From Phycisphaerales bacterium (GTDB lineage: Bacteria > Planctomycetota > Phycisphaerae > UBA1845 > PWPN01): a stretch of 64,000 nt of DNA. Numbering within the stretch: position 1 is the first letter of the stretch; each line of letters starts with the position of its first letter. Both the position numbers and the translations under genes were made by a program. The stretch is from positions 4-64,003 of the forward strand of contig JAAYCU010000283.1 in NCBI GenBank assembly GCA_012729595.1, in the 5' to 3' direction. Below the pieces are notes generated by a model that was given only the letters and a program-made list of their open reading frames with translations, made no database searches and was not told where the DNA came from. This document shows, one piece after another, positions 1 through 64,000 of the stretch.

Positions 1-224
1 GGTATACAAGAAGAAATGCGGCGGCGACCTGGAAACGGGGCGATACGGGAAATCCTCGCGCTGCACGGCTCGGCCCGCCGTCACGCCAAGAAACCTGTAA
101 TGTTCGCTTGTTTTGGGGCTAGGAGGACATGTGTGCGATTCTGTACAGCGCTTTGCAGCCGGTTAACGCTGAGGCGCTCGCCCGGATCGACTGTGAATTT
201 CCGGATATAGCCGGGGAGTTGGAT

Positions 225-1211
225 ATGAAACGCATGAAAAAGGAAAGCAAGGATTTCAAGGCAGACGTGGCCGCAGAACTGCCCGTGGATACGGACTCGG
301 CAACTGAACTCAAGGAGATCGTGCAGGAACTCGACGAGTCCTTGCAGGATGAACCTTGTGTGGTTCAGGACCAGTCCCAGGTGGTCTCCTCGGCTTCCGA
401 CAGCGAGGAGTCGTCCGGCATCGCCAATGACCTGGATGCCTTGCTGGCGGAAGTGCAGGCCGAAACGGATGAGGTGTTAGGCGAGCCGGAGCCGGTTGCC
501 CTGGATGCCGTAGAGGATTCTTCCGAGGATCCGAGCAGTGTGCCGGAGGTGATAACGGATGTGGAAGGCGCGATGGATGAAGACCCCGTGCAGAGTGTTA
601 TTCCAACGCCCGATGGTGAAGAGGCGATAGAATTGGCGACGGACTCGATGGCCGACGAACTGGTCCGTCATCAGGAACACCTCGACGCCGTGGCTTCGGT
701 CTTTTCCGAGGCGACTCAGGAAATCGAGGACATGGCCGAATCGATCAACGAGGTAGTTGGGGCTGATGAATGCGCCACAACTGCTGAAGACGAAATTTCC
801 ACGCCGGCGGCGGAATGCTCGGATGATGTTCTTCCTTCACCTATGCGGGATGACTTTCCGGCCAATGGTATGGCGACGGGTATTGGTTCGATAACCCAGG
901 AGTTGCGTCAGGAAATCGAAAGTCTCAAGGCCGGTGTGTTGACCCAGTTGGATCGTGCGGCGGCCCTTATCGAGCAGATGGACGGCACATATCAGCGGTT
1001 GGAGGCCATGACCTCTCAGGCGACCCAATGGCAGCAGGCCTTGGAGGAGGCCCACCAGGCTGGGCAGCGCTTCGCCGCGACCCAGATGGCCGCGGTTACC
1101 GCCCGCGAGGATTTCGAGCAGGCCCAGGCGCGCGCGGATGACGCTTGTCGTATGTGGCACGCTGCGAACGAGAAATCGGTCGCTGAGGCCTGCGTTGCGG
1201 TTCAATCTTAG
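225..1211 (+). CDS. Hypothetical, highly acidic protein with a coiled-coil-like C-terminus
   Basis: Lies in ORF-track frame 129..1211. The ATG at 225 is preceded by GGGGAG. The N-terminal two thirds are extremely D/E/S-rich and low in complexity. The C-terminal ~120 aa are Q/A/E-rich and helical-looking. No family recognised. Contains DLDALLAEV (429-455). Confidence 0.5.
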   Translation: MKRMKKESKDFKADVAAELPVDTDSATELKEIVQELDESLQDEPCVVQDQSQVVSSASDSEESSGIANDLDALLAEVQAETDEVLGEPEPVALDAVEDSSEDPSSVPEVITDVEGAMDEDPVQSVIPTPDGEEAIELATDSMADELVRHQEHLDAVASVFSEATQEIEDMAESINEVVGADECATTAEDEISTPAAECSDDVLPSPMRDDFPANGMATGIGSITQELRQEIESLKAGVLTQLDRAAALIEQMDGTYQRLEAMTSQATQWQQALEEAHQAGQRFAATQMAAVTAREDFEQAQARADDACRMWHAANEKSVAEACVAVQS

Positions 1212-1333
1212 GACGCATGCATGGATACACCTTTGTGCAACGCCGGGCTGGGCATGCGGGTTCTATCTGGCCTGCTATATGTGCCGGCGCCCGTTCTTGT
1301 GGGACTGGTCTGCAAGCGTGGTCATAGTTCCGG

Positions 1334-2374
1334 CTAACGTGGCAGATTGCCCAACTGACCGCAGGCGGCCAGTTGTTCGCGCCCTTTGGTGATGCGCCTT
1401 TTACATACCTGCCCTTCCTCCTTGAGCCAGCCTAGGAAAGCTACGACCAATTCCTCGCTCGGAGCGGGCCAGGGTGATTCTCTTCGCGGGTTATAGGGGA
1501 TAACATTGACCACGCACTTGAGCGGCCGAAGATACTCGACCAGTTCGCTAACATGTTCGCGGGCATCGTTTACTCCGGGGATCAGTACGTATTCTATCAT
1601 GAAGAACTGGCACTTGCGCAGCGGATAGGCCATCAACGCTTCGCGTAGCTTCGCCATCGGTACAAGCCGGTTGATAGGCATAATCTGCGAGCGAATTTCG
1701 TCGTTGGGGGCGTTGATGGAGACGGCCAGGTTGATCCGCCGCCAGCCGAGGGCGGCTAGTCGGCGTATGCCTTCGGGTTGGCCGACGGTCGAGATCGCAA
1801 CGCGTTCCATTCCCAGGGATAAACCCGAGCGGTCGGTGATGACACGGATCGCCTGGATAACCGCATCGAAATTATCAAACGGCTCTCCCATGCCCATAAA
1901 GACGACATTACGAATCGGGCCGCCGGTTTCCCGGATGGCCGCCGCCACCTGTCCTACGATCTCTCCGGCGGTTAGATTTCGCGGCCGGCCGATCCGGGCC
2001 GTCTGGCAGAACAGGCATCCGCGGGCACAGCCGATCTGTGAGGATACGCAAAGCGTTTTACACGCGCGGCCCCGGTGCTGCATGGGCACTACCACGCTTT
2101 CTATTTCCAGGCCGTCAGCGGTACGTTGAATCAACTTGGTCAGATCACCATCGATCGCCTGATGGACCACGGGCAGGATGTCCGCATGAAGCGTACTGTT
2201 CTCTACTCCCTCCCCGTGCAGCAATCGACGATACTCCGCCCGCAGCGATTTTTGCTGATGGCGGTGCGGCCTCACGAGATCGTGCACTTCGTTGAAAGTC
2301 AGACCGAGAATATCCATAAGTGGGAAAAGCCTTATTAGTGTTCGCTGGCGATCTCCGCAAATCTCCCGCTTCAA
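1334..2374 (-). CDS. rlmN: 23S rRNA/tRNA (adenine-C2)-methyltransferase, RlmN/Cfr radical-SAM family
   Basis: Radical-SAM CxxxCxxC cluster in SSQIGCARGCLFCQTA. Also MGMGEPFDNFDAV and a C-terminal AACGQL, and the length (346 aa) is typical of RlmN. Confidence 0.9.
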   Translation of the reverse strand: MKREICGDRQRTLIRLFPLMDILGLTFNEVHDLVRPHRHQQKSLRAEYRRLLHGEGVENSTLHADILPVVHQAIDGDLTKLIQRTADGLEIESVVVPMQHRGRACKTLCVSSQIGCARGCLFCQTARIGRPRNLTAGEIVGQVAAAIRETGGPIRNVVFMGMGEPFDNFDAVIQAIRVITDRSGLSLGMERVAISTVGQPEGIRRLAALGWRRINLAVSINAPNDEIRSQIMPINRLVPMAKLREALMAYPLRKCQFFMIEYVLIPGVNDAREHVSELVEYLRPLKCVVNVIPYNPRRESPWPAPSEELVVAFLGWLKEEGQVCKRRITKGREQLAACGQLGNLPR

Positions 2375-2483
2375 CGCAGCAGATCGGTATATGGTACCAC
2401 GGACCAGTCGAGGGCTACACCTTTCGTGGCTCGGTCTTGATCGCTACTTGTGCGATTGTTCGGTCGGACCTGACATTTACCGC

Positions 2484-5400
2484 TTAGGGCTCCGGGAATG
2501 GCGGGTCTACGAGAGGGCGTGGGCCCCGGGCGGGGTCCAGTACCATGCCGGTCTTCCGTGCGATTAGTTGCCGCCACTGCTTGGCGCTGGCCTGCTCCGA
2601 GGTCAGGTTGTACCAGCGAAGGGCGCCGTGGTCGGTGACCGCAAATAGGAAGTTCTGTGTGTTTTCTTCGGTTGTACCCCGGCTGAAGCTCAAGGCTATG
2701 ATCGGGTGTGTGCTTTCCAGGGGTGCACCGAGAGTCGCTATCGATGGGGTGCCCTCCGTGTGGTTTATTGTCTGCGGTAGTTCGTAGACATGTATTCGGT
2801 TGCCGCAAGCCACGGCCAGCAGCGGGCCTCCACGTTCGGCGGCCTGAGTTTGGACCGTGAGCCGACTGGGCGCGGAGGGGTCGGTCCCCGTGGGAGATTC
2901 TATTGTGCCTATTGACCGACCATTGCTGGCGGACCACAAGGTGACGTGTCCGCCGTTATGTCCAACGGCCAGGATGGAATCTTCCGGCGGGCAGAATAGC
3001 ATGGAGCGGATGGGTTGCCCGGTATTAATCTCGCAGACGTGCTCGAAGAACTCTCCGGTGTGGTTGATTACGACACGTCCGAGGGCGTCGGCGATTGCCA
3101 GCAGCGATCCGTCATGGTTGAAACGTAGCAATGCCGGTCGGCCGGTGAGCAGACCGATCTGGCCGAAGATGTCAGCCTCGCCGGACGGACCCACATTATG
3201 CAGAGTGATACGTAAATCGGCATGGGGAATGGCCGCCAGCCGCCCATTGGCGGAAAGGGCGAATGTGCGCGTGGCCGTCGTCGGCAAGGTCCAGCTTCGT
3301 CGCAGTTGGCCCACGTCGAAATCGAAGACGCGGGCCTGATCTCGCCAGTTGATTTCCATCAAGGTATCGCCATGCGCACTGAGTCGCCATTGATCGCTCG
3401 GGTCGTATGAGGCAATGGCCTCGCGAGTTTGGCTGAGATCGAGCGGATCGATCGGCGTCCAGACATAATTCTCGTTCTGGCGGGTAAAGGTGACAATCAG
3501 AGGTTTTTCCGAGACGCACAGGTCGTCGGTGGTCAACGGATCGTTCAGGAATGACGGCAGGCTCGGCAGGTATTCCGCTCGGAAACCCGGTGGCGGTTGC
3601 TCATGCAGGTCGTAGACGTACAGCCAGTCGTTTCTGGTCGGATCAGCCAGGCGAATGAAGGCGAATTGCCCATCAGCGGTCATTCCGGTCCGCTGTAAAT
3701 CTGCCGAAGGGGTCAGCAGGCGATACATACGTTCGCTTCCGTTTCTCACCCAGACCGATGCCTGGTAAAGAGTCTCCTCCTGATGGTCGCCGGCGATTCG
3801 TTCCGTGCAGACCAGTCGGCCCGCGGCGCGGTCGGCGGATACGGGAAAGCGAGCATTCAAGCCGGTCAGGATTTCGGGTGTTGACAGGGCGGTTGGTAGA
3901 CCAACCGATGCCGCGATCTGATTCACGATCTGTTTTGTGGCCACGTCGACAAAAGTAATTTGATTGTCGTCCCAGAAGCAAAGGGTTTGTCCGTCCGTAA
4001 TGAGTTGGGCATCGTGCCCTCGGGCTTCAAAAAAGGTCGGCGGGGAGGCGTGTATGTTCCAGAGGCGGATGGACTTGCCGGAGAGTTGCTGGCCGAAGGT
4101 TTCCGAGCCAACAACCAGAAGATGGCCCCCGTCTGGACCGAATTCCATGTATACTGGGGCGACCTGTTGGCGACGTCCGGCTTCCTCTGCTCGCAGAATG
4201 CTGACCAGCCGGGGTAGTGGTACGGAGTCGGCAACGTCGAAAACCGTGATTTGCCCAAGCAGGTCGGTAACCGCCAGGTACGAGGAGGCGGCCGAGGCCG
4301 CGAAACAGAAGCCCACCGGTTGACCCAGGAACGGCAAGCGCAGAAGGTCGCCGGTGTGCAGGTCAAAGATTTCCAAGACGCCCCGCGAGGCAAGGGCCGC
4401 GAGATATCGGCCGTCACCGCTTATCTCCGCCGGCATTGGCGACCGGATGCTTTGCAGAAGGCGGGGGGGCTGCTCCTCCGTGAAGTCGTAAACCTCGATC
4501 CGATACCAGTTTGGTTCCTGGTTGCCGCTGACAGGTTGAGTTTGGGCAGTGGTTGGTGCGGGGGTGGCGGACATGAACACAACTACCCCGGTATCAACGG
4601 CCAGACGAAGCTGAACGATCCTGCCCAGCCCGGTCAAGGGCTCATCATGTAAAGGATATCCGTCGGTCGTCCAGAACTCCGCTATGTCGGATTGCTCGTG
4701 CGTATGCAGGGTCAGCATCTTGCTGCCGTTGCGGTTGAAGCCTACCCATTTGAGTCGGCCAGCATTCCTGGTCGGCACCGGTTGCTCGGTACGCAGGACG
4801 GGATCTATCAGCCTTATCTGGTCGTCCGCGGTACCGACCAGCAGCATATGTCCGGCCGGGTCGAAGGCGAATGCCGACGGTGTATCCGCCAGCCGGTAGC
4901 GTCCGTGCAAGGGGGCCAGTTCGTGTAAAACCATACTGAGCGGGAGGCTCGAAGATGCGGCGTCCGAGTTATTTTCCGTCAGGCTTTCGGCATACCAGAG
5001 AGCGCTTTGTAGATAATCACCGCGCTCGGCCGCGGCTTGCGCGATATCCCGGGGCGATACATGCGGTTCGTGATGCATGTCGTGACGGGAGAGATGGACC
5101 CCTATCAGTATCAGTCCCGACAACACCCCGGCCAGTGCCGCGGTGAACGCCCAGCGGGCCGCTATCGGTTTCGTACTCCACCACAGGCCCAGACGCCCGA
5201 CCCTTTTTGCGTGGATCGGTTTACCGGCCAGCCAGCGATCGAGATCGTCGGCCAGCGCGCCGGCGTTGGCATACCGTTGGTCAGGGTCTTTGGCCAACAT
5301 GCGTTGAACAATAGTTTCCAGCGGGCGGGGGATGGCCGGGTTACGCGTGGACAGCGCTATCGGTTGATGCACGGCGATGGCTCGCAACAAGCCTTCGCGC

Positions 5401-6215
5401 GTTGCGGCCTGGTAGGGGGGCTGCAGGGAGAGTAACTGGTACATAACCACGCCGAGAGAATAGATATCCGTGCGGTGGTCCATGCCGATTCGCCCGGCGG
5501 CGACTTGTTCAGGGCTCATGTACAGTGGTGTGCCCATCAACTCGCCGGTTAGAGTGAGGCTTTCCTCATCCATTATCCGGGCCAGGCCGAAATCCGTCAG
5601 ATGCAGTTGCCCTTGTTTGTCCAGCAGCAGGTTGTCCGGCTTAATATCGCGATGAATCACGCCTCGACCATGTGCATAGTGCAGGGCTCTGGCGATGTCC
5701 CGCATCATGGCCGCGATCTGGCGAATATAACCGGGCTTGCGAGCTATGTTCGAGTCGACCGGCCGGTCTTCTTCGGTGACGCCGTGCGGCGGTTCCGGTT
5801 GATCTCCAATTAGGGTCTTGGCCTCGGAATCGATCGGTTGGATGTTCGAATCAAGCTGGTGCAGAATCTCTAGAAAGGCCTCCGGTGGCTCGCGCAAGGT
5901 CGGCAGCCATTGCAGAACCCGTGAAAGCGGGTCACCCTCGATATACTCCATCGTATAGAAACAAAAGTCTTCGTCGGAATGAATATGCCGGACGGCGACG
6001 ATATTCGGGTGGTCAAGTCGGGCGGCGGATTCGGCCTCGCGGAGGAAACGCTGGCGGGTCTTTTCCCGGGTCATGGACGCCGAGAGCACCTTTAGGGCGA
6101 CCATCTGTTCGGAGCCCGGTTCTCGGGCCAGATAGACCACGCCCATCCCGCCGGCCCCGATCCGACGGACAATCTCAAAACCCCCGATTCGATCACCTGC
6201 TTTGGGTGTCAGCAT
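2484..6215 (-). CDS. Membrane-anchored Ser/Thr protein kinase with a large repeat (beta-propeller-like) C-terminal region
   Basis: N-terminal Hanks kinase motifs: GAGGMGVVY, VALK, HRDIKPDNLLL, DFG and SPE. One TM segment (FTAALAGVLSGLILIGV). About 850 aa of repetitive strand-rich sequence follow, reminiscent of WD40/propeller repeats. Confidence 0.85.
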   Translation of the reverse strand: MLTPKAGDRIGGFEIVRRIGAGGMGVVYLAREPGSEQMVALKVLSASMTREKTRQRFLREAESAARLDHPNIVAVRHIHSDEDFCFYTMEYIEGDPLSRVLQWLPTLREPPEAFLEILHQLDSNIQPIDSEAKTLIGDQPEPPHGVTEEDRPVDSNIARKPGYIRQIAAMMRDIARALHYAHGRGVIHRDIKPDNLLLDKQGQLHLTDFGLARIMDEESLTLTGELMGTPLYMSPEQVAAGRIGMDHRTDIYSLGVVMYQLLSLQPPYQAATREGLLRAIAVHQPIALSTRNPAIPRPLETIVQRMLAKDPDQRYANAGALADDLDRWLAGKPIHAKRVGRLGLWWSTKPIAARWAFTAALAGVLSGLILIGVHLSRHDMHHEPHVSPRDIAQAAAERGDYLQSALWYAESLTENNSDAASSSLPLSMVLHELAPLHGRYRLADTPSAFAFDPAGHMLLVGTADDQIRLIDPVLRTEQPVPTRNAGRLKWVGFNRNGSKMLTLHTHEQSDIAEFWTTDGYPLHDEPLTGLGRIVQLRLAVDTGVVVFMSATPAPTTAQTQPVSGNQEPNWYRIEVYDFTEEQPPRLLQSIRSPMPAEISGDGRYLAALASRGVLEIFDLHTGDLLRLPFLGQPVGFCFAASAASSYLAVTDLLGQITVFDVADSVPLPRLVSILRAEEAGRRQQVAPVYMEFGPDGGHLLVVGSETFGQQLSGKSIRLWNIHASPPTFFEARGHDAQLITDGQTLCFWDDNQITFVDVATKQIVNQIAASVGLPTALSTPEILTGLNARFPVSADRAAGRLVCTERIAGDHQEETLYQASVWVRNGSERMYRLLTPSADLQRTGMTADGQFAFIRLADPTRNDWLYVYDLHEQPPPGFRAEYLPSLPSFLNDPLTTDDLCVSEKPLIVTFTRQNENYVWTPIDPLDLSQTREAIASYDPSDQWRLSAHGDTLMEINWRDQARVFDFDVGQLRRSWTLPTTATRTFALSANGRLAAIPHADLRITLHNVGPSGEADIFGQIGLLTGRPALLRFNHDGSLLAIADALGRVVINHTGEFFEHVCEINTGQPIRSMLFCPPEDSILAVGHNGGHVTLWSASNGRSIGTIESPTGTDPSAPSRLTVQTQAAERGGPLLAVACGNRIHVYELPQTINHTEGTPSIATLGAPLESTHPIIALSFSRGTTEENTQNFLFAVTDHGALRWYNLTSEQASAKQWRQLIARKTGMVLDPARGPRPLVDPPFPEP

Positions 6216-6626
6216 GAACCATCCGTCGCGTGCGATAGGGTCAATATCGACTCTCCAACATCACCCAGTGTACTGATCGGCAAACGATAATGCGAGGGTG
6301 AAATTAGGTTACGCTTCTTCGGTTCACCTGCCACGATCTCGCCATGCCCTCGACTTGACGGGTCTGGGGCTCAGGGCTATGTTGCGCTCATGTTGTCCAT
6401 GGAAGGGTCACGAGCTCCCGGAGCACCGGAGGGCTCTGCACAATGGGTTGAATGCGTCTAGTTACGGTGGGAAGGGGTTCTACGGTCTATTAACCTCCGT
6501 CGCCGGGCGATGCCTATCTCCCTACCTTTTTGCTGCCAGGGCCGTGCCGCCACCAATTATGAATTGCTTGTTCTTGTTGAGGTATTCCAACCGGACTGTT
6601 TATGTTACGTGGCAGGAGGACATGGC

Positions 6627-8066
6627 ATGCGGATCGATAGATATAGTTGGCAATGGTTTAGTGCGATTGGCGTGCTTAGTGCGGTGGTTTTGTTTACGGG
6701 GATGGCGTCTCGTGTCGGGTACGCGAATGACGGTCAGCGGCCCAACGTTCTGTTCCTGGCCGTGGACGATTTGCGTCCGGAGATGGCTTGCTACGGGATG
6801 CTGCGGATGATCACGCCGCACTTGGACCGTCTGGCCGAGCGGGGCGTGCGTTTCGACCGGGCGTACTGCAATATCGCGGTCTGCGGGGCTTCGCGGGCCA
6901 GTCTGATGACGGGCCTGCGGCCGACGCCGACCCGATTTATGTCGTATCTGACTCGAGCCGACGAGGATGCTCAGCACGTGCCTTCGTTGCCGATGATCTT
7001 CAAACGACACGGTTATCACACGCAAAGCAACGGCAAGGTATACCACCACAGGGACGACGACGCCGCAGCCTGGAGCGAGCCGCCGTGGCGGCGGGCAACG
7101 TCAAGTATCTGGTGGGCGCTGCCCGAGAATCGGGCTCTGGTCGAGGGCCGGCAGCTCGGTCCGGCTTACGAGGCGGCCGACGTGCCGGATGAGCAATACC
7201 CGGACCATCAGATATGCGACAAGACCCTGGCCGACCTGCGACGACTGGCCGGGCAGGATAAACCGTTCTTTCTGGCCTGCGGTTTCTGTCGGCCGCATCT
7301 GCCTTTTGTGGTCCCGCAAAAGTACTGGGACTTGTATCCGGCGGATCGGATCCGCCTTCCGGATAACATGTATTTCCCTCACGATCTGCCGGAGGCCTTT
7401 CAATATAACTGGGGCGAATTGCGTCACTATCATGGCATCCCTCAGCAGGGGCCCGTGTCCGAGGCGACCGCCCGGAAACTGATCCACGGTTATTACGCGA
7501 GCGTCAGTTTTGTCGATGCCCAGATCGGCCGTTTGCTGGACGCTCTGGATGAGCTGGGCATCGCCGAGCGGACGATCATCGTGCTCTGGGGCGATCATGG
7601 TTGGCAGTTGGGCGAGCATGGTTTCTGGTGCAAGCACACGAACTTCGAGGTCGCCTCGCGTACCCCCTTGATGATCGTCGCCCCCGGCATCGATGGCGGG
7701 GGCGTGAGCCGGAGGTTGGTCGAGTTCATCGATATCTATCCGACCCTCTGTGAGCTTGCCGGTCTGCCCCTCCCCGATCATCTGCAGGGCAAGAGTCTGC
7801 ATCCGCTGTTGTTGGGTGTCGATGCTGAGCATAAGGAGGCCGTGTTCACCCGCTTCGACCGGGGCGACGCGGTGCGGACCGATCGATACCGTTACAAGGA
7901 GATGCGCGCTAATAGGGGCTTGGGCGATCTTGAGGGCGTCGGGCTGTTCGATCTCGAAAAAGATCCGGACGAGAATCGCAACGTCGCGGAAGATCCGGCG
8001 TATGGCGAAGTTCTTGTGAAGCTGCGGGCGATGCTTGACGCGGTACGGGCCGGTTACGGATCGTAA
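6627..8066 (+). CDS. Secreted type I sulfatase (iduronate-sulfatase-like)
   Basis: PNVLFLAVDDLRPE, the formylglycine motif CGASRASLMTGLRP (C-x-A-x-R), and WGDHGWQLGEHG. Has an N-terminal signal/TM. The ATG at 6627 is preceded by AGGAGG (6614-6619), so the ORF-track start at 6510 is probably an upstream extension. Confidence 0.85.
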   Translation: MRIDRYSWQWFSAIGVLSAVVLFTGMASRVGYANDGQRPNVLFLAVDDLRPEMACYGMLRMITPHLDRLAERGVRFDRAYCNIAVCGASRASLMTGLRPTPTRFMSYLTRADEDAQHVPSLPMIFKRHGYHTQSNGKVYHHRDDDAAAWSEPPWRRATSSIWWALPENRALVEGRQLGPAYEAADVPDEQYPDHQICDKTLADLRRLAGQDKPFFLACGFCRPHLPFVVPQKYWDLYPADRIRLPDNMYFPHDLPEAFQYNWGELRHYHGIPQQGPVSEATARKLIHGYYASVSFVDAQIGRLLDALDELGIAERTIIVLWGDHGWQLGEHGFWCKHTNFEVASRTPLMIVAPGIDGGGVSRRLVEFIDIYPTLCELAGLPLPDHLQGKSLHPLLLGVDAEHKEAVFTRFDRGDAVRTDRYRYKEMRANRGLGDLEGVGLFDLEKDPDENRNVAEDPAYGEVLVKLRAMLDAVRAGYGS

Positions 8067-8260
8067 ACAAGGGGTAAGCCAGAGCCGCTGTAGCGCAACA
8101 TAAAAATCTGACTACCTCCCCCAATGGGGCTCGGGTTTGCGGACGCCTGCGCGATATCGTCGTCCGAGGTTCCTGTTGATTCCCGTTGGTCCCGGAGCTA
8201 CTACGCTATACCTGCGTATTGTCCGGCAAATCGCACACGACCGCAGGCACCATTGAGCAG

Positions 8261-9781
8261 TTATTTGCGGATGTTGGCATAGTCCCGCACCGCTTGCGGC
8301 GAATGGCTGATCACGATCCATCCGTCCGTAACCGCCATGGCCGGGCCGACCAAGCCAAGTTGGAAATACCACAAGCCCTGCTCGTCGCGTTTCAATTGCG
8401 GAGACAGGCCGGTCGGTAGTGTGCCGGCCGGAACCTGCAGGCACCATTGCCATGCGGACATCAACTTATCTACGGCGGCCGCCACCGGTTCACGCGGCCC
8501 ATGGTACTGGATACATATTGTGCGGAATACTCCCAAGCCGAGCGGGTGGGGTGGATAATCGTGGATAATCAGATATTCGCCCAGCCGATCCAGAAGATCA
8601 TTCTGGAGATTGAACTGAAATTTCTCCTCCAACCAGTCCCAGGCGTGTTCTCGAGCCTGACGACTATCAGGGGATCGACCGGCCAGATAGGCTTGGCGAA
8701 TCTGCTCAAACTTTTCGGCCAACGGATAATTAAATATTACATAACGATTGGCCTGATCCGGAATAATCGCCGTCTCGGGTGGAGGCCTCGTTTCGGTCAG
8801 AGGCCGGATGTCCTCGCGGCCGTCGCGGTCACGAGTGGCCATGGTGCCGTGTAAGACGCGGTCCTGGTAGCCGAAGCGGAAAAGCACCTTTTCGGTGGAT
8901 TCCAAGTGCAATATCTGTAAAACCCGAGCGGGGCGGTCAGGGATGACCGATTCCAGGCGTTTGCGAGCCAGTGTGCAATTGACATACACCGTAATGCCGC
9001 CGTCGGTACCCTTCTGTTCGCTCCGGTTCTTGGCGAACCACGCATCATCGGCCAGCGAGGGCCCATTTCTTCCGATTACGGTCAAAACTTTTCCGAGCGT
9101 GCCGCGCCCCACCGCCACGACATAAATGGAATCGATATTGCACCATTCGATGACCGCCCAATCCGGCAAGCGTCGGTCGGTCAGGCGATGGCCGCGAAAG
9201 TTGCCTAGATTCAGATTTTCGAGCCGCCCCTGTTCCGAGTCGGTATAGGAGGCCAGCAGATCGCGCAACCGGCGATCGAAAACTTCCGCCAGCGGCCCGC
9301 CATCAAAAAGCAGAGCGGCCTGCAGATCATCCACGCGATAGCTGTCTTCGTCGGTCAGGGGGCGGGCGGCGACATCGAGCAACACGACGGCGTGCGGCCG
9401 CCGGGCCAGCAACGGCACCGTGCCAACCACATCCGCCACGATACGCCCTTCACGCGGAACCACACCCATCATCTTGAGGGCCATGAGCCAGGTGGCCAAC
9501 TGATCGACTCGGCCGTCCCGCAGCATGTCCCCGCGACGCAGCTCCGGCTCGAAAAACCAGGCGGCCACCGCTTCGGCAGGAACGAGCTGTTCCATAGCCC
9601 GCCCCGGACCATTCGTAGCCCAAACCGGCGTGCCTGCCGCTAAAATAACCAGCGACGCAACACCAGCCCGCACCAGCGACGGACGCAACCCGGCAAACGC
9701 TTCCCGACGCCTGGTCGGTTTCGATACAGTATGTATACCCCGCAATCCCGGGCCTACTAACAATCTGTTCCTGATAATCAT
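8261..9781 (-). CDS. Hypothetical secreted protein, third gene of the 12083->8261 locus
   Basis: 506-aa ORF with an N-terminal signal-like segment (AGVASLVILAAGTPVWA). Starts 32 nt after the upstream stop. No family recognised with certainty. Confidence 0.55.
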   Translation of the reverse strand: MIIRNRLLVGPGLRGIHTVSKPTRRREAFAGLRPSLVRAGVASLVILAAGTPVWATNGPGRAMEQLVPAEAVAAWFFEPELRRGDMLRDGRVDQLATWLMALKMMGVVPREGRIVADVVGTVPLLARRPHAVVLLDVAARPLTDEDSYRVDDLQAALLFDGGPLAEVFDRRLRDLLASYTDSEQGRLENLNLGNFRGHRLTDRRLPDWAVIEWCNIDSIYVVAVGRGTLGKVLTVIGRNGPSLADDAWFAKNRSEQKGTDGGITVYVNCTLARKRLESVIPDRPARVLQILHLESTEKVLFRFGYQDRVLHGTMATRDRDGREDIRPLTETRPPPETAIIPDQANRYVIFNYPLAEKFEQIRQAYLAGRSPDSRQAREHAWDWLEEKFQFNLQNDLLDRLGEYLIIHDYPPHPLGLGVFRTICIQYHGPREPVAAAVDKLMSAWQWCLQVPAGTLPTGLSPQLKRDEQGLWYFQLGLVGPAMAVTDGWIVISHSPQAVRDYANIRK

Positions 9782-9812
9782 ACTGCTTATACGCCGCCGC
9801 CCGGCCCAGGGT

Positions 9813-11591
9813 TTATTGTTCTTTCGCGGATGGGTTTTGCTGTTCGATACGTTCCTTGGTCTCTTTCAAGGCCCTTTCAAAATCGTCCATGGACATCCAC
9901 TCCACACGCCCATCCAGGAAAAGAACATTGGTTCCCTCGCCGCTATAATTGTCCGGATTTTCGTAAGCGAGGATATTGTCATAGTGATCGTTCGTCGTTT
10001 GCCCCTCGATATAAAGATATGAACTCCCCTCTGCGTCTCCATCCATGGGCGAAATAAGCGTTTGAGGGCTTATCGATCCGTATTCGACCAAGGTTTGCAG
10101 GTCGGGTGGGAATTGAGCGTTGTGTTCATTCGCGTAGACGTACATGCCACTCGCTATTTTGGAAAGGTAGGTCGCGCTGACCGTCCGTCTTGACAACTCC
10201 CTCGCCCTGGCCAGCGAGGGCAGCAGAATAGCCGACGACATTCCCATACCGAAACCCGCGCTGAACCCTATTGCCATACCCTGGGTATCCAGCGGCGCAA
10301 CCCCATGCGAAACAAACCTTATGCCCTCGTCCTCCATCACCTGCACGGATACCGTACCGAAAAGATGTTTGTCGATCGCCGGCCAGGAAGGAAACATGCT
10401 TACGTCAGCCGGTACGCCCTTGTCCTGTCCCATAGCCATGAGCATCTGGGCCAACGGAAGGGCTATACTGTACGCAAACCGCAAGGTGCCTCGATCATTG
10501 ACGTAACCGACGGATGCGACATCGGACGGCATGAGCTTGCGGCCGCGCTGAAAGTCGGCATTGGCCAGGATCGACTCGTTTTTGTCCATCAGGTGATCGA
10601 GCGTGGAACGGACCATCTGGGGAAACAACGCGGCAATCAGCCGCCCGTCGTGCTGCGTCCACGCGGGTGCGATGGGCAGGGGAATGCCGGTTACGTTGAG
10701 ATACGTGATTTCGCAGCCGCGATATTCGTCCCGAGCCAACTTCAACTGGTCCTCGACATCGTGCTCTTCCGCAAGATAGGCGACCATCTTCTCCAGCGTC
10801 TCGTTCAGCCGGTTATCTTTCTTCATGTCCGCGACAATCACGATACCCGTAACCCAGATACCCCCCTGCTCCGGCGCATCAAAAATCGCTATTTTATCGC
10901 CGAACCCACCCAGCAAATCATCGAGTACGCGGAGGCCGGTCTCCTGCTCTAACTCGTCCAGCGTCCGCTTTATCGGCTCAGAGACTTCCGGGGCCAGGGT
11001 ATCCAGTAAACCCATCGCCTGCTTGTACTCGGCCACCAGATCCTGGACGGCCACCGTAGCCCAGCGTACCTCCCGGGGAACCACGGCCAGATCGGCATCG
11101 GTCACCGTCGCTTTATGGATTTTCACGTCGGGTATCGCGTTCAACCCTGGGATATGCACGAAAGTCTGGGTCTTGTAGCCCTGGTCCCGTGCGGCGACGG
11201 AGACGGCCAGCGATTGCAGCGAGCCGAATCCGATACTGTCCAGCATTTTCTGCACGCCGCCGGGCTCGCCGAGAATGGGCAATTCCATACCCGCGAACAT
11301 CGGTTGAAAGAGATTCAGCGTGGATACCACGCCAGCCAGGTCCAGATACGCTATCGGTACCGATTCGTTACCGTCAACAAACTTCATGGCCGTGACGAAC
11401 CGTTCGCTCTCGGCCAAGCTCCTCGATTCCGCTCCCGCCAAAAGATGCCCGGTCACCTTGAGCCCGAGGGTCACCACCAGTTTGTCCCGGTATACACCAT
11501 AGCGCAGGGGTATCGCCGGCAGGATCGGAAGTTGCCGGAAGGTCGCGTCACCAAGGGGCAAATCATTGGCCTGGCCAAAGGGCAATTCCAC
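9813..11591 (-). CDS. Hypothetical protein with a C-terminal pseudopilin-like (DUF1559/GspG-like) module
   Basis: 592-aa ORF that begins (GTG) one codon after an in-frame TAG ending the upstream ORF. The C-terminal ~150 aa read AILLPSLARARELSRR...YANEHNAQFPPDL...NVLFLDGRVEWM. This resembles the helix and the H-x9-DG end of planctomycete pseudopilin-like proteins. Confidence 0.6.
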   Translation of the reverse strand: MELPFGQANDLPLGDATFRQLPILPAIPLRYGVYRDKLVVTLGLKVTGHLLAGAESRSLAESERFVTAMKFVDGNESVPIAYLDLAGVVSTLNLFQPMFAGMELPILGEPGGVQKMLDSIGFGSLQSLAVSVAARDQGYKTQTFVHIPGLNAIPDVKIHKATVTDADLAVVPREVRWATVAVQDLVAEYKQAMGLLDTLAPEVSEPIKRTLDELEQETGLRVLDDLLGGFGDKIAIFDAPEQGGIWVTGIVIVADMKKDNRLNETLEKMVAYLAEEHDVEDQLKLARDEYRGCEITYLNVTGIPLPIAPAWTQHDGRLIAALFPQMVRSTLDHLMDKNESILANADFQRGRKLMPSDVASVGYVNDRGTLRFAYSIALPLAQMLMAMGQDKGVPADVSMFPSWPAIDKHLFGTVSVQVMEDEGIRFVSHGVAPLDTQGMAIGFSAGFGMGMSSAILLPSLARARELSRRTVSATYLSKIASGMYVYANEHNAQFPPDLQTLVEYGSISPQTLISPMDGDAEGSSYLYIEGQTTNDHYDNILAYENPDNYSGEGTNVLFLDGRVEWMSMDDFERALKETKERIEQQNPSAKEQ

Positions 11592-11594
11592 ATC

Positions 11595-12083
11595 CTAGAG
11601 CATCTCGTCCAACTGTTTGGCCAGCTCCGCCGCTCGCGGGCCGGCGTCGACGATTATGGCCGCATCGACCATCGGCCCGAACAGGCCCATATCCACGCCG
11701 ACCAACGCTACGGCCGCCGGTCGCTGCCAGCAAAGATCGGCCGCATGCAACGCGAACTCGAACGCCGTAATCGCCTGCGAATTGTCCTCGATCTGCTCAA
11801 CAATTAATTTGCGAATTGCCGGCCAGACTTCCTCGCGCCATTTTTGCCGGGACCGAACGATCTCCGGCTCGGCCAATATCTTGCCGAAAGCCGTCGCCCG
11901 ATTCGCCTCGGCCAGAGTTTCAGCCCCCGGCCAGCCGATGTACAACAGCGTGTCCGCGGGCAACATCTCTGTCGGCGTGTTTCGCGATACCGGCTGGACC
12001 ACAGGCGCGGACTGGCCCCATGCCGGTAGCGTCAACCAGAGCAAACCTACGCCGGCCATGACCCAAATGCCCCGCTTCCATAG
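11595..12083 (-). CDS. Hypothetical secreted protein, possibly the N-terminal part of the 9813..11591 product
   Basis: The ATG at 12083 is preceded by GGGAGGAG. Signal peptide MLWKRGIWVMAGVGLLWLTLPAWGQ. Ends at TAG 11595-11597, in the same frame as the next ORF. Confidence 0.5.
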   Translation of the reverse strand, partial: LWKRGIWVMAGVGLLWLTLPAWGQSAPVVQPVSRNTPTEMLPADTLLYIGWPGAETLAEANRATAFGKILAEPEIVRSRQKWREEVWPAIRKLIVEQIEDNSQAITAFEFALHAADLCWQRPAAVALVGVDMGLFGPMVDAAIIVDAGPRAAELAKQLDEML

Positions 12084-12471
12084 CATGATGACTCCTCCCG
12101 TAAACATGGTTCCGTTGTCCCGTCGCGGATGGTTCACGTCCGAGGTTACACACCCGGAGCGGCCATCAGGATATCGAATGATCCCGTCATGCAACGCCGA
12201 TCCTGCCTGGAGGCCAGCCGTATCTCTTTATATAGCCGTCCTTTAAGATGGCTTTACGGCCAATGGCTTCGTTTGGCGCTTTTTAAATTTCTCATGTGTA
12301 CGACCCGTTGGCATGGCCAGCCGTCAAGCCCTTAAAACAGTAACACGATCGGTGGTCCGCCAGCGAATGTCTGTTCGGAACAGGTGAATTCTTTCATAAA
12401 CGGGCGAGCCTTGACCCCTGCCCCGGTCCGCAAGGACACCGAAGGCCGGATACGCCGTTGCGAACGTGGTC

Positions 12472-13485
12472 TTATTTCAAGGCCGACAGAATCGCCGATA
12501 CGATTTGCGATTCAGCTAGTTCCAAGGGAGCTTCGAAATGCACTCCCGCGGCCCGGCGATGGCCGCCACCGCCGAACGAGCGGGCGATAGCGGCCACATC
12601 AATATCGCAACCGGCCACTTCCGGCGAGCGGCTTCTCAGATTAACTCGAATCTTGCCTTGGCCGTAATCGGTCAACAGCACGCTGACCACCATGCCGGCG
12701 ACGCTCATCGGTTCGTTGACCAGGTCTTCCGCGTCGGCCTGCTTTGCGCCAGCCTGCTCGAACATGTCTTGCGTTAGCCGCATGACCGCCAGACGCCCTT
12801 CGGCCTCGAAACGCAGGGTATTCAGCATCGCGGCTTTTAGAAGCAGTCTGGCTGGGGCCGAGGTTTCGTATATTTGCGCGTAAATCGAATCCGCTCGGGC
12901 TCCGGTTTCCAGTAAAGCCGCCGCCGCGCGCAAGGTCCGTTCGTCGGTGTTCGAGAAACGGAACCAGCCGGTATCCGTGGCCAAGCCGACGAACAAGGCT
13001 TGCGCGATTTGTTCGTCCAGCGGCCAGCCTGTCGCCTCGAACCACTCATAAATCATCCCGCAGGTCGATGCCGACGAGGCGTCGGCGATATGGAGATCCC
13101 GATCCGGTTTGGCCAGGGCGTCACTGGTCGTGTGATGATCGACGATGATACGTGGAAGCGGGCTGGCCTTAAGGAAATCCACGGCGGGTTTGATCTGGTT
13201 CCACGCACAGGTGTCAAGGATCACGATGCCGTCGTAAACCCCCTTCGGCCCCGTATCCTCGTCGCTCGACCATCTTATAAAACCGTCAGGCTTGATGATT
13301 TGATATCGCTGCGGGTATTCATCGAAGAGAAAAGCGTCCGCCCGGCGACCTTGTAGTTCAATTACGCGCCTGAGTGCCCCCATCGAGCCCAGGGAGTCTC
13401 CGTCCGGTCGCTCGTGCGACACAAGCATGGTCCGCTGCCATCCGCTCAACCGTTTCGCTGCTTGTTGCCAAATCTGCTTGTCCAT
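12472..13485 (-). CDS. nrnA: DHH/DHHA1 phosphoesterase (NrnA-type oligoribonuclease / pAp phosphatase)
   Basis: SHERPDGDSLGS, IVDHHTTS (DHH) and GGGHRRAAG (DHHA1). Length 337 aa. Confidence 0.85.
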   Translation of the reverse strand: MDKQIWQQAAKRLSGWQRTMLVSHERPDGDSLGSMGALRRVIELQGRRADAFLFDEYPQRYQIIKPDGFIRWSSDEDTGPKGVYDGIVILDTCAWNQIKPAVDFLKASPLPRIIVDHHTTSDALAKPDRDLHIADASSASTCGMIYEWFEATGWPLDEQIAQALFVGLATDTGWFRFSNTDERTLRAAAALLETGARADSIYAQIYETSAPARLLLKAAMLNTLRFEAEGRLAVMRLTQDMFEQAGAKQADAEDLVNEPMSVAGMVVSVLLTDYGQGKIRVNLRSRSPEVAGCDIDVAAIARSFGGGGHRRAAGVHFEAPLELAESQIVSAILSALK

Positions 13486-13803
13486 CGGCCGCCCATCATA
13501 CTATGGCGCCGAAGCGTTTGGAAATCGCAGGGGGGCGTGCGTGGAGCCCTGGAGACGTTAACAGGTATGACGTGGGTATAGTTTGGGTAGCTTGTTGGGG
13601 GGCAGCCGCAACAGGAATTCGTTGGCTAACCGGATTAAGAATGCCATCGGGTAATTGGGCTACGGCCGATAATCATCGTACGGAACGCTGTTTAACTCGC
13701 CGGACGTTCTTGTGAGGCGATGTTGTCTCTCAGTGGGCTATTAATAAAGTTAAGTTGATTCTGATCCCATGCCCCCGGGTAATCGATGTTTTTCGAATAT
13801 TTC

Positions 13804-13833
13804 TTGTAAAAACGTCGAAGAGCCGGTTATAAT
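13804..13833 (+). promoter_or_regulatory. Candidate sigma70-type promoter for the FGE-fold/PEP-CTERM gene
   Basis: TTGTAA (13804-13809), an 18-nt spacer, then TATAAT (13828-13833), in an AT-rich stretch ~65-90 nt upstream of the CDS. Confidence 0.35.
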
Positions 13834-13895
13834 CATGATACAGTTCCCGGATTTAGGGTATAGCGCAGGGTGATTCCTGCGTGGATATCCGTTAG

Positions 13896-14915
13896 TTGCA
13901 ACTCGCTAAAGGAGAAGGAATATTGTCTCGGACAAATATCGCCATTATTGCCGCTGGTTTCTTGATGGTTTGGGGTACGGGTTTGCGAGCGATCAGTATC
14001 GAAACCGTCCCGGTAGACAATCCTGGGAATGCCGGTCAGCTCTCTGGAACAGGGGCGGGCGGATATGGTCAGAACCGTGTCTGTGGGGCGGTGGATTACG
14101 CCTACAATATCGGTAAGTATGCCGTGACGGCAGGGCAGTACACCGCGTTTCTGAACGCCGTAGCGGCGACGGACACCTATGGTCTTTACAATGCATCAAT
14201 GTGGACGAATGTTTACGGTTGTAAGATCGAACGTTATGCGGGAAGTGGCACGCCTGTGGATCCCTACCAATATCGGGTAGCGAGCGAATATGCAAATCGC
14301 CCGGTGAATTATGTTTCATGGGGGGACGCGGCCCGGTTCGTGAACTGGTTGCACAACGGCCAGCCAACAGGGAATCAGGTGCCGGGCACCACGGAAACCG
14401 GGGCGTACACCCTCAACGGGGCGTTGACCAACGCGGAGCTTCTGGCGGTCAGCCGCAATGCGAATTGGAAGTGGGCCATAACCAGCGAGGACGAATGGTA
14501 CAAAGCGGCTTACTACAACCCATCCACGGACAGCTACTATAAATACCCGACGAGCAGTAATGTCATTGATACGTCAATGGCCAATTATGATTGGTCCGTC
14601 GGTCATACAACCGATGTTGGGGCATACCCTTACTCCAGCCCCTCCGGCACGTTTGATCAAGGGGGTAACGTGTGGGAGTGGAACGAATCCGTGGAGGTAT
14701 TACACGATAATGTCTATCGTGGAATTCGCGGCGGCTCGTTCTTCAACGATGACAGCTTGGCAATCGGGTTGCAGGCCTCGACTCGCGAAATGAACTATCC
14801 GGCCAATGAGGGCGCTCATCTCGGCTTTCGTGTTTCCCAGGTGCCCGAGCCTGGATCCGCTCTGTTACTGCTGATCGGTTGCACAGGCATGGTTTTACGA
14901 AGTCGCAGGGCTTGA
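13896..14915 (+). CDS. FGE-sulfatase-fold (SUMF1/EgtB/PvdO family) domain protein with a PEP-CTERM sorting signal
   Basis: RPVNYVSWGDAARFVNWLHNG and RGIRGGSFFND are typical of the FGE fold. The C-terminus VPEPGSALLLLIGCTGMVLRSRRA is a PEP motif, a TM segment and a basic tail. The true start may be the TTG at 13923, after AAGGAGAAGG. Confidence 0.8.
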   Translation: MQLAKGEGILSRTNIAIIAAGFLMVWGTGLRAISIETVPVDNPGNAGQLSGTGAGGYGQNRVCGAVDYAYNIGKYAVTAGQYTAFLNAVAATDTYGLYNASMWTNVYGCKIERYAGSGTPVDPYQYRVASEYANRPVNYVSWGDAARFVNWLHNGQPTGNQVPGTTETGAYTLNGALTNAELLAVSRNANWKWAITSEDEWYKAAYYNPSTDSYYKYPTSSNVIDTSMANYDWSVGHTTDVGAYPYSSPSGTFDQGGNVWEWNESVEVLHDNVYRGIRGGSFFNDDSLAIGLQASTREMNYPANEGAHLGFRVSQVPEPGSALLLLIGCTGMVLRSRRA

Positions 14916-15074
14916 TCGCGCTGGCCGGGGGCTGCGCCGAAACAGGCCCGGCTCAGTACTTTTGCTTGTGCTGGGTAGTGCCGGAGCGGTCATGATAATG
15001 CGCCGACGTTAACGCCCGCCGTTTACGAGCAGGGGACTGTCTCTTGTGTTGGTTCGAGAGGGGGGAGAAACGGA

Positions 15075-15575
15075 TCAGTGCAGGCCGCCGCCCATGGCCC
15101 GGATTCGCTCCTGCACGGAGCCGATGTGGTTGATCCGCAAACCGAAGTTTTCGCCCACCTTCACCGCCTGCCCATTGCCAATGCATTTATTATTGATCAT
15201 CAAGTCCAATTCGCTGTCCGAGGGTTTATCGAATTCGATGATCGCCCCGGTACACAAATTCACCACGTCCAGTAAAGGCATAACTCTTTCGGCGAGTCGG
15301 ACGATCACCGGAACCTCAAGATTCAGAATACGTTCGACATTGGATTTCCGGGAGTCCTTCGGGACGGGAGAGCGGGGGGGGCGGGGTGCGGTGACGGCCG
15401 GCTGATTCGCGACCACCGCCGGTGGCGGCACGGCCGGCTCGGTATCCAGTGTATCCGGTCCGGTGATGTCGGCTACCGCTTGGTCAGCCAAGGCACTGAC
15501 TTCGGCCAACAAAGCGTCGATATCTTCCTGGCTTTCGGGCATATACGGAACCGCCTGAAATCGAAGCCGAGACAC
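15075..15575 (-). CDS. fliN: Flagellar motor switch protein FliN/FliY-type (SpoA domain) with an N-terminal EIDALL-type peptide
   Basis: C-terminal LNLEVPVIVRLAERVMPLLDVVNLCTGAIIEFDKPSDSELDLMINNKCIGNGQAVKVGENFGLRI is a SpoA/FliN domain. The N-terminus reads SQEDIDALLAEV. The start is either the GTG at 15575 or the ATG at 15542. Confidence 0.8.
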   Translation of the reverse strand: MSRLRFQAVPYMPESQEDIDALLAEVSALADQAVADITGPDTLDTEPAVPPPAVVANQPAVTAPRPPRSPVPKDSRKSNVERILNLEVPVIVRLAERVMPLLDVVNLCTGAIIEFDKPSDSELDLMINNKCIGNGQAVKVGENFGLRINHIGSVQERIRAMGGGLH

Positions 15576-15777
15576 GTGGTCGGCCCGGCATCACCTGCTC
15601 GCATGCGCTCTCCTTGGTTATCGGCCGATTCGTGGATCGACTTGACGGCAACCAGGCTCATTCCCCAGAGTCATGGATATCCGGTGTGTGGTGCAATCTA
15701 TGCGAATCTTCGTCGGTAAAACCCACTCGGAGGGGAGATATCAACACTGATAAGCGCAAATCGCTTGTATCCCGGGG

Positions 15778-17019
15778 TCAGACCATCTCGCCGATCAGGA
15801 TGCAGGCGTTATGCCCGCCGAACCCGAAAGAGTTGCTGATTACGCGCCGGATACGTTGGTCGCGGGCTTGGTTAGGAACGTAATCGAGGTCACATTCGGG
15901 ATCCGGTTCGTTGAGATTGATGGTCGGGGGCAGCAAGCTATTTCGTATAGCGAGTACGCTGGCCACCAATTCCACCCCTCCGCTGGCCCCGAGGAGATGT
16001 CCAGTGGCCGATTTTGTGCTGCTGACCGGGATTTTATAGGCATGCGGTCCGAAGACGGACTTGATCGCTCGGGTTTCGGCGATATCGCCGAGCACCGTTG
16101 AGGTTCCGTGAGCGTTGATATAGTCCAGATCTGACGGACTGAGTTTCGCGTCAGCGATACAGCGGCGCATGGCCTCGGCGGCCGAAACGCCTTGTTCATC
16201 GGGCTGGGTAATATGCCCGCCGTCGGAGGTCATTCCATAGCCGAACACCTCCGCGTAAATCCGCGCGTTGCGTTTGCGGGCATGCTCCAATTCCTCGAAC
16301 ACCAGTATGCCCGCGCCCTCGGAAATAACGAACCCGTCCCGAGTCTTGTCGAACGGGCGCGAGGCATGCGTAGGGTCATCGTTTCGCGTACTCAAGGCGT
16401 GCATTGCATTGAACGCGCCCACTCCTAAGGTGGTTACCGCAGCCTCGCTACCCCCGGTGATCATCACATCCGTTTCGCCGCGGCGAATCGAGTGCAAGGC
16501 GTCGCCCATGGCATTGGTGGCCGACGCGCAGGCCGTGACTACCGCCGTACAAGGCCCGCAGGTGCCGAACTGGATCGAGATAACCGCACTGGCCGCATTG
16601 ACCATGAGCTTTGGAATGGTGAAGGCCGACACCTTGGAAGGCCCTTTTTCCAGCAGACGGAGATGCTGCTGTTCGAGCTCGTCAATGCCCCCGATGCCTG
16701 AACCGACAATGACCCCCATCCGATAGGGATCCATTTTCGTGCAGTCCAGACCGCTGTCGGCTACCGCCTCTATGCCCGCGCCCAAGGCTAACTGGCTGAA
16801 ACGATCCATACGCTTGATCAGCTTACGGTCAATCCAGCGTTCCGGCTCAAAATCGCGGCATTCGCCCGCGATACGGGTATCAAAGGTCGTGCAATCGAAC
16901 AATTTAAGAGGCCCGATCCCGCTTCGTCCGGAAATCAAACCGTCCCAAAGTTGATCCACCGAACAACCCAAGGGAGTTACAACTCCCATTCCGGTAATGA
17001 CTACACGCCTACTCGCCAT
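15778..17019 (-). CDS. fabF: 3-oxoacyl-ACP synthase II
   Basis: 413 aa. RRVVITGMGVVTPLG, the active-site context ACASATNA, and a C-terminal SNSFGFGGHNA. Confidence 0.95.
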   Translation of the reverse strand: MASRRVVITGMGVVTPLGCSVDQLWDGLISGRSGIGPLKLFDCTTFDTRIAGECRDFEPERWIDRKLIKRMDRFSQLALGAGIEAVADSGLDCTKMDPYRMGVIVGSGIGGIDELEQQHLRLLEKGPSKVSAFTIPKLMVNAASAVISIQFGTCGPCTAVVTACASATNAMGDALHSIRRGETDVMITGGSEAAVTTLGVGAFNAMHALSTRNDDPTHASRPFDKTRDGFVISEGAGILVFEELEHARKRNARIYAEVFGYGMTSDGGHITQPDEQGVSAAEAMRRCIADAKLSPSDLDYINAHGTSTVLGDIAETRAIKSVFGPHAYKIPVSSTKSATGHLLGASGGVELVASVLAIRNSLLPPTINLNEPDPECDLDYVPNQARDQRIRRVISNSFGFGGHNACILIGEMV

Positions 17020-17182
17020 GACTATCCTTGTGCTCCATTGGTCAATGAGGGTTCACTGTCGTCCGGGCCATGCGCTCATTCGGAGCCAACCTCCCGTGGA
17101 GAATGCGGCGCGCAGAGCCCACTCTCCGCAAAGCGCATGCACCTTCGGGGCCCGGAGGGGCACGCACCGGGGATATCCCGGA

Positions 17183-17431
17183 TCAGGCCTTGCCTTGCTG
17201 GGCGGAGATGTAATCGATGATCTGGCCGACAGTCTTGATCTTTTCCGCCTCTTCGTCCGGGATGCTCATTTCGAAGTTATCCTCGAACTCCATCACCAGC
17301 TCAACGATGTCCAGCGAATCGGCGTTCAGATCGTTGATGAACGAAGTTTCGCGGTTGATCTCCGCCTTGTTGACCGCCATCTGTTCGCTGACGATCGAAA
17401 ACACCTTATCTTCAATTTCTTCTATGGTCAC
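17183..17431 (-). CDS. acpP: Acyl carrier protein
   Basis: 82 aa. [16 protein letters not shown] contains the DSLD phosphopantetheine site. Confidence 0.95.
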
Positions 17432-17560
17432 TCGCTATCCTCCTTGCATGAAACGATCCCACCGTTTCGTGATTACTGACGTTTGCATCATTCACGATAA
17501 CGCCCGGTGTCGCCTACCGGGCCACACGGCCCGGCTCAACTATTCCGGGGTGCTAAACCA

Positions 17561-18307
17561 CTACATATTCAATCCGCCGTCCACAGGCAAGACCTGCCCG
17601 GTAATATACCCGGCCTCCGGCGAGGCCAGAAAGGCCACGGCGGCGGCCACGTCGTCCGGCTCCCCGAACTTCTGGCAGGGGATAATCTGTTTCACTCCCT
17701 GCTTGACCTTGTCCGGCAGGACGTCGGTCATCTCCGTGGCGATGAAACCGGGAGCGATCGCGTTACAGGTGATATTTCGCCGCCCGAGCTCCTTGGCCAC
17801 CGTCTTGCTGAAACCGATCACCCCGGCCTTGCTGGCCGCGTAGTTCGCCTGCCCCGCGTTACCCATCATCCCCGAGACGCTGGCCATGTTCACGATCCGC
17901 CCGTACCGGGCCCGGACCATGTAGCGACTGACCGCCCGGGTCAGCAGGAAAATCGAACGCAGGTTGACGTTCATCACCATGTCCCACTGCTCGTCATCCA
18001 TGTTCATAAACAACCCGTCGCGGGTGATGCCGGCATTGTTTACCAGGATGTCGATCTTGCCGAATTCCTCGACGACTTGTTCCACCAGCGCGTCGACCGC
18101 TTCCCGATCGGTTACGTTCAACATGCGGGCCACGATTTTGCCCGGCAGACCTTGTTGTTGGGCATCCTGGACGAGCTTATCGAGCCCTTCCGTATTCAAG
18201 TCCACCGCAACAACGGTGGCCGACCGGCCGGCCAGTTTCAAGCAGATCGACCGGCCGATGCCCCGGGCTCCCCCCGTCACGATGGCAATTTGATTGGCCA
18301 ATGGCAT
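17561..18307 (-). CDS. fabG: 3-oxoacyl-ACP reductase
   Basis: SDR motifs TGGARGIG, NNAG and YAASKAG. The ATG at 18307 is preceded by GGAGAA, so the ORF-track start at 18334 is probably too far upstream. Confidence 0.93.
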   Translation of the reverse strand: MPLANQIAIVTGGARGIGRSICLKLAGRSATVVAVDLNTEGLDKLVQDAQQQGLPGKIVARMLNVTDREAVDALVEQVVEEFGKIDILVNNAGITRDGLFMNMDDEQWDMVMNVNLRSIFLLTRAVSRYMVRARYGRIVNMASVSGMMGNAGQANYAASKAGVIGFSKTVAKELGRRNITCNAIAPGFIATEMTDVLPDKVKQGVKQIIPCQKFGEPDDVAAAVAFLASPEAGYITGQVLPVDGGLNM

Positions 18308-18388
18308 AGGCTGTTTCTCCCTATTTCTATCCAAGATTATCCGTTTGATCCCTGAACCGCCGGTCAGCGGTCGATCTTCTTGTCCATT

Positions 18389-19330
18389 TCACCGGGCAGC
18401 TTCATTTCGTACCCGGTCGATGTCCGCCGCTGTACTCACGTTCCATACGGGCGTGGCCCGCGAAATTTTCCTGACCATCCCGGTCAAAATCCGACCGGGG
18501 CCGATCTCGATAAACCGATCCACCCCGGCGGCGATCAGCGTTTCGATCGACTGCTGCCAGCGCACCGGGCAGGTCAACTGGTCAGTGAGCCAACCGCGGA
18601 TCGACTCGGCCTCGCCATGATACCGGCAATTCACGTTGGCGACGACGGGAATCGACGGCGTTTGGAACGGCGTGGCCTTGAGCATTTCCGCCAGCCCGTC
18701 GGCGGCCGAACGCATCGCCTCGGAGTGGAAAGCCCCGGCGACTTTCAGGGGAATCGCCCGTCCACCGGCCTGCTCGATCAAACCGACCGCGGCCTCGCAG
18801 GCCGCTCGTTCGCCAGAAAGCACGATCTGCCCCGGACAATTGAAGTTCGCCGGGGTCAACCGACCCGCGGCCGCCGCTTCGCGGCATACGGACTCGGCCT
18901 GCTCGGGCGAAAGCCCCAAGGCCGTGACCATGCCGCCGGGAACCTCCCGGGCCGCGGCCTGCATCAGTTCGCCCCGCCGTCGCACCAGCCGCAAGGCGTC
19001 TTCGAAGCTCACGCTACCGGCCGCATAAAGCGCGGTATACTCGCCGAGGCTAAGGCCGGCCATCGCCATGATCGGCTCGTTCAGGTCGGCCCCGTCATGC
19101 AGAGCCCGCCAGATGGCCGCGCTGGTGGTCAAAATCGCCGGTTGCTGAATATCCGTCTGTTCCAGTCGCTCCGCCGGCCCCTCGAAACAAAGCTTACGTA
19201 AATCGTAGCCGACCACCGCATTGGCCTGCTCGAAAAGGGCGGCCGCCTCGGCGGATGAGTCCACGATATCGCGTCCCATGCCCACCGCCTGGGCGCCTTG
19301 TCCAGTAAATAAAACGGCCGTACTGGCCAT
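18389..19330 (-). CDS. fabD: Malonyl-CoA:ACP transacylase
   Basis: FTGQGAQAVGMG, GLSLGEY, and AFHSEAM (fabD-type G/A-x-F-H-S context). The ATG at 19330 is preceded by GAGGGAG and lies downstream of the fabH stop. The ORF-track N-terminal extension overlaps fabH. Confidence 0.93.
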   Translation of the reverse strand: MASTAVLFTGQGAQAVGMGRDIVDSSAEAAALFEQANAVVGYDLRKLCFEGPAERLEQTDIQQPAILTTSAAIWRALHDGADLNEPIMAMAGLSLGEYTALYAAGSVSFEDALRLVRRRGELMQAAAREVPGGMVTALGLSPEQAESVCREAAAAGRLTPANFNCPGQIVLSGERAACEAAVGLIEQAGGRAIPLKVAGAFHSEAMRSAADGLAEMLKATPFQTPSIPVVANVNCRYHGEAESIRGWLTDQLTCPVRWQQSIETLIAAGVDRFIEIGPGRILTGMVRKISRATPVWNVSTAADIDRVRNEAAR

Positions 19331-19344
19331 AAGCTTAAACTCCC

Positions 19345-20337
19345 TCAGTACCTCAGCAGCGCTGAAGCCCAGGTATAGCCAGCACCAAAACCCGCCAGTA
19401 GAATCCAGTCGCCTTTCTTCACCCGCCCGGCCCGGAAGGCGTCGTCCAAGGCCAAGGGTATCGAGGCGGCCGAGGTGTTTCCACACCGGTCGATGTTCAC
19501 CGCCATCTTGGACATTGGAATCTTCAGCCGATTGCTTACCGATTCGATAATCCGCAAGTTGGATTGATGCGGTACAATCAGAGCCAGATCGTCCACGGTG
19601 AGTCCGGCCCTGGCTACGGTCTCGGCGACCACTTCCTGCATTTTAACGACAGCGAACTTATATACTTCGCGGCCGTTCATTTTTAGATAGTGCATCTTTT
19701 CGTTGATCGTGCGGGCTGATGGCCTTTCCAGCGAACCACCGGCCGGAATCCACAGCATCGGTGCTCCGGACCCCTCGCTGCCGAGTATAGACTCATACAG
19801 GCCGCTCTGGTCGTTATCTGCCTGGGAAAGCACCACCGCTCCCGCTCCGTCACCGAGCAGGACGCAAATTCCCCGGTCTTCGAAATCCGTGATGCTCGAC
19901 ATCGTTTCGGCGCCAACCACGAGGGCGTGCCGCAATGATCCCGCGCCCATGATGCCCGCCGCCGAAACCAGGCCGTAAACAAAGCCGCTACACGCGGCTG
20001 AAACGTCAAACGCTCCGATGTTCCGGCAGCCCAGTTCCTTCTGGAGATAACAGGCCGTTGCCGGGAGTGGTACGTAGGGCGTCGAGGTCGCCACGACGAT
20101 CAGGTCCAGGTCTGCCGCGGTCAGGCCGGCGTTATCCAGGGCTTTCCGCGCGGCCGCCGCGCCCAGGGTCAAGGTGTTTTCCCCTTCCCCTGCAATGTGC
20201 CGCTCGCGAATCCCTGATCGCGCGCGAATCCACTCGTCGGTGGTGTCCACCAGCTTTTCAAAATCAGCATTGGTCATCACCCGTTCGGGTAGGGCGCTGC
20301 CGATGCCCGCTATCATCAAGGGAACTCGTCTGGTCAT
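19345..20337 (-). CDS. fabH: 3-oxoacyl-ACP synthase III
   Basis: TNADFEKLVDTTDEWIRARSGIRERH, the active-site context ACSGF, and GFGAGYTW. Confidence 0.93.
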   Translation of the reverse strand: MTRRVPLMIAGIGSALPERVMTNADFEKLVDTTDEWIRARSGIRERHIAGEGENTLTLGAAAARKALDNAGLTAADLDLIVVATSTPYVPLPATACYLQKELGCRNIGAFDVSAACSGFVYGLVSAAGIMGAGSLRHALVVGAETMSSITDFEDRGICVLLGDGAGAVVLSQADNDQSGLYESILGSEGSGAPMLWIPAGGSLERPSARTINEKMHYLKMNGREVYKFAVVKMQEVVAETVARAGLTVDDLALIVPHQSNLRIIESVSNRLKIPMSKMAVNIDRCGNTSAASIPLALDDAFRAGRVKKGDWILLAGFGAGYTWASALLRY

Positions 20338-20349
20338 TTAATTCACTTA

Positions 20350-21363
20350 TTACACGGATAGTACTTGAGGACGGGGACCGCCCATCAGATCGGCGGATAT
20401 GATCGCATTCAGCTCGCGCTCGATATACTCCGCCGCCACCCGGACCGCATTTCGGATGGCCACATGATCGCTTCGTCCATGGCAGATGATACACACTCCA
20501 TCCACTCCCAGCAGAGGTGCACCACCGTATTCGGCATAATCATGATTTGCCCAGACCCTCTTGACCACCGGATCAAATTTGGCGGCCAGTTCCGGGGACG
20601 CCAGGGCGATTTCCTTGGCGATGGTTTTCATCAGCCCCTCGGAAAGCCCTTCGGCCAGCTTGAGCGTGATGTTGCCAACGAAACCGTCGCAAATCACCAC
20701 ATCGCAGCCGCCACGAAACAGGTCTCGGCCCTCTACGTTGCCGACAAAATTAATCGCTTCGCAGGCCAGCATCTGCTCATGGGCCTGCTTTACCAGGGTG
20801 GTACCCTTGGCATTCTCCTCGCCTACTGAAAGTAAACCGACTCGCGGCCGATCTACCTTGAGTATGTGTCGGGCGTAACCGCTGGCCATGATACCGTATT
20901 CCACCATGTGATACGGCTTGGGAGCCAGGTTGGCCCCCGCGTCGCACAAGGTGATCGGCCCGGTGAAGGACGGGATCACCACGGCGATACCCGGCCGGGA
21001 CACGCCTTTGAGCAGACGCATGCGCAGTTGGCTGACCACCGCGAACGCCCCGGTATTGCCCGCGCTGATTACCGCGTCGATTTCGTGGTCGCCGGCCATC
21101 TGGGCCGCCCGGCACATCGAGGCGTCTTTCTTCTGCTTGACCGCCTCCACCGGCACCTCGTTCATGCCGATGACCTGCGCCGTATGCACGATGGAGATCG
21201 ACCCGCTCGGAGAACCGAGACGGTCCAACTCAACGTTGATCGCGTCCTGATCGCCGAACAAGACCAGTTCCGCGCCGGGCAGTCGGGCCAACGCCTCGAC
21301 CGCCCCGCGCACGATCTCCTTGGGCGCGTAATCACCCCCCATCGCATCGATGCCGATTCGCAT
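20350..21363 (-). CDS. plsX: Phosphate acyltransferase
   Basis: MRIGIDAMGGDYAPKEIV. Length 337 aa. Sits in the conserved rpmF-plsX-fab context. Confidence 0.93.
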   Translation of the reverse strand: MRIGIDAMGGDYAPKEIVRGAVEALARLPGAELVLFGDQDAINVELDRLGSPSGSISIVHTAQVIGMNEVPVEAVKQKKDASMCRAAQMAGDHEIDAVISAGNTGAFAVVSQLRMRLLKGVSRPGIAVVIPSFTGPITLCDAGANLAPKPYHMVEYGIMASGYARHILKVDRPRVGLLSVGEENAKGTTLVKQAHEQMLACEAINFVGNVEGRDLFRGGCDVVICDGFVGNITLKLAEGLSEGLMKTIAKEIALASPELAAKFDPVVKRVWANHDYAEYGGAPLLGVDGVCIICHGRSDHVAIRNAVRVAAEYIERELNAIISADLMGGPRPQVLSV

Positions 21364-21368
21364 GGGGT

Positions 21369-21554
21369 TTACGACTCCTGCTCCTTCAAGGGCAAGGCTA
21401 CACTGCCGCTGACGTAACCACAGTTCTCACACGACGCGTGAGGCAGCTTGGCAATCCCACACTTGGGGCAAGCTACCAGATTAGGCCGTGTGAGCGCGTG
21501 GTGCGAGCGGCGTTTGTTCTTACGAGCTTTTGATGTCTTCGCAACCGGGACCAT
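21369..21554 (-). CDS. rpmF: 50S ribosomal protein L32
   Basis: 61 aa. AKTSKARKNKRRSHHALT...CPKCG...HASCENCG. Confidence 0.9.
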   Translation of the reverse strand: MVPVAKTSKARKNKRRSHHALTRPNLVACPKCGIAKLPHASCENCGYVSGSVALPLKEQES

Positions 21555-22108
21555 GTTCGATCCTAAAAAAACAGAAAAAAACCTCGGGTGTCAAGGGCCT
21601 TCGCCCATCCACACGAACGTAAAGACATACCAAAGAGAGGCTTGCACCATCGGCCATCTGTCAGGTGGCCGCGGATGCAAGCCCCTCTGCATAGACCCAG
21701 TAGGCTACCAATCCATGCATATCCTGTCAAGATTGAATGTAGCCGGCATTGTGTGATTTGGGAAACTTTCGAGGAGTCCTTGGTTGTTAAAGGGGGGTAT
21801 AGTTGCATAAGTATTGTATATAAAGATAGATGCGGCTGTTAGGGTGTTTTTAGGGAGGATGAATGGCCTGCGTTATCAGTGTAAAATAATAGGCTGGTCT
21901 TATGGTTCCGGAAACTCCATATGCGTCACGTATACGCATCCAAGCCAACGTTTTCTGACGGTTTGCGGCGTGTTTCGCATCATTAAGGTCCGTTCGATGG
22001 TAAGCAATCATCACTATCGGTATCCCATGGTGGGAGGCGACCAGGGCACAGCGTACGGTGGAAAGGATATGCGTGCCGGTATTTCGCCAAACTCTCGCAT
22101 GCGAATAG

Positions 22109-22137
22109 CTGACCACTTATGATCTTTGTGCTACAAT
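22109..22137 (+). promoter_or_regulatory. Candidate extended -10 promoter for the 22157 CDS
   Basis: CTGACC (22109-22114), a 17-nt spacer, then TG-c-TACAAT (22129-22137), followed by AAGGAG and the ATG at 22157. Confidence 0.3.
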
Positions 22138-22156
22138 CGATCCGAAGGAGAAGTCT

Positions 22157-22603
22157 ATGCCTGATGCACGTCTGGGACCGCCGGCACCGGTGGTTTTGGC
22201 CATGATTCTATGCGATGCGATTTACCAGGATCCGGCGACGCACAAGTGCACGATTCTCGGCACGTTTTCCACGATCAACGCCAGAAAGTTTCCGGTGGTC
22301 CATCGCCAGTTGGCGATTCATGTGGCCATGACCAACGGACATGGTAAGACGCGCATACGTCTGAGTCTGGTGGGTAACGATGATAATAAGCCGCCACTTT
22401 TTTCCAGGGAGGCCGCTCTTGATTTTCGTGATCCTCGGATGGTGGCGGAACTAAATTTTGTCCTGACAAATCTGACTTTCGAGGCTCCCGGAGAATATCG
22501 CATTCAGTTATTGGCCAACGATGAATTGCTCATGGAGCGACGACTCTATGTAATGAATATCGTTGTCGGCCCCAGCCCTGCCGAGCCCACTCAGGAATTG
22601 TGA
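22157..22603 (+). CDS. Hypothetical small protein (148 aa)
   Basis: Good RBS (AAGGAG) and coding-like composition. Predicted beta-rich. No family recognised confidently. Confidence 0.6.
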   Translation: MPDARLGPPAPVVLAMILCDAIYQDPATHKCTILGTFSTINARKFPVVHRQLAIHVAMTNGHGKTRIRLSLVGNDDNKPPLFSREAALDFRDPRMVAELNFVLTNLTFEAPGEYRIQLLANDELLMERRLYVMNIVVGPSPAEPTQEL

Positions 22604-22901
22604 CCATTCGCAATATTATTCATTCTTAACCGATTGTTCGTCTAAGGTTTGGGTATGGGGGCCTGTGGCTCATCTTCTTCCTATTCTTCCACGCATGCGA
22701 AATCGAGTGGGAAATCTTTTTTCTTCATTCACAGATCTCACAGGTAATGCGTCGGGCGCATGAAATGCGCCATGTGTAAAAAAGTCCTGTTTTATTCGGT
22801 TTTTTCGTCATCAGGCATACCCTTCTCTGGGATTATCAATGACATCTGAAGGGTCCGATAAAAATTTCGTGCGGAATGGAGTATTTCTTGAAAGAATACA
22901 C

Positions 22902-22956
22902 TTGATATGAGTGGGATAATGTGGTATATAATCCCATGTAAGGCCCTATTGTGGGA
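22902..22956 (+). promoter_or_regulatory. mraZ promoter with phased GTGGG (MraZ-box-like) repeats
   Basis: TTGATA (22902-22907), a 17-nt spacer, then TATATA/TATAAT (22925-22932). GTGGGA at 22911, GTGGTA at 22921 and GTGGGA at 22951 are all in 10-bp register. An inverted TCCCAT sits at 22932-22937. Confidence 0.45.
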
Positions 22957-22994
22957 TGAGACAATTCGGAAACTGACTTCGGGCATAGAGGTTC

Positions 22995-23471
22995 ATGCTG
23001 TATACAGGTACTTACGATCTGGCAATCGATCCCAAGAACCGGTTGTCGATACCTGCGGGCATACGCTCGGATATGGATGCGGAAAAGGACGGTAGCCGTT
23101 TTTATCTGGTCCCGGGCAAGCGGAGAGGCACTTTAAGTTTCTACGCCGACAAATATTTCGAACGTTACGCTGAGCAATATCACTGTTCTCTACAAGAAGG
23201 GGAGGAGAAAGAGGATTTCGAGGCGGTTTTTTATTCAATGGCCACCGTGTTGGACATTGACCGACAGGGGCGGGTGGTTTTACCCCAGCGTGCCTTGGAT
23301 CATGTCGGGCTTGGCAAACGCGTGACCATGAGTGGAGCCCGGGACCATCTGGTCTTATGGAACCGGGAAGATTACGCCTCGTTCATGGAACGCAACTGGA
23401 GTCGCTACCCCGACCTGCTACGCCAAGCGCAGTTGCGTACGGAAATAGCCAAAGGGAACGGTGATCACTGA
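22995..23471 (+). CDS. mraZ: Transcriptional regulator MraZ
   Basis: Two MraZ/AbrB-like repeats with DPKNRLSIP and DRQGRVVLP. Length 158 aa. First gene of the dcw cluster. Confidence 0.9.
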   Translation: MLYTGTYDLAIDPKNRLSIPAGIRSDMDAEKDGSRFYLVPGKRRGTLSFYADKYFERYAEQYHCSLQEGEEKEDFEAVFYSMATVLDIDRQGRVVLPQRALDHVGLGKRVTMSGARDHLVLWNREDYASFMERNWSRYPDLLRQAQLRTEIAKGNGDH

Positions 23472-23960
23472 TTAACTTTTCCGGCACTTATGGAAGTGCG
23501 GAATTATAGGGTTTGTCATCTGAATAAAGGGCCAAGAGACACTCTACGTTTTTATTCAGGAGAAACAGCGGACACAATCGGTCGGTTCCGGTGTGTCGTA
23601 GCGAGTGGAAACAGTAGGGAGCAATGACGAAAATCCTCATCGGTCGCTGATGTGGCAGGTCGATGAGGTTGATAGAGCCTGAGGCGAATTCAGCGCAAGA
23701 AGCGAAAGGAGTCGCCGGGCTGATCACCTTCTGGTGATCTTGAGGTACAGGTTGCGAGTTGTCGGCAGCAAGCCGACGGTACGTTCTCCACGACTCAGGC
23801 AGCCGACGCACGATTCGACGGCGTGGTCGAATCGCCAGTGGGGCTGACAGAAGCAAGTGCATCGGCGGGAGAGGCGGCTTTCACCTGCCGTTGCGGTTGT
23901 CGAGGAGCATCGTATATTATTATATCGTAGCCTTGTTCTTATTAAAAAGCCAGGAGGGCC
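23472..23960 (+). ncRNA. Candidate structured RNA, leader or 3' UTR between mraZ and rsmH (family unknown)
   Basis: No credible ORF on either strand. Nested helices:
- 23520-28 / 23551-59
- 23635-42 / 23661-68
- 23677-83 / 23794-800, which encloses 23712-18 / 23723-29 and 23761-66 / 23772-77
- 23811-19 / 23826-34
The region ends at the terminator at 23961. Confidence 0.3.
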
Positions 23961-24003
23961 GGGGCTTACGTCGGCAGGGAGGCTGGACGAGCCCCTTTTT
24001 TTT
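23961..24003 (+). terminator. Rho-independent terminator between mraZ and rsmH
   Basis: GGGGCT-ua-CGTC-gg-CAG-ggagg-CTG-GACG-AGCCCC followed by eight T (23996-24003). Confidence 0.75.
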
Positions 24004-24117
24004 GCCGGGAACATTCCGGCATAGGTGCGTATAATATCATTATGCGACTGTGTTTAGGTTTAATGCGTAAGCCGTCCACTGGGGGATGGCAAACTGTTTG
24101 GCCGCTTGTGAACCGAG

Positions 24118-25053
24118 TTGAATGTGCAGCGCGACGGGATTGAGCATGAGCCCGTATTGTGCGGGCCGGTATTATCATTGCTGGATCCCCGGCCGGGGGA
24201 GACCGTGGTGGATGCCACGCTCGGGCATGGTGGACATGCCCGACTGATGGCTGAGGCCATTGGTCCGACCGGTCGCCTTATCGGCTTTGATGTGGATGAA
24301 CAAAATATCGAGCGGGCTCGTCGGCGTTTGGAACACATGGTGCCGCCTGATCGGCGCCCCTCGATCAGTCTCTTGCGGGCCAATTTTCACGAATTGAACG
24401 AGCAACTTGATCTGCTGGGCGTTGCTCAGGTGGATGTTGTTCTGGCAGACCTGGGGCCCAGTACGGACCAGCTCCTGGATACGGAACTGGGTTTGAGTTT
24501 CAGCGCGGACGGCCCTTTGGATATGCGTCTGGATAGTCGCTTGAGTACCACCGCCGCCGACCTGGTCAACGCCATGGGTGAAAACGATTTAGCCGATTTG
24601 TTCTATAACCTCAGCCAGGAGCGTTTCAGCCGAAGGATTGCTCGACGGATCTGCAAGGTTCGGCATGAAGGGCGAATCTGGCGTACATCGGAATTGGTAC
24701 GGATTATTTGCTCGGCCGTGGGCGAACCCGCGCACAGCCGAGCGGGGCGTATTCACCCGGCCACGCGCGTATTTCTGGCGCTGCGGATGGCGGTGAATCA
24801 CGAGGTGGAAAACCTGCAGTCTCTCTTGGGGTTATTGCCGGATCGGCTGCGATCCGGTGGCCGAGCGGGGATCATCAGTTTCCATAGCGGCGAGGATCGT
24901 CTGGTTAAACAGGATTTTCTGGCCCGCAAGGCTAGTGGGCTTTATGAGATTCGGACGAAAAAGCCGATGACACCATCAAGAGAAGAATGCGCGAGTAATC
25001 CTCGATCCCGCAGCGCCAAGCTGCGGGTGGCGGCGCGGTTGCCGGCGGGCTAA
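24118..25053 (+). CDS. rsmH: 16S rRNA (cytosine1402-N4)-methyltransferase
   Basis: HEPVL...VVDATLGHGGHA, ISFHSGEDR, and a C-terminal NPRSRSAKLR. The start is the TTG at 24118 or the GTG at 24124. Confidence 0.92.
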   Translation: MNVQRDGIEHEPVLCGPVLSLLDPRPGETVVDATLGHGGHARLMAEAIGPTGRLIGFDVDEQNIERARRRLEHMVPPDRRPSISLLRANFHELNEQLDLLGVAQVDVVLADLGPSTDQLLDTELGLSFSADGPLDMRLDSRLSTTAADLVNAMGENDLADLFYNLSQERFSRRIARRICKVRHEGRIWRTSELVRIICSAVGEPAHSRAGRIHPATRVFLALRMAVNHEVENLQSLLGLLPDRLRSGGRAGIISFHSGEDRLVKQDFLARKASGLYEIRTKKPMTPSREECASNPRSRSAKLRVAARLPAG

Positions 25054-25181
25054 GCAGTTTATTTTTAGAAAAGTGCCGGCGAGAACAAATATGTGATTGT
25101 TCAACGGATGGCGTTGAATACAATAGGCCCTGTCGACCGTCCCGGAATACGGTCGCTTTGTACCTGAACACGGAGGTTGCA

Positions 25182-26300
25182 ATGACCCGCGAAACTAAGA
25201 TCGGTTTGCTGGTCGGGTTGGGTTTTATTGTCGTATTTGCGGTACTTCTGTCGAACAATAATCCAGCGCCACCCTCTGAAAAAAGCCTGGTCAATCTGGC
25301 GCAAAGAACCGCCTCGGAGACACTTCCGCTAGGCCAGGGCACCGTGGAGCTGGAGAACACCTTTGCCCGAGGCCGGGCGGAAGCGACCATCAACGATGTA
25401 TCTGGAACGTTGTCTTCCAGGTCGGCCGAGGTCGTCGATCAGTTGGTTTCGGCTTATGAGCTGGATGATATCATTCGTTTGCCGGTTGTAGACCTGCTCG
25501 AGCAGCCGACCACAGTGGTTCGCAATACGACCTTGGAGGCCGTGACCGGCTCGCTGCTGGAAGAACCCGCTTTGCCGACAGTGGTCGATGCGCGGGTCCG
25601 CATGGCTCCGCCGATCCCCTTGTCCGAAAGAACGATCCCGGATCCACAGCCGACCGAGCGGGAGCCCCAACCGCGTAAAAGCCCCGATCTGACGCCCGAG
25701 ACGGAAGGGCCAAGCGGCACGGCGTCCTTGAAGGAGTACGTGGTACAGCGGGGCGATACCCTATGGAAGATCGCCAAGGGGGAATACAACAGCTCCAAGA
25801 CCGCTGTGGTTGAACATATCGTGCAGGCCAATGCCTCCATCATCAAGGACAAGAATACTCTGGTAGTAGGGCAGAAGATCGTGCTGCCTCAGTTGCCTTC
25901 GGACCTTTTCGAGCCGGTGGTCAGCGTGAACGTGTCGGGATCCGGCGACCGTCTGGTTCGGATGGACGACTTGTTGCATGGCACGAGTTCGGGCAGTGAG
26001 CGCCGGGCTCCCCTGGATTATAAACTGGTCGAGACGGACGGAACCAAGGCCCGAACCGACACCGGTGCGGTGGTGGCGGACAACTCCGTTAAGCCGGCTT
26101 ACCAGGAATACGTGATTCAGCCGCGGGATACTTTCACCAATATCGCCGAACGGCAACTGGGCTCCGGTAAATACTGGACAGAAATCAAAAAGCTTAATCC
26201 GAACGTAGACCCGACCCGGATGGTGCCGGGGACGAAGATCAAGCTCCCCAGCAAACGATCTTTATCCCAGACCAGTGATGTACAGAGAGCATCGGCATGA
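25182..26300 (+). CDS. Bitopic membrane protein with two C-terminal LysM domains
   Basis: The ATG at 25182 follows GGAGG (25172-25176). TM segment IGLLVGLGFIVVFAVLL, then a long P/E/T-rich linker. LysM motifs YVVQRGDTLWKIAKGEY and YVIQPRDTFTNIAERQLG...KLNPNV. Its stop overlaps the ftsL start (ATGA, 26297-26300). Confidence 0.8.
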   Translation: MTRETKIGLLVGLGFIVVFAVLLSNNNPAPPSEKSLVNLAQRTASETLPLGQGTVELENTFARGRAEATINDVSGTLSSRSAEVVDQLVSAYELDDIIRLPVVDLLEQPTTVVRNTTLEAVTGSLLEEPALPTVVDARVRMAPPIPLSERTIPDPQPTEREPQPRKSPDLTPETEGPSGTASLKEYVVQRGDTLWKIAKGEYNSSKTAVVEHIVQANASIIKDKNTLVVGQKIVLPQLPSDLFEPVVSVNVSGSGDRLVRMDDLLHGTSSGSERRAPLDYKLVETDGTKARTDTGAVVADNSVKPAYQEYVIQPRDTFTNIAERQLGSGKYWTEIKKLNPNVDPTRMVPGTKIKLPSKRSLSQTSDVQRASA

Positions 26301-26569
26301 CCATGCCACGAATTGTGGGCGTGTTGTCGGCATTGGCGAGCATAGGTATCGCCGTGGTCGTCTTGCGGGCGGACCAGGCCAGACATGCTCGCCAGATCCA
26401 GAAGCTGCATATTGAGCAGCAACAAATGCACCAACGCATCTGGGAGCAGGAAATGGAGATGGCCCGTCTGCGCAGCCCGCGGATGATTCGTGAGCGTGCG
26501 GAGCGTCTGGGTCTGGCCGACGGAAAAAATCTTCCCAATCTGGCTCCGCCGCCGTCGGTCGACGATTAA
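26297..26569 (+). CDS. ftsL: Cell division protein FtsL-like (TM plus coiled coil)
   Basis: 90 aa. TM segment IVGVLSALASIGIAVVVL followed by a heptad-like QKLHIEQQQMHQRIWEQEMEMARL. Sits directly upstream of ftsI. Confidence 0.55.
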   Translation: MTMPRIVGVLSALASIGIAVVVLRADQARHARQIQKLHIEQQQMHQRIWEQEMEMARLRSPRMIRERAERLGLADGKNLPNLAPPPSVDD

Positions 26570-26579
26570 GGAGGGTTTC

Positions 26580-28331
26580 ATGCGGCCGGCAGGTCAACGC
26601 GTACGTATGGGGCAAGCGCTGATTGTCCTGACGGGTGTGCTTTTCGTGGCTCTGATCGGGCGGCTGGTGTACATTCAAACGGTTTTGCGCCCGGAGTTGT
26701 CAGCGTGGTCGGAGCAATATCAGTTTCGGGAAATCGTGCTCCCCGGACGGCGCGGGGCGATTCTCGATCGCCGGCAACGTGTCCTGGCCGGAAGTCGTGA
26801 ATCTCCGACAGTTTATGCCGACCCGCTACTGGTCGGCGACCATGCCGAGGCGGCCGAGATGCTCGCGCCGGCTCTTAATCTAACCCCTGGAGATGTCCAG
26901 AAACTTCTGGACAAGCCTACTTCACCTCGTTACGTGGTCCTGAAACGCCATCTGACCCCGATGGAGGCCGAGGCCGTCAAGGCTTTAGGGTTGGATGGGA
27001 TCGGTCTGCAGAACGAGCCGGCCCGGACATATCCCATGGGCGAGCTTGCCGCTCAGGTGGTGGGGTTTGTCAGCTCGGACGGGGGTGGGTTGGACGGTTT
27101 GGAATTGGCTTGGGAGCGTCATTTACGAGCGGTTTCCGGTAAGAGGATCGTCCACTGCGATGCCGGTCGAAGAGCCGTCTTTTCCAAGCCGGATTCGTTT
27201 ATACCGCCGAAAAACGGCTTGCATATCGTGTTAACGATCGATGCGGCCATCCAGGAAATCGTGGAACGCGAATTGGCAAAACAGGTCCAGGCTCGGCAGG
27301 CGGAAAGCGGAGTTGTCCTGCTGCTGAACCCCCAGAATGGTGAAGTCCTGGCCATGGCCAACTATCCGAGTTTCGATCCGTCTACTCCGAACCTTTTCCC
27401 CGTCGAGCATCGGCGGAACCGTATTCTGACCGACCCGGCTGAGCCGGGCAGTATATTCAAGCCGTTCGTAATGTGCGCCGCCTTGGCGGAGAAACTGGCC
27501 CGTCCGGAGGAAATAATCGATTGCGAGCGCGGGGCGTTTCGGATCGGCAAGCGGATACTGCATGATGTCCACTCCTATTCCGGTTTGACCGTAGCCCAGA
27601 TTATGATCAAATCGAGCAACATCGGCATGGCCAAATTAGGCTTGCGGCTTGGTAACGAGAAAATGCATTCCCATCTGTCCGACTTCGGTTTCGGACAGCC
27701 GACGGGGATCGACCTGCACGGCGAGAATCACGGTATCTTCATGCCCCTGCGGCGGTGGAATTCCTATACCACAACGTCCGTTCCCATGGGGCAGGAAATG
27801 GCCCCGACACCGCTTCAATTGGGAGTGGCCTTTTCCGCGATTGTCAACGGTGGACGACTGTATCAGCCACGGGTGGTCCGGGCGGTCATCGACAAATATG
27901 GCAATCTGGTCGAGGACCATAGTCAGCCGGTATTTCGCGGTCAGGTTATCGATCCGGAGGTCTCCGCCGACGTGTGCGACATGCTGAAAAGGGTAGTATC
28001 GTCGGAGGGTACGGGGCGGGCCTGTATCATGGACCGATGGGAGGTGTTGGGGAAGACCGGTACGGCTCAGGTGCCGGCTCGGAACCGCCGTGGTTACGAG
28101 CCGGGAGCTTATCTGGCTTCTTTTATGGCCGCCGCCCCGGCGAGCGATCCGGCGGTGGTGGCGGTGGTGATGATTCGTAAGCCCAAGGGAGCCCCTTATT
28201 ACGGAGGTACCGTGGCCGCTCCGGTGGCTAAGGCGATTTTCGAGCAGGTATTACCCTATCTGAATGTGCCCCCGGATAAGCCGGACGCGGCTTCCGTACG
28301 CTTGGCGAAAGGGGGCGCTTCGGGGCATTGA
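26580..28331 (+). CDS. ftsI: Peptidoglycan D,D-transpeptidase FtsI (class B PBP)
   Basis: The ATG at 26580 follows AAGGAGG. N-terminal TM. SxxK (GSIFKPF), SSN (KSSNIG) and KTGTA motifs. Confidence 0.9.
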   Translation: MRPAGQRVRMGQALIVLTGVLFVALIGRLVYIQTVLRPELSAWSEQYQFREIVLPGRRGAILDRRQRVLAGSRESPTVYADPLLVGDHAEAAEMLAPALNLTPGDVQKLLDKPTSPRYVVLKRHLTPMEAEAVKALGLDGIGLQNEPARTYPMGELAAQVVGFVSSDGGGLDGLELAWERHLRAVSGKRIVHCDAGRRAVFSKPDSFIPPKNGLHIVLTIDAAIQEIVERELAKQVQARQAESGVVLLLNPQNGEVLAMANYPSFDPSTPNLFPVEHRRNRILTDPAEPGSIFKPFVMCAALAEKLARPEEIIDCERGAFRIGKRILHDVHSYSGLTVAQIMIKSSNIGMAKLGLRLGNEKMHSHLSDFGFGQPTGIDLHGENHGIFMPLRRWNSYTTTSVPMGQEMAPTPLQLGVAFSAIVNGGRLYQPRVVRAVIDKYGNLVEDHSQPVFRGQVIDPEVSADVCDMLKRVVSSEGTGRACIMDRWEVLGKTGTAQVPARNRRGYEPGAYLASFMAAAPASDPAVVAVVMIRKPKGAPYYGGTVAAPVAKAIFEQVLPYLNVPPDKPDAASVRLAKGGASGH

Positions 28332-28513
28332 TTAAGAATGTCCGGTGCCGCGGTATGCCGACGATCCGGCGGAATCCGTCGGTTTCGAGGACGAACTCGA
28401 AACGAAGTTTCACGCACGAAGTGGCCGGTATCGATCTTTGCCGGTCTTTCCGGTTATAATCATTCCCCGATCGAAATACAGGCGGAGGAATTCCGCACCA
28501 AAGGACGTCATGG

Positions 28514-30100
28514 ATGACTGCGTCAATACGTCAAATTAAATGGAGCCGATTGGTCGCCTGCGCGGGGTTGTCCGCGTCAGGTGGCGAATCCGCGGACCCG
28601 TCGATCACCGCCATCGTGGACGATTCAAGGCAGGCCGGCCCGGGGGCGTGTTTTGTCGCGACACGCGGCACGCAGGTTGACGGTCATGTCTTTATCGAAC
28701 AAGCGTTGCAGGCCGGCGTGTCCGCGGTTATTTGTGAACGGCCGGTGGCGGTTCCGAAGGGGGTAGCCTGTCTGGTGTTGCCATGCACCCGGGGGGTGGC
28801 CGCTCGGCTGGCAGCGACTTTTCACGGGCTTGACCGGCTCCAGAATGAGGGACGTTTTCATCTGGTTGGCATTACCGGGACCAACGGCAAAAGCACGTTT
28901 TGTTATTTGTTGAAATCCATTTTGGAAGCGGCGCGTCATCGGACGGCTCTGCTCGGCACGATCGCGTATGATCTGGTTGGTCGCACCATAGAGGCGTCCA
29001 TGACCACTCCCCCGCCGGTGACTTTGATGGGTTATCTGGCGGAGGCCGCGAATGCCGGGGCGACGTACGCGGTAATGGAAGTCTCCAGCCACGCCTTGGA
29101 CCAGGGACGTTGCGACGGACTTCGTTTTGATGTCGGAGTATTCAGTAACCTGACCGGCGATCATCTGGACTATCACGTCGATATGGACAACTATCTTCGG
29201 GCCAAGAAGAAGTTATTCGACGGGTTGGACGAGCGGGCGACGGCCGCGATCAACATGGACGATCCCGCGGGGATACGGATGGTGGCTGATTGTCGGGCGC
29301 GTGTCCTGCGTTACGGTATTCTGGATGCGGATTGCCCAGATGATCGTGGACTGGATATTTACGCGGTATTGCGGGATATTCAGGCCGAGGGATCGTTGTT
29401 CGACCTGGTCCTGTCCGGGGTGGTCGAGCCGAATGGCTCCGGTGAGCGGCGTTGTCAGGTTCGCACCGCGATGGTTGGTCGTCATAACGTGCAGAACTGC
29501 CTGGCGGCGGCGGCCGCGGCGGTGGCTCTTGGAATCGACCTGGAAAGCATCGCCCGTGGCTTGGCCGCCATACGCGGAGTGCCCGGTCGTATGCAGCGGG
29601 TTCGTCCGCTAGCCGCCGACGGAACGGAAAACGATACCGGCTACACCGTGCTGGTGGATTACGCGCATACGGACGACGCGTTGCAAAATGTGCTGAGAGC
29701 CCTGCGTCCCCTGGCTCGCGGCCGTTTGCTGGTACTTTTCGGGTGCGGTGGTGATCGGGACCGGACCAAGCGGTCGCGGATGGCGAGAGTGGCCGCCGAA
29801 GGCGCTGATCTGGTAATGGTGACATCCGACAATCCTCGCAGCGAGGATCCGGCCAGGATCATCGAGGATATATTGACCGGTTTTACGGACTCGCAGCGGA
29901 CGAAAGTAAGGATTGAGGCGGATCGCCGCCGAGCGATCCATGAAGTAATCGGCCTGGCCGAGCCGGGGGATATCGTTCTGCTGGCGGGTAAGGGCCACGA
30001 AAATTATCAGATCATTGGGCGGGATAAACTGCCATTCGACGACGCCGCCGTGGCCGTCGAGGCGATGAGCAAAAGAAATGGTTGCGTCTGTTCATCATAG
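28514..30100 (+). CDS. murE: UDP-MurNAc-L-Ala-D-Glu:meso-DAP ligase
   Basis: GITGTNGKST and a DNPR motif (SDNPRSEDP), which points to DAP specificity. Mur ligase length and order. Confidence 0.92.
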   Translation: MTASIRQIKWSRLVACAGLSASGGESADPSITAIVDDSRQAGPGACFVATRGTQVDGHVFIEQALQAGVSAVICERPVAVPKGVACLVLPCTRGVAARLAATFHGLDRLQNEGRFHLVGITGTNGKSTFCYLLKSILEAARHRTALLGTIAYDLVGRTIEASMTTPPPVTLMGYLAEAANAGATYAVMEVSSHALDQGRCDGLRFDVGVFSNLTGDHLDYHVDMDNYLRAKKKLFDGLDERATAAINMDDPAGIRMVADCRARVLRYGILDADCPDDRGLDIYAVLRDIQAEGSLFDLVLSGVVEPNGSGERRCQVRTAMVGRHNVQNCLAAAAAAVALGIDLESIARGLAAIRGVPGRMQRVRPLAADGTENDTGYTVLVDYAHTDDALQNVLRALRPLARGRLLVLFGCGGDRDRTKRSRMARVAAEGADLVMVTSDNPRSEDPARIIEDILTGFTDSQRTKVRIEADRRRAIHEVIGLAEPGDIVLLAGKGHENYQIIGRDKLPFDDAAVAVEAMSKRNGCVCSS

Positions 30101-30170
30101 ATGCTGACCTTGGTTGAATATGCGTGTCTCATATTGGGATTCGCTGATTACCGAAGGCTGAAAGCTGCTT

Positions 30171-31625
30171 ATGAAACCCTTGACTCTGGAAGAAGTTGTG
30201 TCGGCCATGCAGGGAACCTGCGATCGGGCCGCGCCTTTGGGTAACGTGCTTCGCGTTTCCACGGATACTCGGGATACCGAGCCGGGCGATTTGTTCGTAG
30301 CCATTACCGGTGAACGGTTCGATGGGCATGATTTCGTGGACCGGGCGGCGGCCGGGGGAGCGATTGCCGCGGTGGTTCGTAACGATTATGCGCCGAAACC
30401 CGTGCGTGGACCGAGCGGCAAGCGGATCCCGCCGTCGCGGCCGGCGTTTTTGATTCGGGTGGATGATACGGTCAAGGCTCTCGGCCGCCTGGCCCGCTAT
30501 TACCGTCGGTCGGTTCTGGCCGGCAGCGTGACCGTCGTGGCCGTGACGGGCAGCAACGGCAAGACCACGACCAAGTCGATGATCGCCCATATCCTGGCCG
30601 GCCGCTGGACGGGCAAGGCTTCGCTGAAAAGTTTTAACAATGCCATAGGCGTACCCTTGACCTTGCTTTCGTCCGACGCGAAGGACAAGTTTGTTATTTG
30701 CGAGGTGGGCACTAATCATCTGGGAGAGATCGCCGAATTGGCCTATCTGGTCGAGCCGGAGGTCGCGGTGATTACCGGCGTATCGGAGGCCCATCTGGCC
30801 GGTTTGGGCAGTCTGGAAAACATCGCCGGCGAAAAGCTATCATTGTTGCGTTTCCTGCGCGGCGAGGGTTGCGGGATCGTCAATGCGGATCAGGAAGTGA
30901 TCCGGGATACGATCCATCGGGATCGGGAGTTGAGCCAACAGAAACTGGTTTATTTTGGATGCTGGCCGGAAGCCGATTTGCGTCTTACCGCCTTGCGTGT
31001 CGAACAGATGGATACGGGGGTTGCGGGGATGCCGGGCCTGGTTTTCGAGGTCAATGATCGTTTCGCATATCGATTGCCCGTTCCCGGGCGGCATAATGGG
31101 ATGAACGCGCTGGCCGCGGTGGCCGTGGCAAGGCGATTTGGGATGGATCACGAGGAGATTGCCGAACGGTTGGCCTCTTTTACCATGCCGGCCATGCGCC
31201 TTAACGGTGAGCGGATCGGTTCGTTGACCCTGATCAACGACGCCTATAACGCAAACCCGGCGTCTCTGGCTGCCGCCGTGGAGGTTTTAGCCGACATTCC
31301 AGCGCGGCGGAGAGTCTTGATCGTTGGGGACATGCGTGAGCTGGGCGACGATACCCAGCGGTTACATCGCGAGGCCGCGATCCGGATTGCCCGGAGCGAA
31401 CCCGATGTGGTTATCGCGGTCGGCGAGAACGCGGACTTGATCGGTCAGACCATACGGGACGAGGCCGATAAGATTGAGACACACGTATACTCGACCACTA
31501 CTCTGGCTCGAAAGCGGTTGATCTCGCATCTGAGCAAGGACGATACCGTGTTGATAAAGGGCTCGCGGGCTTTAGCGTTGGAGCAACTGGCCGAGAAGAT
31601 CAAGGAGTGGGCCGTAGAGCGGTAG
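30171..31625 (+). CDS. murF: UDP-MurNAc-tripeptide:D-Ala-D-Ala ligase
   Basis: VTGSNGKTTTK and NDAYNANP. Positioned after murE. Confidence 0.9.
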   Translation: MKPLTLEEVVSAMQGTCDRAAPLGNVLRVSTDTRDTEPGDLFVAITGERFDGHDFVDRAAAGGAIAAVVRNDYAPKPVRGPSGKRIPPSRPAFLIRVDDTVKALGRLARYYRRSVLAGSVTVVAVTGSNGKTTTKSMIAHILAGRWTGKASLKSFNNAIGVPLTLLSSDAKDKFVICEVGTNHLGEIAELAYLVEPEVAVITGVSEAHLAGLGSLENIAGEKLSLLRFLRGEGCGIVNADQEVIRDTIHRDRELSQQKLVYFGCWPEADLRLTALRVEQMDTGVAGMPGLVFEVNDRFAYRLPVPGRHNGMNALAAVAVARRFGMDHEEIAERLASFTMPAMRLNGERIGSLTLINDAYNANPASLAAAVEVLADIPARRRVLIVGDMRELGDDTQRLHREAAIRIARSEPDVVIAVGENADLIGQTIRDEADKIETHVYSTTTLARKRLISHLSKDDTVLIKGSRALALEQLAEKIKEWAVER

Positions 31626-31802
31626 TGCCCGGTAAGCTGGGTGCTATGGTAATCCTTCATGCAAATGAATAAGACGGAGAGACAGCGAGAGGGAGGTTCG
31701 TGGAGAACATGGTACGCCATGGTTCTTCCCTCGGTCGCTCCATCTGACTCTCGGCATTCTGCGCTTATGTGGATACCGAATATGAAAGTGGCTGGATAAT
31801 AA

Positions 31803-32945
31803 GTGTTTTATCATATATGTGACTATCTGCTGGACTACCCCGCGGGCCCCTATGCTTATAAGGATGCGCTGTTTCGCGGGACGTGCGCGGTCCTACTGGG
31901 CTTCGTGGTGGTCTGGCTGCTGAGTCCGCGGGTGATCCGCGAGCTGATGCGGCGCAAGATCGGTGACCGTCCGGAATTCGATCATGCCGATCTGAACGAG
32001 ATCGCCAAGGATAAGAAGAACACGCCGACTATGGGGGGGATCCTGATCGTGATGGGGATCCTGATCTGCGTGTTGCTCCTGGGTGATTTACGGAATTACT
32101 ACATACGTATGGGGCTGTTCTGCATGGGCTGGTTGGCCTGTCTGGGCGGCATCGATGATTACCTTAAGTTGACCGGGTATACCCGTAGCGGGACGCGGGA
32201 CGGCCTGAAAATGTACGAGAAACTGCTGTTCCAGGTCGGGCTGGGCGTGCTGCTGGGGTTTTTTATCTACCGCCACGGCCAGCATAACGCGGCCATGGCC
32301 GTCGTCAGCGGAGAATCGGTCGAGGCGTTCCGTATTCTCAGCGTGCCTTTTTATAAATACGGCATACAACTGGGCATCCCCGCCTTTCTGATCGTGACGG
32401 TGCTGGTGCTTACCGGTACTTCCAACGCGGTGAATCTGACCGACGGGATGGACGGGCTGGCCAGCGGTTGCATGGCCTTGTGCAGTTTCGTATTCATGGT
32501 TTTCGTCTATCTGGGCGGCGATGCCGAGCGGGCTCACAGTCTCCTGATTCCGTATATCCCTCTGACCGGGGAGCTGGCCGTCCTGTGTGGGGCCATGCTC
32601 GGGGCCTGCCTTGGATTCTTGTGGTATAACGCCTATCCGGCCCAGGTTTTCATGGGCGACACCGGATCGCTGCCTCTGGGCGGGTTGATCGGCTATGTGG
32701 CCATTGTTACCCGAAACGAGCTGATGCTTTTTATCGTGGGCGGAGTATTCGTAATCGAGGCCATCTCCGTTCTGCTCCAGGTCGGGTACTTCAAGGCGAC
32801 CGGCGGTAAACGCATATTCCGTGTTGCCCCGATCCATCACCACTTTCATCTTGGCGGCTGGACGGAGACGCAGACGGTGATCCGCTTCTGGCTGATGGCG
32901 GCCATCTTTGCCGGGATCGCCTTGGCTACCGTGAAACTTCGCTGA
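31803..32945 (+). CDS. mraY: Phospho-MurNAc-pentapeptide translocase
   Basis: Polytopic. NAVNLTDGMDGLA, FMGDTGSL and PIHHHFHLGGW. Confidence 0.93.
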   Translation: MFYHICDYLLDYPAGPYAYKDALFRGTCAVLLGFVVVWLLSPRVIRELMRRKIGDRPEFDHADLNEIAKDKKNTPTMGGILIVMGILICVLLLGDLRNYYIRMGLFCMGWLACLGGIDDYLKLTGYTRSGTRDGLKMYEKLLFQVGLGVLLGFFIYRHGQHNAAMAVVSGESVEAFRILSVPFYKYGIQLGIPAFLIVTVLVLTGTSNAVNLTDGMDGLASGCMALCSFVFMVFVYLGGDAERAHSLLIPYIPLTGELAVLCGAMLGACLGFLWYNAYPAQVFMGDTGSLPLGGLIGYVAIVTRNELMLFIVGGVFVIEAISVLLQVGYFKATGGKRIFRVAPIHHHFHLGGWTETQTVIRFWLMAAIFAGIALATVKLR

Positions 32946-33034
32946 GGGGGTGGACGGATGGGCGGCGTTGTGTCGATACACATGCAGGACACGCGAGAAG
33001 GAGGGGAAACCCACGGCGGCACGTTGGATGCGGC

Positions 33035-34291
33035 GTGCCGGCCGCAGAGAGTGTTGCTATGAGCGAGGCCCTGCCTATATCAATGCCTGACATGACCGCC
33101 GATACTGCTGAGCCGGATCTGAACGAAGGGGCCGGGCTATTTACCTCGCGGGCCATAATTGCTATTGCCGTTGGTCTGATGGGGGTCGGGGCTATCATGA
33201 CCTGCTCGGCCGGCGCCACTCTAGGGCGGCCGTTGCTGGGCTGGCGCTTCTGGGAATTTCAAGCCGGGCGACAAATTCTGTTTATTCTAGCCGGTATGAT
33301 TGCCATGCTAGTTGTGGCTCGTATCCCTTACCGAATATGGTCGGCGGGGGGAGGGGCTTTGGCCTTGGTCGCCTTGGTGCTGGCTATCGGTTCCCTTGTG
33401 CTGGTCTATGTTCCCGGTCTGGGCGTGGAGGTTAACCAGGCTCGACGATGGGTTCGGGTCAGTCCGGACAGTGTTGGGTTACGTTTTCAACCTTCGGAGT
33501 TGATTAAGATCATGCTGCCGATTTTTCTGGCGGTGTGGCTGACCCTAAGAGTAGATATTTCGCGGTTCTGGACCGGCCTGATACCGATAGTGGGCGTTAT
33601 TGGTGTCTGCGTGGCCGGTATCGGCTTGGAGGATTTTGGGACCGCGGCTCTCCTGGCCGGGGTGGCCGGTACCATGCTCCTGGTCGGCGGAGCCCGACTG
33701 TGGCATCTGTTCTTAATGGTTCTGCCGGCCCTGCCGGCATTTGGATACCTGCTGATCAGCCGACAGCACCGTATGCGCCGACTGTTGACCTATCTGAATA
33801 TCTGGGAGGATCCGCAGGGCGAGGGTTATCAGGTGATCCAGTCGCTCTGCACGATCGCCCACGGTGGATGGTGGGGGCGGGGCTTGGGTAACGGGATGAT
33901 TAAGACCTATCTGCCCGAGGCCCGCACCGATTTTATCTTTGCGGTGATCTGCGAGGAGTTGGGGATCGCGGGCGCGGCGGTGGTTATCGCCTTATTGATT
34001 GCCCTGCTTTGGCAGGGTTTGAAAACGGTTCGAATATGCGGCGATCCAACGGGCCGTCTGCTGGCCTTCGGGATCACCATTACGCTTGGGTTACAGGCGG
34101 CTATGAACATTGCCGTGGTCACGGTTTCCGTGCCAACCAAGGGTATTTCGCTTCCTCTGGTATCCGCCGGGGGGTCCGGGGCGATTTTTCTTGGTATGCT
34201 CGTTGGTCTGTTGGCCAATATCGCGAGGAAGAGCGACAGGGGGGTACCGCTTACGGGCGATTCGAAAACATTGAATAACAGGTGCGGATAG
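33035..34291 (+). CDS. ftsW: SEDS glycosyltransferase FtsW
   Basis: Polytopic. FQPSELIKI and TDFIFAVICEELG. The start is the GTG at 33035 or the ATG at 33059. Confidence 0.88.
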   Translation: MPAAESVAMSEALPISMPDMTADTAEPDLNEGAGLFTSRAIIAIAVGLMGVGAIMTCSAGATLGRPLLGWRFWEFQAGRQILFILAGMIAMLVVARIPYRIWSAGGGALALVALVLAIGSLVLVYVPGLGVEVNQARRWVRVSPDSVGLRFQPSELIKIMLPIFLAVWLTLRVDISRFWTGLIPIVGVIGVCVAGIGLEDFGTAALLAGVAGTMLLVGGARLWHLFLMVLPALPAFGYLLISRQHRMRRLLTYLNIWEDPQGEGYQVIQSLCTIAHGGWWGRGLGNGMIKTYLPEARTDFIFAVICEELGIAGAAVVIALLIALLWQGLKTVRICGDPTGRLLAFGITITLGLQAAMNIAVVTVSVPTKGISLPLVSAGGSGAIFLGMLVGLLANIARKSDRGVPLTGDSKTLNNRCG

Positions 34292-34445
34292 AAGTGGGAG
34301 ACCAGGAGAAGGGAAGAGGGGGCAATGAAACAGGGTTATCCCATATCTCCGATTCTTCTCCTCCCCGCGTCTGTCCCTCATGCATATTTGCGTGTCGTTT
34401 ATTAACATGGTTCTCGCCGGTGCAACAGGAACACAGCAGGTCATG

Positions 34446-35609
34446 ACCCAGAATCCTTGGATCGTTTTCGCCGGCGGGGGGACAGGTGGGCATCTGTTTC
34501 CCGCCTTGGGGGTGGTGGAGGCCTTGCGCGGCCGTAGCCTGCCCGTCGACGTGACTTTCTTCTGTACTACCCGACCGATCGACGGTGAAGTCCTAGGCCG
34601 GGCCGGCCTGGAGGCGGTTCCCCAGTCGGTTCTTCCGTTCACCAGCAAACCTTGGCGCTGGCCAGCCTTTTTGCGGCAGTGGCGGCGATCGGTTACGTCC
34701 TGTCATCGGGCGTTTACTGCCCGGCGTCCGGCGGTGGTGGTCGGGGCGGGCGGTTATGCCTCCGGGCCGCCGGTACATGCGGCCATGAAACTGGGGATCC
34801 CGACATACCTGCTCAATCCGGACGCCCTGCCCGGCCGGGCTAATCGCTGGCTGGCCCGGCGAAAGGATTTGAGCGGCATTTTTGCCCAATGGCCGGTGAC
34901 TAAGAAGCATTTTTCATCGTCGGCGCGAGTGATAGTGGCCGGCTGCCCGGTTCGACCGGCATTTCGGGCTCTGCCAGACGCGCACCTGGACCGGCATTTC
35001 GGCCTGGTTCCAGAACGTAAGACGCTGCTGATTACGGGTGCCTCTCAAGGAGCCCGGACCATCAACGAGGCCTTGATCGATCTGGCCGACCAGATCGCCC
35101 GGACGGGTTGGCAGGTTTTACACCTGAGCGGTACGGCCGACCGGGACCGGGTTGAGCAAGCCTATGCCCGGGCCGCCGAAAATTGCCGTCCGACGCATTT
35201 TCCCTATCGCGTTCTGGCCTTTTCCGATCTGATGGCCGAGGCCATGGTCGGGGCGGACCTGATCGTTTCGCGGGCGGGTGCTTCCAGTCTGGCGGAAATC
35301 CAGGTTGTGGGCAAGCCCTCCGTGTTGCTCCCATACCCGTTTCATCGGGATAAGCACCAGTGGCATAACGCGGCGGTCTTGTCCGAGGCTGGGGCGGCCG
35401 TGCTGATAGATGATACTCGCGACGGTCGCCGGAACGCCGAGCTGCTTGGCCCTATTCTGGCCGACTTGATGGGCGACGATAATAAGCGTGATGGCATGTC
35501 CGCTGCCGTCCGGTCCTTGGCCTATCCTGAGTCCGCCGAACGTATCGCCGAATATTTATTGGCCGAGGCGAAAAAACCGCTTTCCGCTCCCGTGAGATCG
35601 CCATCGTGA
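34446..35609 (+). CDS. murG: UDP-GlcNAc:lipid I GlcNAc transferase
   Basis: FAGGGTGGHLFPALGV and the SRAGASSLAEI region. The ORF-track start at 34380 is probably an extension. Confidence 0.9.
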   Translation, partial: TQNPWIVFAGGGTGGHLFPALGVVEALRGRSLPVDVTFFCTTRPIDGEVLGRAGLEAVPQSVLPFTSKPWRWPAFLRQWRRSVTSCHRAFTARRPAVVVGAGGYASGPPVHAAMKLGIPTYLLNPDALPGRANRWLARRKDLSGIFAQWPVTKKHFSSSARVIVAGCPVRPAFRALPDAHLDRHFGLVPERKTLLITGASQGARTINEALIDLADQIARTGWQVLHLSGTADRDRVEQAYARAAENCRPTHFPYRVLAFSDLMAEAMVGADLIVSRAGASSLAEIQVVGKPSVLLPYPFHRDKHQWHNAAVLSEAGAAVLIDDTRDGRRNAELLGPILADLMGDDNKRDGMSAAVRSLAYPESAERIAEYLLAEAKKPLSAPVRSPS

Positions 35610-35913
35610 GCGGTTCATTTGCTCAATTCTGAATCTTTCTGAATGGTGGCCCATAAAGCTCTCGATACCCCTCAAGGAATTGCAAATCGACTCCCGATAC
35701 TCTTATATGGATTGGCTTTAGCGCAGGTGCGCCGCGTCTTTCCGAGTACTATTTATGCGGCGCGATCTGGAGTTTTTCTTTCATTGCTCAGGGTCTTTGA
35801 TTAAAATAACCCGATACTGGTGCGGATCGCTACCGGTAACGTCTGGTAGGTCGGGCTTGTAGCCTACGGACGCCCCGGGCGTTCGCGGATTTTTTTCCAG
35901 GAAGGAATTTTTC

Positions 35914-37410
35914 ATGTCCAGAGGCGCACGGATGATCGGCCTGACGGGCAGCGAAATAAAGGTGGCACCGCCGCTCTATCCGGCGGTTCCTTCTCTGCGG
36001 GACTTCACGAGGAATTGGCTACCCGTTGGGCAACGCGTGCACCTTATCGGTGTAGGCGGTTGCGGTATGCGCGGGGCGGCGGAAATGCTGCTGCGCCGCG
36101 GGGCTATTGTAAGCGGGTCTGATCGGGCGGCTTCCGATGCCACCGCGATACTTGCCAGCCATGGCGCGAAGGTTTACACCACGCAAGCAGCAGACCATCT
36201 GCCCGAATCATGCCATCTGGTGGTCTATTCAGCCGCCATCAAGGAAACAAACCCCGAGCTGGCGGAAGCCCGGCGTCGCGGATATCCGGTGATGAAGTAT
36301 TCTCAATTGCTCGGCCTGCTCATGGCTCAGCAGACGGGCCTGGCCATCGCCGGGACGCACGGCAAGAGTACCACGACGGCCATGGTCGCCTATGTACTCC
36401 GCCGGGCGGGGTGCGATCCGTCCTATGTGATTGGGGCGGAGGTCGAGCAACTCGGCGGCGGGTCCGGTTACGGCGAGGGCGAGCACTTCGTCGTCGAGGC
36501 CTGCGAGTACGATCGTTCGTTCGTAAATCTACGGCCGCGGTTGGCCGCTATTCTAAACATCGAGGAAGACCATCTCGATTACTATGCCGATCTCGACGCG
36601 ATAGAAGAGGCTTTCAGGGATTTTATCGCGTTGCTACCCGCTGACGGGCTACTGGTAGTCAACGGCGAGGATCGCAATGTTCAGCGGGTGCTGGCCGGGT
36701 CGGTTGCCCCGGTGGAGACTTTTGGTTTCGAGGGTAACTTTAATTGGCGAGCCAACATCCTGGACAGCAATAACGGTTGTATCCGTTTCGAGGTTTGGCG
36801 AGGCGACCGGGTACTGACCGAGGTGGCCATGTCTATTCCGGGTCGGCATAACGCGTCCAACGCCCTGGCGGCGATGGCCTTGTGCTTCCGGGCCGGGGTG
36901 GAGCCGGAGACCATTGCCAAGGCCTTGGGCGAGTTCGGCGGGGCCGGACGACGCCTGACCCTTCGCGGTAGTGTCGCCGGGGTGACCGTAGTGGACGATT
37001 ATGCCCATCACCCCACCGAGATTCAGGTTACGCTTCGGGCGGCGCGGGACTTCTATCGCCCGCGCAAGATGTTCGTTGTCTTTCAGCCGCACCAGCATTC
37101 GCGGACTCGTTGCCTGTTGAATGATTTCGCTCGGAGTTTCGGCTCCGCCGACTTGGTGATCGTGCCGGATATTTTCTTTGTCCGGGACAGTGAATCCGAG
37201 CGTGATTTGATCGATTCCATCGATCTGGTCGAGCGGATTCATGCCCAGGGAGGCGAGGCCCGCTACGAAAAAAGTTTCGAGCGAATCGTGATGCAATTAG
37301 GCCGGGAGGTTCGCGAAGGCGACCTGGTGATCACAATGGGGGCCGGCGACGTATGGCGGATGGCCGACCAATTGTTGGATTGCCTCAAACAAACACGCTC
37401 GGGGAAATAG
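35914..37410 (+). CDS. murC: UDP-MurNAc:L-alanine ligase
   Basis: HLIGVGGCGMRGAAE, GTHGKSTTTAM and DDYAHHPTEI. The RBS is AGGAAGGA. Confidence 0.92.
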   Translation: MSRGARMIGLTGSEIKVAPPLYPAVPSLRDFTRNWLPVGQRVHLIGVGGCGMRGAAEMLLRRGAIVSGSDRAASDATAILASHGAKVYTTQAADHLPESCHLVVYSAAIKETNPELAEARRRGYPVMKYSQLLGLLMAQQTGLAIAGTHGKSTTTAMVAYVLRRAGCDPSYVIGAEVEQLGGGSGYGEGEHFVVEACEYDRSFVNLRPRLAAILNIEEDHLDYYADLDAIEEAFRDFIALLPADGLLVVNGEDRNVQRVLAGSVAPVETFGFEGNFNWRANILDSNNGCIRFEVWRGDRVLTEVAMSIPGRHNASNALAAMALCFRAGVEPETIAKALGEFGGAGRRLTLRGSVAGVTVVDDYAHHPTEIQVTLRAARDFYRPRKMFVVFQPHQHSRTRCLLNDFARSFGSADLVIVPDIFFVRDSESERDLIDSIDLVERIHAQGGEARYEKSFERIVMQLGREVREGDLVITMGAGDVWRMADQLLDCLKQTRSGK

Positions 37411-37596
37411 GCGCGTTATCGAGGCCCGCTTGGAACCTCGGACCGCGCGATAAGTGGGTGGGGACGGAGTGCATCGGCGTTGAATGGGACATGGGCAAGC
37501 GGACGGGATATACTGCCTTCCGGCTTGTGACGGAACGCGGAGAACGTATTTGATCGGGTGGTTTTGCTGGTCCCTGGTCGGCGGTCGAAAGTGGGA

Positions 37597-38553
37597 ATGC
37601 TGATGATGCCTTTTCTGTCCAATATGGCCGATGTGGTCCACGCGAACGAGCCGCTGTCGCCGCACACGTATTTCGGTTTGGGGGGTGCGGCCCGCTGGTT
37701 TGCCCGACCGCAATCCATGGAGCAATTGCGGGAAATCCTCGGTCAGTGCCGCGACGAGAATATTCGCAGTTATGTACTGGGGCTGGGAGCCAATTTGCTG
37801 GTAGACGATGACGGGGTGGACGGCGTAGTGGTTCGACTGAACAGCCCGGCCTTTCGGCGGATGGAGTGGGAGCTGGAGGCGAATCCGCCACGGGTCACGG
37901 CGGCGGGTGGGGTAGATCTTAATCGCCTCATACTCGACGCGGTGCGCCAGGGGCTGGGCGGTCTGGAATGCATGGCCGGTATCCCCGGGACACTGGGCGG
38001 TGCAATCCGCATGAATGCCGGCGGGCGTTTCGGCCAGATCGCTGACGTGGTTCGCGAAATTGTCGTGGTCGATATCGACGGCCGGGAGCGTACGATGTCC
38101 GCCGCCGAGGTGGGCTTTAGGTATCGCGGCAGTAACTTGAACAATCTGCTGGTTTGCCAGGCGACGCTTGAGTTGCGTCCAGAAGATCCAGCGGAGCTGC
38201 GCCGTCGTTATATGGAAATCTGGGATTATAAGAAACGCACGCAACCGCTGGCTTATCCGAGTGCCGGTTGCGTGTTTCGCAATCCACCCGGCCACAGCGC
38301 CGGTCAGTTGATCGATCGTGCCGGGATGAAGGGGCGGACTATTGGTGGAGCCATGGTCGCCCTCGAGCATGCCAACTTCATCGTCGCCAAGGAAGGCGCC
38401 ACCGCCCGAGACGTACTGGCCCTGATCGCTCTGGTCCGCCGAGAGGTGGCCGAACGCTTCGGCGTTGAGTTGGAGCTTGAGCTGGAAATCTGGTCCTCGC
38501 GGCACGCGCGAAGTGAGGAACTGGTGGCCGGAGCGTCCGGCGGGGGTTTCTGA
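37597..38553 (+). CDS. murB: UDP-N-acetylenolpyruvoylglucosamine reductase
   Basis: PLSPHTYFGLGGAARWF and GSNLLV-like GANLLVDD, plus the AGCVFRNP region. The start is uncertain (37558, 37597 or 37624). Confidence 0.9.
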   Translation: MLMMPFLSNMADVVHANEPLSPHTYFGLGGAARWFARPQSMEQLREILGQCRDENIRSYVLGLGANLLVDDDGVDGVVVRLNSPAFRRMEWELEANPPRVTAAGGVDLNRLILDAVRQGLGGLECMAGIPGTLGGAIRMNAGGRFGQIADVVREIVVVDIDGRERTMSAAEVGFRYRGSNLNNLLVCQATLELRPEDPAELRRRYMEIWDYKKRTQPLAYPSAGCVFRNPPGHSAGQLIDRAGMKGRTIGGAMVALEHANFIVAKEGATARDVLALIALVRREVAERFGVELELELEIWSSRHARSEELVAGASGGGF

Positions 38554-38580
38554 CCGGCCAACCGAATACGGAGTATTGCG

Positions 38581-39540
38581 ATGACGCGTTTAGTAGACAA
38601 ACCGGCAGTTCTGGTGCCCGCACTGAAGACGGTCAAGCGTAAGCTGGCGATCACCGTCTTGATGGGCGGTCCTGGTAGCGAGCGGGAAGTCAGCTTGAAT
38701 AGTGGCCGACGGGTCACCGAAGCCCTGCGAGCGCTGGGGCATGACGTTTACAGCGCGGACATCCAGCCCGATGATCTATCCGCCCTCGAACGCCCGATGG
38801 ACATGGTATTTCTGGCCCTGCACGGGGAGTTCGGCGAAGATGGGCAGGTGCAACAGGTTCTCGAACAGCGCGGTATAAAGTACAGCGGATCGGGTCCGCG
38901 GGCATCGGCTTTGGCTATGGATAAGGTGGCCGCCAAGTGCCGTTTTATCGAGGCCCATGTTCCTACCCCGCGATTCGACGTGGTCAGCCCGCAGCGAGTG
39001 GACAAGGTACTGGAGCATTGGACCTGTCCGGTGGTGGTCAAGCCGTCCGCTCAGGGTAGTAGTGTCGATTGTCTTATCGTACGTCAGCCGGAAGAGTTGC
39101 GTGGCGTCCTGGAAGACATGACCCGGCGTTACGATCGTTGTTTATTGGAGGAGTTTATCCAGGGGCCGGAATTGACCGTGGGCATTCTCGGCGAGGCGGC
39201 CCTGCCTCCGATCCAGATCCAGACCCGCCGGGATTTCTACAACTACGAGGCCAAGTATCTTGACAACGATACGGAGTATCGGTTCGATATTGATTTGCCG
39301 GACGCCGTGCTAGCGCGCATCAGGGATATGAGCGTACAGGCCCATCTGGCCTTGGGATGCCGTGATTTCTCGCGGGTTGACTGGATGGTCGATTCTCGTA
39401 CTCTGGAACCCTACGTTCTGGAAATCAATACGATTCCCGGCCTGACCGATCATTCGTTGCTGCCGAAGGCGGCCCGGCAGGCGGGATTGAGTTTCGAGAT
39501 GCTCTGTCAACGGATTGTGGAATTAACCTGCCAGAGATAA
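38581..39540 (+). CDS. ddl: D-alanine:D-alanine ligase
   Basis: VLMGGPGSEREVSLNSG, HGEFGEDGQVQ, VVKPSAQGSSV and EINTIPG. Confidence 0.92.
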   Translation: MTRLVDKPAVLVPALKTVKRKLAITVLMGGPGSEREVSLNSGRRVTEALRALGHDVYSADIQPDDLSALERPMDMVFLALHGEFGEDGQVQQVLEQRGIKYSGSGPRASALAMDKVAAKCRFIEAHVPTPRFDVVSPQRVDKVLEHWTCPVVVKPSAQGSSVDCLIVRQPEELRGVLEDMTRRYDRCLLEEFIQGPELTVGILGEAALPPIQIQTRRDFYNYEAKYLDNDTEYRFDIDLPDAVLARIRDMSVQAHLALGCRDFSRVDWMVDSRTLEPYVLEINTIPGLTDHSLLPKAARQAGLSFEMLCQRIVELTCQR

Positions 39541-39595
39541 TGGCGGACAGGAAGCCGGGCCGGTCGTACAGGTCGGTTCCGATGGGAGCAGGTGA

Positions 39596-40543
39596 GTGAG
39601 TCGAAGACGGCGCAAGAAAAAAGCGATTCCCGATCAGGGAAGCGGTAGTCCGGACGAGAGTGGTTGCGGACTAGTAGATTGGAGAACGACGGCCTCGGCC
39701 CTGGGCGTGTTGGTTTTGGTAACCGGCGCGGTCATGGGTTTAGAGCGTTTGCGCCAATATGTGTTGACCCGTCCGGATTTCGATCCGCCGGTGAAGCTGG
39801 ATCTGGTCTGCCAACCCGGGAATCAGTGGATCGATGATGAGGGTTGGCGGCCGCGGATTCTGTCGGCCATCGAAATGCCCAAATCGGCCCAATGGCGCGA
39901 TGCCGATCTGCTCGCGGAGGTGGCGAGGCGCATGGAGGCCACTGGTTGGGTAGCCCAGGTTCGTCAGGTAACCAAGGAAATGAATGGAGTGGTGCGTGTA
40001 GATTGCGATTATCGCCGTCCGATAGCGATGATCTATACTCGCCAAGGGTTGAGTAACAGTAGCTGGAGCGAAGGTTTTATCCCGATCGATGCCGATGGGG
40101 TCAGGCTGCCGGAGGAATACGGTAGCGTAGGGTCCGAGGCTGGTTGGATTCGTATATTTGGGGTGCGTACCGCGCCTCCGCCGGTAGGCCGATCCTATGA
40201 TCGCCAGACCGATGCGGAAGCCGCCGTGCGTCTGGCCCGGCTTATATTCCAGCAGCCTTTTGCCGTGCAGATCAGTGCCATCGACATGGCCAATTATCGT
40301 GGTCGCCGGGACCGAAACCAGGAGCATATCGTCCTGCGCACCAGGCGCGGCGGTGAGATCATCTGGGGTTCGGCCATCGGCGAGGAATGCGAGGAGCTCG
40401 ACCCGGCCGCCAAGATTCGGAACATCGCCCTGTTTCTCGATCGTGGCGATCCTCAAGCCCAGGTAATAGTCCATCTCGACCGCAATGGGTGGCGGGAGAT
40501 CCAGCGGCCGGTGGTTCAGACCGCCGACAGCCGTTCCTCTTGA
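39596..40543 (+). CDS. ftsQ: FtsQ-like bitopic division protein (POTRA-like region)
   Basis: Basic N-terminus, a single TM (LGVLVLVTGAVMGL), and a periplasmic region with POTRA-like alternation. Positioned after ddl. The assignment rests largely on architecture and synteny. Confidence 0.6.
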   Translation: MSRRRRKKKAIPDQGSGSPDESGCGLVDWRTTASALGVLVLVTGAVMGLERLRQYVLTRPDFDPPVKLDLVCQPGNQWIDDEGWRPRILSAIEMPKSAQWRDADLLAEVARRMEATGWVAQVRQVTKEMNGVVRVDCDYRRPIAMIYTRQGLSNSSWSEGFIPIDADGVRLPEEYGSVGSEAGWIRIFGVRTAPPPVGRSYDRQTDAEAAVRLARLIFQQPFAVQISAIDMANYRGRRDRNQEHIVLRTRRGGEIIWGSAIGEECEELDPAAKIRNIALFLDRGDPQAQVIVHLDRNGWREIQRPVVQTADSRSS

Positions 40544-40596
40544 TGGCTTTCGGCGCGGCGGGTTCGCTCGCAGCGCAGAGGTGCGCCGTGGTCGGC

Positions 40597-41418
40597 ATGC
40601 AAGAACTAATCACAGCTCTTTCAGATGTCCTGGCTTTAATGCGTCATCATTTGCCCTGGGATCGGCTGCCCGACCCGAGCGTGCTGGCGGCGATCTTCGC
40701 GCTGGCCGGGGTTGTGTTGTGTTTCTGGGGCGCGCGCCTGCTCCGGGCGTTATTCGTCCTGGGTTTTCTGGCCGGGGGTATTTCCTTAGGGATTCGAGTG
40801 GCGCGGACTATTCCGGTGGATGATCTGGTCGGTCTGGTCGTCGGAGGGGCCATCGCGGCGATCATAGGTCATCTGCTGTATCGCTGGTGGGTAGGGTTGT
40901 TGACCGGGCTCTGTGCGGTAGTCCTGGTACTGCTCATTGGCGGGCCGAGGGTGCTTCCCCAGGTAATCAAGGACTTTCAGGACCAGCATTACGGCAGCGA
41001 GGGCGCAGTTTACGTGCTTGCCGATCCATCGTCCGCGGGTGAAGGCCCGGCCATGGAAGAGTCTGAGTATTATTGGATCCAAGTAAAGGATTATTTCTGG
41101 AACCAGCAGCGGCCGTTCACGACGCGTATCGGCCTGGCTTTAGCCCTGGCCGGGGTGCTGGGTGTTATTGTCGGCGTGATGCTGACCCGGACGGCCGCCA
41201 TCGTTGGTACCTCCCTGTTCGGAGTGTTGGCCGTCGGTTTGGCGGGCGGTTCGTTGATATCCATGCAGTGGCCGGCTTTGTGGACGCAGATGCAAGCCCA
41301 GCCGGGCTGGCTTCTGGGGGGGCTGGGGCTATTGCTGATTATTTCTTTGTCCATGCAGGCCCGGGGTGGTCGGCCTGTCCAGATGGCCGCGATGGGACCG
41401 GCTCATCCGAACCAATAA
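40597..41418 (+). CDS. Polytopic membrane protein (DUF4203/TMEM198-like pattern), paralogue 1
   Basis: About six TM segments. LAGVVLCFWGARLLRALFVLGFLAGG. An acidic soluble loop (ADPSSAGEGPAMEESEYYW). The ATG at 40597 comes after the ftsQ stop, and the ORF-track start at 40387 overlaps ftsQ. Confidence 0.6.
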   Translation: MQELITALSDVLALMRHHLPWDRLPDPSVLAAIFALAGVVLCFWGARLLRALFVLGFLAGGISLGIRVARTIPVDDLVGLVVGGAIAAIIGHLLYRWWVGLLTGLCAVVLVLLIGGPRVLPQVIKDFQDQHYGSEGAVYVLADPSSAGEGPAMEESEYYWIQVKDYFWNQQRPFTTRIGLALALAGVLGVIVGVMLTRTAAIVGTSLFGVLAVGLAGGSLISMQWPALWTQMQAQPGWLLGGLGLLLIISLSMQARGGRPVQMAAMGPAHPNQ

Positions 41419-41451
41419 CCGGTCGTTCTAACGGTTAAGCGAACGGACGGT

Positions 41452-42084
41452 TTGCGGATATCAATTATTATGATCAATTGGTCGGCCTTATTGATGGATT
41501 TGTCGCGACAGGAATTCATCCTGGGAATGTTTTTTCTGTCGGCCGGCCTGGTATTTTTGCTCTGGGGGTTGCGGGTTTATAGTATCTTGGTGGTGGTCAG
41601 CCTGGTAGCCATCAATACTATCGTATGTATTTATTTGCCGTTGTTAATGCACTATCGCATATTGCTGGCAGGGTTAATCGGTCTGATTCTTTTATTCTTT
41701 GGATGGCGCTTAACCAAGATCTATGTCGGCCTGTTGGTCTCAGCCTGGGCCGCTGTCATCCCCTTTACGGTACTCGATACATACGGCGTTCGCCCGGAGA
41801 TCAGCCTGACCATCGCTCTGTTTTTCGTCGCGGCCGTCATTTCCATGGTATTCATTCTGTTCGAGCAGGCTATTGCCTTGGTCACCAGTTTCGAGGGGGC
41901 CCTGCTTTGTCTGGCGGGGATGGTCAATCTTGCCGGGCAAAGCCCTCGCGTCTGGGATTTTCTGCAACCTATGCTTTTGGGAAATGCATTCTTCACGCCA
42001 TTTCTGGTGGTGGCCATCACCTTCTCCGGTTTTTATTTCCAGATGGCCGAATACACCCGCCAGAAAACCGGCATGAGCGGCTGA
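41452..42084 (+). CDS. Polytopic membrane protein (DUF4203-like pattern), paralogue 2
   Basis: About six TM segments. SAGLVFLLWGLRVYSILVVVSLVA parallels the motif in the preceding gene. Visibly AT-richer than its neighbours. Confidence 0.6.
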   Translation: MRISIIMINWSALLMDLSRQEFILGMFFLSAGLVFLLWGLRVYSILVVVSLVAINTIVCIYLPLLMHYRILLAGLIGLILLFFGWRLTKIYVGLLVSAWAAVIPFTVLDTYGVRPEISLTIALFFVAAVISMVFILFEQAIALVTSFEGALLCLAGMVNLAGQSPRVWDFLQPMLLGNAFFTPFLVVAITFSGFYFQMAEYTRQKTGMSG

Positions 42085-42373
42085 CGGGCCGAACGTGCCA
42101 AACGGACCTGGCGCCGACGCATATCCACACTAAATCAGTCAAGCGGTGACGCCCCTTGTTCACTTACTCTCCGGACTGTCGGGCGGGCGAGGCAGGGGGA
42201 TCGTAACGCTCCGATTCATGGCCGGGATGGGTAGAGTGAGGGTGTCGTGGGTTCGCGTCCCGGCGTGCAGGTCGTGGGTAAATACGCCGGCCATGGCGTG
42301 CAACGGAGCGGCCGACCTTCGTCGGCGAGAACGGGAACCGCACCCTCCGACGGATTGAGCGTTAGCACGCTGC

Positions 42374-44107
42374 TCATGATTCGGGAAACACCATATCGAG
42401 AATCTGTAATTCAACGGTCGTCCGGCCGTTGTAGGTATTGAGCGTCGGGACATAAGCCAGGCGGCAGCGCCGATGGTCCATGAGCGGTTGATAGCCGTCC
42501 TTGCCCTTGAAGGCGACGGCCCGCAACCGGTTCTGCCCGTCGGTGACGTTGAAGGACATGTGCTCGCCCAGTCGACCCATCAGTCGCGGCTCACCTTCCA
42601 GGGCCAACAGACCGCTGGCAAAACACGGTTTGGGATTGCTCGCGCCGAACGGTCCCAGTTGCTCGATCTGGCGGATCAGCGGTTCACTGAGCAGGCCGAG
42701 GGGAATCTCGGCATCGAGCCGCAGAGTAGGTTGAAGATCTTTACCGGTCAGGGTCTGGTTGGCCTGAGCGATAAAGGCCTGGCGAAAGGCTTCGACCTGC
42801 TCCGCCCGAATCCGCAGACCGGCGGCCATCGCATGCCCGCCATAGGTCAGCAGATGTTCGGAACAGGCGGCCAGGGCTTTATGCAGCTCGAAATGGCGGA
42901 CGCTGCGCCCAGAGCCCTGCCCCTCGCCGTTGTTGAGGGCGATCATGATCGTCGGGCGGCAGTAGCGGTCCACGATTCGCGAGGCGACGATGCCGATAAC
43001 GCCGGCATGCCAGTCGGCGTCGGCCAGCACGATGCCCCGGGCCGCGTCGGAAGCCAGGTTTCCCGAGTCGATCCGCTCGCACGCTTCCTTGAAGATCTGT
43101 TTTTCGATCTTCTGGCGGCGGCGGTTCTGGTCCTCGAGGTAAAGGGCGATTTCGCGGGCCCGGTTTTCGTCAGCGCTGGTGAACAGCTCGACGGCCAGTT
43201 CGGCGTGGCCCATGCGCCCGGCGGCGTTCAGCCGGGGAGCGAGCCAGAATCCGGCGTGCTCGCTGTTCAGTCGGCAGTCGGTCAGCCGGGCCGATTCGAG
43301 CAACGCCCGCAGGCCCACAAGTTTGGACTCGGATAAACCGTGCAGGCCGAACCGGGCGAGGATGCGGTTCTCGCCGATCAGGGGTGACACATCGGCGATG
43401 GTGCCCAGGGCGGCCAGGCCGGTGGCGGAGATTAGAAATTCCCGAAACTCCGGGGTCACTCGCTCGGAGTTGGAAAGTTGCTGAGCGACGGCCCAGGCGA
43501 GCTTGAAAGCGACGCCGGCCCCGCAAAGGGCGGGGTTGGGGTAATCTTCCAGAGCGGGGTGAACGACGGCCTCGGCGCAGGGTAACTCGTCGCCGGGGGC
43601 GTGGTGATCGGTAACAATCAAGGTCAGGCCAAGCTCGCGGGCCAACCGGGCTTCCGCGCACGCCGTCGCTCCGCAATCGACGGTAACGACCGTATCGACG
43701 CCGCTCGCCCGCAGTTGCCGCAGGGCGTCGGCGTTCAGGCCGTAACCTTCCTCCAGCCGATGAGGGATATAATAGGACACCTGGGCCTTGGCTAATTTGA
43801 GCAGTTGCCAGAGGATGGCGGTCGCGGTGATGCCGTCAACGTCGTAGTCGCCGTAGATGGCGATGGTTTTCTTCTGGCGGACCTTCTCGGCGAGCAGGGC
43901 GGCGGCCTCGGCGATACCGGCAAGCTGCTCGGGCGGATGGAGCCTGATTAATTCGGGGTTGAGGAAGTCCCGGGCGGCGGAAGTATCGGTGACTCCGCGA
44001 TTATGCAGAATCTGGGCGATCAGGGGATGGACGTTGAGTCGGCGGGCGAACTCCGCGCATCCTTGCATCAGCGGGGCGAGCATCCATTGCCGGGCCATCG
44101 TAGCCAA
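42374..44107 (-). CDS. recJ: Single-stranded-DNA-specific exonuclease RecJ
   Basis: DHH family motifs GDYDVDGITA, VTDHH and GGHAMAAG. Length 577 aa. Confidence 0.92.
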   Translation of the reverse strand: MATMARQWMLAPLMQGCAEFARRLNVHPLIAQILHNRGVTDTSAARDFLNPELIRLHPPEQLAGIAEAAALLAEKVRQKKTIAIYGDYDVDGITATAILWQLLKLAKAQVSYYIPHRLEEGYGLNADALRQLRASGVDTVVTVDCGATACAEARLARELGLTLIVTDHHAPGDELPCAEAVVHPALEDYPNPALCGAGVAFKLAWAVAQQLSNSERVTPEFREFLISATGLAALGTIADVSPLIGENRILARFGLHGLSESKLVGLRALLESARLTDCRLNSEHAGFWLAPRLNAAGRMGHAELAVELFTSADENRAREIALYLEDQNRRRQKIEKQIFKEACERIDSGNLASDAARGIVLADADWHAGVIGIVASRIVDRYCRPTIMIALNNGEGQGSGRSVRHFELHKALAACSEHLLTYGGHAMAAGLRIRAEQVEAFRQAFIAQANQTLTGKDLQPTLRLDAEIPLGLLSEPLIRQIEQLGPFGASNPKPCFASGLLALEGEPRLMGRLGEHMSFNVTDGQNRLRAVAFKGKDGYQPLMDHRRCRLAYVPTLNTYNGRTTVELQILDMVFPES

Positions 44108-44340
44108 GCCCTCCCTTTACGTTCCTGGGCCGGGAACCAGTATAGACCGCCCGATTTTCAAATACAACCGGCCGGGCGGCCGGTTTCCATGTCGGTACGG
44201 GCACGGCTGACAAGCACGGGTAGACCCTGGTCCCGCCAAGGCGTGACCAGGGCCTGTCCATGCCCCCTGCTACGACAGTTCGGATGTATCCGCCATTGAC
44301 CGGGCGGGGCAATTCATTAACCTGTTGTCGCGGCTGGTAG

Positions 44341-46047
44341 TTGCCGGGTTTCATGACAGATCAGGGGGAAAACGCCAATAGGTCGGCGGGCTTCGGGAGT
44401 TATTTAGTGAAGATGACACGCATATCGGTGGTTTTGAGCTTTGCTTTCGTGGTCATGTTGTTGACCGTGGGGCCGGTGATGGGGGCCTGGCCTCAAGAGC
44501 AGGGTTTGCCTTATTTTGTGCATGTTTCGGCAGGGCTGTGTTTATTCTGGACCCTGGTTAGACTTTCCATCGAACGTGGTTGTCCGGCTTTCAGCGCCGG
44601 CCAAACGGGTCGGGATTTGGTGGCCGTTCTGCGACTTGCGGTTTTGCTGACCGGTTGGTTGGCAATCATCGGTATGACTCTGGCCGCTTCGATCGAAATA
44701 TTTTTCCGTATCGCCGCATTTCGATACCCGATAAGCTGGCGACTGGAAATCTGGCCCTCGGGCCTGGTGGATATCGCTTTGCTGGTGGGGGCCTTGCTGC
44801 TTCGCTGGTGGAGCAGTGGTCGGCCTGCCCTCTTGACCAGTATTTACGGTTTACTGGTATTTGGCGGGTTGTGGTGTGCTCTGCTGATTCCGGCATTACG
44901 CCGCCCGGTAGCGGTGGAGGGTGTGGTTGGGCTGGCCGAGGAAACCGCATGGGCGAGCGTGTTTATTCTCGGGGCCGGCCTGGTGACGGCGTTGTTCTGC
45001 TGGGCGGCGGGCTGGGCCCATCATCGGCGGCGGGTTCGGGCCTGGCCCAATGAATTATGGCGACTGGCGGAGGCGGCGACGGAGTGGCCCGGCTTCCGGT
45101 TCAGCGTGGGTACCGTCGCCATGCTGGTGTTGCTCGTGGGTTGTGTATTCGTGAGTCGGCCTCTGACCGGTGTCGGCGCGTTTCTTACCGGCGGGTCGCT
45201 ACTGGTACTGGCTCATCGACGCTGGCAGGAAAGTCTGGCCGACGCCGGTTGTGCGCTTATGACGCTTGGAGTAGTGGCGGGTTGCATGTTTGCTCAGCCG
45301 CTATCGAATACTCCGGAGGCGATGTTTGCGGAGATATTTAACCGGGCTATCCTGGGATTGGCGATAATGACGGCTTTCTGGCACTGGCTAGGCGGGGTCT
45401 GGGAACAGCAGTTGGATTCCGGCCAGGCTTGGACGACGGCCGGTCGTTTGATTCGGGTGTGTCGGCGGGTGGGGTTTCTGGTCGGGGCGATAGGGGTGCT
45501 GGTTGGGGCATGTCTGGCGTTCTGGCCTTTGCGACAATACGTCACCGATCTTGACGATGCGAAGCGGCGATGGGTCTGGGGACTTTTCGCCTATGGGTTG
45601 TTGATTCTGTCGCTCTTATTCTCTGCTCGGCGGACCGGTAAGCCGACGCTGGGCTGGCTGTTGCTGCTGGCCGTCGGTTGTATGGTTGGGTTCATACTGG
45701 TCCGCTCTCCGCATGTTCCGCTTACCGAGTGGGTTGTCGGCCGCTGGCCGTTGGTGCTGGCCGGTGCGGCATTGGTTTTATTGGTGGCGGCGTTCGGTGT
45801 ACAGCGGCGGCCGAGCTGGGAGGCGCTGTTTGAGGCTTGTTATTTGACCGGGTTGGTTTTGGCTCCGCTGGTGGCGGCCCTGGGTGTCATGTTGCATATG
45901 CCGCAATGGTTTCCTTACTGGCTTCCCTCCATGACGTTCGCTCTGCTGGCCGGTCTCTACCTGCTGGCGGCGGTGTTATTTAAGCCGCGGGTTATCGCGG
46001 TCATGTCCATCCTCTGCGTGGCTGTCGGTTGGTGGCATCGCTGGTAA
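44341..46047 (+). CDS. Hypothetical large polytopic membrane protein
   Basis: 568 aa with at least 12 hydrophobic segments. Rich in W, L and G. No family recognised. Confidence 0.6.
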   Translation: MPGFMTDQGENANRSAGFGSYLVKMTRISVVLSFAFVVMLLTVGPVMGAWPQEQGLPYFVHVSAGLCLFWTLVRLSIERGCPAFSAGQTGRDLVAVLRLAVLLTGWLAIIGMTLAASIEIFFRIAAFRYPISWRLEIWPSGLVDIALLVGALLLRWWSSGRPALLTSIYGLLVFGGLWCALLIPALRRPVAVEGVVGLAEETAWASVFILGAGLVTALFCWAAGWAHHRRRVRAWPNELWRLAEAATEWPGFRFSVGTVAMLVLLVGCVFVSRPLTGVGAFLTGGSLLVLAHRRWQESLADAGCALMTLGVVAGCMFAQPLSNTPEAMFAEIFNRAILGLAIMTAFWHWLGGVWEQQLDSGQAWTTAGRLIRVCRRVGFLVGAIGVLVGACLAFWPLRQYVTDLDDAKRRWVWGLFAYGLLILSLLFSARRTGKPTLGWLLLLAVGCMVGFILVRSPHVPLTEWVVGRWPLVLAGAALVLLVAAFGVQRRPSWEALFEACYLTGLVLAPLVAALGVMLHMPQWFPYWLPSMTFALLAGLYLLAAVLFKPRVIAVMSILCVAVGWWHRW

Positions 46048-46171
46048 ATTCGGTTCCTGCTCATATTCAGGGTGGCTGCGACGGGGCATTGCCACGATTT
46101 TATCCGGGACACGTATACCGGAAGCAGGGCTGAGTAGGTTTCGCCATCGCTCGAGACATGAAGTCGAGGAA

Positions 46172-46714
46172 TTATTCGCCGAAAACCTCGGCGGTGAACA
46201 GATAAACCTCGGTATCCGGGTCTTTCCAGGCGTCGGGATTCATCCCGGCCTTGCCTGCGCAGCAGTGAGTGAGAAACTCTTCCTTGCTCCAGCCGGTTTC
46301 GTCGGCCACTTGTGGTAGAAAACAGCCGGCCGAAGCCCCTCGACGGATGTAGATGCCGTGCTTGCCCAGCTCCAGCGATAGCGGATCATCGGTTCGCCGC
46401 ATGGGCGAGAGGATGGAGATTTCGAGATCAAGGTGGTCCAGTTCTTCGGCGGTGACCGGATTTCTCCGGAATCGCGGGTCACACAAGGCGGAAAGGGCCA
46501 TCTGCTGGACGGTCTCGGCCAGGCCGGTATCGGGGAGAAACTGCCCGATGCATCCGCGCAGCTCGCCGGCGTTTTTCAGGGTAACGAATACCCCGCCAAC
46601 TGTGCTCGCATAGTCCGCTTCCTGTGGGATCGGAGGTAGAGGCGCATTTGTTAAACGTGCCCGAAGCGTCTCCCGAGCTAATCGCAATAGCGTTTCCTGC
46701 TGCTTCCGATCCAT
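46172..46714 (-). CDS. AMMECR1 domain protein
   Basis: GVFVTLKNAGELRGCIG and LEISILSP. Length 180 aa. Confidence 0.85.
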   Translation of the reverse strand: MDRKQQETLLRLARETLRARLTNAPLPPIPQEADYASTVGGVFVTLKNAGELRGCIGQFLPDTGLAETVQQMALSALCDPRFRRNPVTAEELDHLDLEISILSPMRRTDDPLSLELGKHGIYIRRGASAGCFLPQVADETGWSKEEFLTHCCAGKAGMNPDAWKDPDTEVYLFTAEVFGE

Positions 46715-46725
46715 GACCGTTCATC

Positions 46726-47868
46726 CTAGCCTTTGGGGGCCAGTCTGCCAAGCATGACCGTCGCCGCGAAGCCGAGCACCAGAGCGAATAGGGCGGCGAC
46801 CATCTCGCGGGTCGAAGGATTGCCCGCCTGCAACGGCGGCCAGGACCGGACGACATGCTCGGCCAGGGCGGCGCCCTGCAAGTCGGCCGGCACGATCAGA
46901 CCCTCCCGCTCGGCAAACAACCGCAGCATGGCTTCCGGGTGTTTGCGGGCCACGATGACCGGCGATTTCTCGGTCAGCGACCAGGCCACCAAGATATGGT
47001 CGATCCGCGCGCGGCCTTCAAGACCGGCGGCGACGGGCAGGCCGATCGATTCGGCATACACCCGCAACTGCTCCGGCGAACGTTTTTCGAGAATCTTCTC
47101 CGTCGGGGCCCGACCGAACGGCCACAAACCCAGCACCGAACCGAGCAGCAGCCCCATCAGGAAACCCAGCGTGACCTTCTCGTAGCGACGCAGCAGATAC
47201 CGCAGGACGTTGGCGATCCCCGCCATGCCGGCCACGACGCCCACGCCCACCGGGATCACGATCCACAAGGCCGACCAGTCCATCCGCCGCAGGTCGTCCA
47301 CCGCCCCGATGACCCGGTCGTACTGGTTGAGCACCAGCAGTATGTACGATCCGCTGATGCCCGGAAGCACCATGGCCATCGTGCCGATAATGCCGCTGAC
47401 AAAGTCCATGGCCATGTTGCGGGGCATGTCCGCCGCCTGAGTTGTGAAGGCAATCGTAGCCATCACCGCCAGCCCCGCGAACATGGCGACGCCGCAGGAG
47501 AGGCTCACTTGCCCGATCATCCGCAACAGGGTGGGTACGCCCCCCAACGTCAACCCGATAAACAGGGCGAACATGAACGACGGAGCGATGAACAACAGGT
47601 ACAGGATCAGGCTGGCCAGGAAGACCACCGCGAGACCGGCGGCCGCCAGCAGGATAGCCAGGAAGGCCACCCGCGCCGGCCGCAGACGCAACGCGGTCAC
47701 GTCCGCCACCGCCTCGATGAACTCCTCGTAAAGCCCCATGGCCAGTACCATGGTGCCTCCGGACACGCCGGGAATCAGGTTGGCCGTGCCCATGAGCACG
47801 CCCGTTACCGCGATACGCATGGCTTTCAACGGAGCTAAAACATCCCGCAGTTTCCACTCTGAGGTCAT
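46726..47868 (-). CDS. DUF368 family membrane protein with an inserted ~100-aa soluble module
   Basis: The two DUF368 half-signatures NLIPGVSGGTMVL and LPGISGSYILL. An extra segment at aa ~252-353 precedes the last TM. Confidence 0.8.
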   Translation of the reverse strand: MTSEWKLRDVLAPLKAMRIAVTGVLMGTANLIPGVSGGTMVLAMGLYEEFIEAVADVTALRLRPARVAFLAILLAAAGLAVVFLASLILYLLFIAPSFMFALFIGLTLGGVPTLLRMIGQVSLSCGVAMFAGLAVMATIAFTTQAADMPRNMAMDFVSGIIGTMAMVLPGISGSYILLVLNQYDRVIGAVDDLRRMDWSALWIVIPVGVGVVAGMAGIANVLRYLLRRYEKVTLGFLMGLLLGSVLGLWPFGRAPTEKILEKRSPEQLRVYAESIGLPVAAGLEGRARIDHILVAWSLTEKSPVIVARKHPEAMLRLFAEREGLIVPADLQGAALAEHVVRSWPPLQAGNPSTREMVAALFALVLGFAATVMLGRLAPKG

Positions 47869-48035
47869 GGTTTGATCATTCCAGCCGCCGTGGTCCGCGC
47901 CGTCCAGGATTTACGTATCATAGGTGCGCGTACCTTTCTCTTACGGGGGCGGGGGGCATTATACAGGGTTTGAGCATTGGTGACCCGCAAGTCCGATCTG
48001 AAAGACCGGTTAAGCTGAGGCCGGGGGGCATCGTT

Positions 48036-49499
48036 CTAGTCGACAACCGTGGCCGGTGCGCTTGTCTGGTCCGCCTCGCCATGGAGCGTTAAGGCCGTGG
48101 CGGCCGTGATCCAGACCGTGACCAGTTGGCCGATCATACTCTTCGGGCCGGTGAAGACGACGATCTCGTCGGTACGGGTTCGACCGACCAGTTGATCGCC
48201 GCGTTTCCAGGAGACGTGGTTGTTTCGCTCCTGCTCGGCCTCCTGAGCCTTGATCGCCGCCTTACTGAATCCTTCGACGAGAATTTCCACTGTTCGGCCG
48301 ATGAATCCCTGGTGATGGGCCAGCCCGCTTCTTTTCTGGTATTCGACCAGATCCAAATGGCGACGTTTTTTGACCGCCTCGGGCACGTCGTCCGGTAGGG
48401 AGCGGTCGGCCACCGTTGCCGGCCGAGGCGAATACTTGAACATGTAAATGTTTTTGTATCCTACCCGCTCGATCAGGGCGAGGGTTTCGGCGTGCTCCGC
48501 GTCGGTCTCTCCGCAAAAGCCGACGATAAAGTCGCCGGCCAGGCTTATGCCGGGGACCGTTTCCCGAGCCCGCGCGATCAGCTCGGTGTATTGCTCGGCC
48601 GTATATCTTCGACGCATGCGCTTGAGCACGGCGTTCGATCCGCTCTGGGCCGGGAGGTGCAGGTATTCGCAGACTTTGGGCAGGTCGCGCATGGCTTGCA
48701 GGATGTCGTCGGTAAAGTCTCCGGGGTAGCTGGTAACAAAGCGCAGACGCTGCAACCCTTCGATCTCATGCACTTGTTCGAGCAGGTCGGCCAGCCGGAC
48801 GGTACGACCTGTGCTGGAGTCGGTGTAGGCATAACTGTTGATGGTCTGACCAAGCAGGGTAATTTCTTTGGCCCCCATGTCGACGAGCCGGCGGGCTTCG
48901 ATGACTATGTTGGCCGGTGGGCGGTTGCGTTCCGGACCACGGGTAAAAGGCACGACGCAAAAGGAGCAGAATTTGTCACAACCGCGTTGGACGCGTACAT
49001 AGGCTTGCAATGTTCTACCGTCCGGCGGCGTTCGCCGTGACATGTCTAATTCTTCAATGCTGTTGTAGAGCAGAGTTCGCTCGGCCGAGGGCAACCGGCG
49101 GGAGTGGTCATGTTCCAGGGCGATTGCCTGTACCCGGGTTTCCTCGACGGTAGCGAGCAGGGCGGGGATTTCGTTGAGGTTCCCCGGCCCGCAGAGCAGA
49201 TCTACATACGGGCAGCGCTGCCGGATGCCTTCATGATCGCGTTCGACCATGCAGCCGATGACCCCGATAATCATATTCGGCCGCTCCGTTTTTGCCCGGG
49301 CTATTGCCGTCAATCGGCTGTAAGCTTTTTCTTCGGCGCGGTGTCGTACACTGCACGTATTGATCAGCACCAGGTCGGCCGTGTGATAATCGTCGGTTGG
49401 TTTATAGCCAAGCGCGCAGAGCTGGCCGATGACGAGCTCACTGTCCAGCACGTTCATCTGGCAGCCCATGGTTTCAAGATACACCCGCTTGGTCGGCAT
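48036..49499 (-). CDS. miaB: tRNA-i6A37 methylthiotransferase
   Basis: ETMGCQMNVLDSE (UPF0004 domain), a radical-SAM cluster in RGCDKFCSFCVVPFTRG, and a C-terminal TRAM-like region. Confidence 0.92.
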   Translation of the reverse strand: MPTKRVYLETMGCQMNVLDSELVIGQLCALGYKPTDDYHTADLVLINTCSVRHRAEEKAYSRLTAIARAKTERPNMIIGVIGCMVERDHEGIRQRCPYVDLLCGPGNLNEIPALLATVEETRVQAIALEHDHSRRLPSAERTLLYNSIEELDMSRRTPPDGRTLQAYVRVQRGCDKFCSFCVVPFTRGPERNRPPANIVIEARRLVDMGAKEITLLGQTINSYAYTDSSTGRTVRLADLLEQVHEIEGLQRLRFVTSYPGDFTDDILQAMRDLPKVCEYLHLPAQSGSNAVLKRMRRRYTAEQYTELIARARETVPGISLAGDFIVGFCGETDAEHAETLALIERVGYKNIYMFKYSPRPATVADRSLPDDVPEAVKKRRHLDLVEYQKRSGLAHHQGFIGRTVEILVEGFSKAAIKAQEAEQERNNHVSWKRGDQLVGRTRTDEIVVFTGPKSMIGQLVTVWITAATALTLHGEADQTSAPATVVD

Positions 49500-49667
49500 C
49501 GTTGATCCGTCGGGAGCGAACTCCTATTTTGCTTTTCTCGCACTTCGTTTCGGTCGCCCGGGTATAGCCGCCCGTGGGCAGGGTAGAACCTCGGGCAGGG
49601 TGTCCCCGCATCGTTGCTCTATTGTACCCATGCTTGGGTTGAATCGCTTGCCCAGTTCGCGGCCGTT

Positions 49668-50918
49668 TTACGCTTTCGGGCGATCGAACTGCGGGACGGG
49701 CAGTTGTTCGCCCTGCTTGAGGGACGACTGGTTAGCGACGATACCCGGCACGGTCATCGCTAGTGAATCGTACAGATCGCACGCCGGCTCGCGGTCCTCG
49801 ATCAGGGCATTGATGAACTCGGCGGAAAGAAAAACCGCTGACCCGCCGTGTCCGGAATCGTGGCGCATCGATTCGGGCAGCATGTCCGTTTTCCAGTATT
49901 GGGGGATATCCACCTTTCCTCCGGGCGCCTGGAAGGAAGCGTGCAGCTTATGCCTGCCCATGTACAGCGAGGCCTTTTCGCCGAACCATTGAGCCCGCTC
50001 CCCGCCTGGCGGAACCTGAATCTTCCAGAACACGTTGCATCGGAGCATGTGCCCCTGGTCCGTCTGCATGCAGGCGACCTGGTTCCAGAAGGGGTTATCG
50101 TAGCGATTATCCTGGAGTGCCGGGTTGTCCGCGTTGCCCCAGCCCAGACAGGAGACCCGGGTGATCCGCTCTCCGGTCACTCCGACCAAATAACCGAGCG
50201 AGTGTGTGGGGTACAACATCGGGGTCAGCCCCCAACGCCAGGTCCGCGATCCATCGGGGTTAACAAATAACGTGCCCTTTTTCTCGGGCGTGGAGTGCAT
50301 TTCTGGAAAATCGTGGTAATACTCGGCCTCGGTATAAAATATCTCACCAAACCCCCCCGCGCGGTACAGATTGCGGGCATAGATGCATTCCTGACGATAA
50401 TAGCTGGACTCGGCCATCATGTAACGCAAGCCGGTTCTCTCCTTGACCTCCTTGAGTGTCTGGGCTTCCTCCAGATCGATGCAGGCGGGACAGGCGCTGA
50501 CCACGTGCAGCCCGCGTTCCATACACATGACGGCGTGTTTGACATGGTCCGGGGCGCCGGAAAAGACGGCCACCGCGTCGATGTCCCGGGCTTTCTTGAG
50601 CATCTCTTCGAGCGAGTCGTAGACCTGATCGCATTGGTAGTTTTTGCGAAGTTTTTCCCGTCGTTCGGGCCTCAGGTCGGTCACGCCGGTGATAACGCAA
50701 TTGGGATGTTGATGCCAGTGAAATCCCGCTCCGAAGCCGCCGCCGACCACTCCCAGGCGAATCTTCTTGTCGGTCTGGGCCGGGTAAGCCCGCCCGACAT
50801 AAGCCAGCATACCGGCCGTCGCCCCCAGTATGGTCGATCCCGAGGTCTCTAGAAACAGCCGTCGGGACATGGCCGGAGCGGCCTTGCTCATATCCTTGTT
50901 TCGATTCATTTCGTTCAT
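49668..50918 (-). CDS. Gfo/Idh/MocA family oxidoreductase with a twin-arginine signal
   Basis: MSRRLFLETSGSTILGATAG is a TAT motif. A Rossmann beginning, IRLGVVGGGFG. Confidence 0.85.
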   Translation of the reverse strand: MNEMNRNKDMSKAAPAMSRRLFLETSGSTILGATAGMLAYVGRAYPAQTDKKIRLGVVGGGFGAGFHWHQHPNCVITGVTDLRPERREKLRKNYQCDQVYDSLEEMLKKARDIDAVAVFSGAPDHVKHAVMCMERGLHVVSACPACIDLEEAQTLKEVKERTGLRYMMAESSYYRQECIYARNLYRAGGFGEIFYTEAEYYHDFPEMHSTPEKKGTLFVNPDGSRTWRWGLTPMLYPTHSLGYLVGVTGERITRVSCLGWGNADNPALQDNRYDNPFWNQVACMQTDQGHMLRCNVFWKIQVPPGGERAQWFGEKASLYMGRHKLHASFQAPGGKVDIPQYWKTDMLPESMRHDSGHGGSAVFLSAEFINALIEDREPACDLYDSLAMTVPGIVANQSSLKQGEQLPVPQFDRPKA

Positions 50919-50945
50919 TGCGTGTTCTCCTTATGCTCTTGAGGG

Positions 50946-52142
50946 TTATGTGTGATAATCGGCATTGATCGCGATATATTCGCGCGAGAAATCGCAGGTC
51001 AACACGCGGTCGGCGACACGGCCGGCGGCCAGGTCGACCGCGATGGTCACGTGCTTGCGGCGCATGGCCTGCGATAGCTTTTTCGGGTTAAGCTCCTTGG
51101 CCGGTGCCCCGTGCCGGAACAAAATCGCGTTTCCCAGTCGGACGGTAACACGTTCGGGACTGTAGGCAACGTCCGTTGCCCCCAGGGCCTGAACAATACG
51201 CCCCCAGTTTGGATCGCCGCCATGTACGGCCGTCTTGACCAGCGGGCTGACCGCGATGGCCCGGGCGGCGGCGTGCGCATCCCGGGCGGTTTTCGCGCCG
51301 CTAACCTTGATCTCCAAAACCCGGGTAGCGCCTTCTCCGTCGGCGGCGATCTGATAGGCCAGAGAGTCGCAAACTTCTCGCAGGGCAGTGGCGAACGAAG
51401 CCTTTGCCTTTGTGGAATTAAGCCCGCCGGCCGCGCCGCCGGCCAGGATGGTTACCGTATCGCTGGTGGAGGGGCATTCATCCACGGTCACGCGGTTGAA
51501 TGTCGGTTCGACGGCCTCGGCCAGCATGCGTTTCAAATCCCGGGCGGCTACCTTCGCGTCCGTGGTCAGGAAGGCCAGCATGGTGGCCATGTTCGGCGCA
51601 ATCATCCCGCTGCCCTTGCAACAGCCGGCCAGGGTGATCGTTGTTTTACCGATCCGCACCCGGGCACAGGCTTGTTTGGGTTTCAAGTCCGTGGTCATGA
51701 TCGCTCGAGCGAATTTTCGACCCGCGGCCGCCGAGTAGGACAGATTGGCGACGGCCTGATCGATCCCTCGCCGCATCTTGTCCATGGGGAGAAAGGCGCC
51801 GATGATCCCCGTACTGGCCGGCAGAATATCCGTCGGGCGGGCATCGATGGCCTCGGCTACCCAAACGCAGGTCTGTCGGGCGTCGGCCACGCCGCGTCGG
51901 CCCGTGGCCACGTTGCTGCATCCGCTGTTGACTACGATCGCCCGCAGGCGTCCATCGCGCACATATTCGCGGCCGACGGTCACGGGCGAGCCGCAGAAGC
52001 GGTTGCGGGTGAACATCGCGGCCGCCGTGCAGGCCTCGTCCGCTACCAGTACGCCCATGTCCAGCTTACCGCTGGCCTTGATTCCGCAGGCGGCCGATCC
52101 GCACCGAAAACCCAGAGGAGCCGTAATGGTTTCGTTTTTCAT
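50946..52142 (-). CDS. argJ: Bifunctional glutamate N-acetyltransferase / amino-acid acetyltransferase
   Basis: PLGFRCGSAACGIK and the self-cleavage region ATMLAFLTTDA. Length 398 aa. Confidence 0.92.
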   Translation of the reverse strand: MKNETITAPLGFRCGSAACGIKASGKLDMGVLVADEACTAAAMFTRNRFCGSPVTVGREYVRDGRLRAIVVNSGCSNVATGRRGVADARQTCVWVAEAIDARPTDILPASTGIIGAFLPMDKMRRGIDQAVANLSYSAAAGRKFARAIMTTDLKPKQACARVRIGKTTITLAGCCKGSGMIAPNMATMLAFLTTDAKVAARDLKRMLAEAVEPTFNRVTVDECPSTSDTVTILAGGAAGGLNSTKAKASFATALREVCDSLAYQIAADGEGATRVLEIKVSGAKTARDAHAAARAIAVSPLVKTAVHGGDPNWGRIVQALGATDVAYSPERVTVRLGNAILFRHGAPAKELNPKKLSQAMRRKHVTIAVDLAAGRVADRVLTCDFSREYIAINADYHT

Positions 52143-52143
52143 G

Positions 52144-52192
52144 GTTATAGTACTCAGTACTCAGCATTCAGCATTCAGTATTCGGGCATCAG
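52144..52192. repeat. Tandem heptamer array (nnnTCAG) x6-7
   Basis: GTTATAG TACTCAG TACTCAG CATTCAG CATTCAG TATTCGG GCATCAG, read directly from the sequence. Confidence 0.85.
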
Positions 52193-52294
52193 AACCCCAG
52201 TTGACCCGCGTGGCGAGCCAGCATGGGGCCAGTAGCGTACCGACATTCGTAGCGTGTAGGCCCGTCACTCGCCCTCCGGGTTCCGATTCCGGTT

Positions 52295-52329
52295 CTGACC
52301 ACTGATCGCTGACCGCTGAATGCTGACAG
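52295..52329. repeat. Tandem heptamer array (CTGAnnn) x5, inverted relative to 52144-52192
   Basis: CTGACCA CTGATCG CTGACCG CTGAATG CTGACAG. CTGAATG is the exact reverse complement of CATTCAG. Confidence 0.85.
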
Positions 52330-52331
52330 CT

Positions 52332-53360
52332 TCACATAAGTCCCGTTCGTTCGTCCAGTCCGAACATCAGGTTCAGATTTTGCACGGCCTGGCCGGCCGC
52401 CCCTTTGACCATATTATCGATAGCCGCCAATACTATGATACGTCCCTTGGCAACCCGCGCGGTCAAATCGCAAAAATTCGTGCGGGCTACCTCGGCGGTT
52501 CGCGGTGGGTAACGCCGTAACCGGATAAAAGGATCATTTGCGTACGCTTCCGCGAAAACCTGTTGCACATGCTCAAGCGATATTGGCTGAAGCGGTTTTA
52601 AATACATCGTGCATAGGATGCCTCGCTCCATGGGTATCAGGTGCGGTACGAAAAGCACCTGTGATTTGCCGCGCGGAACGTGCCCGTCGCAGGTTCGCTC
52701 GATTTCTATCTGATGGCGATGGTCACCGATTTTGTAAGCTTCGAAGTTCTCATGGCGTTCGGGAAAATGATGTTCCGGTTTCGGCTCGCGGCCGGCCCCG
52801 CTGATCCCGCTGGCCGCGTTGACGATGATCTCGTGCGGGTCAATCAGGTGTTGACGCAAGAGCGGTACGATCCCCAGCGATGCCGCCGTCGGATAACAAC
52901 CCGGGTTAGCCACCACCCGGGCATCGCGAATCTTCTGGCGGAACAGCTCCGGTAGCCCGTAGGCCGCGCTCTCGAGATTGGCCAGGTCAGTATGTTGCTT
53001 GTTGTACCACTGGGCGTAGTCCGCCGGCTCTTTTAGTCGATAGTCTGCGGAAAAATCGATGACCCGCAGGCCGGCGGCCAACAGGTCCGGCACCAACCCC
53101 ATGGCCAGCCCGTTCGGCAGACAAAGCAAGGCCACGTCGGCTCGTCCTTTCAGGGCGGAAGGATTGATCGGTTCACAGGTCATGGTCAGACGGCCGGCGA
53201 ACTCAGGGAAAATATCCTCGATCGCCGGTTGCGGATCTCGCCGCGAACACAGGGCCGTTATTTGTACCCTTGGATGGTTCAGGAGCAGGCGGATGGCCTC
53301 CCGTGAGGTATAGGCCGTCGCTCCGATAATGGCGACACGGACAGTGTTCTGTTGCAACAT
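52332..53360 (-). CDS. argC: N-acetyl-gamma-glutamyl-phosphate reductase
   Basis: VAIIGATAYTSRE, the active-site context NPGCYPTA, and a C-terminal DNMVKGAAGQAVQN. Confidence 0.92.
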   Translation of the reverse strand: MLQQNTVRVAIIGATAYTSREAIRLLLNHPRVQITALCSRRDPQPAIEDIFPEFAGRLTMTCEPINPSALKGRADVALLCLPNGLAMGLVPDLLAAGLRVIDFSADYRLKEPADYAQWYNKQHTDLANLESAAYGLPELFRQKIRDARVVANPGCYPTAASLGIVPLLRQHLIDPHEIIVNAASGISGAGREPKPEHHFPERHENFEAYKIGDHRHQIEIERTCDGHVPRGKSQVLFVPHLIPMERGILCTMYLKPLQPISLEHVQQVFAEAYANDPFIRLRRYPPRTAEVARTNFCDLTARVAKGRIIVLAAIDNMVKGAAGQAVQNLNLMFGLDERTGLM

Positions 53361-53437
53361 CGTATAGCTTCCTAAAGGCTCCTGACTACGCGGCGGAGAA
53401 ATATTCTCGCCGCTTCCCGTCGCATCCTAACATACTT

Positions 53438-53472
53438 AAAAAAACCACCCCGGCAAAGGCTCGCCGGGGTGG
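53438..53472 (-). terminator. Rho-independent terminator after rpsI
   Basis: On the minus strand: CCACCCCGGC-gagccttt-GCCGGGGTGG followed by seven T. Confidence 0.75.
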
Positions 53473-53503
53473 TTGATTGTCCCTTCGTTTCGTCGGCGAT
53501 CGG

Positions 53504-53956
53504 TCATCGCTTCGAGAACTGGAAGCTCCGGCGAGCACCGGATTTTCCATACTTCTTTCGCTCGACTTTGCGGCTGTCCCGGGTAAGGTAGCCGCCGGCC
53601 CGCAAGGCCGGTTCGTATTCGCTGTTGGCCAGCTTCAGGGCCCGAGCCACGCCGAGCATGATTGCCCCCGCCTGGCCGGCCAGTCCGCCGCCTTTCACGT
53701 TGACGAAGACATCGACCTTGCCGAGGGTCTGGGTGGCTTTCAGCGGGGCGACGACATCCTGACGGTCCCGATCTTCGGTGAAATATTTTTCAAAGTCCTT
53801 GGTGTTAACCTCGAACTTGCCGGCCCCGGCTCGCAAACGAACCCGAGCTACCGCTGTCTTGCGCCGACCGGTGCCCCAGAAATAATGCTTCTTCGGGTCC
53901 GGGGCGGGGATTGTCGCCGAACTGACTGCTTCCGCTGCTTTACTATCCTCTGGCAC
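53504..53956 (-). CDS. rpsI: 30S ribosomal protein S9
   Basis: GTGRRKTAVARV and a C-terminal KYGKSGARRSFQFSKR. Confidence 0.93.
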   Translation of the reverse strand: MPEDSKAAEAVSSATIPAPDPKKHYFWGTGRRKTAVARVRLRAGAGKFEVNTKDFEKYFTEDRDRQDVVAPLKATQTLGKVDVFVNVKGGGLAGQAGAIMLGVARALKLANSEYEPALRAGGYLTRDSRKVERKKYGKSGARRSFQFSKR

Positions 53957-54028
53957 GTCTTACGTCCTCAAAGAACTTACACTGGATTACAACCATGAAC
54001 CCGTCAAACGAGCATCATACGGACAGGT

Positions 54029-54466
54029 TCAAATGAATTTCAAATCGATCGGTTGCGGCTGCTGGGCCTGGTGCGGATGCTCCGTCCCGGCATAAATCTT
54101 CAGCCGACTGAGCATGTCCCGACCAAGCTTGTTTTTCGGTAACATTCGCCGCACCGCCATGCGAATGACCCGGTCCGGATGGCTGCGCATCACCTTGGCT
54201 ATGGGCAGAACCTTACGCCCACTGTTGTAGTAGGTGTAATAGTCGTATTCCTTCTGCTCCATTTTTCGGCCGGTGAGTCTGATTTTTTCCGCGTTTAGGA
54301 CCACTACGAAATCACCGGTCAGTACGTATGGGGTATACGTCGGCCGATGCTTGCCCATGAGAATGGTCGCCAATTGCGTGGCCAGTCGGCCCAAAACCTG
54401 GCCGTTGGCGTCCACAAGATGCCACTGACCGCCGGCTTGACCCGGTTTGGCCAGATACGATTTCAT
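54029..54466 (-). CDS. rplM: 50S ribosomal protein L13
   Basis: MKSYLAKPGQ...WHLVDANGQVLGRLATQLATILMGKHRPTYTP. The ATG at 54466 fits the family N-terminus better than the ORF-track start at 54493. Confidence 0.93.
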   Translation of the reverse strand: MKSYLAKPGQAGGQWHLVDANGQVLGRLATQLATILMGKHRPTYTPYVLTGDFVVVLNAEKIRLTGRKMEQKEYDYYTYYNSGRKVLPIAKVMRSHPDRVIRMAVRRMLPKNKLGRDMLSRLKIYAGTEHPHQAQQPQPIDLKFI

Positions 54467-54702
54467 TGCCGCGCTACGCATGACTGCCGTCAACTCCGCT
54501 TGGGTTTGTCGTCCGTAGATAAAAACACTCGGCCGACATCAGCCGAGCCCTTTATGATAACGCATAACTCAACTCAGTCAAGCCATGCTCCTGAGTATGG
54601 CCTGGAGGGGCCCTTTCTTGCAGGATTCGCATAAGTCTTTATTGGGCATGTGTTTACGTGGATCGTGCTGCGGCTCGGTGCGTTTTTCGCCTCTTTTTTG
54701 GG

Positions 54703-55047
54703 TTAACTTACCGGCGAACCGGGCGGAATATCCGACTCCGGGGACAGCAGAATCACCCGGGTATGGTCGGCCGTCGAGGCGGCCAACAGCATGCCGTTGC
54801 TCTCCTGTCCCCGCATCATCCGGGGGGCGAGGTTGGTCACTACCACGATGTTCCGGCCCACCAGCGCGTCGGCCTGGTAATGTCCTCGCAGTCCAGCGCA
54901 GATTTGCCGCTGCTCGTTGCCCAAGTCCACTTTCAGGACGATCAGCTTGTCCGCGTTCGGGTGGTCGTGGGCCTCCAGAACCTTACCCACCCGCATTTTG
55001 ACCTTGAGAAAATCTTCGAACTGAATAACTTCCGTCGTCTCGCTCAT
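54703..55047 (-). CDS. tRNA-binding domain protein (CsaA/Trbp111-like OB fold)
   Basis: FEDFLKVKMRVGKVLEAHDHPNADKLIVLKVDLGNEQRQICAGL. Length 114 aa. Confidence 0.8.
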   Translation of the reverse strand: MSETTEVIQFEDFLKVKMRVGKVLEAHDHPNADKLIVLKVDLGNEQRQICAGLRGHYQADALVGRNIVVVTNLAPRMMRGQESNGMLLAASTADHTRVILLSPESDIPPGSPVS

Positions 55048-55185
55048 AGTTTCAACTCCTCAATAGCTAATTAGACGCCTAGTGCTGTATTATAACAAGG
55101 CCGGTGCTGGGGTACATTTCTACCAGAAAGTGGATACATCTGAATTATTGACGAAACCCGGCTTTCGGGGTTCCAATAGACGGTC

Positions 55186-55860
55186 ATGTGCGGGCGTTAC
55201 ACGATTGTCGATCCCGGACAGGCGGCCGACATGCTGGAGCCGGACGAGATAGAGGCCGACCTTCGCCGCCCTCGGTACAACATCGCCCCGACCCAGAAAG
55301 TACCGGCCCTGCTGGTGCGCAACGGGCGGCGGGTATTGGCCGAGATGCAATGGGGACTGGTGCCGGCCTGGGCCCGGGACAAGGCTATGGGCGTCCGTCT
55401 GATCAACGCCCGGGCCGAAACCCTCTCAGAAAAACCGGCCTTTCGTAACGCCTTGCGCAAGAGCCGCTGCCTGATCCCGGCCGACGGATTCTACGAATGG
55501 CAAAAACAGGGTGCCCGCAAGATTCCCATGTATATCCGCCTGATCGGTGGACGGCCTTTTGCGTTCGCAGGTTTGTTCGAGCTCTGGCGAGGGCAGGATG
55601 AGGAACTGCTGTCCTGCACCATCATTACCACCGAGGCTGACGAGCCGATCCGGCCGATCCATGAACGCATGCCGGTGATCCTCCCTTGCGAGCTGTACCG
55701 ATCCTGGCTTGACCCATCTTTGAATGATAAGGACGCTATAAGTTCATTGCTTCGGCCGGTGGAAGGGCGGATGCTGGAAGCCTATCCTGTATCGTCGCAT
55801 GTCAATTCGCCGCGTAATGATGATCCCGGCTGTATTATGCCCTGTGACGTGAAAGAATAG
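55186..55860 (+). CDS. SOS response-associated peptidase (SRAP/YedK family)
   Basis: N-terminal MCGRY with a catalytic Cys2, plus NIAPTQ and GFYEW. Confidence 0.88.
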   Translation: MCGRYTIVDPGQAADMLEPDEIEADLRRPRYNIAPTQKVPALLVRNGRRVLAEMQWGLVPAWARDKAMGVRLINARAETLSEKPAFRNALRKSRCLIPADGFYEWQKQGARKIPMYIRLIGGRPFAFAGLFELWRGQDEELLSCTIITTEADEPIRPIHERMPVILPCELYRSWLDPSLNDKDAISSLLRPVEGRMLEAYPVSSHVNSPRNDDPGCIMPCDVKE

Positions 55861-55865
55861 CGGGC

Positions 55866-56498
55866 TTATCGCGGCATCTGGTCACTGCGCAGGTTGTCCG
55901 CATCGGCCACGCCGTCGCGGAAGGTGAATTGTCCGTCTACGCCGGCACTGATGAAAATGGGTTTGCCATGATTGGCGGCCACCGCCTGCCATTCGATAGC
56001 GACTCGACTACGGGCGGTTAGGCAGCGTAGCGGACGACCCCATGCATCGCGTACCGTGCCCCATTTGCCGAGTTCGGCGCCTTCGGGTGGAACCCGCAGA
56101 ATCATCGGAATGGTATCCAGGATTTCCCGCGAGGCGGGTACGTCCGCCAGGGCGGCGATGACGCGGCGGCTGCTTTCGGCGGGATCGTCCTTGCTTGGCA
56201 GGTGATTGGGCTCGGTGTCGGCCGGTTGAGTGGCCGGGGGGAATGGCCACGTGCCGGTCGCCTCGTGGTAGGCCGTCAGGGCTTTATCCAGGGTGGCCAG
56301 CAAATCCCAGACCTGTCGGTGCTTCAGATCACCCTGCACGGAGTGAATGCCCAAGGCGACCACGACCAGCACCAAACCGAGCAGCGCGGCGGTAATCAGC
56401 GTTTCCGTAAAAGTCACCCCCCGCCGCCGACGGCTTCCAGCCCGCGGCGCAAGCGAGGGATCAACCATGCCCGCCGGAAACTTCGCCAAGGATGTCAC
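55866..56498 (-). CDS. Type II secretion/type IV pilin-like pseudopilin (GspG-like)
   Basis: The prepilin cleavage/methylation motif RRG|VTFTETLITAALLGLVLVVVAL has Glu at +5. C-terminal DAWGRPLRCLT...FISAGVDGQF resembles GspG. The start is 56498 or 56468. Confidence 0.7.
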   Translation of the reverse strand: MTSLAKFPAGMVDPSLAPRAGSRRRRGVTFTETLITAALLGLVLVVVALGIHSVQGDLKHRQVWDLLATLDKALTAYHEATGTWPFPPATQPADTEPNHLPSKDDPAESSRRVIAALADVPASREILDTIPMILRVPPEGAELGKWGTVRDAWGRPLRCLTARSRVAIEWQAVAANHGKPIFISAGVDGQFTFRDGVADADNLRSDQMPR

Positions 56499-56543
56499 CT
56501 TTCACCCCATGCCTGTGCCAGCCCCTTTCAGGGGTGTATACCA

Positions 56544-57563
56544 TCACGTTTCAGTGTTCGTTCTTTTTTCCAGAATCTCAACCCGATCGCCCTTGATCCG
56601 CAGACGCCCCTCGGCGAATAGGCGGATGGCCTCGGGGTAGGCCAGACATTCCTGTTCAAAAACGCGAGCGGCCAGCGTGTCGGCATCGTCGTCCGGCAAG
56701 ACCGGAACCTTGCGTTGCAGGATGATCGGCCCCGCGTCGTATTCGTTGTTCGCGAAATGCACCGTGCAGCCGCTCTCTTTCTCGCCGGCGGCCAGCACGG
56801 CCTCATGCACGTGGTGCCCGAAGAAACCCTTGCCCCCATGTCTGGGCAGCAAGGCCGGGTGAATGTTCATCACCTTGTCCAGCCAGCGGTCCGGAATCCG
56901 CCAATAACACGTCCACCCCGCCTGACAGACCAGATCGACCTTGTATTCATCCAGCGTCTCGGCGATGAGCCGGCTGAATTCATCCACGTCCGGGTGTTCT
57001 TTCTTGCGAATGACCTTGACGGGCAGCCCGGCCGCCTGGGCCCGCTCGACCCCCTTGACGTGCGGAAGCGAGGAAATCACCACCACGACCTCGGCATCAA
57101 GCCGGCCGGCGTCGATTTCCTCAACGAGATTGACCAGCGTGCGTCCGCCGCCGGAAAGTAATGCGCCAAGCCGAATCGATCCCACCTCCTCAAGAATGAA
57201 ACGCTCAACTTCTTTGATAAACAATTCGGCTTTGCGAAGGATATCCGCCGCGATTTCCTGGGGATAGTCGTTTCGCAAGCCATAATCCCCAACATTTCGT
57301 TCATCGAAGGCCAATATCAGGTGCTGATGCAACTCCTGTTTAATCAATCCCTTGCTGACAAATTCTCGGCCAAAGGCACTGATGACCGCGCTATGCCTGG
57401 AAAAACACAAACCCCGGGATAGAAGCGCGGCCTCGGCCAGGTAAAACATAGCATAGTAAGCTCGTGAGGTCGCAAAATCGGAATGCCCAATCTCAGCCAA
57501 CCGTTTGGCGGCCGCCAAACTTCGCCGACCTTTCTCCTGCAATTGTCGGACTTCCGATTTCAT
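56544..57563 (-). CDS. purN: HEPN domain fused in frame to phosphoribosylglycinamide formyltransferase (PurN)
   Basis: Residues 1-~125 are HEPN-like helices (AYYAMFYLAEAALL, HSAVISAF, ERNVGDYG). Residues ~129-339 are PurN (LLSGGGRTL, MNIHPALLP, EYDAGPIILQ). The 339-aa ORF is uninterrupted. Confidence 0.8.
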   Translation of the reverse strand: MKSEVRQLQEKGRRSLAAAKRLAEIGHSDFATSRAYYAMFYLAEAALLSRGLCFSRHSAVISAFGREFVSKGLIKQELHQHLILAFDERNVGDYGLRNDYPQEIAADILRKAELFIKEVERFILEEVGSIRLGALLSGGGRTLVNLVEEIDAGRLDAEVVVVISSLPHVKGVERAQAAGLPVKVIRKKEHPDVDEFSRLIAETLDEYKVDLVCQAGWTCYWRIPDRWLDKVMNIHPALLPRHGGKGFFGHHVHEAVLAAGEKESGCTVHFANNEYDAGPIILQRKVPVLPDDDADTLAARVFEQECLAYPEAIRLFAEGRLRIKGDRVEILEKRTNTET

Positions 57564-57889
57564 CCCACAACCACCCCTTCATGCCGCGTGTTCACAAGAA
57601 ACGGCGTATAGTCGTGTTCATACTCATCGAGATCGACCGGCAGGGCGGATATAAGCTGATCGTATTCAAGGGACAACCGACTGGCGATCGGATTGATGCG
57701 ATGCAATTCTTCCCAAAAGTCCCCCAAAGTCTGAAGAACGACAAGGATGTCAAGATCCGAATCGTCATCGGCCTCGCCGCGTGCTCTTGAACCGTAGAGA
57801 ATGACCCTGTTCAATCTGGAACCATACATTTGCCGCAACTCGGCAACAAACAGCTCCAAGGCGCTTTTCCATTTGGAATCCGTGCTCAT
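57560..57889 (-). CDS. Minimal nucleotidyltransferase (MNT, MntA-like antitoxin-type)
   Basis: LYGSRARGEADDDSDLDILVVL matches GSxxRG...DxD. Length 109 aa. An ATGA overlap links it to the downstream HEPN ORF. Confidence 0.8.
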   Translation of the reverse strand: MSTDSKWKSALELFVAELRQMYGSRLNRVILYGSRARGEADDDSDLDILVVLQTLGDFWEELHRINPIASRLSLEYDQLISALPVDLDEYEHDYTPFLVNTRHEGVVVG

Positions 57890-57916
57890 TTATTCCATTG
57901 TACCATTCCGATGATT

Positions 57917-60900
57917 CTATTGACAATCATCATTATCTGGCGAAAAGACACAGATACTCATAGAACAACTATACCCGTCGATTTGACCTTGAAAATCGGG
58001 ATCGGGGATATCTTCAGAAACCTGAGTCAATTCACTTGTGAGGGTTTCATGGCAGATGTAGTCCTGATAAGCCTGTACCGCCTCGGCTACCGGGCCGGTG
58101 GTGTTGATGCGCAGGCGAATGCGGGCCTCGTAATCGAGCCGAGCGCTCTTGCGGGCGTTCTGGATCAGGTTGACCACGTCGCGGGCCAGGCCCTCGGCCT
58201 TCAACTCCTCGCTGATTTCCGTACTGAGGACGAGCACGACCTGCGGGCCCTGCGCGGCGGCCCAGCCCGGTTTGGCCTGGAGCGTAATCTGCACGTCCTC
58301 CGGGGCCAGTTCGACGGTTTGACCGGCGACGGTGATGGTCACCTTGCCTTCCCGGTCAAGCTGTCGACGCAGGGCGGCCGCATCGGCCTTGGCCAAAGTC
58401 GGTTTGATCCGCGGGGCCAGCTTGCCGAACTTGGGCCCGAGGGTTTTGAAGTTGGGCCGAATCTCGTAGGTGACATACTTGTCCGCGTCGGTGGCGAAAT
58501 CGATCTGCTTGACGTTCAACTCATCGGCGATCAGGGGCAGGTGGCCTCCGAGCCATTGCCGATGGTTCGGATCGGCCAGGACCAGCTCGACGACCGGCAG
58601 CGGCTGGCGAACCTTGATCTTGGCATCCATCCGGGCCGAGCGGCCCAGCGAGGCGATCTCGCGCACGATGGCCATCTCCTCCCGCAACTGTTGATCCATA
58701 CGCTCTTCGTCGGCCCGCGGATAATCGCACAGATGCACGCTCTCGGGGGTGTCGGCGAATTGGTCGCGCATGAGGTTCTGATACAGCGTCTCGGCGAAGA
58801 ACGGCGTGAACGGGGCGATCAGCTTGCTCGCGGTCACCATCGTGGACCAGAGGGTCTGGTACGCGGCCCGCTTGTCGGCATCCATCCCCGAACGCCAGAA
58901 CCGGTCGCGCGAACGGCGGACGTACCAGTTGCTCAGGGCGTCGACGAAATCGACCAGCCGGCGACAGGCCGGGTAATTTTCGTAGCCATCCATGGCCGCC
59001 CGCACGTCGGCGATGGTCTGGTTCAGCTCGGCGGTGACCCAGCGGTCCAGCTCGCTCAGTTGGGCCTGCGAATTGGCCGCGTCGATGGGCTTCCAGCCGT
59101 CGATGTTGGCGTAGATCACGAAAAAGCTATAGACGTTGTAGAGTTTGATGAGAAACTCGCGCTGGTCGGTGGCGATGGTGTTTTCCTTGAACCGCGCACC
59201 CGTCCACGGTGCCTGGCTGGAGAGCATCGACCAGCGCATGGCGTCGGCCCCCTCGCGGTCGAAGATGTAGGTCGGCTCCTTGTAGTTGCGCTTGCTCTTG
59301 GAAAGTTTTTTTCCGTCCTCGCCGCCGACCAGGCCGAGCACGATGCAGTTGCGGAACGGATGGGGATAGGGTTTCTCGAAAGTGTGGTCGTCAAAAAACG
59401 ACTTGGATTGGCTCTGCCCCGTTTCCCACGACTTCGATCGGAAAGAATCGGGCTTGAACAGCATCGTGCTGATGGCCAGCAGCGTGTAAAACCACCCGCG
59501 GGTCTGGTCGATGGCCTCGCTGATGAAGTCGGCCGGGAAGCGCTGTTTGAACAGCTCCGCGTTCTGGTGCGGATAGCCCCACTGAGCGAAGGGCATGCAG
59601 CCGCTGTCGAACCAGCAGTCGATCACCTCCGGCACCCGCCGCATCCGAGCGCCCCGGGCAAACGGCGAATCGTAGGTAATCGCGTCGATGTACGGCTTAT
59701 GTACCTTCAGGTCGTCGATCAGGTCGGGGTTGTCGCGTTTGGCTTTTTCCCAGACTTCCATGCCGCGTGCGCCGGGCTTGGCCAGCAGTTCGGCGTAAGA
59801 GGCGACGGCCTCCTGCTTGCCGGTCTTTTCGCATTCCCAGATCGGCAGCGGCGTGCCCCAGAACCGTTCACGTGAAAGGGCCCAATCGACATTGTCGGCC
59901 AGGAAATTGCCGAACCGCCCGTCGCGGATATGCTCGGGCAGCCAGTTAATCCGGCCGTTGTTTTCCAGAAACGCATCGCGGAATTCCGTCGTGCGGACGA
60001 ACCAGCTTTTACGTGCGTACTGGATCAGCGGATCCTCCTCCGCCCGCCAGCAGAAGGGGTAATCGTGGTGATACTGCTCGCGTTTAAGCAGCAGGCCGCG
60101 ATCCTTGAGATTTCGGATGATGTCGTGATCGGCCTCCTTGCAGAAGCGGCCGGCAAAATCCACCGCCTCGGGCACGAACGTACCGTCCGGCGCGATCAGT
60201 TGCAGAAAACCGAGTTCATTTTCCCGGGCGACGCGATAGTCATCCTCGCCGAACGCCGGGGCCAGATGCACGATGCCCGTTCCGGTATCCAGCGTTACAA
60301 AATCGGCGGTAATGATTTCATAGGCTTTCCCGCCGGTCGGCTTGGCATAGTCGAACAGCGGCTCGTATTTCATCCCCGCCAGTTCCGCGCCCTTACAGGT
60401 TCGGACAATCCGAACATCCTTTTCGAGATCGATGGGCAGGCCCTTGAAGGTAGCCTCAAGCAGTTGCCGGGCCAGGATGAATTCCTCATCCTCGAAGGCC
60501 ACCTGTACGTACTCGACGTCGGGATGGACGGCCAGGGCGACGTTGCTTGGCAGTGTCCACGGCGTGGTCGTCCAGGCGAGGAAGCTTGTCTTAGGCTTAT
60601 CCTTGAGACGGAAACGCACGGTTATGGATGGATCGTCCACCTCCCGATAGCCCTGGCCGACCTCGCCGGACGACAGGGCGGTCCCGCCTTGTGGCCACCA
60701 CCAGACCACCTTGTGCCCCTGGTAAAGCAGGCCACGGCGGAACAGGGTAGCCAGCGCCCACCAGACGCTTTCGACGTACGACTGATGGTAGGTGACGTAG
60801 GCTTCCTTCAGGTTGATCCAGAAGCCCAGGCGGCGGGTGAGTTCCTCCCATTCCCGCGTGTAGCGAAAAACGCTCTGCTGGCAGAGGTGGATGAATTTCT

Positions 60901-61240
60901 CCACGCCGTACTGCTCGATCTCGGCCTTGGTGTGGATGCCGAGCTCCTTGCAGACCTCGGCCTCGACGGGCAGGCCGTGAGTGTCCCAGCCGGCCTTGCG
61001 GTGGCAATAGTGGCCGCTCATCGTGCGGTAACGCGGGAACACGTCCTTGATGATCCGGGTCAGGCAATGCCCCGGATGCGGCAGCCCGTTGGCCGTCGGC
61101 GGCCCCTCGTAAAATACGAAAGGTGTCGCTCCCTGTCTTTGCCGCAGGGACTTTTCGTAAATATCGTTGGTTTCCCAGAAACGTAGTATTTCCCGCTCGG
61201 AAGTCGGGAAATCAAATTGTGCAGGCACTTCCTTAAACAT
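57917..61240 (-). CDS. ileS: Isoleucyl-tRNA synthetase
   Basis: The HIGH region PPTANGLPHPGH, the KMSKS variant KLSKSKRNY, a CP1 editing insert, and a length of 1107 aa. Confidence 0.95.
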   Translation of the reverse strand: MFKEVPAQFDFPTSEREILRFWETNDIYEKSLRQRQGATPFVFYEGPPTANGLPHPGHCLTRIIKDVFPRYRTMSGHYCHRKAGWDTHGLPVEAEVCKELGIHTKAEIEQYGVEKFIHLCQQSVFRYTREWEELTRRLGFWINLKEAYVTYHQSYVESVWWALATLFRRGLLYQGHKVVWWWPQGGTALSSGEVGQGYREVDDPSITVRFRLKDKPKTSFLAWTTTPWTLPSNVALAVHPDVEYVQVAFEDEEFILARQLLEATFKGLPIDLEKDVRIVRTCKGAELAGMKYEPLFDYAKPTGGKAYEIITADFVTLDTGTGIVHLAPAFGEDDYRVARENELGFLQLIAPDGTFVPEAVDFAGRFCKEADHDIIRNLKDRGLLLKREQYHHDYPFCWRAEEDPLIQYARKSWFVRTTEFRDAFLENNGRINWLPEHIRDGRFGNFLADNVDWALSRERFWGTPLPIWECEKTGKQEAVASYAELLAKPGARGMEVWEKAKRDNPDLIDDLKVHKPYIDAITYDSPFARGARMRRVPEVIDCWFDSGCMPFAQWGYPHQNAELFKQRFPADFISEAIDQTRGWFYTLLAISTMLFKPDSFRSKSWETGQSQSKSFFDDHTFEKPYPHPFRNCIVLGLVGGEDGKKLSKSKRNYKEPTYIFDREGADAMRWSMLSSQAPWTGARFKENTIATDQREFLIKLYNVYSFFVIYANIDGWKPIDAANSQAQLSELDRWVTAELNQTIADVRAAMDGYENYPACRRLVDFVDALSNWYVRRSRDRFWRSGMDADKRAAYQTLWSTMVTASKLIAPFTPFFAETLYQNLMRDQFADTPESVHLCDYPRADEERMDQQLREEMAIVREIASLGRSARMDAKIKVRQPLPVVELVLADPNHRQWLGGHLPLIADELNVKQIDFATDADKYVTYEIRPNFKTLGPKFGKLAPRIKPTLAKADAAALRRQLDREGKVTITVAGQTVELAPEDVQITLQAKPGWAAAQGPQVVLVLSTEISEELKAEGLARDVVNLIQNARKSARLDYEARIRLRINTTGPVAEAVQAYQDYICHETLTSELTQVSEDIPDPDFQGQIDGYSCSMSICVFSPDNDDCQ

Positions 61241-61250
61241 GGCTCATATC

Positions 61251-62780
61251 TTACGGCGCACCCAGGCGGCTGCCAAACTCCTCCGGTTCTCCAAACCCGT
61301 CGGGGGGTAGGGTGGCCACCAGCGGGACCTCCCCGTCCGGAACCTCCGCCGACGGTTCATCGCGGCCGATGATATCGAATGTTTCCCACTTACCCCGACA
61401 CCAGCGGACCCACAAGGTCGCGCTGATCGCGATAACGAATAGGGTAGCGAAAATCCACGGCCCTATCGATTCCAGTTGCGGCCACCAGCGGGTCGCCCAG
61501 TAGCCGCCCAGGATCATGATCCCCCAGGACTCGATGCCCGCGGCGATCATGGGGAAGCGGGTATCGCCCGCCCCGCGTAGAGCATTGTTGTAGGTGATGG
61601 CCATCGCGTCTGAGACTTGGAACAAGGCGACGAAGAGCAATAACCGAGTCCCAATTTGGATGACCTGGCTATCATTGCTGAAAATACCCATCAGTCGCGT
61701 GCCGGCCAGTACGTATATCAGACCCATGCTGCCCATGTAGGCCATGTTGACTATGCAACCGACAGCCGCTCGCCGCCGGGCAAGATCGGGACGGCCTTCG
61801 CCGATGGCCCGACCGACCACAGTGCAAACCGCCATCGCGATACCCACCGCGGGCATGAAGGACAGCTCGCTGTAGCGGAAACAGATGGCCGTTGCCGCCA
61901 GATGCACCGTGCCGAACCCGCCCACGATGACCATGAGGAAAACCGCCCAGGCGGTTATATCGATCGTGAAATTGATCCCGGAAAACCAGCCCACGGCCAG
62001 TAGACGCCGCATCTTGTCCCGATTCGGTCGCCACATGCGCAACGCATTAAATTGTTGTGTCCGCGAGCTGAAGCACATTAAACCCATGAGCCAGACGACA
62101 TGGATAGCAGTGGCGATCAGCGAACCCCAGGCCGCTCCGGCCACGCCCAGGGCCGGAAACCCCCACTTGCCCAGAACCAGGGCGTAGCTCAACAGGGCGT
62201 TGATGATATTGGTTCCGACGACGGTTACGGTGTTCTGCCCCGGCTGGTGAATGCCATTAAAGAAATGCCCCAGTGCAATAGCGGCCCCGCTCAGACCGAC
62301 GGCCAGCAGCCTGATGCGGGTGTAGTCGATCTCCATCGCCAGCACCGCCGGTTCGTGTCCGATCCAGCCGAAAATGGTCGGGACGAATGGCCACAAAGCG
62401 AATCCCAGAATACCGAATGCGGCGCTGATCCAAACACCCTGCCAGCCGTAGGCGGAGCAATCATTGTACCGTTTGGCCCCCAGCGACTGGCTGGCCATCG
62501 TGGTCACGCAGACCATGATACCCATGAGAAAACTGAAACAAGCGAAAAAGACCATGGCCCCCGAGGAGACGGCGGCCTGGGCCTCCGAGGCGTTGGGCAA
62601 AACGGAGACAATCGAGAAATCCACGATGCTCAGCAGAGTCTGGCTGACCATGCTGGCTACGTTGGGTAGGGCGATGACCATCAGCAGGCGCAGGTCGGTG
62701 GCCCAAGAGAGCTTCAACGGTGGACCGTCGAGCGACGGACCTGGATTGCTTGTAACATCCTGGTCGAACCGTTGATCCAT
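61251..62780 (-). CDS. MATE family efflux transporter
   Basis: About 12 TM segments with a MATE-like duplicated 6+6 pattern and an acidic cytoplasmic C-terminal tail. Confidence 0.8.
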   Translation of the reverse strand: MDQRFDQDVTSNPGPSLDGPPLKLSWATDLRLLMVIALPNVASMVSQTLLSIVDFSIVSVLPNASEAQAAVSSGAMVFFACFSFLMGIMVCVTTMASQSLGAKRYNDCSAYGWQGVWISAAFGILGFALWPFVPTIFGWIGHEPAVLAMEIDYTRIRLLAVGLSGAAIALGHFFNGIHQPGQNTVTVVGTNIINALLSYALVLGKWGFPALGVAGAAWGSLIATAIHVVWLMGLMCFSSRTQQFNALRMWRPNRDKMRRLLAVGWFSGINFTIDITAWAVFLMVIVGGFGTVHLAATAICFRYSELSFMPAVGIAMAVCTVVGRAIGEGRPDLARRRAAVGCIVNMAYMGSMGLIYVLAGTRLMGIFSNDSQVIQIGTRLLLFVALFQVSDAMAITYNNALRGAGDTRFPMIAAGIESWGIMILGGYWATRWWPQLESIGPWIFATLFVIAISATLWVRWCRGKWETFDIIGRDEPSAEVPDGEVPLVATLPPDGFGEPEEFGSRLGAP

Positions 62781-62907
62781 AAATCACAATATACCAATAA
62801 TAGGGTTCTACCGGCTGGACGCACTTCCGAGGGTTCGCCTGACCGATCGGTCCGCCCGGATTCTGGAGAGTGTACTTTCTGATCCGCGCCCGCGCAAGAC
62901 GCCGACC

Positions 62908-63897
62908 TTATCCCCCACGGAGCATACCTGGTCCGGAGTAAACGTTATCTACGTCCTCGCGCTGGCCTTCTCGTTGAGGGAGCGAAGGTGGAACGGATTG
63001 CATCGGAGCGGTTGGTGACACACTCTCAGAGTCCCTGAACCCATCATCGACCGTCAGCGACTGAATGGGCGGCTCGCCTATCATGCTAGTGCCCATTTGT
63101 GTCATAATCCGACTCAACTCCTGTTCCACCATTTCCATACTGGTGAATTCATTTTGTTGTATCCGGATTGTCAAATCGCGGATATTTTGGGCTACGCTCG
63201 GTGCGATCATCGACCATTGATCGATCAATCCTGGCTGGAGTAGATTCAATTGCGGCATCTCGATACGCCAACGATCGTCCAGCAAGTGGGTAAAGACCTG
63301 AATAGATTGCGGTATCGTGCCTCCGACGACTTCCAGCGTAGCCATGGCGCTTAGCTCGTCTTGCGCCTGAGCAATGACTCCGTACGGGTCCAACTGCAAT
63401 TGTCCGGAAATACCCAGAAGTCGACCGAGCCCTTGATCCCGCCACTTAGCTTGTCCTGCCGCGTCAGGAATCTGCTGCTGTACCGTTTGTCCCAGTTCCT
63501 CCAGGGCTTGTTGCAGGGGTTGTATTGCCATCAGTAAACCGCTCATGGTTTCCGCTTGTTCGGGTACCAGAATCTCGATCAGCCGTTGTTCCTCGCCCGC
63601 GTTGGCCAGAATAATAAAAGACTGCACTACCGCTTCGGCGGTCGAATCATCGATGTTAATCATAGGACTGCCGGTGGTTCCGGTGCCCGGGCCGGCGAGT
63701 GGGGCCCGTTCGACCGTACTGGCAATGGGGGCGAGGATCGCGCTATCCCGGTCGGTATGGTCTAAGGTCACAGGCATTAACCCGTCGACGCCGTCGAATG
63801 TCGACGGTGGCGGTTCGGACGGCCTGCGACAAGATAGATGGGAAAAAAATATAAGCAGCAATGTTATCCAAGCTATTCTACTCTTCATGGCTAGCAT
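62908..63897 (-). CDS. Hypothetical lipoprotein
   Basis: Signal peptide with lipobox-like FSHLSC (MKSRIAWITLLLIFFSHLSC). Q/L/I-rich helical body. No family recognised. Confidence 0.5.
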   Translation of the reverse strand: MLAMKSRIAWITLLLIFFSHLSCRRPSEPPPSTFDGVDGLMPVTLDHTDRDSAILAPIASTVERAPLAGPGTGTTGSPMINIDDSTAEAVVQSFIILANAGEEQRLIEILVPEQAETMSGLLMAIQPLQQALEELGQTVQQQIPDAAGQAKWRDQGLGRLLGISGQLQLDPYGVIAQAQDELSAMATLEVVGGTIPQSIQVFTHLLDDRWRIEMPQLNLLQPGLIDQWSMIAPSVAQNIRDLTIRIQQNEFTSMEMVEQELSRIMTQMGTSMIGEPPIQSLTVDDGFRDSESVSPTAPMQSVPPSLPQREGQREDVDNVYSGPGMLRGG

Positions 63898-64000
63898 CCT
63901 CAGGCTGGTCCATTGAAATCCGTTGTCAAAGATACCGGCAAAGGCTGCGGACCGTCAATATGGACGCCGTACTCCGTTAAACGGGGTGGCCTGAGAGCTA

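What the first reader, a model, noticed from the sequence alone, without database searches (positions are those of the whole stretch)
23472..24117. 646-bp structured, ORF-free spacer with a strong intrinsic terminator between mraZ and rsmH
mraZ and rsmH are normally adjacent. Here they are separated by 646 bp with no credible ORF on either strand.

**Helices read from the sequence:**
- CTGAATAAA / TTTATTCAG (23520-28 / 23551-59).
- CCTCATCG / CGATGAGG (23635-42 / 23661-68).
- A long-range helix GCCTGAG / CTCAGGC (23677-83 / 23794-800). It encloses two hairpins, GATCACC-ttct-GGTGATC and GTCGGC-agcaa-GCCGAC.
- A 9-bp hairpin CGATTCGAC-ggcgtg-GTCGAATCG (23811-34).
- A GC-rich terminator plus eight T (23961-24003).

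**Possible antiterminator.** The octamer GTCGGCAG occurs at 23761-68 and again inside the terminator 5' arm at 23970-77. As a result, GCCGAC (23772-77) or CAGCCGACG (23800-08) could pair with the terminator arm instead. That is the alternative-pairing geometry of an antiterminator.

**Possible small RNA.** An AT-rich block at 23907-23950 with TATATT/TTATAT could instead be a promoter for a ~70-nt RNA ending at the terminator.

**Downstream.** A perfect TATAAT (24030-35) follows the terminator.

**Interpretation.** This may be a riboswitch or attenuator gating transcription into rsmH-ftsL-ftsI and beyond, or an independent ncRNA.
Basis: partly seen in the sequence, partly recalled or inferred. 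Interest (0 to 1): 0.6.

Follow-up and report, generated by a model that had tools for sequence, protein, structure and literature searches.

The report
Structured RNA between mraZ and rsmH
The unusually long gap between two cell-division genes encodes a roughly 415-base RNA with a conserved fold that ends in a transcription stop signal. It occurs only in one group of uncultured Planctomycetota, matches no described RNA family, and in some relatives also carries a tiny protein gene that this organism has lost.

Summary
mraZ (22995-23471) and rsmH (24118-25053) are separated by 646 nt that contain no conserved ORF and a strong intrinsic terminator (hairpin 23961-23995, U8 23996-24003).

The spacer is a real, conserved RNA element on the + strand (about 23589-24003). 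Fifteen related loci share its architecture:
- a short 5' block;
- a variable hairpin;
- a hairpin with an invariant A-A-N-G-G-A loop;
- a long-range helix (23727-35 with 23949-57);
- a covarying central hairpin (23811-34);
- a terminator hairpin whose apical loop is invariably C-A-N-G-G-A-N-G.

No Rfam family matches, including the positionally analogous actinobacterial mraW motif.

Deeper relatives encode a conserved ~70-aa protein inside the long-range helix. A rough tree suggests this ORF is ancestral and was lost repeatedly while the RNA fold was kept.

Most likely the RNA is the terminated 3' part of the mraZ transcript and acts as a protein-binding regulatory RNA. The loops fit the CsrA/Rsm consensus, but this is an untested lead. 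A conditional attenuator gating rsmH remains a serious rival.

One metagenome scan was wasted by my own pattern error.

The parts
22903..22957 (+). mraZ promoter with MraZ-box-like direct repeats: CTTGAT (-35-like), GTGGGAtaatGTGGTATATAAT, CCCA, and a third GTGGGA. Context: the probable promoter for the RNA.
   Evidence: The same layout (CTTGnn, GTGGGA-N4-GTGGTAT overlapping a -10-like box, CCCA, then GTGGGA about 30 nt on) appears upstream of mraZ in most of the 15 loci. Calling them MraZ boxes rests on knowledge of E. coli MraZ operators, recalled from memory.
22995..23471 (+). mraZ (158 aa)
   Evidence: Pfam PF02381, E 1.2e-16. 102 homologues at E <= 1e-10.
23472..23588 (+). Poorly conserved linker between the mraZ stop and the conserved RNA core.
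   Evidence: Diverged even between the window and L001. No sigma-70-like promoter on the + strand.
23595..23610 (+). Block 1: GYCGCAGCGAGTGGAA (here GTCGTAGCGAGTGGAA). Possibly a 4-bp mini-hairpin YCGY/GUGG.
   Evidence: Found in 13 loci about 100-205 nt upstream of block 2; about 100-150 nt in 12 of them. RNAalifold pairs cols 12-15 with 21-24 but with almost no covariation. No consistent long-range partner found.
23635..23668 (+).
   Evidence: A long hairpin at this position is predicted in each of the 10 sequences folded separately, with different sequences.
23676..23723 (+). P3 domain. Invariant hairpin GCGA-AAGGAG-UCGC (23702-15) with loop A-A-N-G-G-A-K-U. It is closed either by UCAGC/GCUGA (23690-94 with 23719-23) or by AGCCUG/CGGGCU (23676-81 with 23716-21) plus a small hairpin UUC/GAA (23689-91 with 23699-701).
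   Evidence: A 22-mer is identical in the window, L001 and L006. The GCGA/UCGC and CAGC/GCUG pairs are predicted by RNAalifold in three alignments. L040 and L002 have a continuous 10-bp stem with the same loop. Which closing helix is real is unresolved, because the 3' strand is nearly invariant.
23727..23735 (+). 5' strand of the long-range helix LR (CCUUCUGGU).
   Evidence: Pairs with 23949-57. The window's own MFE predicts it. RNAalifold predicts it on an unfitted alignment of the core. Cognate versus non-cognate duplex test: 0/20000 permutations. 8 of 9 pairs show compensatory changes.
23736..23948 (+). Variable insert enclosed by LR. Non-coding here. In L038 and L039 the homologous interval encodes the ~70-aa sORF.
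23811..23834 (+). Central hairpin CGAUUCGAC-GGCGUG-GUCGAAUCG. The family loop consensus is G-R-C-G-Y-G-G.
   Evidence: 11 sequences, 86% of cells paired, 6 of 8 pairs compensatory, covariation 0.42 versus 0.22 in shuffles (0/500), slid controls <= 0.26.
23949..23957 (+). 3' strand of the long-range helix LR (GCCAGGAGG), 3 nt upstream of the terminator.
23961..24003 (+). Intrinsic terminator. Three-segment hairpin 23961-23995 with apical loop C-A-G-G-G-A-G-G (23975-82), then U8 (23996-24003).
   Evidence: Folds at -23 kcal/mol. Covariance model R1 finds exactly one copy per related spacer and none elsewhere in 320 kb. Two loci not used for training score 38.8 and 54.7 bits. 91% of cells paired; the C-G closing pair, the A and the GGA are invariant in 15/15.
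24004..24117 (+). Interval between terminator and rsmH. Contains hairpin GCCGG-gaacatt-CCGGC (24004-20) and TATAAT (24030-35).
   Evidence: A -10-like box in a similar context is seen only in the window (TATAAT), L001 (TGTAAT) and L034 (TAGAAT). The other loci show no conserved sigma-70-like promoter here.
24118..25053 (+). rsmH (mraW). The true start may be the GTG at 24124, because the TTG is not conserved in L001.
   Evidence: Pfam PF01795, E 2e-82. L001 sequence.

Best explanation
Window 23589-24003 (+) encodes a ~415-nt structured non-coding RNA.

**Transcription.** It is most likely transcribed from the conserved, MraZ-box-bearing mraZ promoter as the 3' part of the mraZ transcript. It ends at the strong intrinsic terminator (hairpin 23961-95 plus U8). 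In this genome that terminator insulates rsmH and the dcw genes, which then use a start downstream (TATAAT at 24030).

**Fold.** A long-range helix (23727-35 with 23949-57) closes off a variable insert. This places the P3 hairpin (loop AAAGGAGU) next to the terminator hairpin (apical loop CAGGGAGG).

**Proposed function.** These two invariant A-N-GGA loops are the functional heart. I propose they are binding sites for a dimeric hairpin-loop-binding protein of the CsrA/Rsm type. The RNA would then be a protein-bound regulatory RNA (target or decoy) linked to the MraZ regulon.

**Evolution.** The element appears to descend from a small-protein mRNA. Relatives keep a ~70-aa ORF inside the long-range helix, with its stop codon in or 3 nt before the terminator's 5' arm. 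The window's lineage lost the ORF but kept the fold.

**Shown here.** Conservation, the helices, the terminator anatomy, absence of an ORF in the window, and presence of the ORF in relatives.

**Inferred.** Co-transcription with mraZ, termination in vivo, the identity of the binding protein, and the direction of ORF loss.

**Confidence.** That this is a real conserved structured RNA, I put at about 0.9. The figure given in the confidence field is for the mechanism as a whole.
For: **Clade-specific long spacer**.

**Shared architecture.** Block 1, block 2 and the terminator loop in 11 loci, plus L087 and L088.

**Long-range helix.**
- Cognate duplexes average -17.15 versus -13.4 kcal/mol for non-cognate pairs, 0/20000 permutations.
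- 92% of cells paired, 8 of 9 pairs compensatory, covariation 0.56 versus 0.35 (0/500).
- Predicted de novo by RNAalifold on an unfitted alignment and by the window's MFE.
- 18 G-U cells make it viable only on the + strand.

**Central hairpin.** 6 of 8 pairs compensatory.

**Terminator module.** One copy per spacer, and recovered in two loci held out of training. The apical stem covaries GC to UA in L040 and L002, and the loop C-A-N-G-G-A-N-G is invariant.

**CsrA/Rsm lead.** The loop equals the Rsm/CsrA consensus 5'-A/U-CANGGANG-U/A-3' (PMC6849547, citing Schubert 2007). CsrA with FliW is reported for Planctomycetes (PMC4682653).

**Transcription.** The mraZ promoter is strongly conserved. 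No sigma-70-like + strand promoter was found inside the spacer. The window has U8 and TATAAT after the terminator.

**sORF.**
- Present in L038, L039, L040 and L002 (E down to 6e-28).
- 11 protein clusters in the large database.
- A remnant in L086.
- None in the window.
- sORF lineages are basal and scattered on the tree.
Against: - No transcript data exist. Promoter inference in Planctomycetota is weak.
- Only two conserved GGA loops. GGA is not enriched in the RNA (8 observed versus 10.3 +/- 2.6 expected). This is unlike CsrB/RsmZ sponges.
- CANGGANG occurs at chance frequency in the window (45 versus 40 expected). The resemblance therefore rests only on conservation and loop placement.
- No csrA was found in the window or the fetched loci. 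Its presence in this organism is untested.
- Most relatives lack a recognisable promoter between the terminator and rsmH. That favours read-through regulation over insulation.
- Only 15 related sequences, not phylogenetically independent. The long-range-helix count used a hand-fitted alignment.
- The tree is an unbootstrapped neighbour-joining tree.
Confidence: 0.4

Rival explanations
1. Conditional attenuator or leader of rsmH-dcw. Transcription from the mraZ promoter must pass this element to reach rsmH. The folded RNA, with a bound ligand, protein or translating ribosome, decides whether the terminator forms.

In sORF-bearing relatives, a ribosome terminating at the stop codon would cover the terminator's 5' arm and cause read-through. 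That stop codon lies inside the arm or 3 nt before it. In the window, some other factor would play this role.
For: - Position between a conserved promoter plus mraZ and rsmH.
- No conserved sigma-70-like promoter between the terminator and rsmH in most of the 15 loci.
- Stop-codon and terminator overlap in all four sORF loci: GGGGCUAA in L038 and L039; TAA-CCC-hairpin in L040 and L002.
- U-tracts are weak in several lineages.
- The actinobacterial mraW motif occupies the same position and is classed as a probable cis-regulatory element (PMC2864571, PMC3890552).
- The unusual sequence conservation inside a terminator hairpin suggests the terminator itself is a regulated object.
Against: - No conserved antiterminator or other mutually exclusive pairing was found.
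- A central-loop/terminator-arm pairing (shared GACGCG) does not follow the compensatory change seen in L033 and L087 (my reading of the rows shown).
- The window has no sORF, a very strong terminator (U8), and a TATAAT downstream.
- The region inside the long-range helix is variable and sometimes coding, which is unlike a metabolite aptamer.
Confidence: 0.3
2. Decaying small-protein gene. The spacer is the remnant of the sORF mRNA. The conserved hairpins only served mRNA stability or translation control of that ORF and persist by inertia. The element has no function in the window's lineage beyond terminating mraZ.
For: - sORF in L038, L039, L040 and L002, with a remnant in L086.
- The central hairpin aligns in frame with the sORF codons for the D-A-(D/G)-E segment.
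- The AT-rich insertion and indels in the window's insert show relaxed constraint there.
Against: - If the sORF is ancestral, the fold has been kept through several independent losses.
- In the 10 sORF-less loci (plus L086, which keeps only a remnant), the P3b loop, the long-range helix, the central hairpin and the terminator loop remain intact, with compensatory substitutions. That requires purifying selection on the RNA after ORF loss.
Confidence: 0.15
3. The window does encode a small protein here that is too diverged, or frame-shifted by assembly error, to be recognised. One candidate is the 91-aa ORF 23759-24034, or a relative of L001's 71-aa ORF ending QEDRG*.
For: - L001 has a 71-aa ORF in the same frame, relative to the central hairpin, as the L039 sORF, and it ends at the same GGGGCUAA stop.
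- The window reads QEGRG at the equivalent place, but with TTA instead of TAA.
Against: - Profile HMMs of the sORF family score about 0 bits on every frame of the window and L001.
- The L001 ORF is broken in the window by 1-nt and 11-nt indels.
- No ORF is shared among the window, L001, L084, L085, L033, L034, L036 and L006.
- The window's 91-aa ORF runs through the terminator and the U-tract.
Confidence: 0.05

Closest known systems
mraW RNA motif (Rfam RF01746; Weinberg et al. 2010, PMC2864571)
   Same: A conserved structured RNA in the mraZ-mraW(rsmH) intergenic region at the head of the dcw cluster. It is a candidate cis-regulator, and it is transcribed in Corynebacterium (PMC3890552).
   Different: That motif is restricted to Actinomycetales and is about 100-135 nt. 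It did not match the window even at E <= 10, nor any of 14 homologous loci at gathering score. The present element is about 415 nt, has a long-range helix and an intrinsic terminator, and occurs in Planctomycetota.
CsrA/RsmA-binding RNAs (CsrB/RsmZ-type decoys; CsrA-controlled leaders such as B. subtilis hag, recalled from memory)
   Same: GGA presented in hairpin loops. The terminator's apical loop is an exact CANGGANG and the P3b loop is A-A-N-GGA (consensus from PMC6849547). There are two sites, suited to one CsrA dimer. The RNA ends in a Rho-independent terminator, like the Rsm sRNAs.
   Different: Only two conserved GGA loops rather than 5-22, and no overall GGA enrichment. No GacA/UvrY-type promoter. 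It is much larger than RsmZ. Binding is untested. In FliW-type systems no RNA antagonist of CsrA is known (from memory).
3'UTR-derived and dual-function bacterial RNAs (e.g. CpxQ, SroC; SgrS/SgrT, RNAIII/hld, SR1/SR1P; recalled from memory)
   Same: A structured RNA sharing the terminator of an upstream protein gene. Some family members both fold and encode a small protein.
   Different: Those RNAs act by base-pairing through short seed regions and are 100-500 nt with simple hairpins. No seed or target is evident here. The coding capacity is present in some lineages and absent in others of one family.
hok-type type I toxin mRNAs (recalled from memory)
   Same: An mRNA of about 400 nt in which a long-range pairing encloses a small ORF and a 3' hairpin.
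   Different: The sORF product is predicted to be a soluble three-helix protein, not a hydrophobic toxin. The 5' strand of the helix is internal, not at the 5' end. No antisense RNA is evident. The ORF is absent in the window.

Membership tests
Rfam mraW RNA motif (RF01746) | Match to the family covariance model | tested here: not met
   cmscan of 22700-24400 at E <= 10 returned only two chance-level hits to other families. No hit at gathering score in the window or in 14 homologous loci.
Rfam mraW RNA motif (RF01746) | Located in the 5' region of mraW/rsmH, downstream of mraZ | tested here: met
Rfam mraW RNA motif (RF01746) | Taxonomic range Actinomycetales | tested here: not met
   All related loci are Planctomycetota, Planctomycetales or Phycisphaerae MAGs.
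Intrinsic (Rho-independent) terminator | G+C-rich hairpin immediately followed by a U-tract on the transcribed strand | tested here: met
   Hairpin 23961-95 (-23 kcal/mol) plus U8. The simple scanner missed it because its loop limit is 3-8 nt.
Intrinsic (Rho-independent) terminator | Hairpin and U-tract conserved in relatives | tested here: met
   Hairpin present in 15/15. About 11 of 15 have at least 4 U in the following 8 nt. The tract is weak in L033, L036, L039 and L040.
Intrinsic (Rho-independent) terminator | RNA 3' ends at the U-tract in vivo | not testable with these tools
   No transcriptome data for this uncultured clade.
Riboswitch / transcription attenuator | Conserved structured domain upstream of a terminator | tested here: met
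   P3, the long-range helix and the central hairpin are conserved with covariation.
Riboswitch / transcription attenuator | Conserved mutually exclusive antiterminator/terminator pairing | tested here: not met
The central-loop/terminator-arm idea fails on covariation (my reading of the rows). No alternative was found, but the search was not exhaustive.
Riboswitch / transcription attenuator | Downstream genes depend on read-through (no promoter of their own) | tested here: inconclusive
   No conserved sigma-70-like promoter after the terminator in most loci, but TATAAT, TGTAAT and TAGAAT occur in the window, L001 and L034.
Riboswitch / transcription attenuator | Ligand binding | not testable with these tools
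   -
CsrA/Rsm-binding RNA | GGA in the loop of a short hairpin, fitting A/U-CANGGANG-U/A | tested here: met
   Terminator apical loop C-A-N-G-G-A-N-G in 15/15. L040 and L002 read U-CACGGAYG-A. P3b loop is A-A-N-G-G-A. Consensus taken from PMC6849547.
CsrA/Rsm-binding RNA | Many GGA motifs (decoy sRNAs) | tested here: not met
   8 GGA in 415 nt versus 10.3 +/- 2.6 expected. Only two sit in conserved loops.
CsrA/Rsm-binding RNA | csrA gene in the same genome | not testable with these tools
   None in the window or loci. Reported at phylum level for Planctomycetes (PMC4682653). The MAGs could not be scanned.
CsrA/Rsm-binding RNA | Protein binding shown | not testable with these tools
   -
Small-protein (sORF ~70 aa) gene family found in relatives | Intact conserved ORF matching the family profile | tested here: not met
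   The profile scores about 0 bits on all frames of the window spacer. It scores 93-120 bits in L038, L039, L040 and L002.

The most novel reading that the evidence does not exclude
This is a previously undescribed class of large (~400 nt) bacterial regulatory RNA at the head of the cell-division (dcw) cluster of a Planctomycetota clade. It began as the mRNA of a 70-aa protein and has repeatedly become purely non-coding while keeping its fold.

Its two invariant A-N-GGA hairpin loops are brought together by a 215-nt-spanning helix. They would clamp a CsrA-type protein dimer. The effect would be either to set the level of terminator read-through into rsmH and the dcw genes, or to titrate the protein. 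This would give the first RNA partner of a FliW-type CsrA system and a post-transcriptional input into the MraZ regulon.
Probability: 0.2. Interest if true: 0.8.

Novelty: new variant of a known kind. Interest (0 to 1): 0.6.

Why it matters
**MraZ and dcw regulation.** MraZ and the promoter in front of it are the most conserved regulatory feature of the bacterial division and cell-wall cluster. How expression of the cluster is tuned after transcription initiation is poorly known. A large, conserved, terminator-bearing RNA placed exactly between mraZ and rsmH points to an extra regulatory layer. It is the second independent case after the actinobacterial mraW motif.

**Coding to non-coding transition.** The family offers a natural series in which one RNA is coding in some lineages and non-coding in others with the fold preserved. 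This is a rare, directly testable example of how an mRNA can become a structured ncRNA.

**CsrA in FliW-type systems.** If the GGA loops do bind CsrA, this would be the first RNA partner proposed for CsrA in a phylum where only the protein antagonist FliW is expected.

Tried and rejected
1. **Metagenome scan wasted by my error.** The pattern GCGAANGGANTCGCCGNGGCTG had one base too many. I modelled it on the L038 variant. All 42 hits (L042-L083) are unrelated sequence with no mraZ or rsmH nearby. The correct pattern, GCGAANGGANTCGCCGGGCTG, could then only be run on viral contigs, with 0 hits.
2. **Rfam.** No hits at gathering score (window, 14 loci) or at E <= 10 on the region. The cow-rumen-4 (E = 8) and ctRNA_p42d (E = 3.3) matches are chance. 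The latter is just the terminator shape.
3. **Block 1 partner.** A sliding duplex search gave no positionally consistent partner. A blk1/central-loop kissing interaction is possible (CCGC/GCGG) but has no compensatory support.
4. **Central loop (GACGCGG) as antiterminator.** It shares GACGCG with the terminator's 3' arm. The terminator's compensatory change in L033 and L087 (CGUC/GACG to GGUC/GACC) is not mirrored in the loop, so I rejected it.
5. **Block 1 as an MraZ operator.** GAGTGGAA resembles the promoter boxes GAGTGGGA. It is a single box with no promoter-like context, so I did not pursue it.
6. **CsrA gene search** in the window and all loci found nothing.
7. **sORF protein annotation.**
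   - Only sub-threshold Pfam MerR-DNA-bind hits, E about 0.005-0.02; nothing in NCBIfam.
   - No PDB sequence relatives.
   - AlphaFold model of three helices, pLDDT 79. No significant Foldseek match. The best hits include B. subtilis YnzC at E about 3, which is not meaningful.
8. **P3 closing helix.** I could not decide between UCAGC/GCUGA and AGCCUG/CGGGCU plus P3a, because the 3' strand is invariant.
9. **Hok-like type I toxin reading.** Rejected because the protein is not hydrophobic.
10. **DNA-level explanation (operator palindromes).** Rejected because the long-range helix spans 215 nt, covaries, and needs G-U pairs on the + strand only.
Full report
**1. What is in the window**

Pfam confirms mraZ (22995-23471, PF02381, E 1.2e-16) and rsmH/mraW (24118-25053, PF01795, E 2e-82). 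Downstream genes are a LysM-domain protein in the usual ftsL position, a PBP of the FtsI type, murE, murF, mraY, ftsW and murG. This is therefore the head of a dcw cluster.

The + strand folds at -261.8 kcal/mol (z = -6.4 against 20 shuffles); the - strand gives z = -4.4.

No Rfam family matches. That holds at gathering score for the whole window and at E <= 10 for 22700-24400. The only E <= 10 hits were two chance-level matches, and RF01746 (the mraW motif) was not among them.

**2. The long spacer is clade-specific and conserved**

A scan of one genome per species with the RsmH protein returned 32 loci.

| Group | mraZ-rsmH distance |
|---|---|
| Non-planctomycete phyla | 39-171 nt |
| Window's relatives L001, L006, L002, L027 (all Planctomycetota MAGs) | about 640-810 nt (L027 from its spacer 2316-3000) |

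MraZ homologues (102 at E <= 1e-10) were used to fetch further loci. Gene callers placed nothing in the spacer of the closer relatives.

Eleven loci first showed the same ordered blocks, and L087 and L088 were added later:
- block 1, GYCGCAGCGAGTGGAA;
- block 2, GCGAAnGGAGTCGCCGGGCTGA, about 100-205 nt further (100-150 nt in all but L088);
- a terminator hairpin with the loop CGTCGGCAnGGAnGC, 200-280 nt after that.

**3. Structure: what covaries**

(a) *Terminator module.* RNAalifold gives a three-segment hairpin. A covariance model built from 13 sequences found exactly those 13 copies in 320 kb of window plus 42 loci and nothing else. It then found the element at the expected place in two loci that were not in the training set: L088 at 54.7 bits and L087 at 38.8 bits. 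Across 15 sequences, 91% of cells pair. The apical C-G pair, the A and the GGA of the loop C-A-N-G-G-A-N-G never vary. The pair below it switches from G-C to U-A in L040 and L002.

(b) *Central hairpin (window 23811-34).* In 11 sequences, 86% of cells pair and 6 of 8 pairs have compensatory changes. The covariation score is 0.42 versus 0.22 in shuffles (0/500), and slid controls are <= 0.26. The loop G-R-C-G-Y-G-G is conserved.

(c) *P3 hairpin.* GCGA-AAGGAG-UCGC (23702-15) is invariant in stem and in the loop A-A-N-G-G-A. L040 and L002 carry the same loop on a continuous 10-bp stem. Its closing helix is ambiguous: UCAGC/GCUGA according to RNAalifold, or AGCCUG/CGGGCU plus a small UUC/GAA hairpin by eye.

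Four lines of evidence support it:
- The window's own MFE contains it.
- Each of 13 sequences forms a -14 to -22 kcal/mol duplex between the two tracts. Cognate pairs beat non-cognate pairs (-17.15 versus -13.4 kcal/mol, 0/20000 permutations), with refitting allowed for every pair.
- On a hand-aligned mini-alignment, 92% of cells pair and 8 of 9 pairs are compensatory. Examples are AUUUCCAGG/CCUGGAAAU in L034, ACUUCCUG/CAGGAAGU in L087 and CUUUCGG/CCGAAAG in L006.
- RNAalifold predicts the helix de novo on an unfitted MAFFT alignment of the core with the insert removed.

The 18 G-U cells in this helix would be A-C on the other strand, so the RNA is read from the + strand.

**4. What does not hold up**

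These features are confined to the window and its 94%-MraZ-identical relative L001, or to the window alone:
- CTGAATAAA/TTTATTCAG;
- GATCACC-ttct-GGTGATC, which competes with the conserved long-range helix;
- GTCGGC-agcaa-GCCGAC;
- the GTCGGCAG repeat that underpinned the antiterminator idea.

The AT-rich 'promoter' block lies in a window-specific insertion relative to L001. I found no conserved pairing that would exclude the terminator.

**5. The ORF question**

For the window, 'ORF-free' is right. None of its spacer ORFs on either strand is conserved. The window and L001 differ by frame-breaking indels.

Four more distant relatives do carry a conserved small gene between block 2 and the terminator: L038 3441-3674, L039 875-1093, L040 3255-3467 and L002 2646-2858. 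The products are 70-77 aa, and pairwise tblastn reaches E 6e-28. A profile search found 11 clusters of about 70 aa in 5.8 billion proteins, all unnamed.

Family profiles score 93-120 bits in those four loci, 16.6 bits (E 5.7e-5) on a truncated remnant in L086, and about 0 bits on every frame of the window, L001, L084, L085, L033, L034, L036 and L006.

In L038 and L039 the ORF sits inside the long-range helix. The central hairpin lies within its codons for ...D-A-(D/G)-E... The 3' strand of the long-range helix encodes its last residues, and its stop codon is inside the terminator's 5' arm (GGGGCUAA). In L040 and L002 the stop is 3 nt before the hairpin.

A rough neighbour-joining tree of MraZ plus RsmH puts L040 and L002 basal and scatters L038, L039 and the L086 remnant among sORF-less lineages. 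The simplest reading is an ancestral sORF lost several times while the RNA fold was retained. This is an inference from an unbootstrapped tree.

The protein is predicted as three helices (pLDDT 79). It has no significant sequence or fold relative.

**6. Transcription context**

Upstream of mraZ, most loci share a canonical-looking promoter: CTTGnn, then GTGGGA-N4-GTGGTAT overlapping a -10-like TATnnT, then CCCA, and a third GTGGGA about 30 nt on. These are direct repeats of the kind MraZ binds in E. coli (my recollection), so autoregulation is probably conserved.

Nothing comparable occurs inside the spacer. Co-transcription of the RNA with mraZ is therefore the default inference.

After the terminator, only the window (TATAAT), L001 (TGTAAT) and L034 (TAGAAT) show a -10-like box in a similar context. 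These three also have the longest U-tracts. The other loci show no conserved promoter. This leaves two readings open: insulation plus a new promoter in the window's case, or regulated read-through.

**7. Mechanism**

The most deeply conserved features, present even in the basal L040 and L002, are the two hairpin loops with A-N-GGA. One is 5' of the insert or sORF and one crowns the terminator. In the larger clade the long-range helix brings them side by side.

The terminator loop is an exact match to the Rsm/CsrA consensus 5'-A/U-CANGGANG-U/A-3' (PMC6849547, citing Schubert et al. 2007). L040 and L002 even have the flanking U...A. CsrA with FliW is reported for Planctomycetes (PMC4682653).

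I therefore favour a protein-binding regulatory RNA, with a CsrA-type dimer as the candidate ligand. It would be terminated at 24003 and would form the 3' part of the mraZ transcript.

Caveats:
- CANGGANG is at chance frequency in the window (45 versus 40 expected).
- GGA is not enriched in the RNA (8 versus 10.3 expected).
- No csrA was found in the DNA available.
- Nothing about binding was tested.

The main rival is a conditional terminator. In sORF-bearing relatives, a ribosome stopping in or just before the terminator's 5' arm would suppress termination. Control of sORF translation, for example through the P3b loop and the GGA-containing Shine-Dalgarno 34-60 nt downstream, would then set read-through into rsmH and the dcw genes. 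The window, lacking the sORF, would be a derived state of that circuit.

**8. Comparison with known systems, and novelty**

The closest known thing by position is the actinobacterial mraW motif (RF01746; PMC2864571, PMC3890552). Membership was tested and not met.

By loop chemistry the element resembles CsrA/Rsm ligands, but it lacks the multiplicity of decoy sRNAs. By evolution it resembles dual-function RNAs.

It is a new RNA family with an unusual coding and non-coding dimorphism. I therefore rate it as a new variant of a known kind.

**9. Limits**

- Only fifteen related sequences, all from MAGs or metagenomes, and not independent.
- One hand-fitted alignment.
- No transcript data.
- One metagenome scan lost to my own pattern error.

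Noticed in passing
window 22903-22957 (and upstream of mraZ in L001, L084, L087, L033, L086, L034, L088, L038, L039): Strikingly conserved mraZ promoter. It reads CTTGnn, direct repeats GTGGGA-N4-GTGGTAT overlapping the -10-like box, an inverted CCCA, and a third GTGGGA about 30 nt downstream. These are probable MraZ autoregulatory boxes in Planctomycetota.
   Followed up: partly
L038 3441-3674; L039 875-1093; L040 3255-3467; L002 2646-2858; proteins P0103-P0113: An unannotated family of ~70-aa proteins, encoded between mraZ and rsmH. Consensus: mltgsvraVreaLkllaaGlapdDadetlaaHVaeLeRRvrrLnerGgalaevrLSpdll...; H-V-x-x-L-x-R-R is invariant. Predicted three-helix fold, with no Pfam, NCBIfam or PDB relative. 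All four tested members give the same sub-threshold MerR-DNA-bind hit.
   Followed up: partly
window 25158-26300: A 380-aa protein with two LysM domains occupies the position after rsmH where ftsL normally sits. The same arrangement occurs in all related loci.
   Followed up: no
window 22157-22603: A DUF6941 gene lies directly upstream of the mraZ promoter. The same neighbour is seen in L033 and L084.
   Followed up: no
L027 2316-3000; L041 2984-3184: L027 (Phycisphaerales MAG) also has a ~685-nt mraZ-rsmH spacer, but it lacks the terminator module, blocks 1 and 2, and the sORF. L041 has only about 200 nt. Something different may fill L027's spacer.
   Followed up: no
window 23479-23503: A 10-bp hairpin (UUCCGGCACUU-AUGG-AAGUGCGGAA) lies directly after the mraZ stop codon, followed by UUAUAGGGUUUGU. 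It is not conserved in L001. It overlaps a chance-level Rfam hit to cow-rumen-4 (E = 8).
   Followed up: partly
window 24004-24020: A second small hairpin, GCCGG-gaacatt-CCGGC, lies immediately after the terminator's U-tract and just upstream of the TATAAT. The motif CCGGCAT...GCGTAnAATAT recurs in L034.
   Followed up: partly
L087 2556-2582 and L088 2570-2600: These two loci share an extra conserved block upstream of block 1 (GAGCGAGGGAACSGTCTSGGAAGGGGG, the start of a hairpin). It is absent from the window and suggests lineage-specific 5' extensions of the RNA.
   Followed up: no
window 24118-24126 versus L001 2995-3005: The TTG listed as the rsmH start is TTT in L001. The conserved in-frame GTG at 24124 is the more likely start codon.
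   Followed up: no

Follow-up and report, generated by a model that had tools for sequence, protein, structure and literature searches.

The window, a 64-kb stretch of DNA that was analyzed as a whole, comes from a Phycisphaerales MAG. It holds the genes mraZ-rsmH-(LysM protein)-ftsI-murE-murF-mraY-ftsW-murG-murC-murB-ddl in this order, followed by three genes that have no significant match in either Pfam or NCBIfam. The features are given below with the basis of each assignment in parentheses, and TM1 and TM2 denote the two membrane proteins encoded after the FtsQ-like gene.

22995-23471, + strand: mraZ (Pfam/NCBIfam)
24118-25053, + strand: rsmH (Pfam/NCBIfam)
25158-26300, + strand: LysM bitopic protein, occupying the ftsL slot (Pfam/NCBIfam and translation)
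26490-28331, + strand: ftsI (Pfam/NCBIfam)
28514-30100, + strand: murE (Pfam/NCBIfam)
30171-31625, + strand: murF (Pfam/NCBIfam)
31803-32945, + strand: mraY (Pfam/NCBIfam)
33035-34291, + strand: ftsW (Pfam/NCBIfam)
34380-35609, + strand: murG (Pfam/NCBIfam)
35914-37410, + strand: murC (Pfam/NCBIfam)
37558-38553, + strand: murB (Pfam/NCBIfam)
38581-39540, + strand: ddl, D-alanine--D-alanine ligase (NCBIfam NF002378, E = 7e-100, exceeding the curated cutoff)
39596-40543, + strand: putative divergent FtsQ, 315 aa (predicted fold and position after ddl)
40597-41418, + strand: TM1, 273-aa polytopic membrane protein, DUF4203-like (same as NCBI GXY44_12520)
41470-42084, + strand: TM2, 204-aa membrane protein, remote paralogue of TM1 (homologue alignment; the open reading frame opens at TTG 41452)
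42085-42373, no strand: TM2-recJ intergenic gap, 289 nt (sequence; no Rfam match)
42374-44107, - strand: recJ with DHH, DHHA1, and RecJ_OB domains, convergent, marking the cluster end (Pfam)

The canonical dcw order from mraZ to ftsQ, which had been described in the initial annotation of this DNA, was confirmed by Pfam and NCBIfam as a co-directional mraZ-rsmH-ftsI-mur-ftsW-ddl-ftsQ run, but with two exceptions, as murD is missing from its place between mraY and ftsW, and an ftsL is not recognizable. The two co-directional genes that had been placed after ftsQ are real; the first encodes the 273-aa protein known at NCBI as GXY44_12520, and the open reading frame at 41452-42084 is present. Alternative starts for TM1 are a GTG at 40588 and an ATG at 40543 that overlaps the stop codon of ftsQ, and the ATG at 41470 is the probable start of TM2 from the alignment of homologues. 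The convergent recJ that was said to close the cluster was found by Pfam at 42374-44107, and it is kept downstream in many relatives, as seen in their gene tables. Relatives have a convergent PMT_2 glycosyltransferase where the window has only the 289-nt gap between TM2 and recJ, and the downstream partners of the TM1-TM2 pair differ among relatives (PMT_2, AP_endonuc_2, or DUF1611/SpoIID). The gaps between ddl, ftsQ, TM1, and TM2 are about 33-55 nt here, and 120-290 nt in distant lineages, which leaves room for separate promoters in the latter. No terminator was found at the gene junctions, as every terminator-like match falls within coding sequence, and a search for structured RNAs gave zero Rfam matches across the whole 64-kb window.

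TM2 had been noted to be AT-richer than its surroundings, and this is so, with a GC content of 0.507 compared with about 0.59. The low GC sits in codon positions 1 and 2, while the GC3 of 0.659 is inside the range of 0.63-0.75 seen for the neighbours, and the relatives of TM2 show the same low-GC trend. The normal GC3 and the same trend in relatives rule out a foreign origin for TM2, and the low GC thus arises from the amino-acid composition.

Neither ftsA nor ftsZ is present in the window, as was claimed. The tubulin signature GGGTG[ST]G is absent from all frames, and TM1 and TM2, the proteins encoded after ftsQ, are all-helical membrane proteins. With E. coli FtsZ as the query, tblastn gave a single match (E = 0.008); it covers 60662-60991, within the gene for isoleucyl-tRNA synthetase (class I, Anticodon_1, DUF5915), and is a chance match. 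However, this absence is not a feature of the locus, since it is already known for the Planctomycetota as a whole (PMC12283558, PMC10632474, PMC6952346), in which ftsZ, ftsA, and ftsB are absent and ftsQ, ftsW, and ftsI are kept (PMC12283558, PMC10632474). The description of TM1 and TM2 as genes occupying the ftsA/ftsZ slot is overstated, as they may simply be what remains beside ftsQ.

Predicted fold of the FtsQ-like protein

The product of 39596-40543 matches no Pfam or NCBIfam family, even at E ≤ 1. The family to which it belongs comprises 39 clusters, none with a Pfam domain, and its consensus sequence gave no match to the POTRA_1 or FtsQ_DivIB_C profiles at E ≤ 10. A profile made from the 39 homologues retrieved no FtsQ from the PDB sequences. 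The AF2 model of the protein, obtained with the 39 homologues, has a pLDDT of 86.6 and a pTM of 0.76. When this model was compared with the PDB by Foldseek, ranks 1-8 were all FtsQ, with E from 1e-6 to 9e-5 and a probability of 1.0, and the structures among these top matches include 2vh2, 5z2w, 8hhf_Q, 6h9o, and 2vh1. The matches after these ranks are to the POTRA domains of Omp85/BamA. The structural alignments to FtsQ have 12-16% identity and TM-scores of only 0.39-0.48. The topology by hydropathy is bitopic, with a basic RRRRKKK N-terminus followed by a single TM segment at about residues 30-53; the model has a helix at 29-58 and a periplasmic body formed by a POTRA-like domain and a beta domain. 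The gene comes directly after ddl in this window, as it does at all related loci in which ddl is included. Thus, the earlier assignment of this gene as ftsQ is right, and we identify the product as a divergent FtsQ at the level of the predicted fold only, the sequence profiles being silent.

Properties and relationship of TM1 and TM2

TM1 shows seven segments by hydropathy. Its AF2 model (pLDDT 90.3) is all-helical, and the first two hydrophobic segments form one helix in it, residues 27-71. TM2, with 204 aa, also has seven hydrophobic segments by hydropathy, and it is without the insertion of about 60 aa, acidic and poorly conserved, that is found in TM1 at residues ~117-175. The estimate of about six TM segments for each gene is thus better given as six to seven, depending on whether the first two segments of TM1 are counted separately, as by hydropathy, or merged, as by AF2. 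Conservation in TM1 peaks at 3.1-3.2 bits in the turns predicted to be cytoplasmic and has its minimum, 1.3-1.6 bits, in the loops on the periplasmic side, and the conservation map shows invariant or near-invariant glycines in the helices.

With a limit of E ≤ 1e-3, an exhaustive HMMER search gave 340 representatives of the TM1 family, clustered at 50% identity; the stricter limit of E ≤ 1e-10 gave 170. The lengths are almost all 265-295 aa. TM1 had seemed to be a tiny orphan family, with 6 proteins found by a word-indexed search and 13 with a broad profile; the 340 representatives show that these small counts were a sensitivity artefact.

The profile comparisons show that TM1 and TM2 are true remote paralogues, as had been proposed, with similarity beyond chance. 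Alignment of TM1 with TM2 by hhalign has a probability of 84.8% and E = 6.6e-6 over 82 columns, TM2 proteins match the TM1 HMM at 2.6e-9 and 1.9e-9, and a broader TM2 HMM matches TM1 proteins at 3.7e-9 to 4e-6, with the match split in two pieces that are colinear. The common N-terminal motif that was noticed in the initial annotation is real, and its core, G-x6-G-x-R, is deeply conserved (G38/G45/R47 in TM1 and G26/G33/R35 in TM2). The Trp common to the motif in TM1 and TM2 is kept in the close clade only.

Searches with the fold of the TM1 model against the PDB gave no match, the best Foldseek match having E = 1.4, and neither TM1 nor TM2 has a solved-structure relative by sequence profile. 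By fold or by sequence, these searches also gave TM1 no relative whose function is known, and no similarity of TM1 or TM2 to any known divisome protein was found in the Pfam, NCBIfam, fold, and PDB profile searches. DUF4203/TMEM198 (PF13886) had been suggested as a lead, and it is the most frequent weak match in the searches with the TM1 and TM2 families, although most members do not match it. Against the Pfam gathering score of 29.2, TM1 of the window scores 10.4 bits (E = 0.53), and TM2 of the window has no match. The TM1 consensus scores 20.7 bits (E = 3.5e-4), below the cutoff, and the best match, at 24.8 bits (E = 2e-5), also below it, is that of a relative of TM2, L029, which covers 4-198 of the 199 profile positions. 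In the sub-threshold alignment of TM1, the N-terminal half aligns to PF13886 1-92 and the C-terminal half to 106-198. The lead stands as a probable relationship, with matches that are colinear but all sub-threshold, and we suggest that TM1 and TM2 are members of a family not described before, a distant relative of the DUF4203 (TM7S3/TMEM198-like) domain. We know of no bacterial function for DUF4203, and our literature search found no paper that mentions it.

Synteny across relatives

The order ddl-ftsQ-TM1-TM2 is deeply conserved. The FtsQ-like gene is directly upstream of TM1 in 19 of the 21 distinct lineages that could be assessed, including some in which MurC is only about 50% identical, and TM2 is directly downstream of TM1 in 19/22 distinct lineages. 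In five distant representatives spread over the range of E-values (P0110, P0120, P0140, P0180, and P0195), TM1 follows ddl and the FtsQ-like gene in all five. At this depth, the identity is 63-66% for MraY, 54-57% for Ddl, 47-52% for MurC, 30-37% for FtsQ, and 25-27% for TM1; TM1, TM2, and FtsQ are all diverging fast, and their rates are similar. Two loci that were found from the FtsQ side, L013 and L014, also carry TM1-TM2. The matches from the genome and metagenome scans are to Phycisphaerae or other Planctomycetota MAGs, as far as sampled, with a bias toward closer relatives from the narrow alignments used in the scans.

The conservation of synteny after ftsQ is not universal, however. In two Phycisphaerae lineages, L024 and L025, the TM1-TM2 pair is intact but lies apart from ddl/ftsQ, flanked by a PfkB kinase gene and an AP_endonuc_2 (TIM-barrel) gene. 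Three further lineages, L016, L022, and L030, have TM1 with no adjacent TM2 detectable, which means that an obligate heterodimer is not needed everywhere.

Possible functions of the module

What might these genes do at the end of the dcw cluster? TM1 and TM2 are good candidates for lineage-specific cell-envelope or division factors, the division role being suggested by synteny only. The reading that we prefer, to which we give about an even chance of being right, is that FtsQ, which evolves fast, and the paralogue pair TM1 and TM2 in the inner membrane make up a conserved module at the dcw end, with TM1 and TM2 acting in envelope growth or septation. The FtsQ-like gene, TM1, and TM2 would be co-expressed with ddl/ftsQ, as is suggested by the short gaps with no terminator-like site in them. 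TM1 and TM2 would assemble in a hetero-oligomeric membrane complex, by analogy with other tandem paralogues with glycine-rich helices, which often do so. Working with FtsQ and the FtsW-FtsI synthase, this complex would serve envelope growth or septation as an accessory or scaffold embedded in the membrane, in a lineage where FtsZ, FtsA, and FtsB are lacking. The near-invariant Arg/Trp turns, GA-L-R, R96-x-W98, R198, and Q254/R259, probably make up its functional surface. R96/W98, R198, and the C-terminal tail would be cytoplasmic in both the six-pass and the seven-pass models, and the GA-L-R motif in the seven-pass model only. The variable acidic insertion of TM1 would face the periplasm, and its poor conservation speaks against a specific contact with FtsQ there. 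The uncoupling in L024 and L025 counts against a division role, as does the finding that ftsQ and most dcw genes are dispensable in P. limnophila, a member of Planctomycetia and the one planctomycete tested genetically (PMC10632474).

A simpler explanation, which we find possible but doubtful, is that TM1 and TM2 are passengers, general membrane proteins of the DUF4203 type with a housekeeping function, located at the dcw tail by descent and sharing its transcription with no role in division or peptidoglycan synthesis. Tail genes of this kind have a precedent, since dcw tails elsewhere include non-division genes, such as lpxC after ftsZ in E. coli. The pair found away from ddl/ftsQ in two lineages, the varying downstream partners, the long intergenic gaps in distant relatives, and the lack of likeness to known divisome proteins are all consistent with such an origin. 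However, adjacency to ftsQ that persists in nearly all of the lineages assessed, down to about 50% identity of the core enzymes, would be unusual without functional coupling, and the similar, fast divergence of TM1, TM2, and FtsQ also argues against it.

The preferred accessory or scaffold role could be taken further, with a TM1-TM2 heteromer as a core part of the divisome in those Planctomycetota that divide by binary fission without FtsZ, FtsA, and FtsB; it would bind FtsQ and license or position septal peptidoglycan synthesis by FtsW-FtsI. This we consider improbable.

We think it very unlikely that TM1-TM2 is a transporter or flippase that takes a precursor of the envelope or a carrier lipid across the inner membrane, such as a recycled product or an intermediate linked to polyprenyl phosphate, and so supplies the peptidoglycan enzymes of the upstream genes. 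Such a function would fit a tandem paralogue pair that encodes a polytopic helical bundle rich in glycine, is linked to mur/ddl/ftsW genes, and has arginines at the membrane interface as the most conserved residues, and a PMT_2 glycosyltransferase, which depends on polyprenyl-phosphate-sugar, adjoins the pair in several relatives. However, the PMT_2 gene is convergent, outside the operon, and absent from this window, TM1 and TM2 are small with no obvious substrate cavity open to examination, and they have no sequence or fold likeness to any transporter family. The strongest reading in the initial annotation, that TM1/TM2 substitute for FtsZ/FtsA as the primary membrane organizer that in Phycisphaerae would position the FtsQ-FtsW-FtsI synthase and activate it, draws on their place directly after ftsQ, the deep synteny, their occurrence, as far as sampled, only in dcw clusters of the Planctomycetota type without ftsA/ftsZ, and the open question of what drives binary fission in the FtsZ-less Phycisphaerae (PMC6952346), but small integral membrane proteins with no polymerizing or NTPase domain, uncoupled from dcw in some lineages and without adjacent TM2 in others, make it a long shot.

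Division without FtsZ in planctomycetes is a stated open problem, especially in the Phycisphaerae with binary fission (PMC6952346, PMC12283558). Published surveys have scored known dcw genes as present or absent, and our search of the dcw and planctomycete literature found no description of genes after ftsQ. To these surveys we add three previously unannotated, co-conserved genes at the cluster end, for a putative FtsQ too divergent for the profile databases and a paralogous pair of membrane proteins, with 340 cluster representatives in the TM1 family. All three are concrete candidates for localization, depletion, and interaction work. If TM1-TM2 is part of the divisome core, it would be a first molecular handle on the division of these bacteria; if it is unrelated to division, the locus would still give a first genomic context for a bacterial branch of the DUF4203/TMEM198-like superfamily.

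Comparison with known systems

Proteins of the DUF4203 or TM7S3_TM198-like family (PF13886), which include eukaryotic TMEM198, TM7SF3, and uncharacterized bacterial proteins, resemble TM1 and TM2 in that their membrane domain is helical, is about 200 aa long, and has some seven segments that are hydrophobic (by hydropathy for TM1 and TM2), but the insertion splits this domain in TM1. The small membrane proteins of the YlmG/YggT type are encoded downstream of ftsZ in the dcw clusters of Gram-positive bacteria and cyanobacteria. Like TM1 and TM2, these integral membrane proteins have no clear role and are kept at the distal dcw end, although there is no homology (no PF02325 match), and TM1 and TM2 differ from them in size and helix number.

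The FtsQ-like protein shares with FtsQ/DivIB (POTRA_1 PF08478 and FtsQ_DivIB_C PF03799; 2VH1, 2VH2, 6H9O, 8HHF) the bitopic topology, the basic cytoplasmic N-terminus, the position after ddl, and the predicted periplasmic fold, but it differs in giving no Pfam, NCBIfam, or PDB sequence-profile match, even at E ≤ 1-10. FtsB, the usual partner of FtsQ, is absent from Planctomycetota (PMC12283558). The dcw clusters of E. coli and Verrucomicrobium spinosum, with the tail ftsQ-ftsA-ftsZ(-lpxC), have the upstream order (mraZ ... murC, ddl, ftsQ) and the co-directionality in common with the present cluster (PMC12283558). In contrast to them, murD is missing here, the ftsL slot is occupied by a LysM protein, and ftsQ is followed not by ftsA and ftsZ but by two polytopic membrane proteins.

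Results

The dcw cluster of the window follows the order below; mraZ through ddl were assigned by Pfam/NCBIfam, and the last three genes of the cluster are co-directional with it.

Genes of the dcw cluster and its downstream border (window coordinates, strand, identity)
22995-23471, +, mraZ
24118-25053, +, rsmH
25158-26300, +, 380-aa bitopic protein with two LysM domains, in the ftsL slot
26490-28331, +, ftsI
28514-30100, +, murE
30171-31625, +, murF
31803-32945, +, mraY
33035-34291, +, ftsW
34380-35609, +, murG
35914-37410, +, murC
37558-38553, +, murB
38581-39540, +, ddl
39596-40543, +, FtsQ-like gene
40597-41418, +, TM1, polytopic membrane protein
41470-42084, +, TM2, polytopic membrane protein
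42374-44107, convergent to the cluster, recJ

The initial annotation had reported that the window lacks ftsA and ftsZ, and this holds: neither gene was found in the window or in any related locus examined, and there is no tubulin signature. The only tblastn match to FtsZ falls inside the IleRS gene and is due to chance. There is also no murD between mraY and ftsW (31803-34291), a gap common to every related locus covering this stretch (L014, L016, L017, L020, and L027-L029), and no fourth Mur ligase anywhere in the 64-kb window. In the LysM protein, between rsmH and ftsI, a long low-complexity linker joins a TM segment at the N terminus to the two peptidoglycan-binding LysM domains; the protein could bind septal peptidoglycan and stand in, specifically in this lineage, for FtsL or FtsN. 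Unusually long noncoding gaps separate mraZ from rsmH (about 650 nt, 23472-24117) and murG from murC (about 300 nt, 35610-35913), and no Rfam family matches either gap. Past recJ, a 568-aa polytopic membrane protein (44341-46047, +), kept beside recJ in a close relative (L017, 15286-16938), matches no Pfam or NCBIfam family at E ≤ 1. In the single ORF at 56544-57563 (-), a HEPN domain at the N terminus is fused to a Formyl_trans_N domain, an unusual arrangement.

TM1 and its upstream neighbor are identical to NCBI GXY44_12520 and GXY44_12515, both from a 68-kb contig of a Phycisphaerales bacterium MAG; a bioreactor metagenome contains a 100% identical fragment. The earlier assignment of the upstream gene as ftsQ finds no support in sequence profiles, since no Pfam or NCBIfam family matches the protein at E ≤ 1, none of its 39 homologous clusters has a Pfam domain, and the 39-member family profile matched no FtsQ among PDB sequences. 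The assignment is, however, supported by predicted fold, topology, and position. Hydropathy shows RRRRKKK, then a single TM segment at about residues 30-53, followed by a large extracytoplasmic body. An AF2 model built from the 39 homologues (pLDDT 86.6, pTM 0.76) was compared with the PDB by Foldseek, and each of the best eight matches was an E. coli or Yersinia FtsQ, among them FtsQ within the FtsQLB complex (E 1e-6 to 9e-5, probability 1.0, with modest TM-scores of 0.39-0.48). The next matches were POTRA domains of Omp85/BamA. On these three grounds, we accept 39596-40543 as a highly divergent FtsQ.

TM1 (273 aa) agrees with the NCBI call GXY44_12520. Alternative starts are GTG 40588, at the equivalent of which homologues begin, and ATG 40543, which overlaps the ftsQ stop codon. 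The most likely start of TM2 is ATG 41470 (204 aa), although its ORF is open from 41452 onward. By hydropathy, TM1 and TM2 have seven hydrophobic segments each. For TM1, an AF2 model from 67 sequences is all-helical (pLDDT 90.3) and joins residues 27-71 into one single helix, so the number of passes is six or seven. In the six-pass and seven-pass models alike, the positive-inside rule predicts a cytoplasmic location for the turn with R96-x-W98, for R198, and for the basic C-terminal tail, and an acidic insertion of about 60 aa (residues ~117-175) would be periplasmic. Among 67 diverse homologues, these predicted cytoplasmic turns are the most conserved parts (3.1-3.2 bits), and the predicted periplasmic loops and the insertion are the least conserved (1.3-1.6 bits). 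The helix glycines G38, G45, G61, G65, G189, G193, and G209 are invariant or nearly so.

TM1 matches TM2 only weakly in a direct BLASTP comparison (E 0.03), but the proposed paralogy is established at the family level. The two families align by hhalign over 82 columns (probability 84.8%, E 6.6e-6), the TM1 HMM matches TM2 proteins at 2.6e-9 and 1.9e-9, and a 15-member TM2 HMM matches TM1 proteins in two colinear blocks either side of the TM1 insertion (E 3.7e-9 to 4e-6). The shared N-terminal motif is also real; its deep core is G-x6-G-x-R, and the Trp is kept only within the close clade. TM2 is indeed AT-richer than its surroundings (GC 0.507 against ~0.59 for the window). A foreign origin is rejected, because its GC3 of 0.659 is within the 0.63-0.75 of its neighbors and the deficit, which lies in codon positions 1 and 2, recurs in relatives; it reflects a composition rich in F, I, L, and Y.

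When 1.84 billion representatives were searched exhaustively with a profile, the TM1 family numbered 340 members at E ≤ 1e-3; of these, 170 reached E ≤ 1e-10 and 47 reached E ≤ 1e-30. Almost all members are 265-295 aa long and align from end to end. An indexed search had given six proteins. The sole recurring family for TM1 and TM2 is PF13886 (DUF4203), always below its gathering score of 29.2 bits: the N-terminal half of the window TM1 matches profile positions 1-92 (E 0.53), the C-terminal half of the TM1 consensus matches 106-198 (E 3.5e-4), and one TM2 relative matches 4-198 (E 2e-5, 24.8 bits). Weaker matches are scattered among members of both families. The relationship is probably remote homology rather than membership. 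No fold match to TM1 was found in the PDB (best E 1.4), and solved structures include no protein related in sequence to either family.

Related loci were annotated with the FtsQ-like, TM1, and TM2 HMMs and the window's enzymes, and collapsing duplicates left 22 distinct TM1 lineages; the genome titles available name only Phycisphaerae or Planctomycetota MAGs. Upstream sequence exists for 21 lineages, and in 19 of them the FtsQ-like gene directly precedes TM1; ddl in turn precedes the FtsQ-like gene wherever the contig extends that far. Linkage to ftsQ is broken in two Phycisphaerae MAGs, L024 and L025, where TM1-TM2 is flanked by a PfkB kinase gene on one side and an AP_endonuc_2 gene on the other. 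TM2 directly follows TM1 in 19/22 lineages, with no adjacent TM2 detectable in L016, L022, and L030. The gene order is kept in all five distant representatives spanning the E-value range (P0110, P0120, P0140, P0180, and P0195), whose identity to the window is 45-66% for core enzymes, 30-37% for FtsQ, and 25-27% for TM1. It is also seen in loci found from the TM2 side and from the FtsQ side, the latter including the complete 4.28-Mb Planctomycetota MAG CP070790.1 (L013). In this MAG, ftsW is reduced to a 58-aa and a 97-aa fragment (4242-4721), and cysS and ruvCAB lie upstream; thus, the cluster is broken upstream of murG, while ddl-ftsQ-TM1-TM2 is intact.

A co-directional AP_endonuc_2 gene (xylose-isomerase-like TIM barrel) follows TM2 in four lineages (L024, 10435-11352; L025, 11417-12334; L027, 11820-12617; L028, 11893-12699), two of which are those with the pair away from ftsQ. 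In the distant lineage L016, a DUF1611 gene and a SpoIID-domain gene (8904-11308) follow TM1 in place of TM2, so that neighborhood is still cell-wall related. In several relatives, TM2 is separated from recJ by a convergent gene for a PMT_2 glycosyltransferase, an enzyme dependent on polyprenyl-phosphate sugars (L001, 2637-4445; L010, 1985-3826; L013, 12583-14304; L014, 12584-14158), whereas this interval in the window is only 289 nt (42085-42373).

The window gaps are 55 nt for ddl-ftsQ, 53 nt or an overlap for ftsQ-TM1, and 33-51 nt for TM1-TM2, and they contain no terminator-like site or Rfam element. Cotranscription of the four genes is plausible in this genome; the gaps are 120-290 nt in distant relatives.

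Discussion

The initial annotation proposed TM1 and TM2, in the ftsA/ftsZ slot, as candidate lineage-specific division factors. The observation itself is confirmed, and the interpretation is partly supported. The best-supported reading of the conserved gene order is that ftsQ-TM1-TM2 forms a conserved module. By association, TM1 and TM2 may be a membrane-embedded accessory of the peptidoglycan/division machinery, probably hetero-oligomeric. Its functional surface would lie in the conserved turns with Arg and Trp on the cytoplasmic side or in the glycine-rich helices, not in the variable periplasmic insertion.

A serious alternative is that the pair are passengers at the dcw tail with no role there. 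Two lineages uncouple them from ftsQ, their downstream neighbors vary, and there are precedents for tail genes such as lpxC; the 19 lineages that keep the linkage favor the module. Less probably, they are a transporter or flippase, or an organizer truly replacing FtsZ/FtsA.

The pair are useful candidates for the division problem, not yet mechanistic evidence. The literature expressly treats the driver of binary fission in Phycisphaerae as a question still to be answered (PMC6952346). No publication on these genes was found in a literature search of limited reach. The absence of ftsZ and ftsA is an already known state of the phylum: Phycisphaerae and Planctomycetia have lost ftsZ, ftsA, and ftsB and retain ftsQ, ftsW, and ftsI (PMC12283558, PMC10632474). 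What is new is a dcw cluster variant whose membrane-protein pair is both undescribed and deeply syntenic.

Follow-up and report, generated by a model that had tools for sequence, protein, structure and literature searches.

The locus described here raises the question of why a HEPN domain from a toxin family is joined, within one open reading frame, to PurN (GAR transformylase), a core enzyme of purine biosynthesis, with a gene for a nucleotidyltransferase coupled upstream. In the window, i.e., the whole stretch of 64,000 nucleotides that was analyzed, the elements concerned all lie on the minus strand. The ileS gene for isoleucyl-tRNA synthetase (57917..61240) is the conserved upstream neighbor and defines the insertion site. 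It is followed by the MNT gene (57560..57889), which encodes a minimal nucleotidyltransferase of 109 aa, a putative antitoxin or modifier, and by the HEPN::PurN fusion ORF (56544..57563, stop codon included) for a protein of 339 aa with two Pfam domains. As described in the sequence-only reading, the TGA stop of MNT and the ATG start of the fusion overlap in the tetranucleotide ATGA, read directly at 57560..57563. An overlap of four nucleotides, ATGA or GTGA, occurs in all fused loci (two fused relatives have GTGA) and likewise in free MNT-HEPN cassettes; it is a family trait and no peculiarity of the window locus. With MNT located 5' of HEPN and tightly coupled to it, the window shows the two-gene operon by which type VII systems are recognized. 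A sigma-70-like promoter (TTGTCA-18-TACAAT with TG extension, 57897..57926) is predicted from a consensus match only. It agrees with the consensus at 10 of 12 positions and has TG preceding the -10 element. The site extends into the final codons of ileS, and 8 nt separate its end from the MNT ATG, so that the predicted transcript would have little or no leader. A TGGTAnAAT-like element is also present upstream of MNT in loci L001, L002 and L051. The gene chain in the window runs from the promoter-like site to MNT and, through ATGA, to HEPN::PurN.

The HEPN domain (residues 1-127, 57183..57563) is of the UPF0332 or AF0298 type within PF05168. Residues 6-121 of the fusion match PF05168 with an E value of 2e-14 and 54.2 bits (cut-off 22) over profile positions 2-116 of 117, and all 40 positions conserved in the family (22 invariant and 18 near-invariant in free members) are present, which bears out the earlier assignment of the N-terminal ~125 aa to HEPN. 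A family profile including the window HEPN matched the HEPN chains of PDB entry 9xbd (E 2.5e-40) as well as AF0298 (2hsb, E 7.9e-16), and the invariant blocks SRAYYAMFY, HSAVI and RNxxDY are common to the window protein and its solved relatives. In place of the canonical HEPN RNase motif Rx4-6H, the translation reads R89-N-V-G-D-Y94 (57282-57299), with Tyr at the position of His. The sequence-only reading had taken this deviation as a reason to doubt RNase activity. The caveat was misframed: R-N-x-G-D-Y is invariant among free UPF0332 HEPN proteins of many phyla and is the norm of the subfamily, not decay. According to PMC3710099, AF0298-type proteins have no His at the Rx4-6H position but do have a second conserved His, which corresponds to H57 of the window HEPN (57393-57395). 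The window domain therefore falls outside the canonical HEPN RNases, and its residues speak neither for nor against RNase activity. In entry 9xbd, close homologues of MNT and HEPN were deposited together, and the related entry 9xbc has Phe at the position equivalent to Y94, i.e., a Tyr-to-Phe HEPN variant. A literature search for the codes 9xbd and 9xbc yielded no paper, a full-text search for 'UPF0332' had no match, and to our knowledge there is almost no functional literature on the PF05168/UPF0332 branch. The toxicity of UPF0332-type HEPN proteins and their modification by MNT are treated here as putative, by analogy with RX4HXY-type HEPN families and with an unpublished PDB entry.

MNT matches PF01909 with an E value of 9.3e-9 and 36.0 bits (cut-off 21) and PF18765 with 34.3 bits (cut-off 26.9). 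It carries an exact GSX10DXD motif in its translation (G33-S34, ten residues, D45-L-D47; about 57749-57793), which is retained in eight out of eight fused loci, so the gene had been named correctly from gathering score and motif alike. When compared with the NCBIfam equivalog for MntA of type VII systems, NF047752, it reaches 33 bits, below the cut-off of 60. MNT is thus related to MntA but falls outside the characterized MntA equivalog. Its homologues include the nucleotidyltransferase chains in PDB complex 9xbd (E 2.6e-15). In PADLOC, MNT matches PDC-S09 over its full length (E 5.7e-32) and HEPN matches PDC-M05B weakly (E 0.0013), PDC-S09 and PDC-M05 being candidate phage-defence HMMs without curated cut-offs or demonstrated function.

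The PurN domain covers residues 130-339 (56547..57176). Residues 131-323 score 165.1 bits against TIGR00639 (PurN, cut-off 150.1), the PurN part matches PF00551 with an E value of 2.1e-39, and every complete fused sequence has the catalytic residues N233, H235 and D276. An AlphaFold2 model of the whole fusion, built on an alignment with a depth of only four rows across HEPN, has a mean pLDDT of 91.7 and a pTM of 0.72, with both domains confident. When compared with Foldseek, its PurN part resembles solved GAR transformylases with TM scores of 0.83-0.92 (normalized to target length), and PurU structures were also among the fold matches. Free-standing PurN proteins encoded in Phycisphaerae MAGs share 78-81% identity with the domain. 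Profiles, catalytic residues and predicted fold all agree with the earlier call of a complete GAR transformylase, and the domain is a bona fide member of this family. Neither a second purN nor a purT was found within the 64-kb window; a weak 'formyltransferase-like' tblastn match at 17963-18286 was rejected as a second PurN, as it is FabG.

The proposed fusion itself is borne out by related genomes. A HEPN::PurN ORF with overlapping MNT and with ileS upstream is present in the window and in seven further independent assemblies. These eight assemblies fall into three clades, and HEPN identity to the window across the seven relatives is 53-98%. Wherever enough sequence is available, ileS is located directly upstream of MNT. 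The dN/dS ratios are 0.05-0.14 for HEPN, 0.06-0.11 for PurN and 0.14-0.24 for MNT; all three are under purifying selection, and the toxin-enzyme fusion in the window is real and selected. The 40 conserved HEPN positions are kept in seven of the eight fused sequences. The exception, L016, has R34H and Y37D, both at family-invariant HEPN residues, together with E88A and N90I. All four changes are single-base, HEPN is otherwise 96% identical, and PurN is unchanged. Note that the census is incomplete and eight assemblies are a lower bound: a junction-spanning protein search missed the known fusions P0002 and P0003, a search of a library clustered at 50% returned no fusion representative, and a degenerate DNA pattern scan returned 59 loci, most of them free HEPN genes followed by a coincidental SGxG, of which only four were fusions after ORF filtering. 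The fused lineages are polyphyletic on the PurN, IleS and cassette trees, and the three fused host clades are separated by unfused relatives. Trees and composition favor several fusion events, while the identical junction length favors a single one. If this polyphyly reflects repeated fusion, or lateral transfer followed by retention, the fusion itself could be advantageous. An advantageous fusion is not predicted by a purely selfish or accidental reading, and independent accidents leave the identical linker length in three clades unexplained.

Few toxin-antitoxin systems are as abundant as MNT-HEPN modules. The window pair resembles the type VII HepT/MntA systems of Shewanella, Aphanizomenon and Legionella in that a tightly coupled MNT with GSX10DXD precedes HEPN, that HEPN folds as a bundle of helices whose motif loop has a conserved Arg and a conserved Tyr, and that the cassette is a mobile one that turns up in numerous contexts. 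In contrast to these systems, the window HEPN belongs to PF05168/UPF0332 (AF0298 type) and not to DUF86/HepT, its motif is R-x4-Y without His as opposed to RX4HXY, MNT stays under the MntA equivalog cut-off, and HEPN forms one chain with a housekeeping enzyme. In RX4HXY-type systems, MNT neutralizes HEPN by nucleotidylylating a Tyr beside the motif (PMC11586414, PMC13000451). The closest solved relatives of both window proteins are the UPF0332 HEPN and MNT structures (9xbd, 9xbc, 2hsb), in which, however, HEPN is free-standing with 125-131 aa and lacks an enzyme domain. Loss of the gene boundary within an MNT/HEPN module has been described for FhepTA, a fused MNT-HEPN protein, where fusion alters the control of HEPN (NAR 2026, PMC13000451). 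There, antitoxin is joined to toxin, whereas the window has a toxin-family domain on an unrelated metabolic enzyme and a separate MNT.

That the formyltransferase fold tolerates N-terminal partners is evident from trifunctional GART of animals, from ACT-PurU and from RNase H::PurN, fusions of the latter type occurring in a sister clade of related planctomycetes. The partners in these proteins comprise RNase H, a small-molecule-sensing domain and enzymes of the pathway, and none of them comes from a toxin-antitoxin module that has a dedicated modifying enzyme encoded upstream. The sequence-only reading had known of no precedent for a HEPN partner on a core purine enzyme. For the HEPN-PurN architecture this appears to stand, as a full-text literature search found no paper describing it, but HEPN on a purine-pathway enzyme has a precedent: Methanospirillum hungatei PurF carries a HEPN-type domain and was reported as unique to one species (PMC3261824). 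This enzyme also belongs to de novo purine biosynthesis, but it is PurF, its HEPN is C-terminal, the host is an archaeon, and no link to MNT is described.

Unfused relatives provide insight into the origin of the arrangement. In L008, ileS is directly upstream of purN with a gap of 78 nt, and in L077 the GTG start of purN overlaps the TGA stop of ileS (GTGA). L077 and fused L001 are 81-82% identical in IleS and PurN. A sister lineage (L005-L007) carries a FitA-like RHH gene and a 141-aa ORF in the ileS-purN gap, i.e., another toxin-antitoxin pair; the junction is a hotspot in which sister lineages have received different toxin-antitoxin cassettes. In the window clade, GC3 is about 20 points lower for MNT/HEPN (0.51-0.60) than for PurN (0.70-0.78), and within the fusion ORF the GC content is 0.50 for HEPN versus 0.61 for the PurN part. 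The GC profile falls across 57190-58050, including the last ~130 nt of ileS. An origin of this low-GC ileS end (57917-58050) as a cassette-derived IleS tail was considered and rejected, as unfused relatives have a homologous IleS C-terminus and L008 has an equal GC drop. The MNT-HEPN cassette is also free-standing in unrelated contexts, and from these comparisons it appears to be mobile and of foreign origin at the window locus. A cassette without a stop of its own that always reads into its flank was rejected as a rule: related free cassettes located in different contexts have conserved C-terminal tails and stops in common, the tails extending 9-23 residues past the equivalent of F115, with one sequence truncated right after it.

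We propose, with a probability of roughly one half, that in a Phycisphaerae-type planctomycete a mobile MNT-HEPN cassette entered the narrow junction of ileS and purN and then captured purN. The cassette would be a horizontally mobile UPF0332/PF05168-type relative of type VII toxin-antitoxin modules. PurN would formerly have depended on upstream translation for its initiation, and after the insertion read-on from HEPN would have preserved its expression, making the 37-kDa fusion the working source of GAR transformylase. The pair may still work like other modules of this kind, with MNT binding HEPN and, if type VII systems are a guide, nucleotidylylating it, Tyr94 of R-N-x-G-D-Y being the candidate site. 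The fusion would mainly benefit the module, as truncation or deletion of the module would now also abolish PurN, and PurN synthesis would be tied one-to-one to HEPN synthesis. Cross-talk between HEPN/MNT and PurN catalysis is not required by the data.

In principle, the module could also have been domesticated, as the sequence-only reading had suggested. HEPN would then be an N-terminal regulatory domain of PurN, and nucleotidylylation or binding by MNT would tune the activity, oligomeric state or stability of the enzyme, a possibility we consider rather unlikely. As an example, the adenylate pool would be linked to de novo purine synthesis. Such a role is in agreement with purifying selection on HEPN that is as strong as on PurN, with the occurrence of the fusion in three host clades with unfused relatives between them, and with a near-rigid linker of fixed length in a model with a pTM of 0.72. 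PurF of M. hungatei is a second purine enzyme with HEPN, and N-terminal regulatory domains exist on enzymes with the formyltransferase fold, e.g., on PurU, which carries an ACT domain. Type VII modules have also been proposed to be ATP sensors (PMC13000451). On the other hand, free cassettes of the same family are equally conserved, so that the low dN/dS need not stem from PurN, and L016 has changed family-invariant HEPN residues while its PurN is unchanged. Members of the same HEPN family are also fused to an unrelated pilin-like protein, which points to read-through into whichever gene lies downstream, and the tightly packed ileS-purN junction explains retention of the fusion without regulation. 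The data fit a toxin-antitoxin cassette capturing purN expression and domesticated control of PurN equally. A more specific proposal, which we regard as rather doubtful, is that MNT/HEPN was co-opted more than once as a sensor of nucleotide state linked directly to de novo purine synthesis. MNT would modify Tyr94 with ATP, and the state of modification, or a HEPN-driven dimerization under its control, would switch how active or how stable the joined PurN is.

Alternatively, read-through could be incidental, HEPN merely lacking a stop and a free functional PurN of ~23 kDa arising from ribosomes that start anew at the junction or close to it, which in the window means the GTG of V127. The junction (residues 121-133, 57165..57203) spans GAGGAGGTG, the codons for E125-E126-V127 (57183-57191), in which the sequence-only reading had suspected, at the same position, the fossil ribosome binding site and GTG start of a once-separate purN. 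This element (GAGGAG-GTG; in the window and L004) would favor initiation, as would GGAG-N6-TTG at residue 123 of L002, GTG at residue 128 of L016 and the HEPN::pilin fusions, which would seem to require an N-terminal prepilin signal. However, the fossil does not withstand comparison. GAGGAGGTG is confined to the window and its relative at 96%; at its position L013 and L016 from the same clade read GAAGAGCGC and GAAGAACGC, and a GTG equivalent to V127 is absent in L013, L016, L001 and L002. The SD-like GGAGG core overlaps the GTG in the window, i.e., the SD spacing is zero, and GAG-GAG encodes a Glu-Glu, conserved in the clade, where the last HEPN helix ends. In the AlphaFold2 model this helix comprises residues 102-127 and thus ends with V127, and the first PurN strand (130-136) follows after two residues.

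The candidate starts also vary in position among the relatives. No in-frame ATG, GTG or TTG exists in L013 from residue 115 to the SGGG loop, so the fusion must supply PurN in this lineage. The sole in-frame candidate in L001 is an ATG at residue 135, within strand 1, and in both L001 and L051 the only in-frame start is an ATG one residue upstream of SGGG. As stated in the earlier reading, no stop separates HEPN and PurN; the frame of 339 aa is single and uninterrupted. Across the fused loci the sequence of the linker changes, whereas its length and frame stay constant: its dN/dS is about 0.6-1, yet no indel or stop occurs in eight of eight sequences, and the spacing from GDYG to SGGG is 41 residues in every one. 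If PurN were initiated independently, stops or frameshifts at the end of HEPN should be tolerated and seen. A frame that is open across diverged relatives without a conserved internal start is what defines a gene fusion. HEPN reads straight into purN, and PurN would thus be synthesized as the C-terminal part of a toxin-family protein. Planctomycetes may initiate translation at weak or non-canonical sites, and for this reason some free PurN is possible. As a general explanation, internal initiation is nevertheless unlikely.

It is also quite improbable that HEPN is an inactivated remnant, kept only as a supplier of promoter and start for PurN, with MNT being lost. The four HEPN substitutions in L016 and the missing canonical His of Rx4-6H would point in this direction, but this His is normally missing in the AF0298-type/UPF0332 family, HEPN and MNT evolve at the low dN/dS values given above, 40 of 40 conserved HEPN positions are intact in all but L016, and all loci have the MNT motif. 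A sequencing or assembly error that erased a stop or frameshift between two genes, for which nothing speaks but the prior that metagenome assemblies contain such errors, is extremely improbable, given that eight independent assemblies, which differ in their samples and pipelines, show the same open frame at 53-98% HEPN identity.

A toxin-family domain on a core biosynthetic enzyme, with its modifier coupled upstream and selected in several lineages, is a natural experiment with two readings. The fusion may show how a selfish cassette becomes undeletable by capturing the expression of a housekeeping gene. It may also serve as a 'Rosetta stone' that ties type VII-like modules to the homeostasis of purines or ATP. 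If MNT/HEPN does act as a sensor, the adenylate pool would feed back on purine production, and the recurrence in three clades and the near-rigid linker would be convergent or laterally selected adaptations, not accidents.

The ileS gene (57917..61240, minus strand) is followed after 27 nt by the ORF for a 109-aa minimal nucleotidyltransferase, MNT (57560..57889, minus strand; PF01909, E 9.3e-9, also PF18765), which carries an exact GSX10DXD motif and whose stop codon shares an ATGA with the start of a 339-aa, two-domain ORF, HEPN::PurN (56544..57563, minus strand; PF05168 and TIGR00639). Residues 6-121 match PF05168 (E 2e-14, 54 bits against a cut-off of 22), while residues 131-323 score 165 bits against the trusted cut-off of 150 for the equivalog TIGR00639; judged by its sequence, the PurN part is a full member of the PurN family. 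When ORFs, overlap and domains were re-derived, this arrangement proved correctly described by the sequence-only reading in every coordinate. The window's purN lacks a separate start and comes last in a coupled chain, after MNT and HEPN; a second purN was not found in the 64 kb. A promoter-like TTGTCA-18-(TG)TACAAT (57897-57926, minus strand), a consensus match only, stops 8 nt short of the MNT ATG, with its -35 element within the last ileS codons. This predicted position suggests that the MNT mRNA is leaderless or nearly so. TGGTAnAAT-like extended -10 elements precede MNT in the window and in the fused loci L001, L002 and L051, which together represent three fused clades.

On the 3' side of purN, the product of 55866-56498 (minus strand), 210 aa long, has a weak prepilin N-methylation motif (PF07963, E 0.002); next to it, in divergent orientation, lies the gene for an SOS-response-associated peptidase (SRAP; 55186-55860, plus strand). 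Both genes are syntenic in L004, the contig of the window's 96% relative, and in L013 and L016 of the same clade. Between the SRAP gene and one for a tRNA-binding domain, L004 carries a HigB-like toxin and HTH_3 antitoxin pair (2874-3381) where the window has just a 139-nt gap (55048-55185), a strain-level presence/absence polymorphism of a toxin-antitoxin (TA) pair 1.5 kb from the fusion.

A search of 5.8 billion protein clusters returned three further HEPN+PurN proteins (96%, 68% and 63% identity), all with an overlapping MNT upstream on their contigs. Four more fused loci were found with a degenerate DNA pattern running from the HEPN invariants through the PurN SGGG loop, namely L013 and L016 (Planctomycetales MAGs, GTDB species genomes) and the metagenome contigs L040 and L051. 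The census thus gives at least eight fused loci, all metagenome-derived. The order ileS-MNT-HEPN::purN holds in every fused locus with enough sequence, and all eight share the 4-nt MNT/HEPN overlap and exactly 41 residues from GDYG to SGGG. Within clades, Nei-Gojobori dN/dS is 0.05-0.14 for HEPN, 0.06-0.11 for PurN, 0.14-0.24 for MNT and about 0.6-1 for junction residues 121-133; between-clade values are saturated. HEPN, PurN and MNT are all constrained, and the fusion is under selection: none of the fused sequences has a stop or indel in the junction, though its sequence evolves almost freely.

Unfused relatives reveal the insertion site. In L008, a complete Planctomycetota genome, ileS and purN are adjacent with a 78-nt gap, and in L077 purN starts at a GTG that overlaps the TGA of ileS; IleS and PurN of L077 are 81% and 82% identical to those of the fused locus L001. 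In L005-L007, the sister group of the window PurN, the gap is filled by a different pair (e.g. L005 5189-5949), a FitA-like RHH gene (62 aa) and a 141-aa ORF without a Pfam match. Since this is a different putative TA pair, the ileS-purN junction is a recurrent TA landing site. In the window clade the MNT-HEPN cassette is compositionally foreign, with a GC3 of 0.51-0.60 for MNT and HEPN versus 0.70-0.78 for PurN, even though HEPN and PurN share one ORF; in the other two fused clades the cassette already matches in composition. The nearest free cassettes occur in unrelated contexts. One of them, L009 (P0121), the closest to P0002-type fused cassettes, is flanked by direct repeats of ~170 bp (1-292 and 1019-1232) containing a CCCCCC-N7-GGGGGG hairpin, which could reflect a repeat-element or cassette-array context. 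In close free-standing PurN homologues, the N-terminus before the RLGVLISGGG strand ranges from 1 to >17 unalignable residues, which fits a purN 5' boundary that has been remodelled repeatedly at this hotspot.

The best overall explanation, to which we assign a probability of about 0.5, is capture of purN by the cassette through in-frame fusion. The purN of this group would have abutted ileS, overlapping its stop at least in L077, and probably needed upstream translation in order to be initiated. Insertion of a cassette here would leave purN silent, except where purN was joined to the final gene of the cassette by coupling or fusion, and the in-frame fusion would be the surviving variant.

The proposal of the sequence-only reading that HEPN and MNT regulate the attached PurN draws on the recurrence of the fusion, its rigid linker of fixed length and selection acting as strongly on HEPN as on PurN. 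However, conservation is the same in free cassettes, two invariant HEPN residues are replaced in L016 while its PurN is untouched, and read-through from this HEPN family into an unrelated pilin-like gene also occurs; we regard such regulation as unlikely.

Production of PurN by internal initiation appears improbable. The comparison does not support a fossil ribosome-binding site and GTG start: GAGGAG-GTG is confined to the window and its 96% relative; the position reads GAAGAG-CGC in L013 and GAAGAA-CGC in L016, and is occupied by unrelated sequence in the other fused clades. The spacing is zero, because the GGAGG core overlaps the GTG, and the purine run encodes a clade-conserved Glu-Glu closing the HEPN helix. 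L013 has no in-frame ATG, GTG or TTG from residue 115 to the SGGG loop and so, barring non-canonical initiation, can make PurN only as a fusion. In the AlphaFold2 model both domains are confident (mean pLDDT 91.7, pTM 0.72; HEPN part based on a four-sequence alignment). The last HEPN helix spans residues 102-127 and PurN strand 1 begins at residue 130, leaving a linker of about two residues, and the PurN half aligns structurally with GAR transformylases of known structure (TM 0.83-0.92).

That HEPN is a dead passenger is a shade less probable still. Its R-N-x-x-D-Y motif has not degenerated locally but is the norm in free UPF0332 HEPN proteins (Planctomycetes, cyanobacteria, Chloroflexi, archaea and others), where G92-D93-Y94 is invariant and R89 nearly so. 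HEPN domains of this AF0298-type family lack the His of Rx4-6H and have a second conserved His upstream (Anantharaman et al. 2013, PMC3710099), which is H57 in the window. In seven of the eight fused HEPN domains, none of the 40 positions with ≥90% conservation in free members has changed. The exception, L016, differs from its 96%-identical sister L013 by R34H, Y37D, E88A and N90I, all single-base changes, two of them at family-invariant positions, with MNT and PurN intact; toxin inactivation may have occurred in this one lineage. With the same architecture in eight loci and constrained parts, the fusion is not an artefact, a reading of negligible probability.

In-frame fusion of the same UPF0332 HEPN family to a type IV pilin-like protein occurs as well (P0253, 441 aa; P0277, 484 aa; L074 3630-5326, L075, L076), with an overlapping MNT upstream and two pilin-like genes before it. 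The junction, ...QRPNG|FTLVELAVSLVVIG, is a prepilin cleavage motif (residues ~129-150), so that HEPN would be a 128-residue 'leader peptide'.

The window module is related to type VII HepT/MntA and by analogy would work like it, but lies outside the characterised families: its HEPN is PF05168/UPF0332 rather than DUF86 and, unlike canonical HEPN RNases, does not have the Rx4-6H motif, and its MNT scores under the MntA equivalog cut-off. In PADLOC the MNT family is a phage-defence candidate (PDC-S09, E 5.7e-32). Known fusions of this kind, such as FhepTA, join MNT to HEPN (PMC13000451), whereas here HEPN is joined to PurN. Our literature search found no report of a HEPN from an MNT-HEPN pair joined to PurN; HEPN on a purine enzyme has one published precedent, PurF of Methanospirillum hungatei (PMC3261824), which corrects the sequence-only reading. 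Another planctomycete PurN clade (345-367 aa; P0102, P0109, P0110, P0112, P0113, P0116, P0118, P0120) carries an in-frame N-terminal RNase H domain (PF00075/PF13456); on the PurN tree its members form a group interrupted only by the nested 253-aa P0106, and at L071 5001-6086, the single locus inspected, the gene does not adjoin ileS. PurN has therefore gained N-terminal nuclease-family domains at least twice in the phylum.

On all trees built (NJ on short proteins) the fused state is polyphyletic. By their PurN domains, the three fused clades were monophyletic in 0/100 bootstrap replicates, the smallest clade containing all of them holding at least 47 taxa; on the MNT+HEPN tree fused monophyly has 0% support and free L009 nests in a fused clade (99% bootstrap). 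By IleS and PurN identities, each fused lineage is nearer an unfused one than the other fused clades. Either several fusions occurred, or cassette and junction spread laterally by recombination in conserved flanks, or the fusion was lost many times; the constant junction length speaks for a single origin, but trees and composition for several.

Under cassette capture, the module would still act as an MNT-HEPN pair, in which MNT binds and probably nucleotidylylates HEPN. The nearest solved structures are 9xbd, with four HEPN chains and four nucleotidyltransferase chains homologous to the window MNT, and 9xbc, whose HEPN has Phe in place of Y94; no paper on either was found in the literature search. 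Analogy with type VII systems (PMC11586414, PMC13000451) and the Tyr-to-Phe variant in 9xbc make Tyr94 the candidate nucleotidylylation site. The fusion would fix HEPN:PurN at 1:1, and mutations that truncate or delete the module would be costly, because PurN would be abolished with it.
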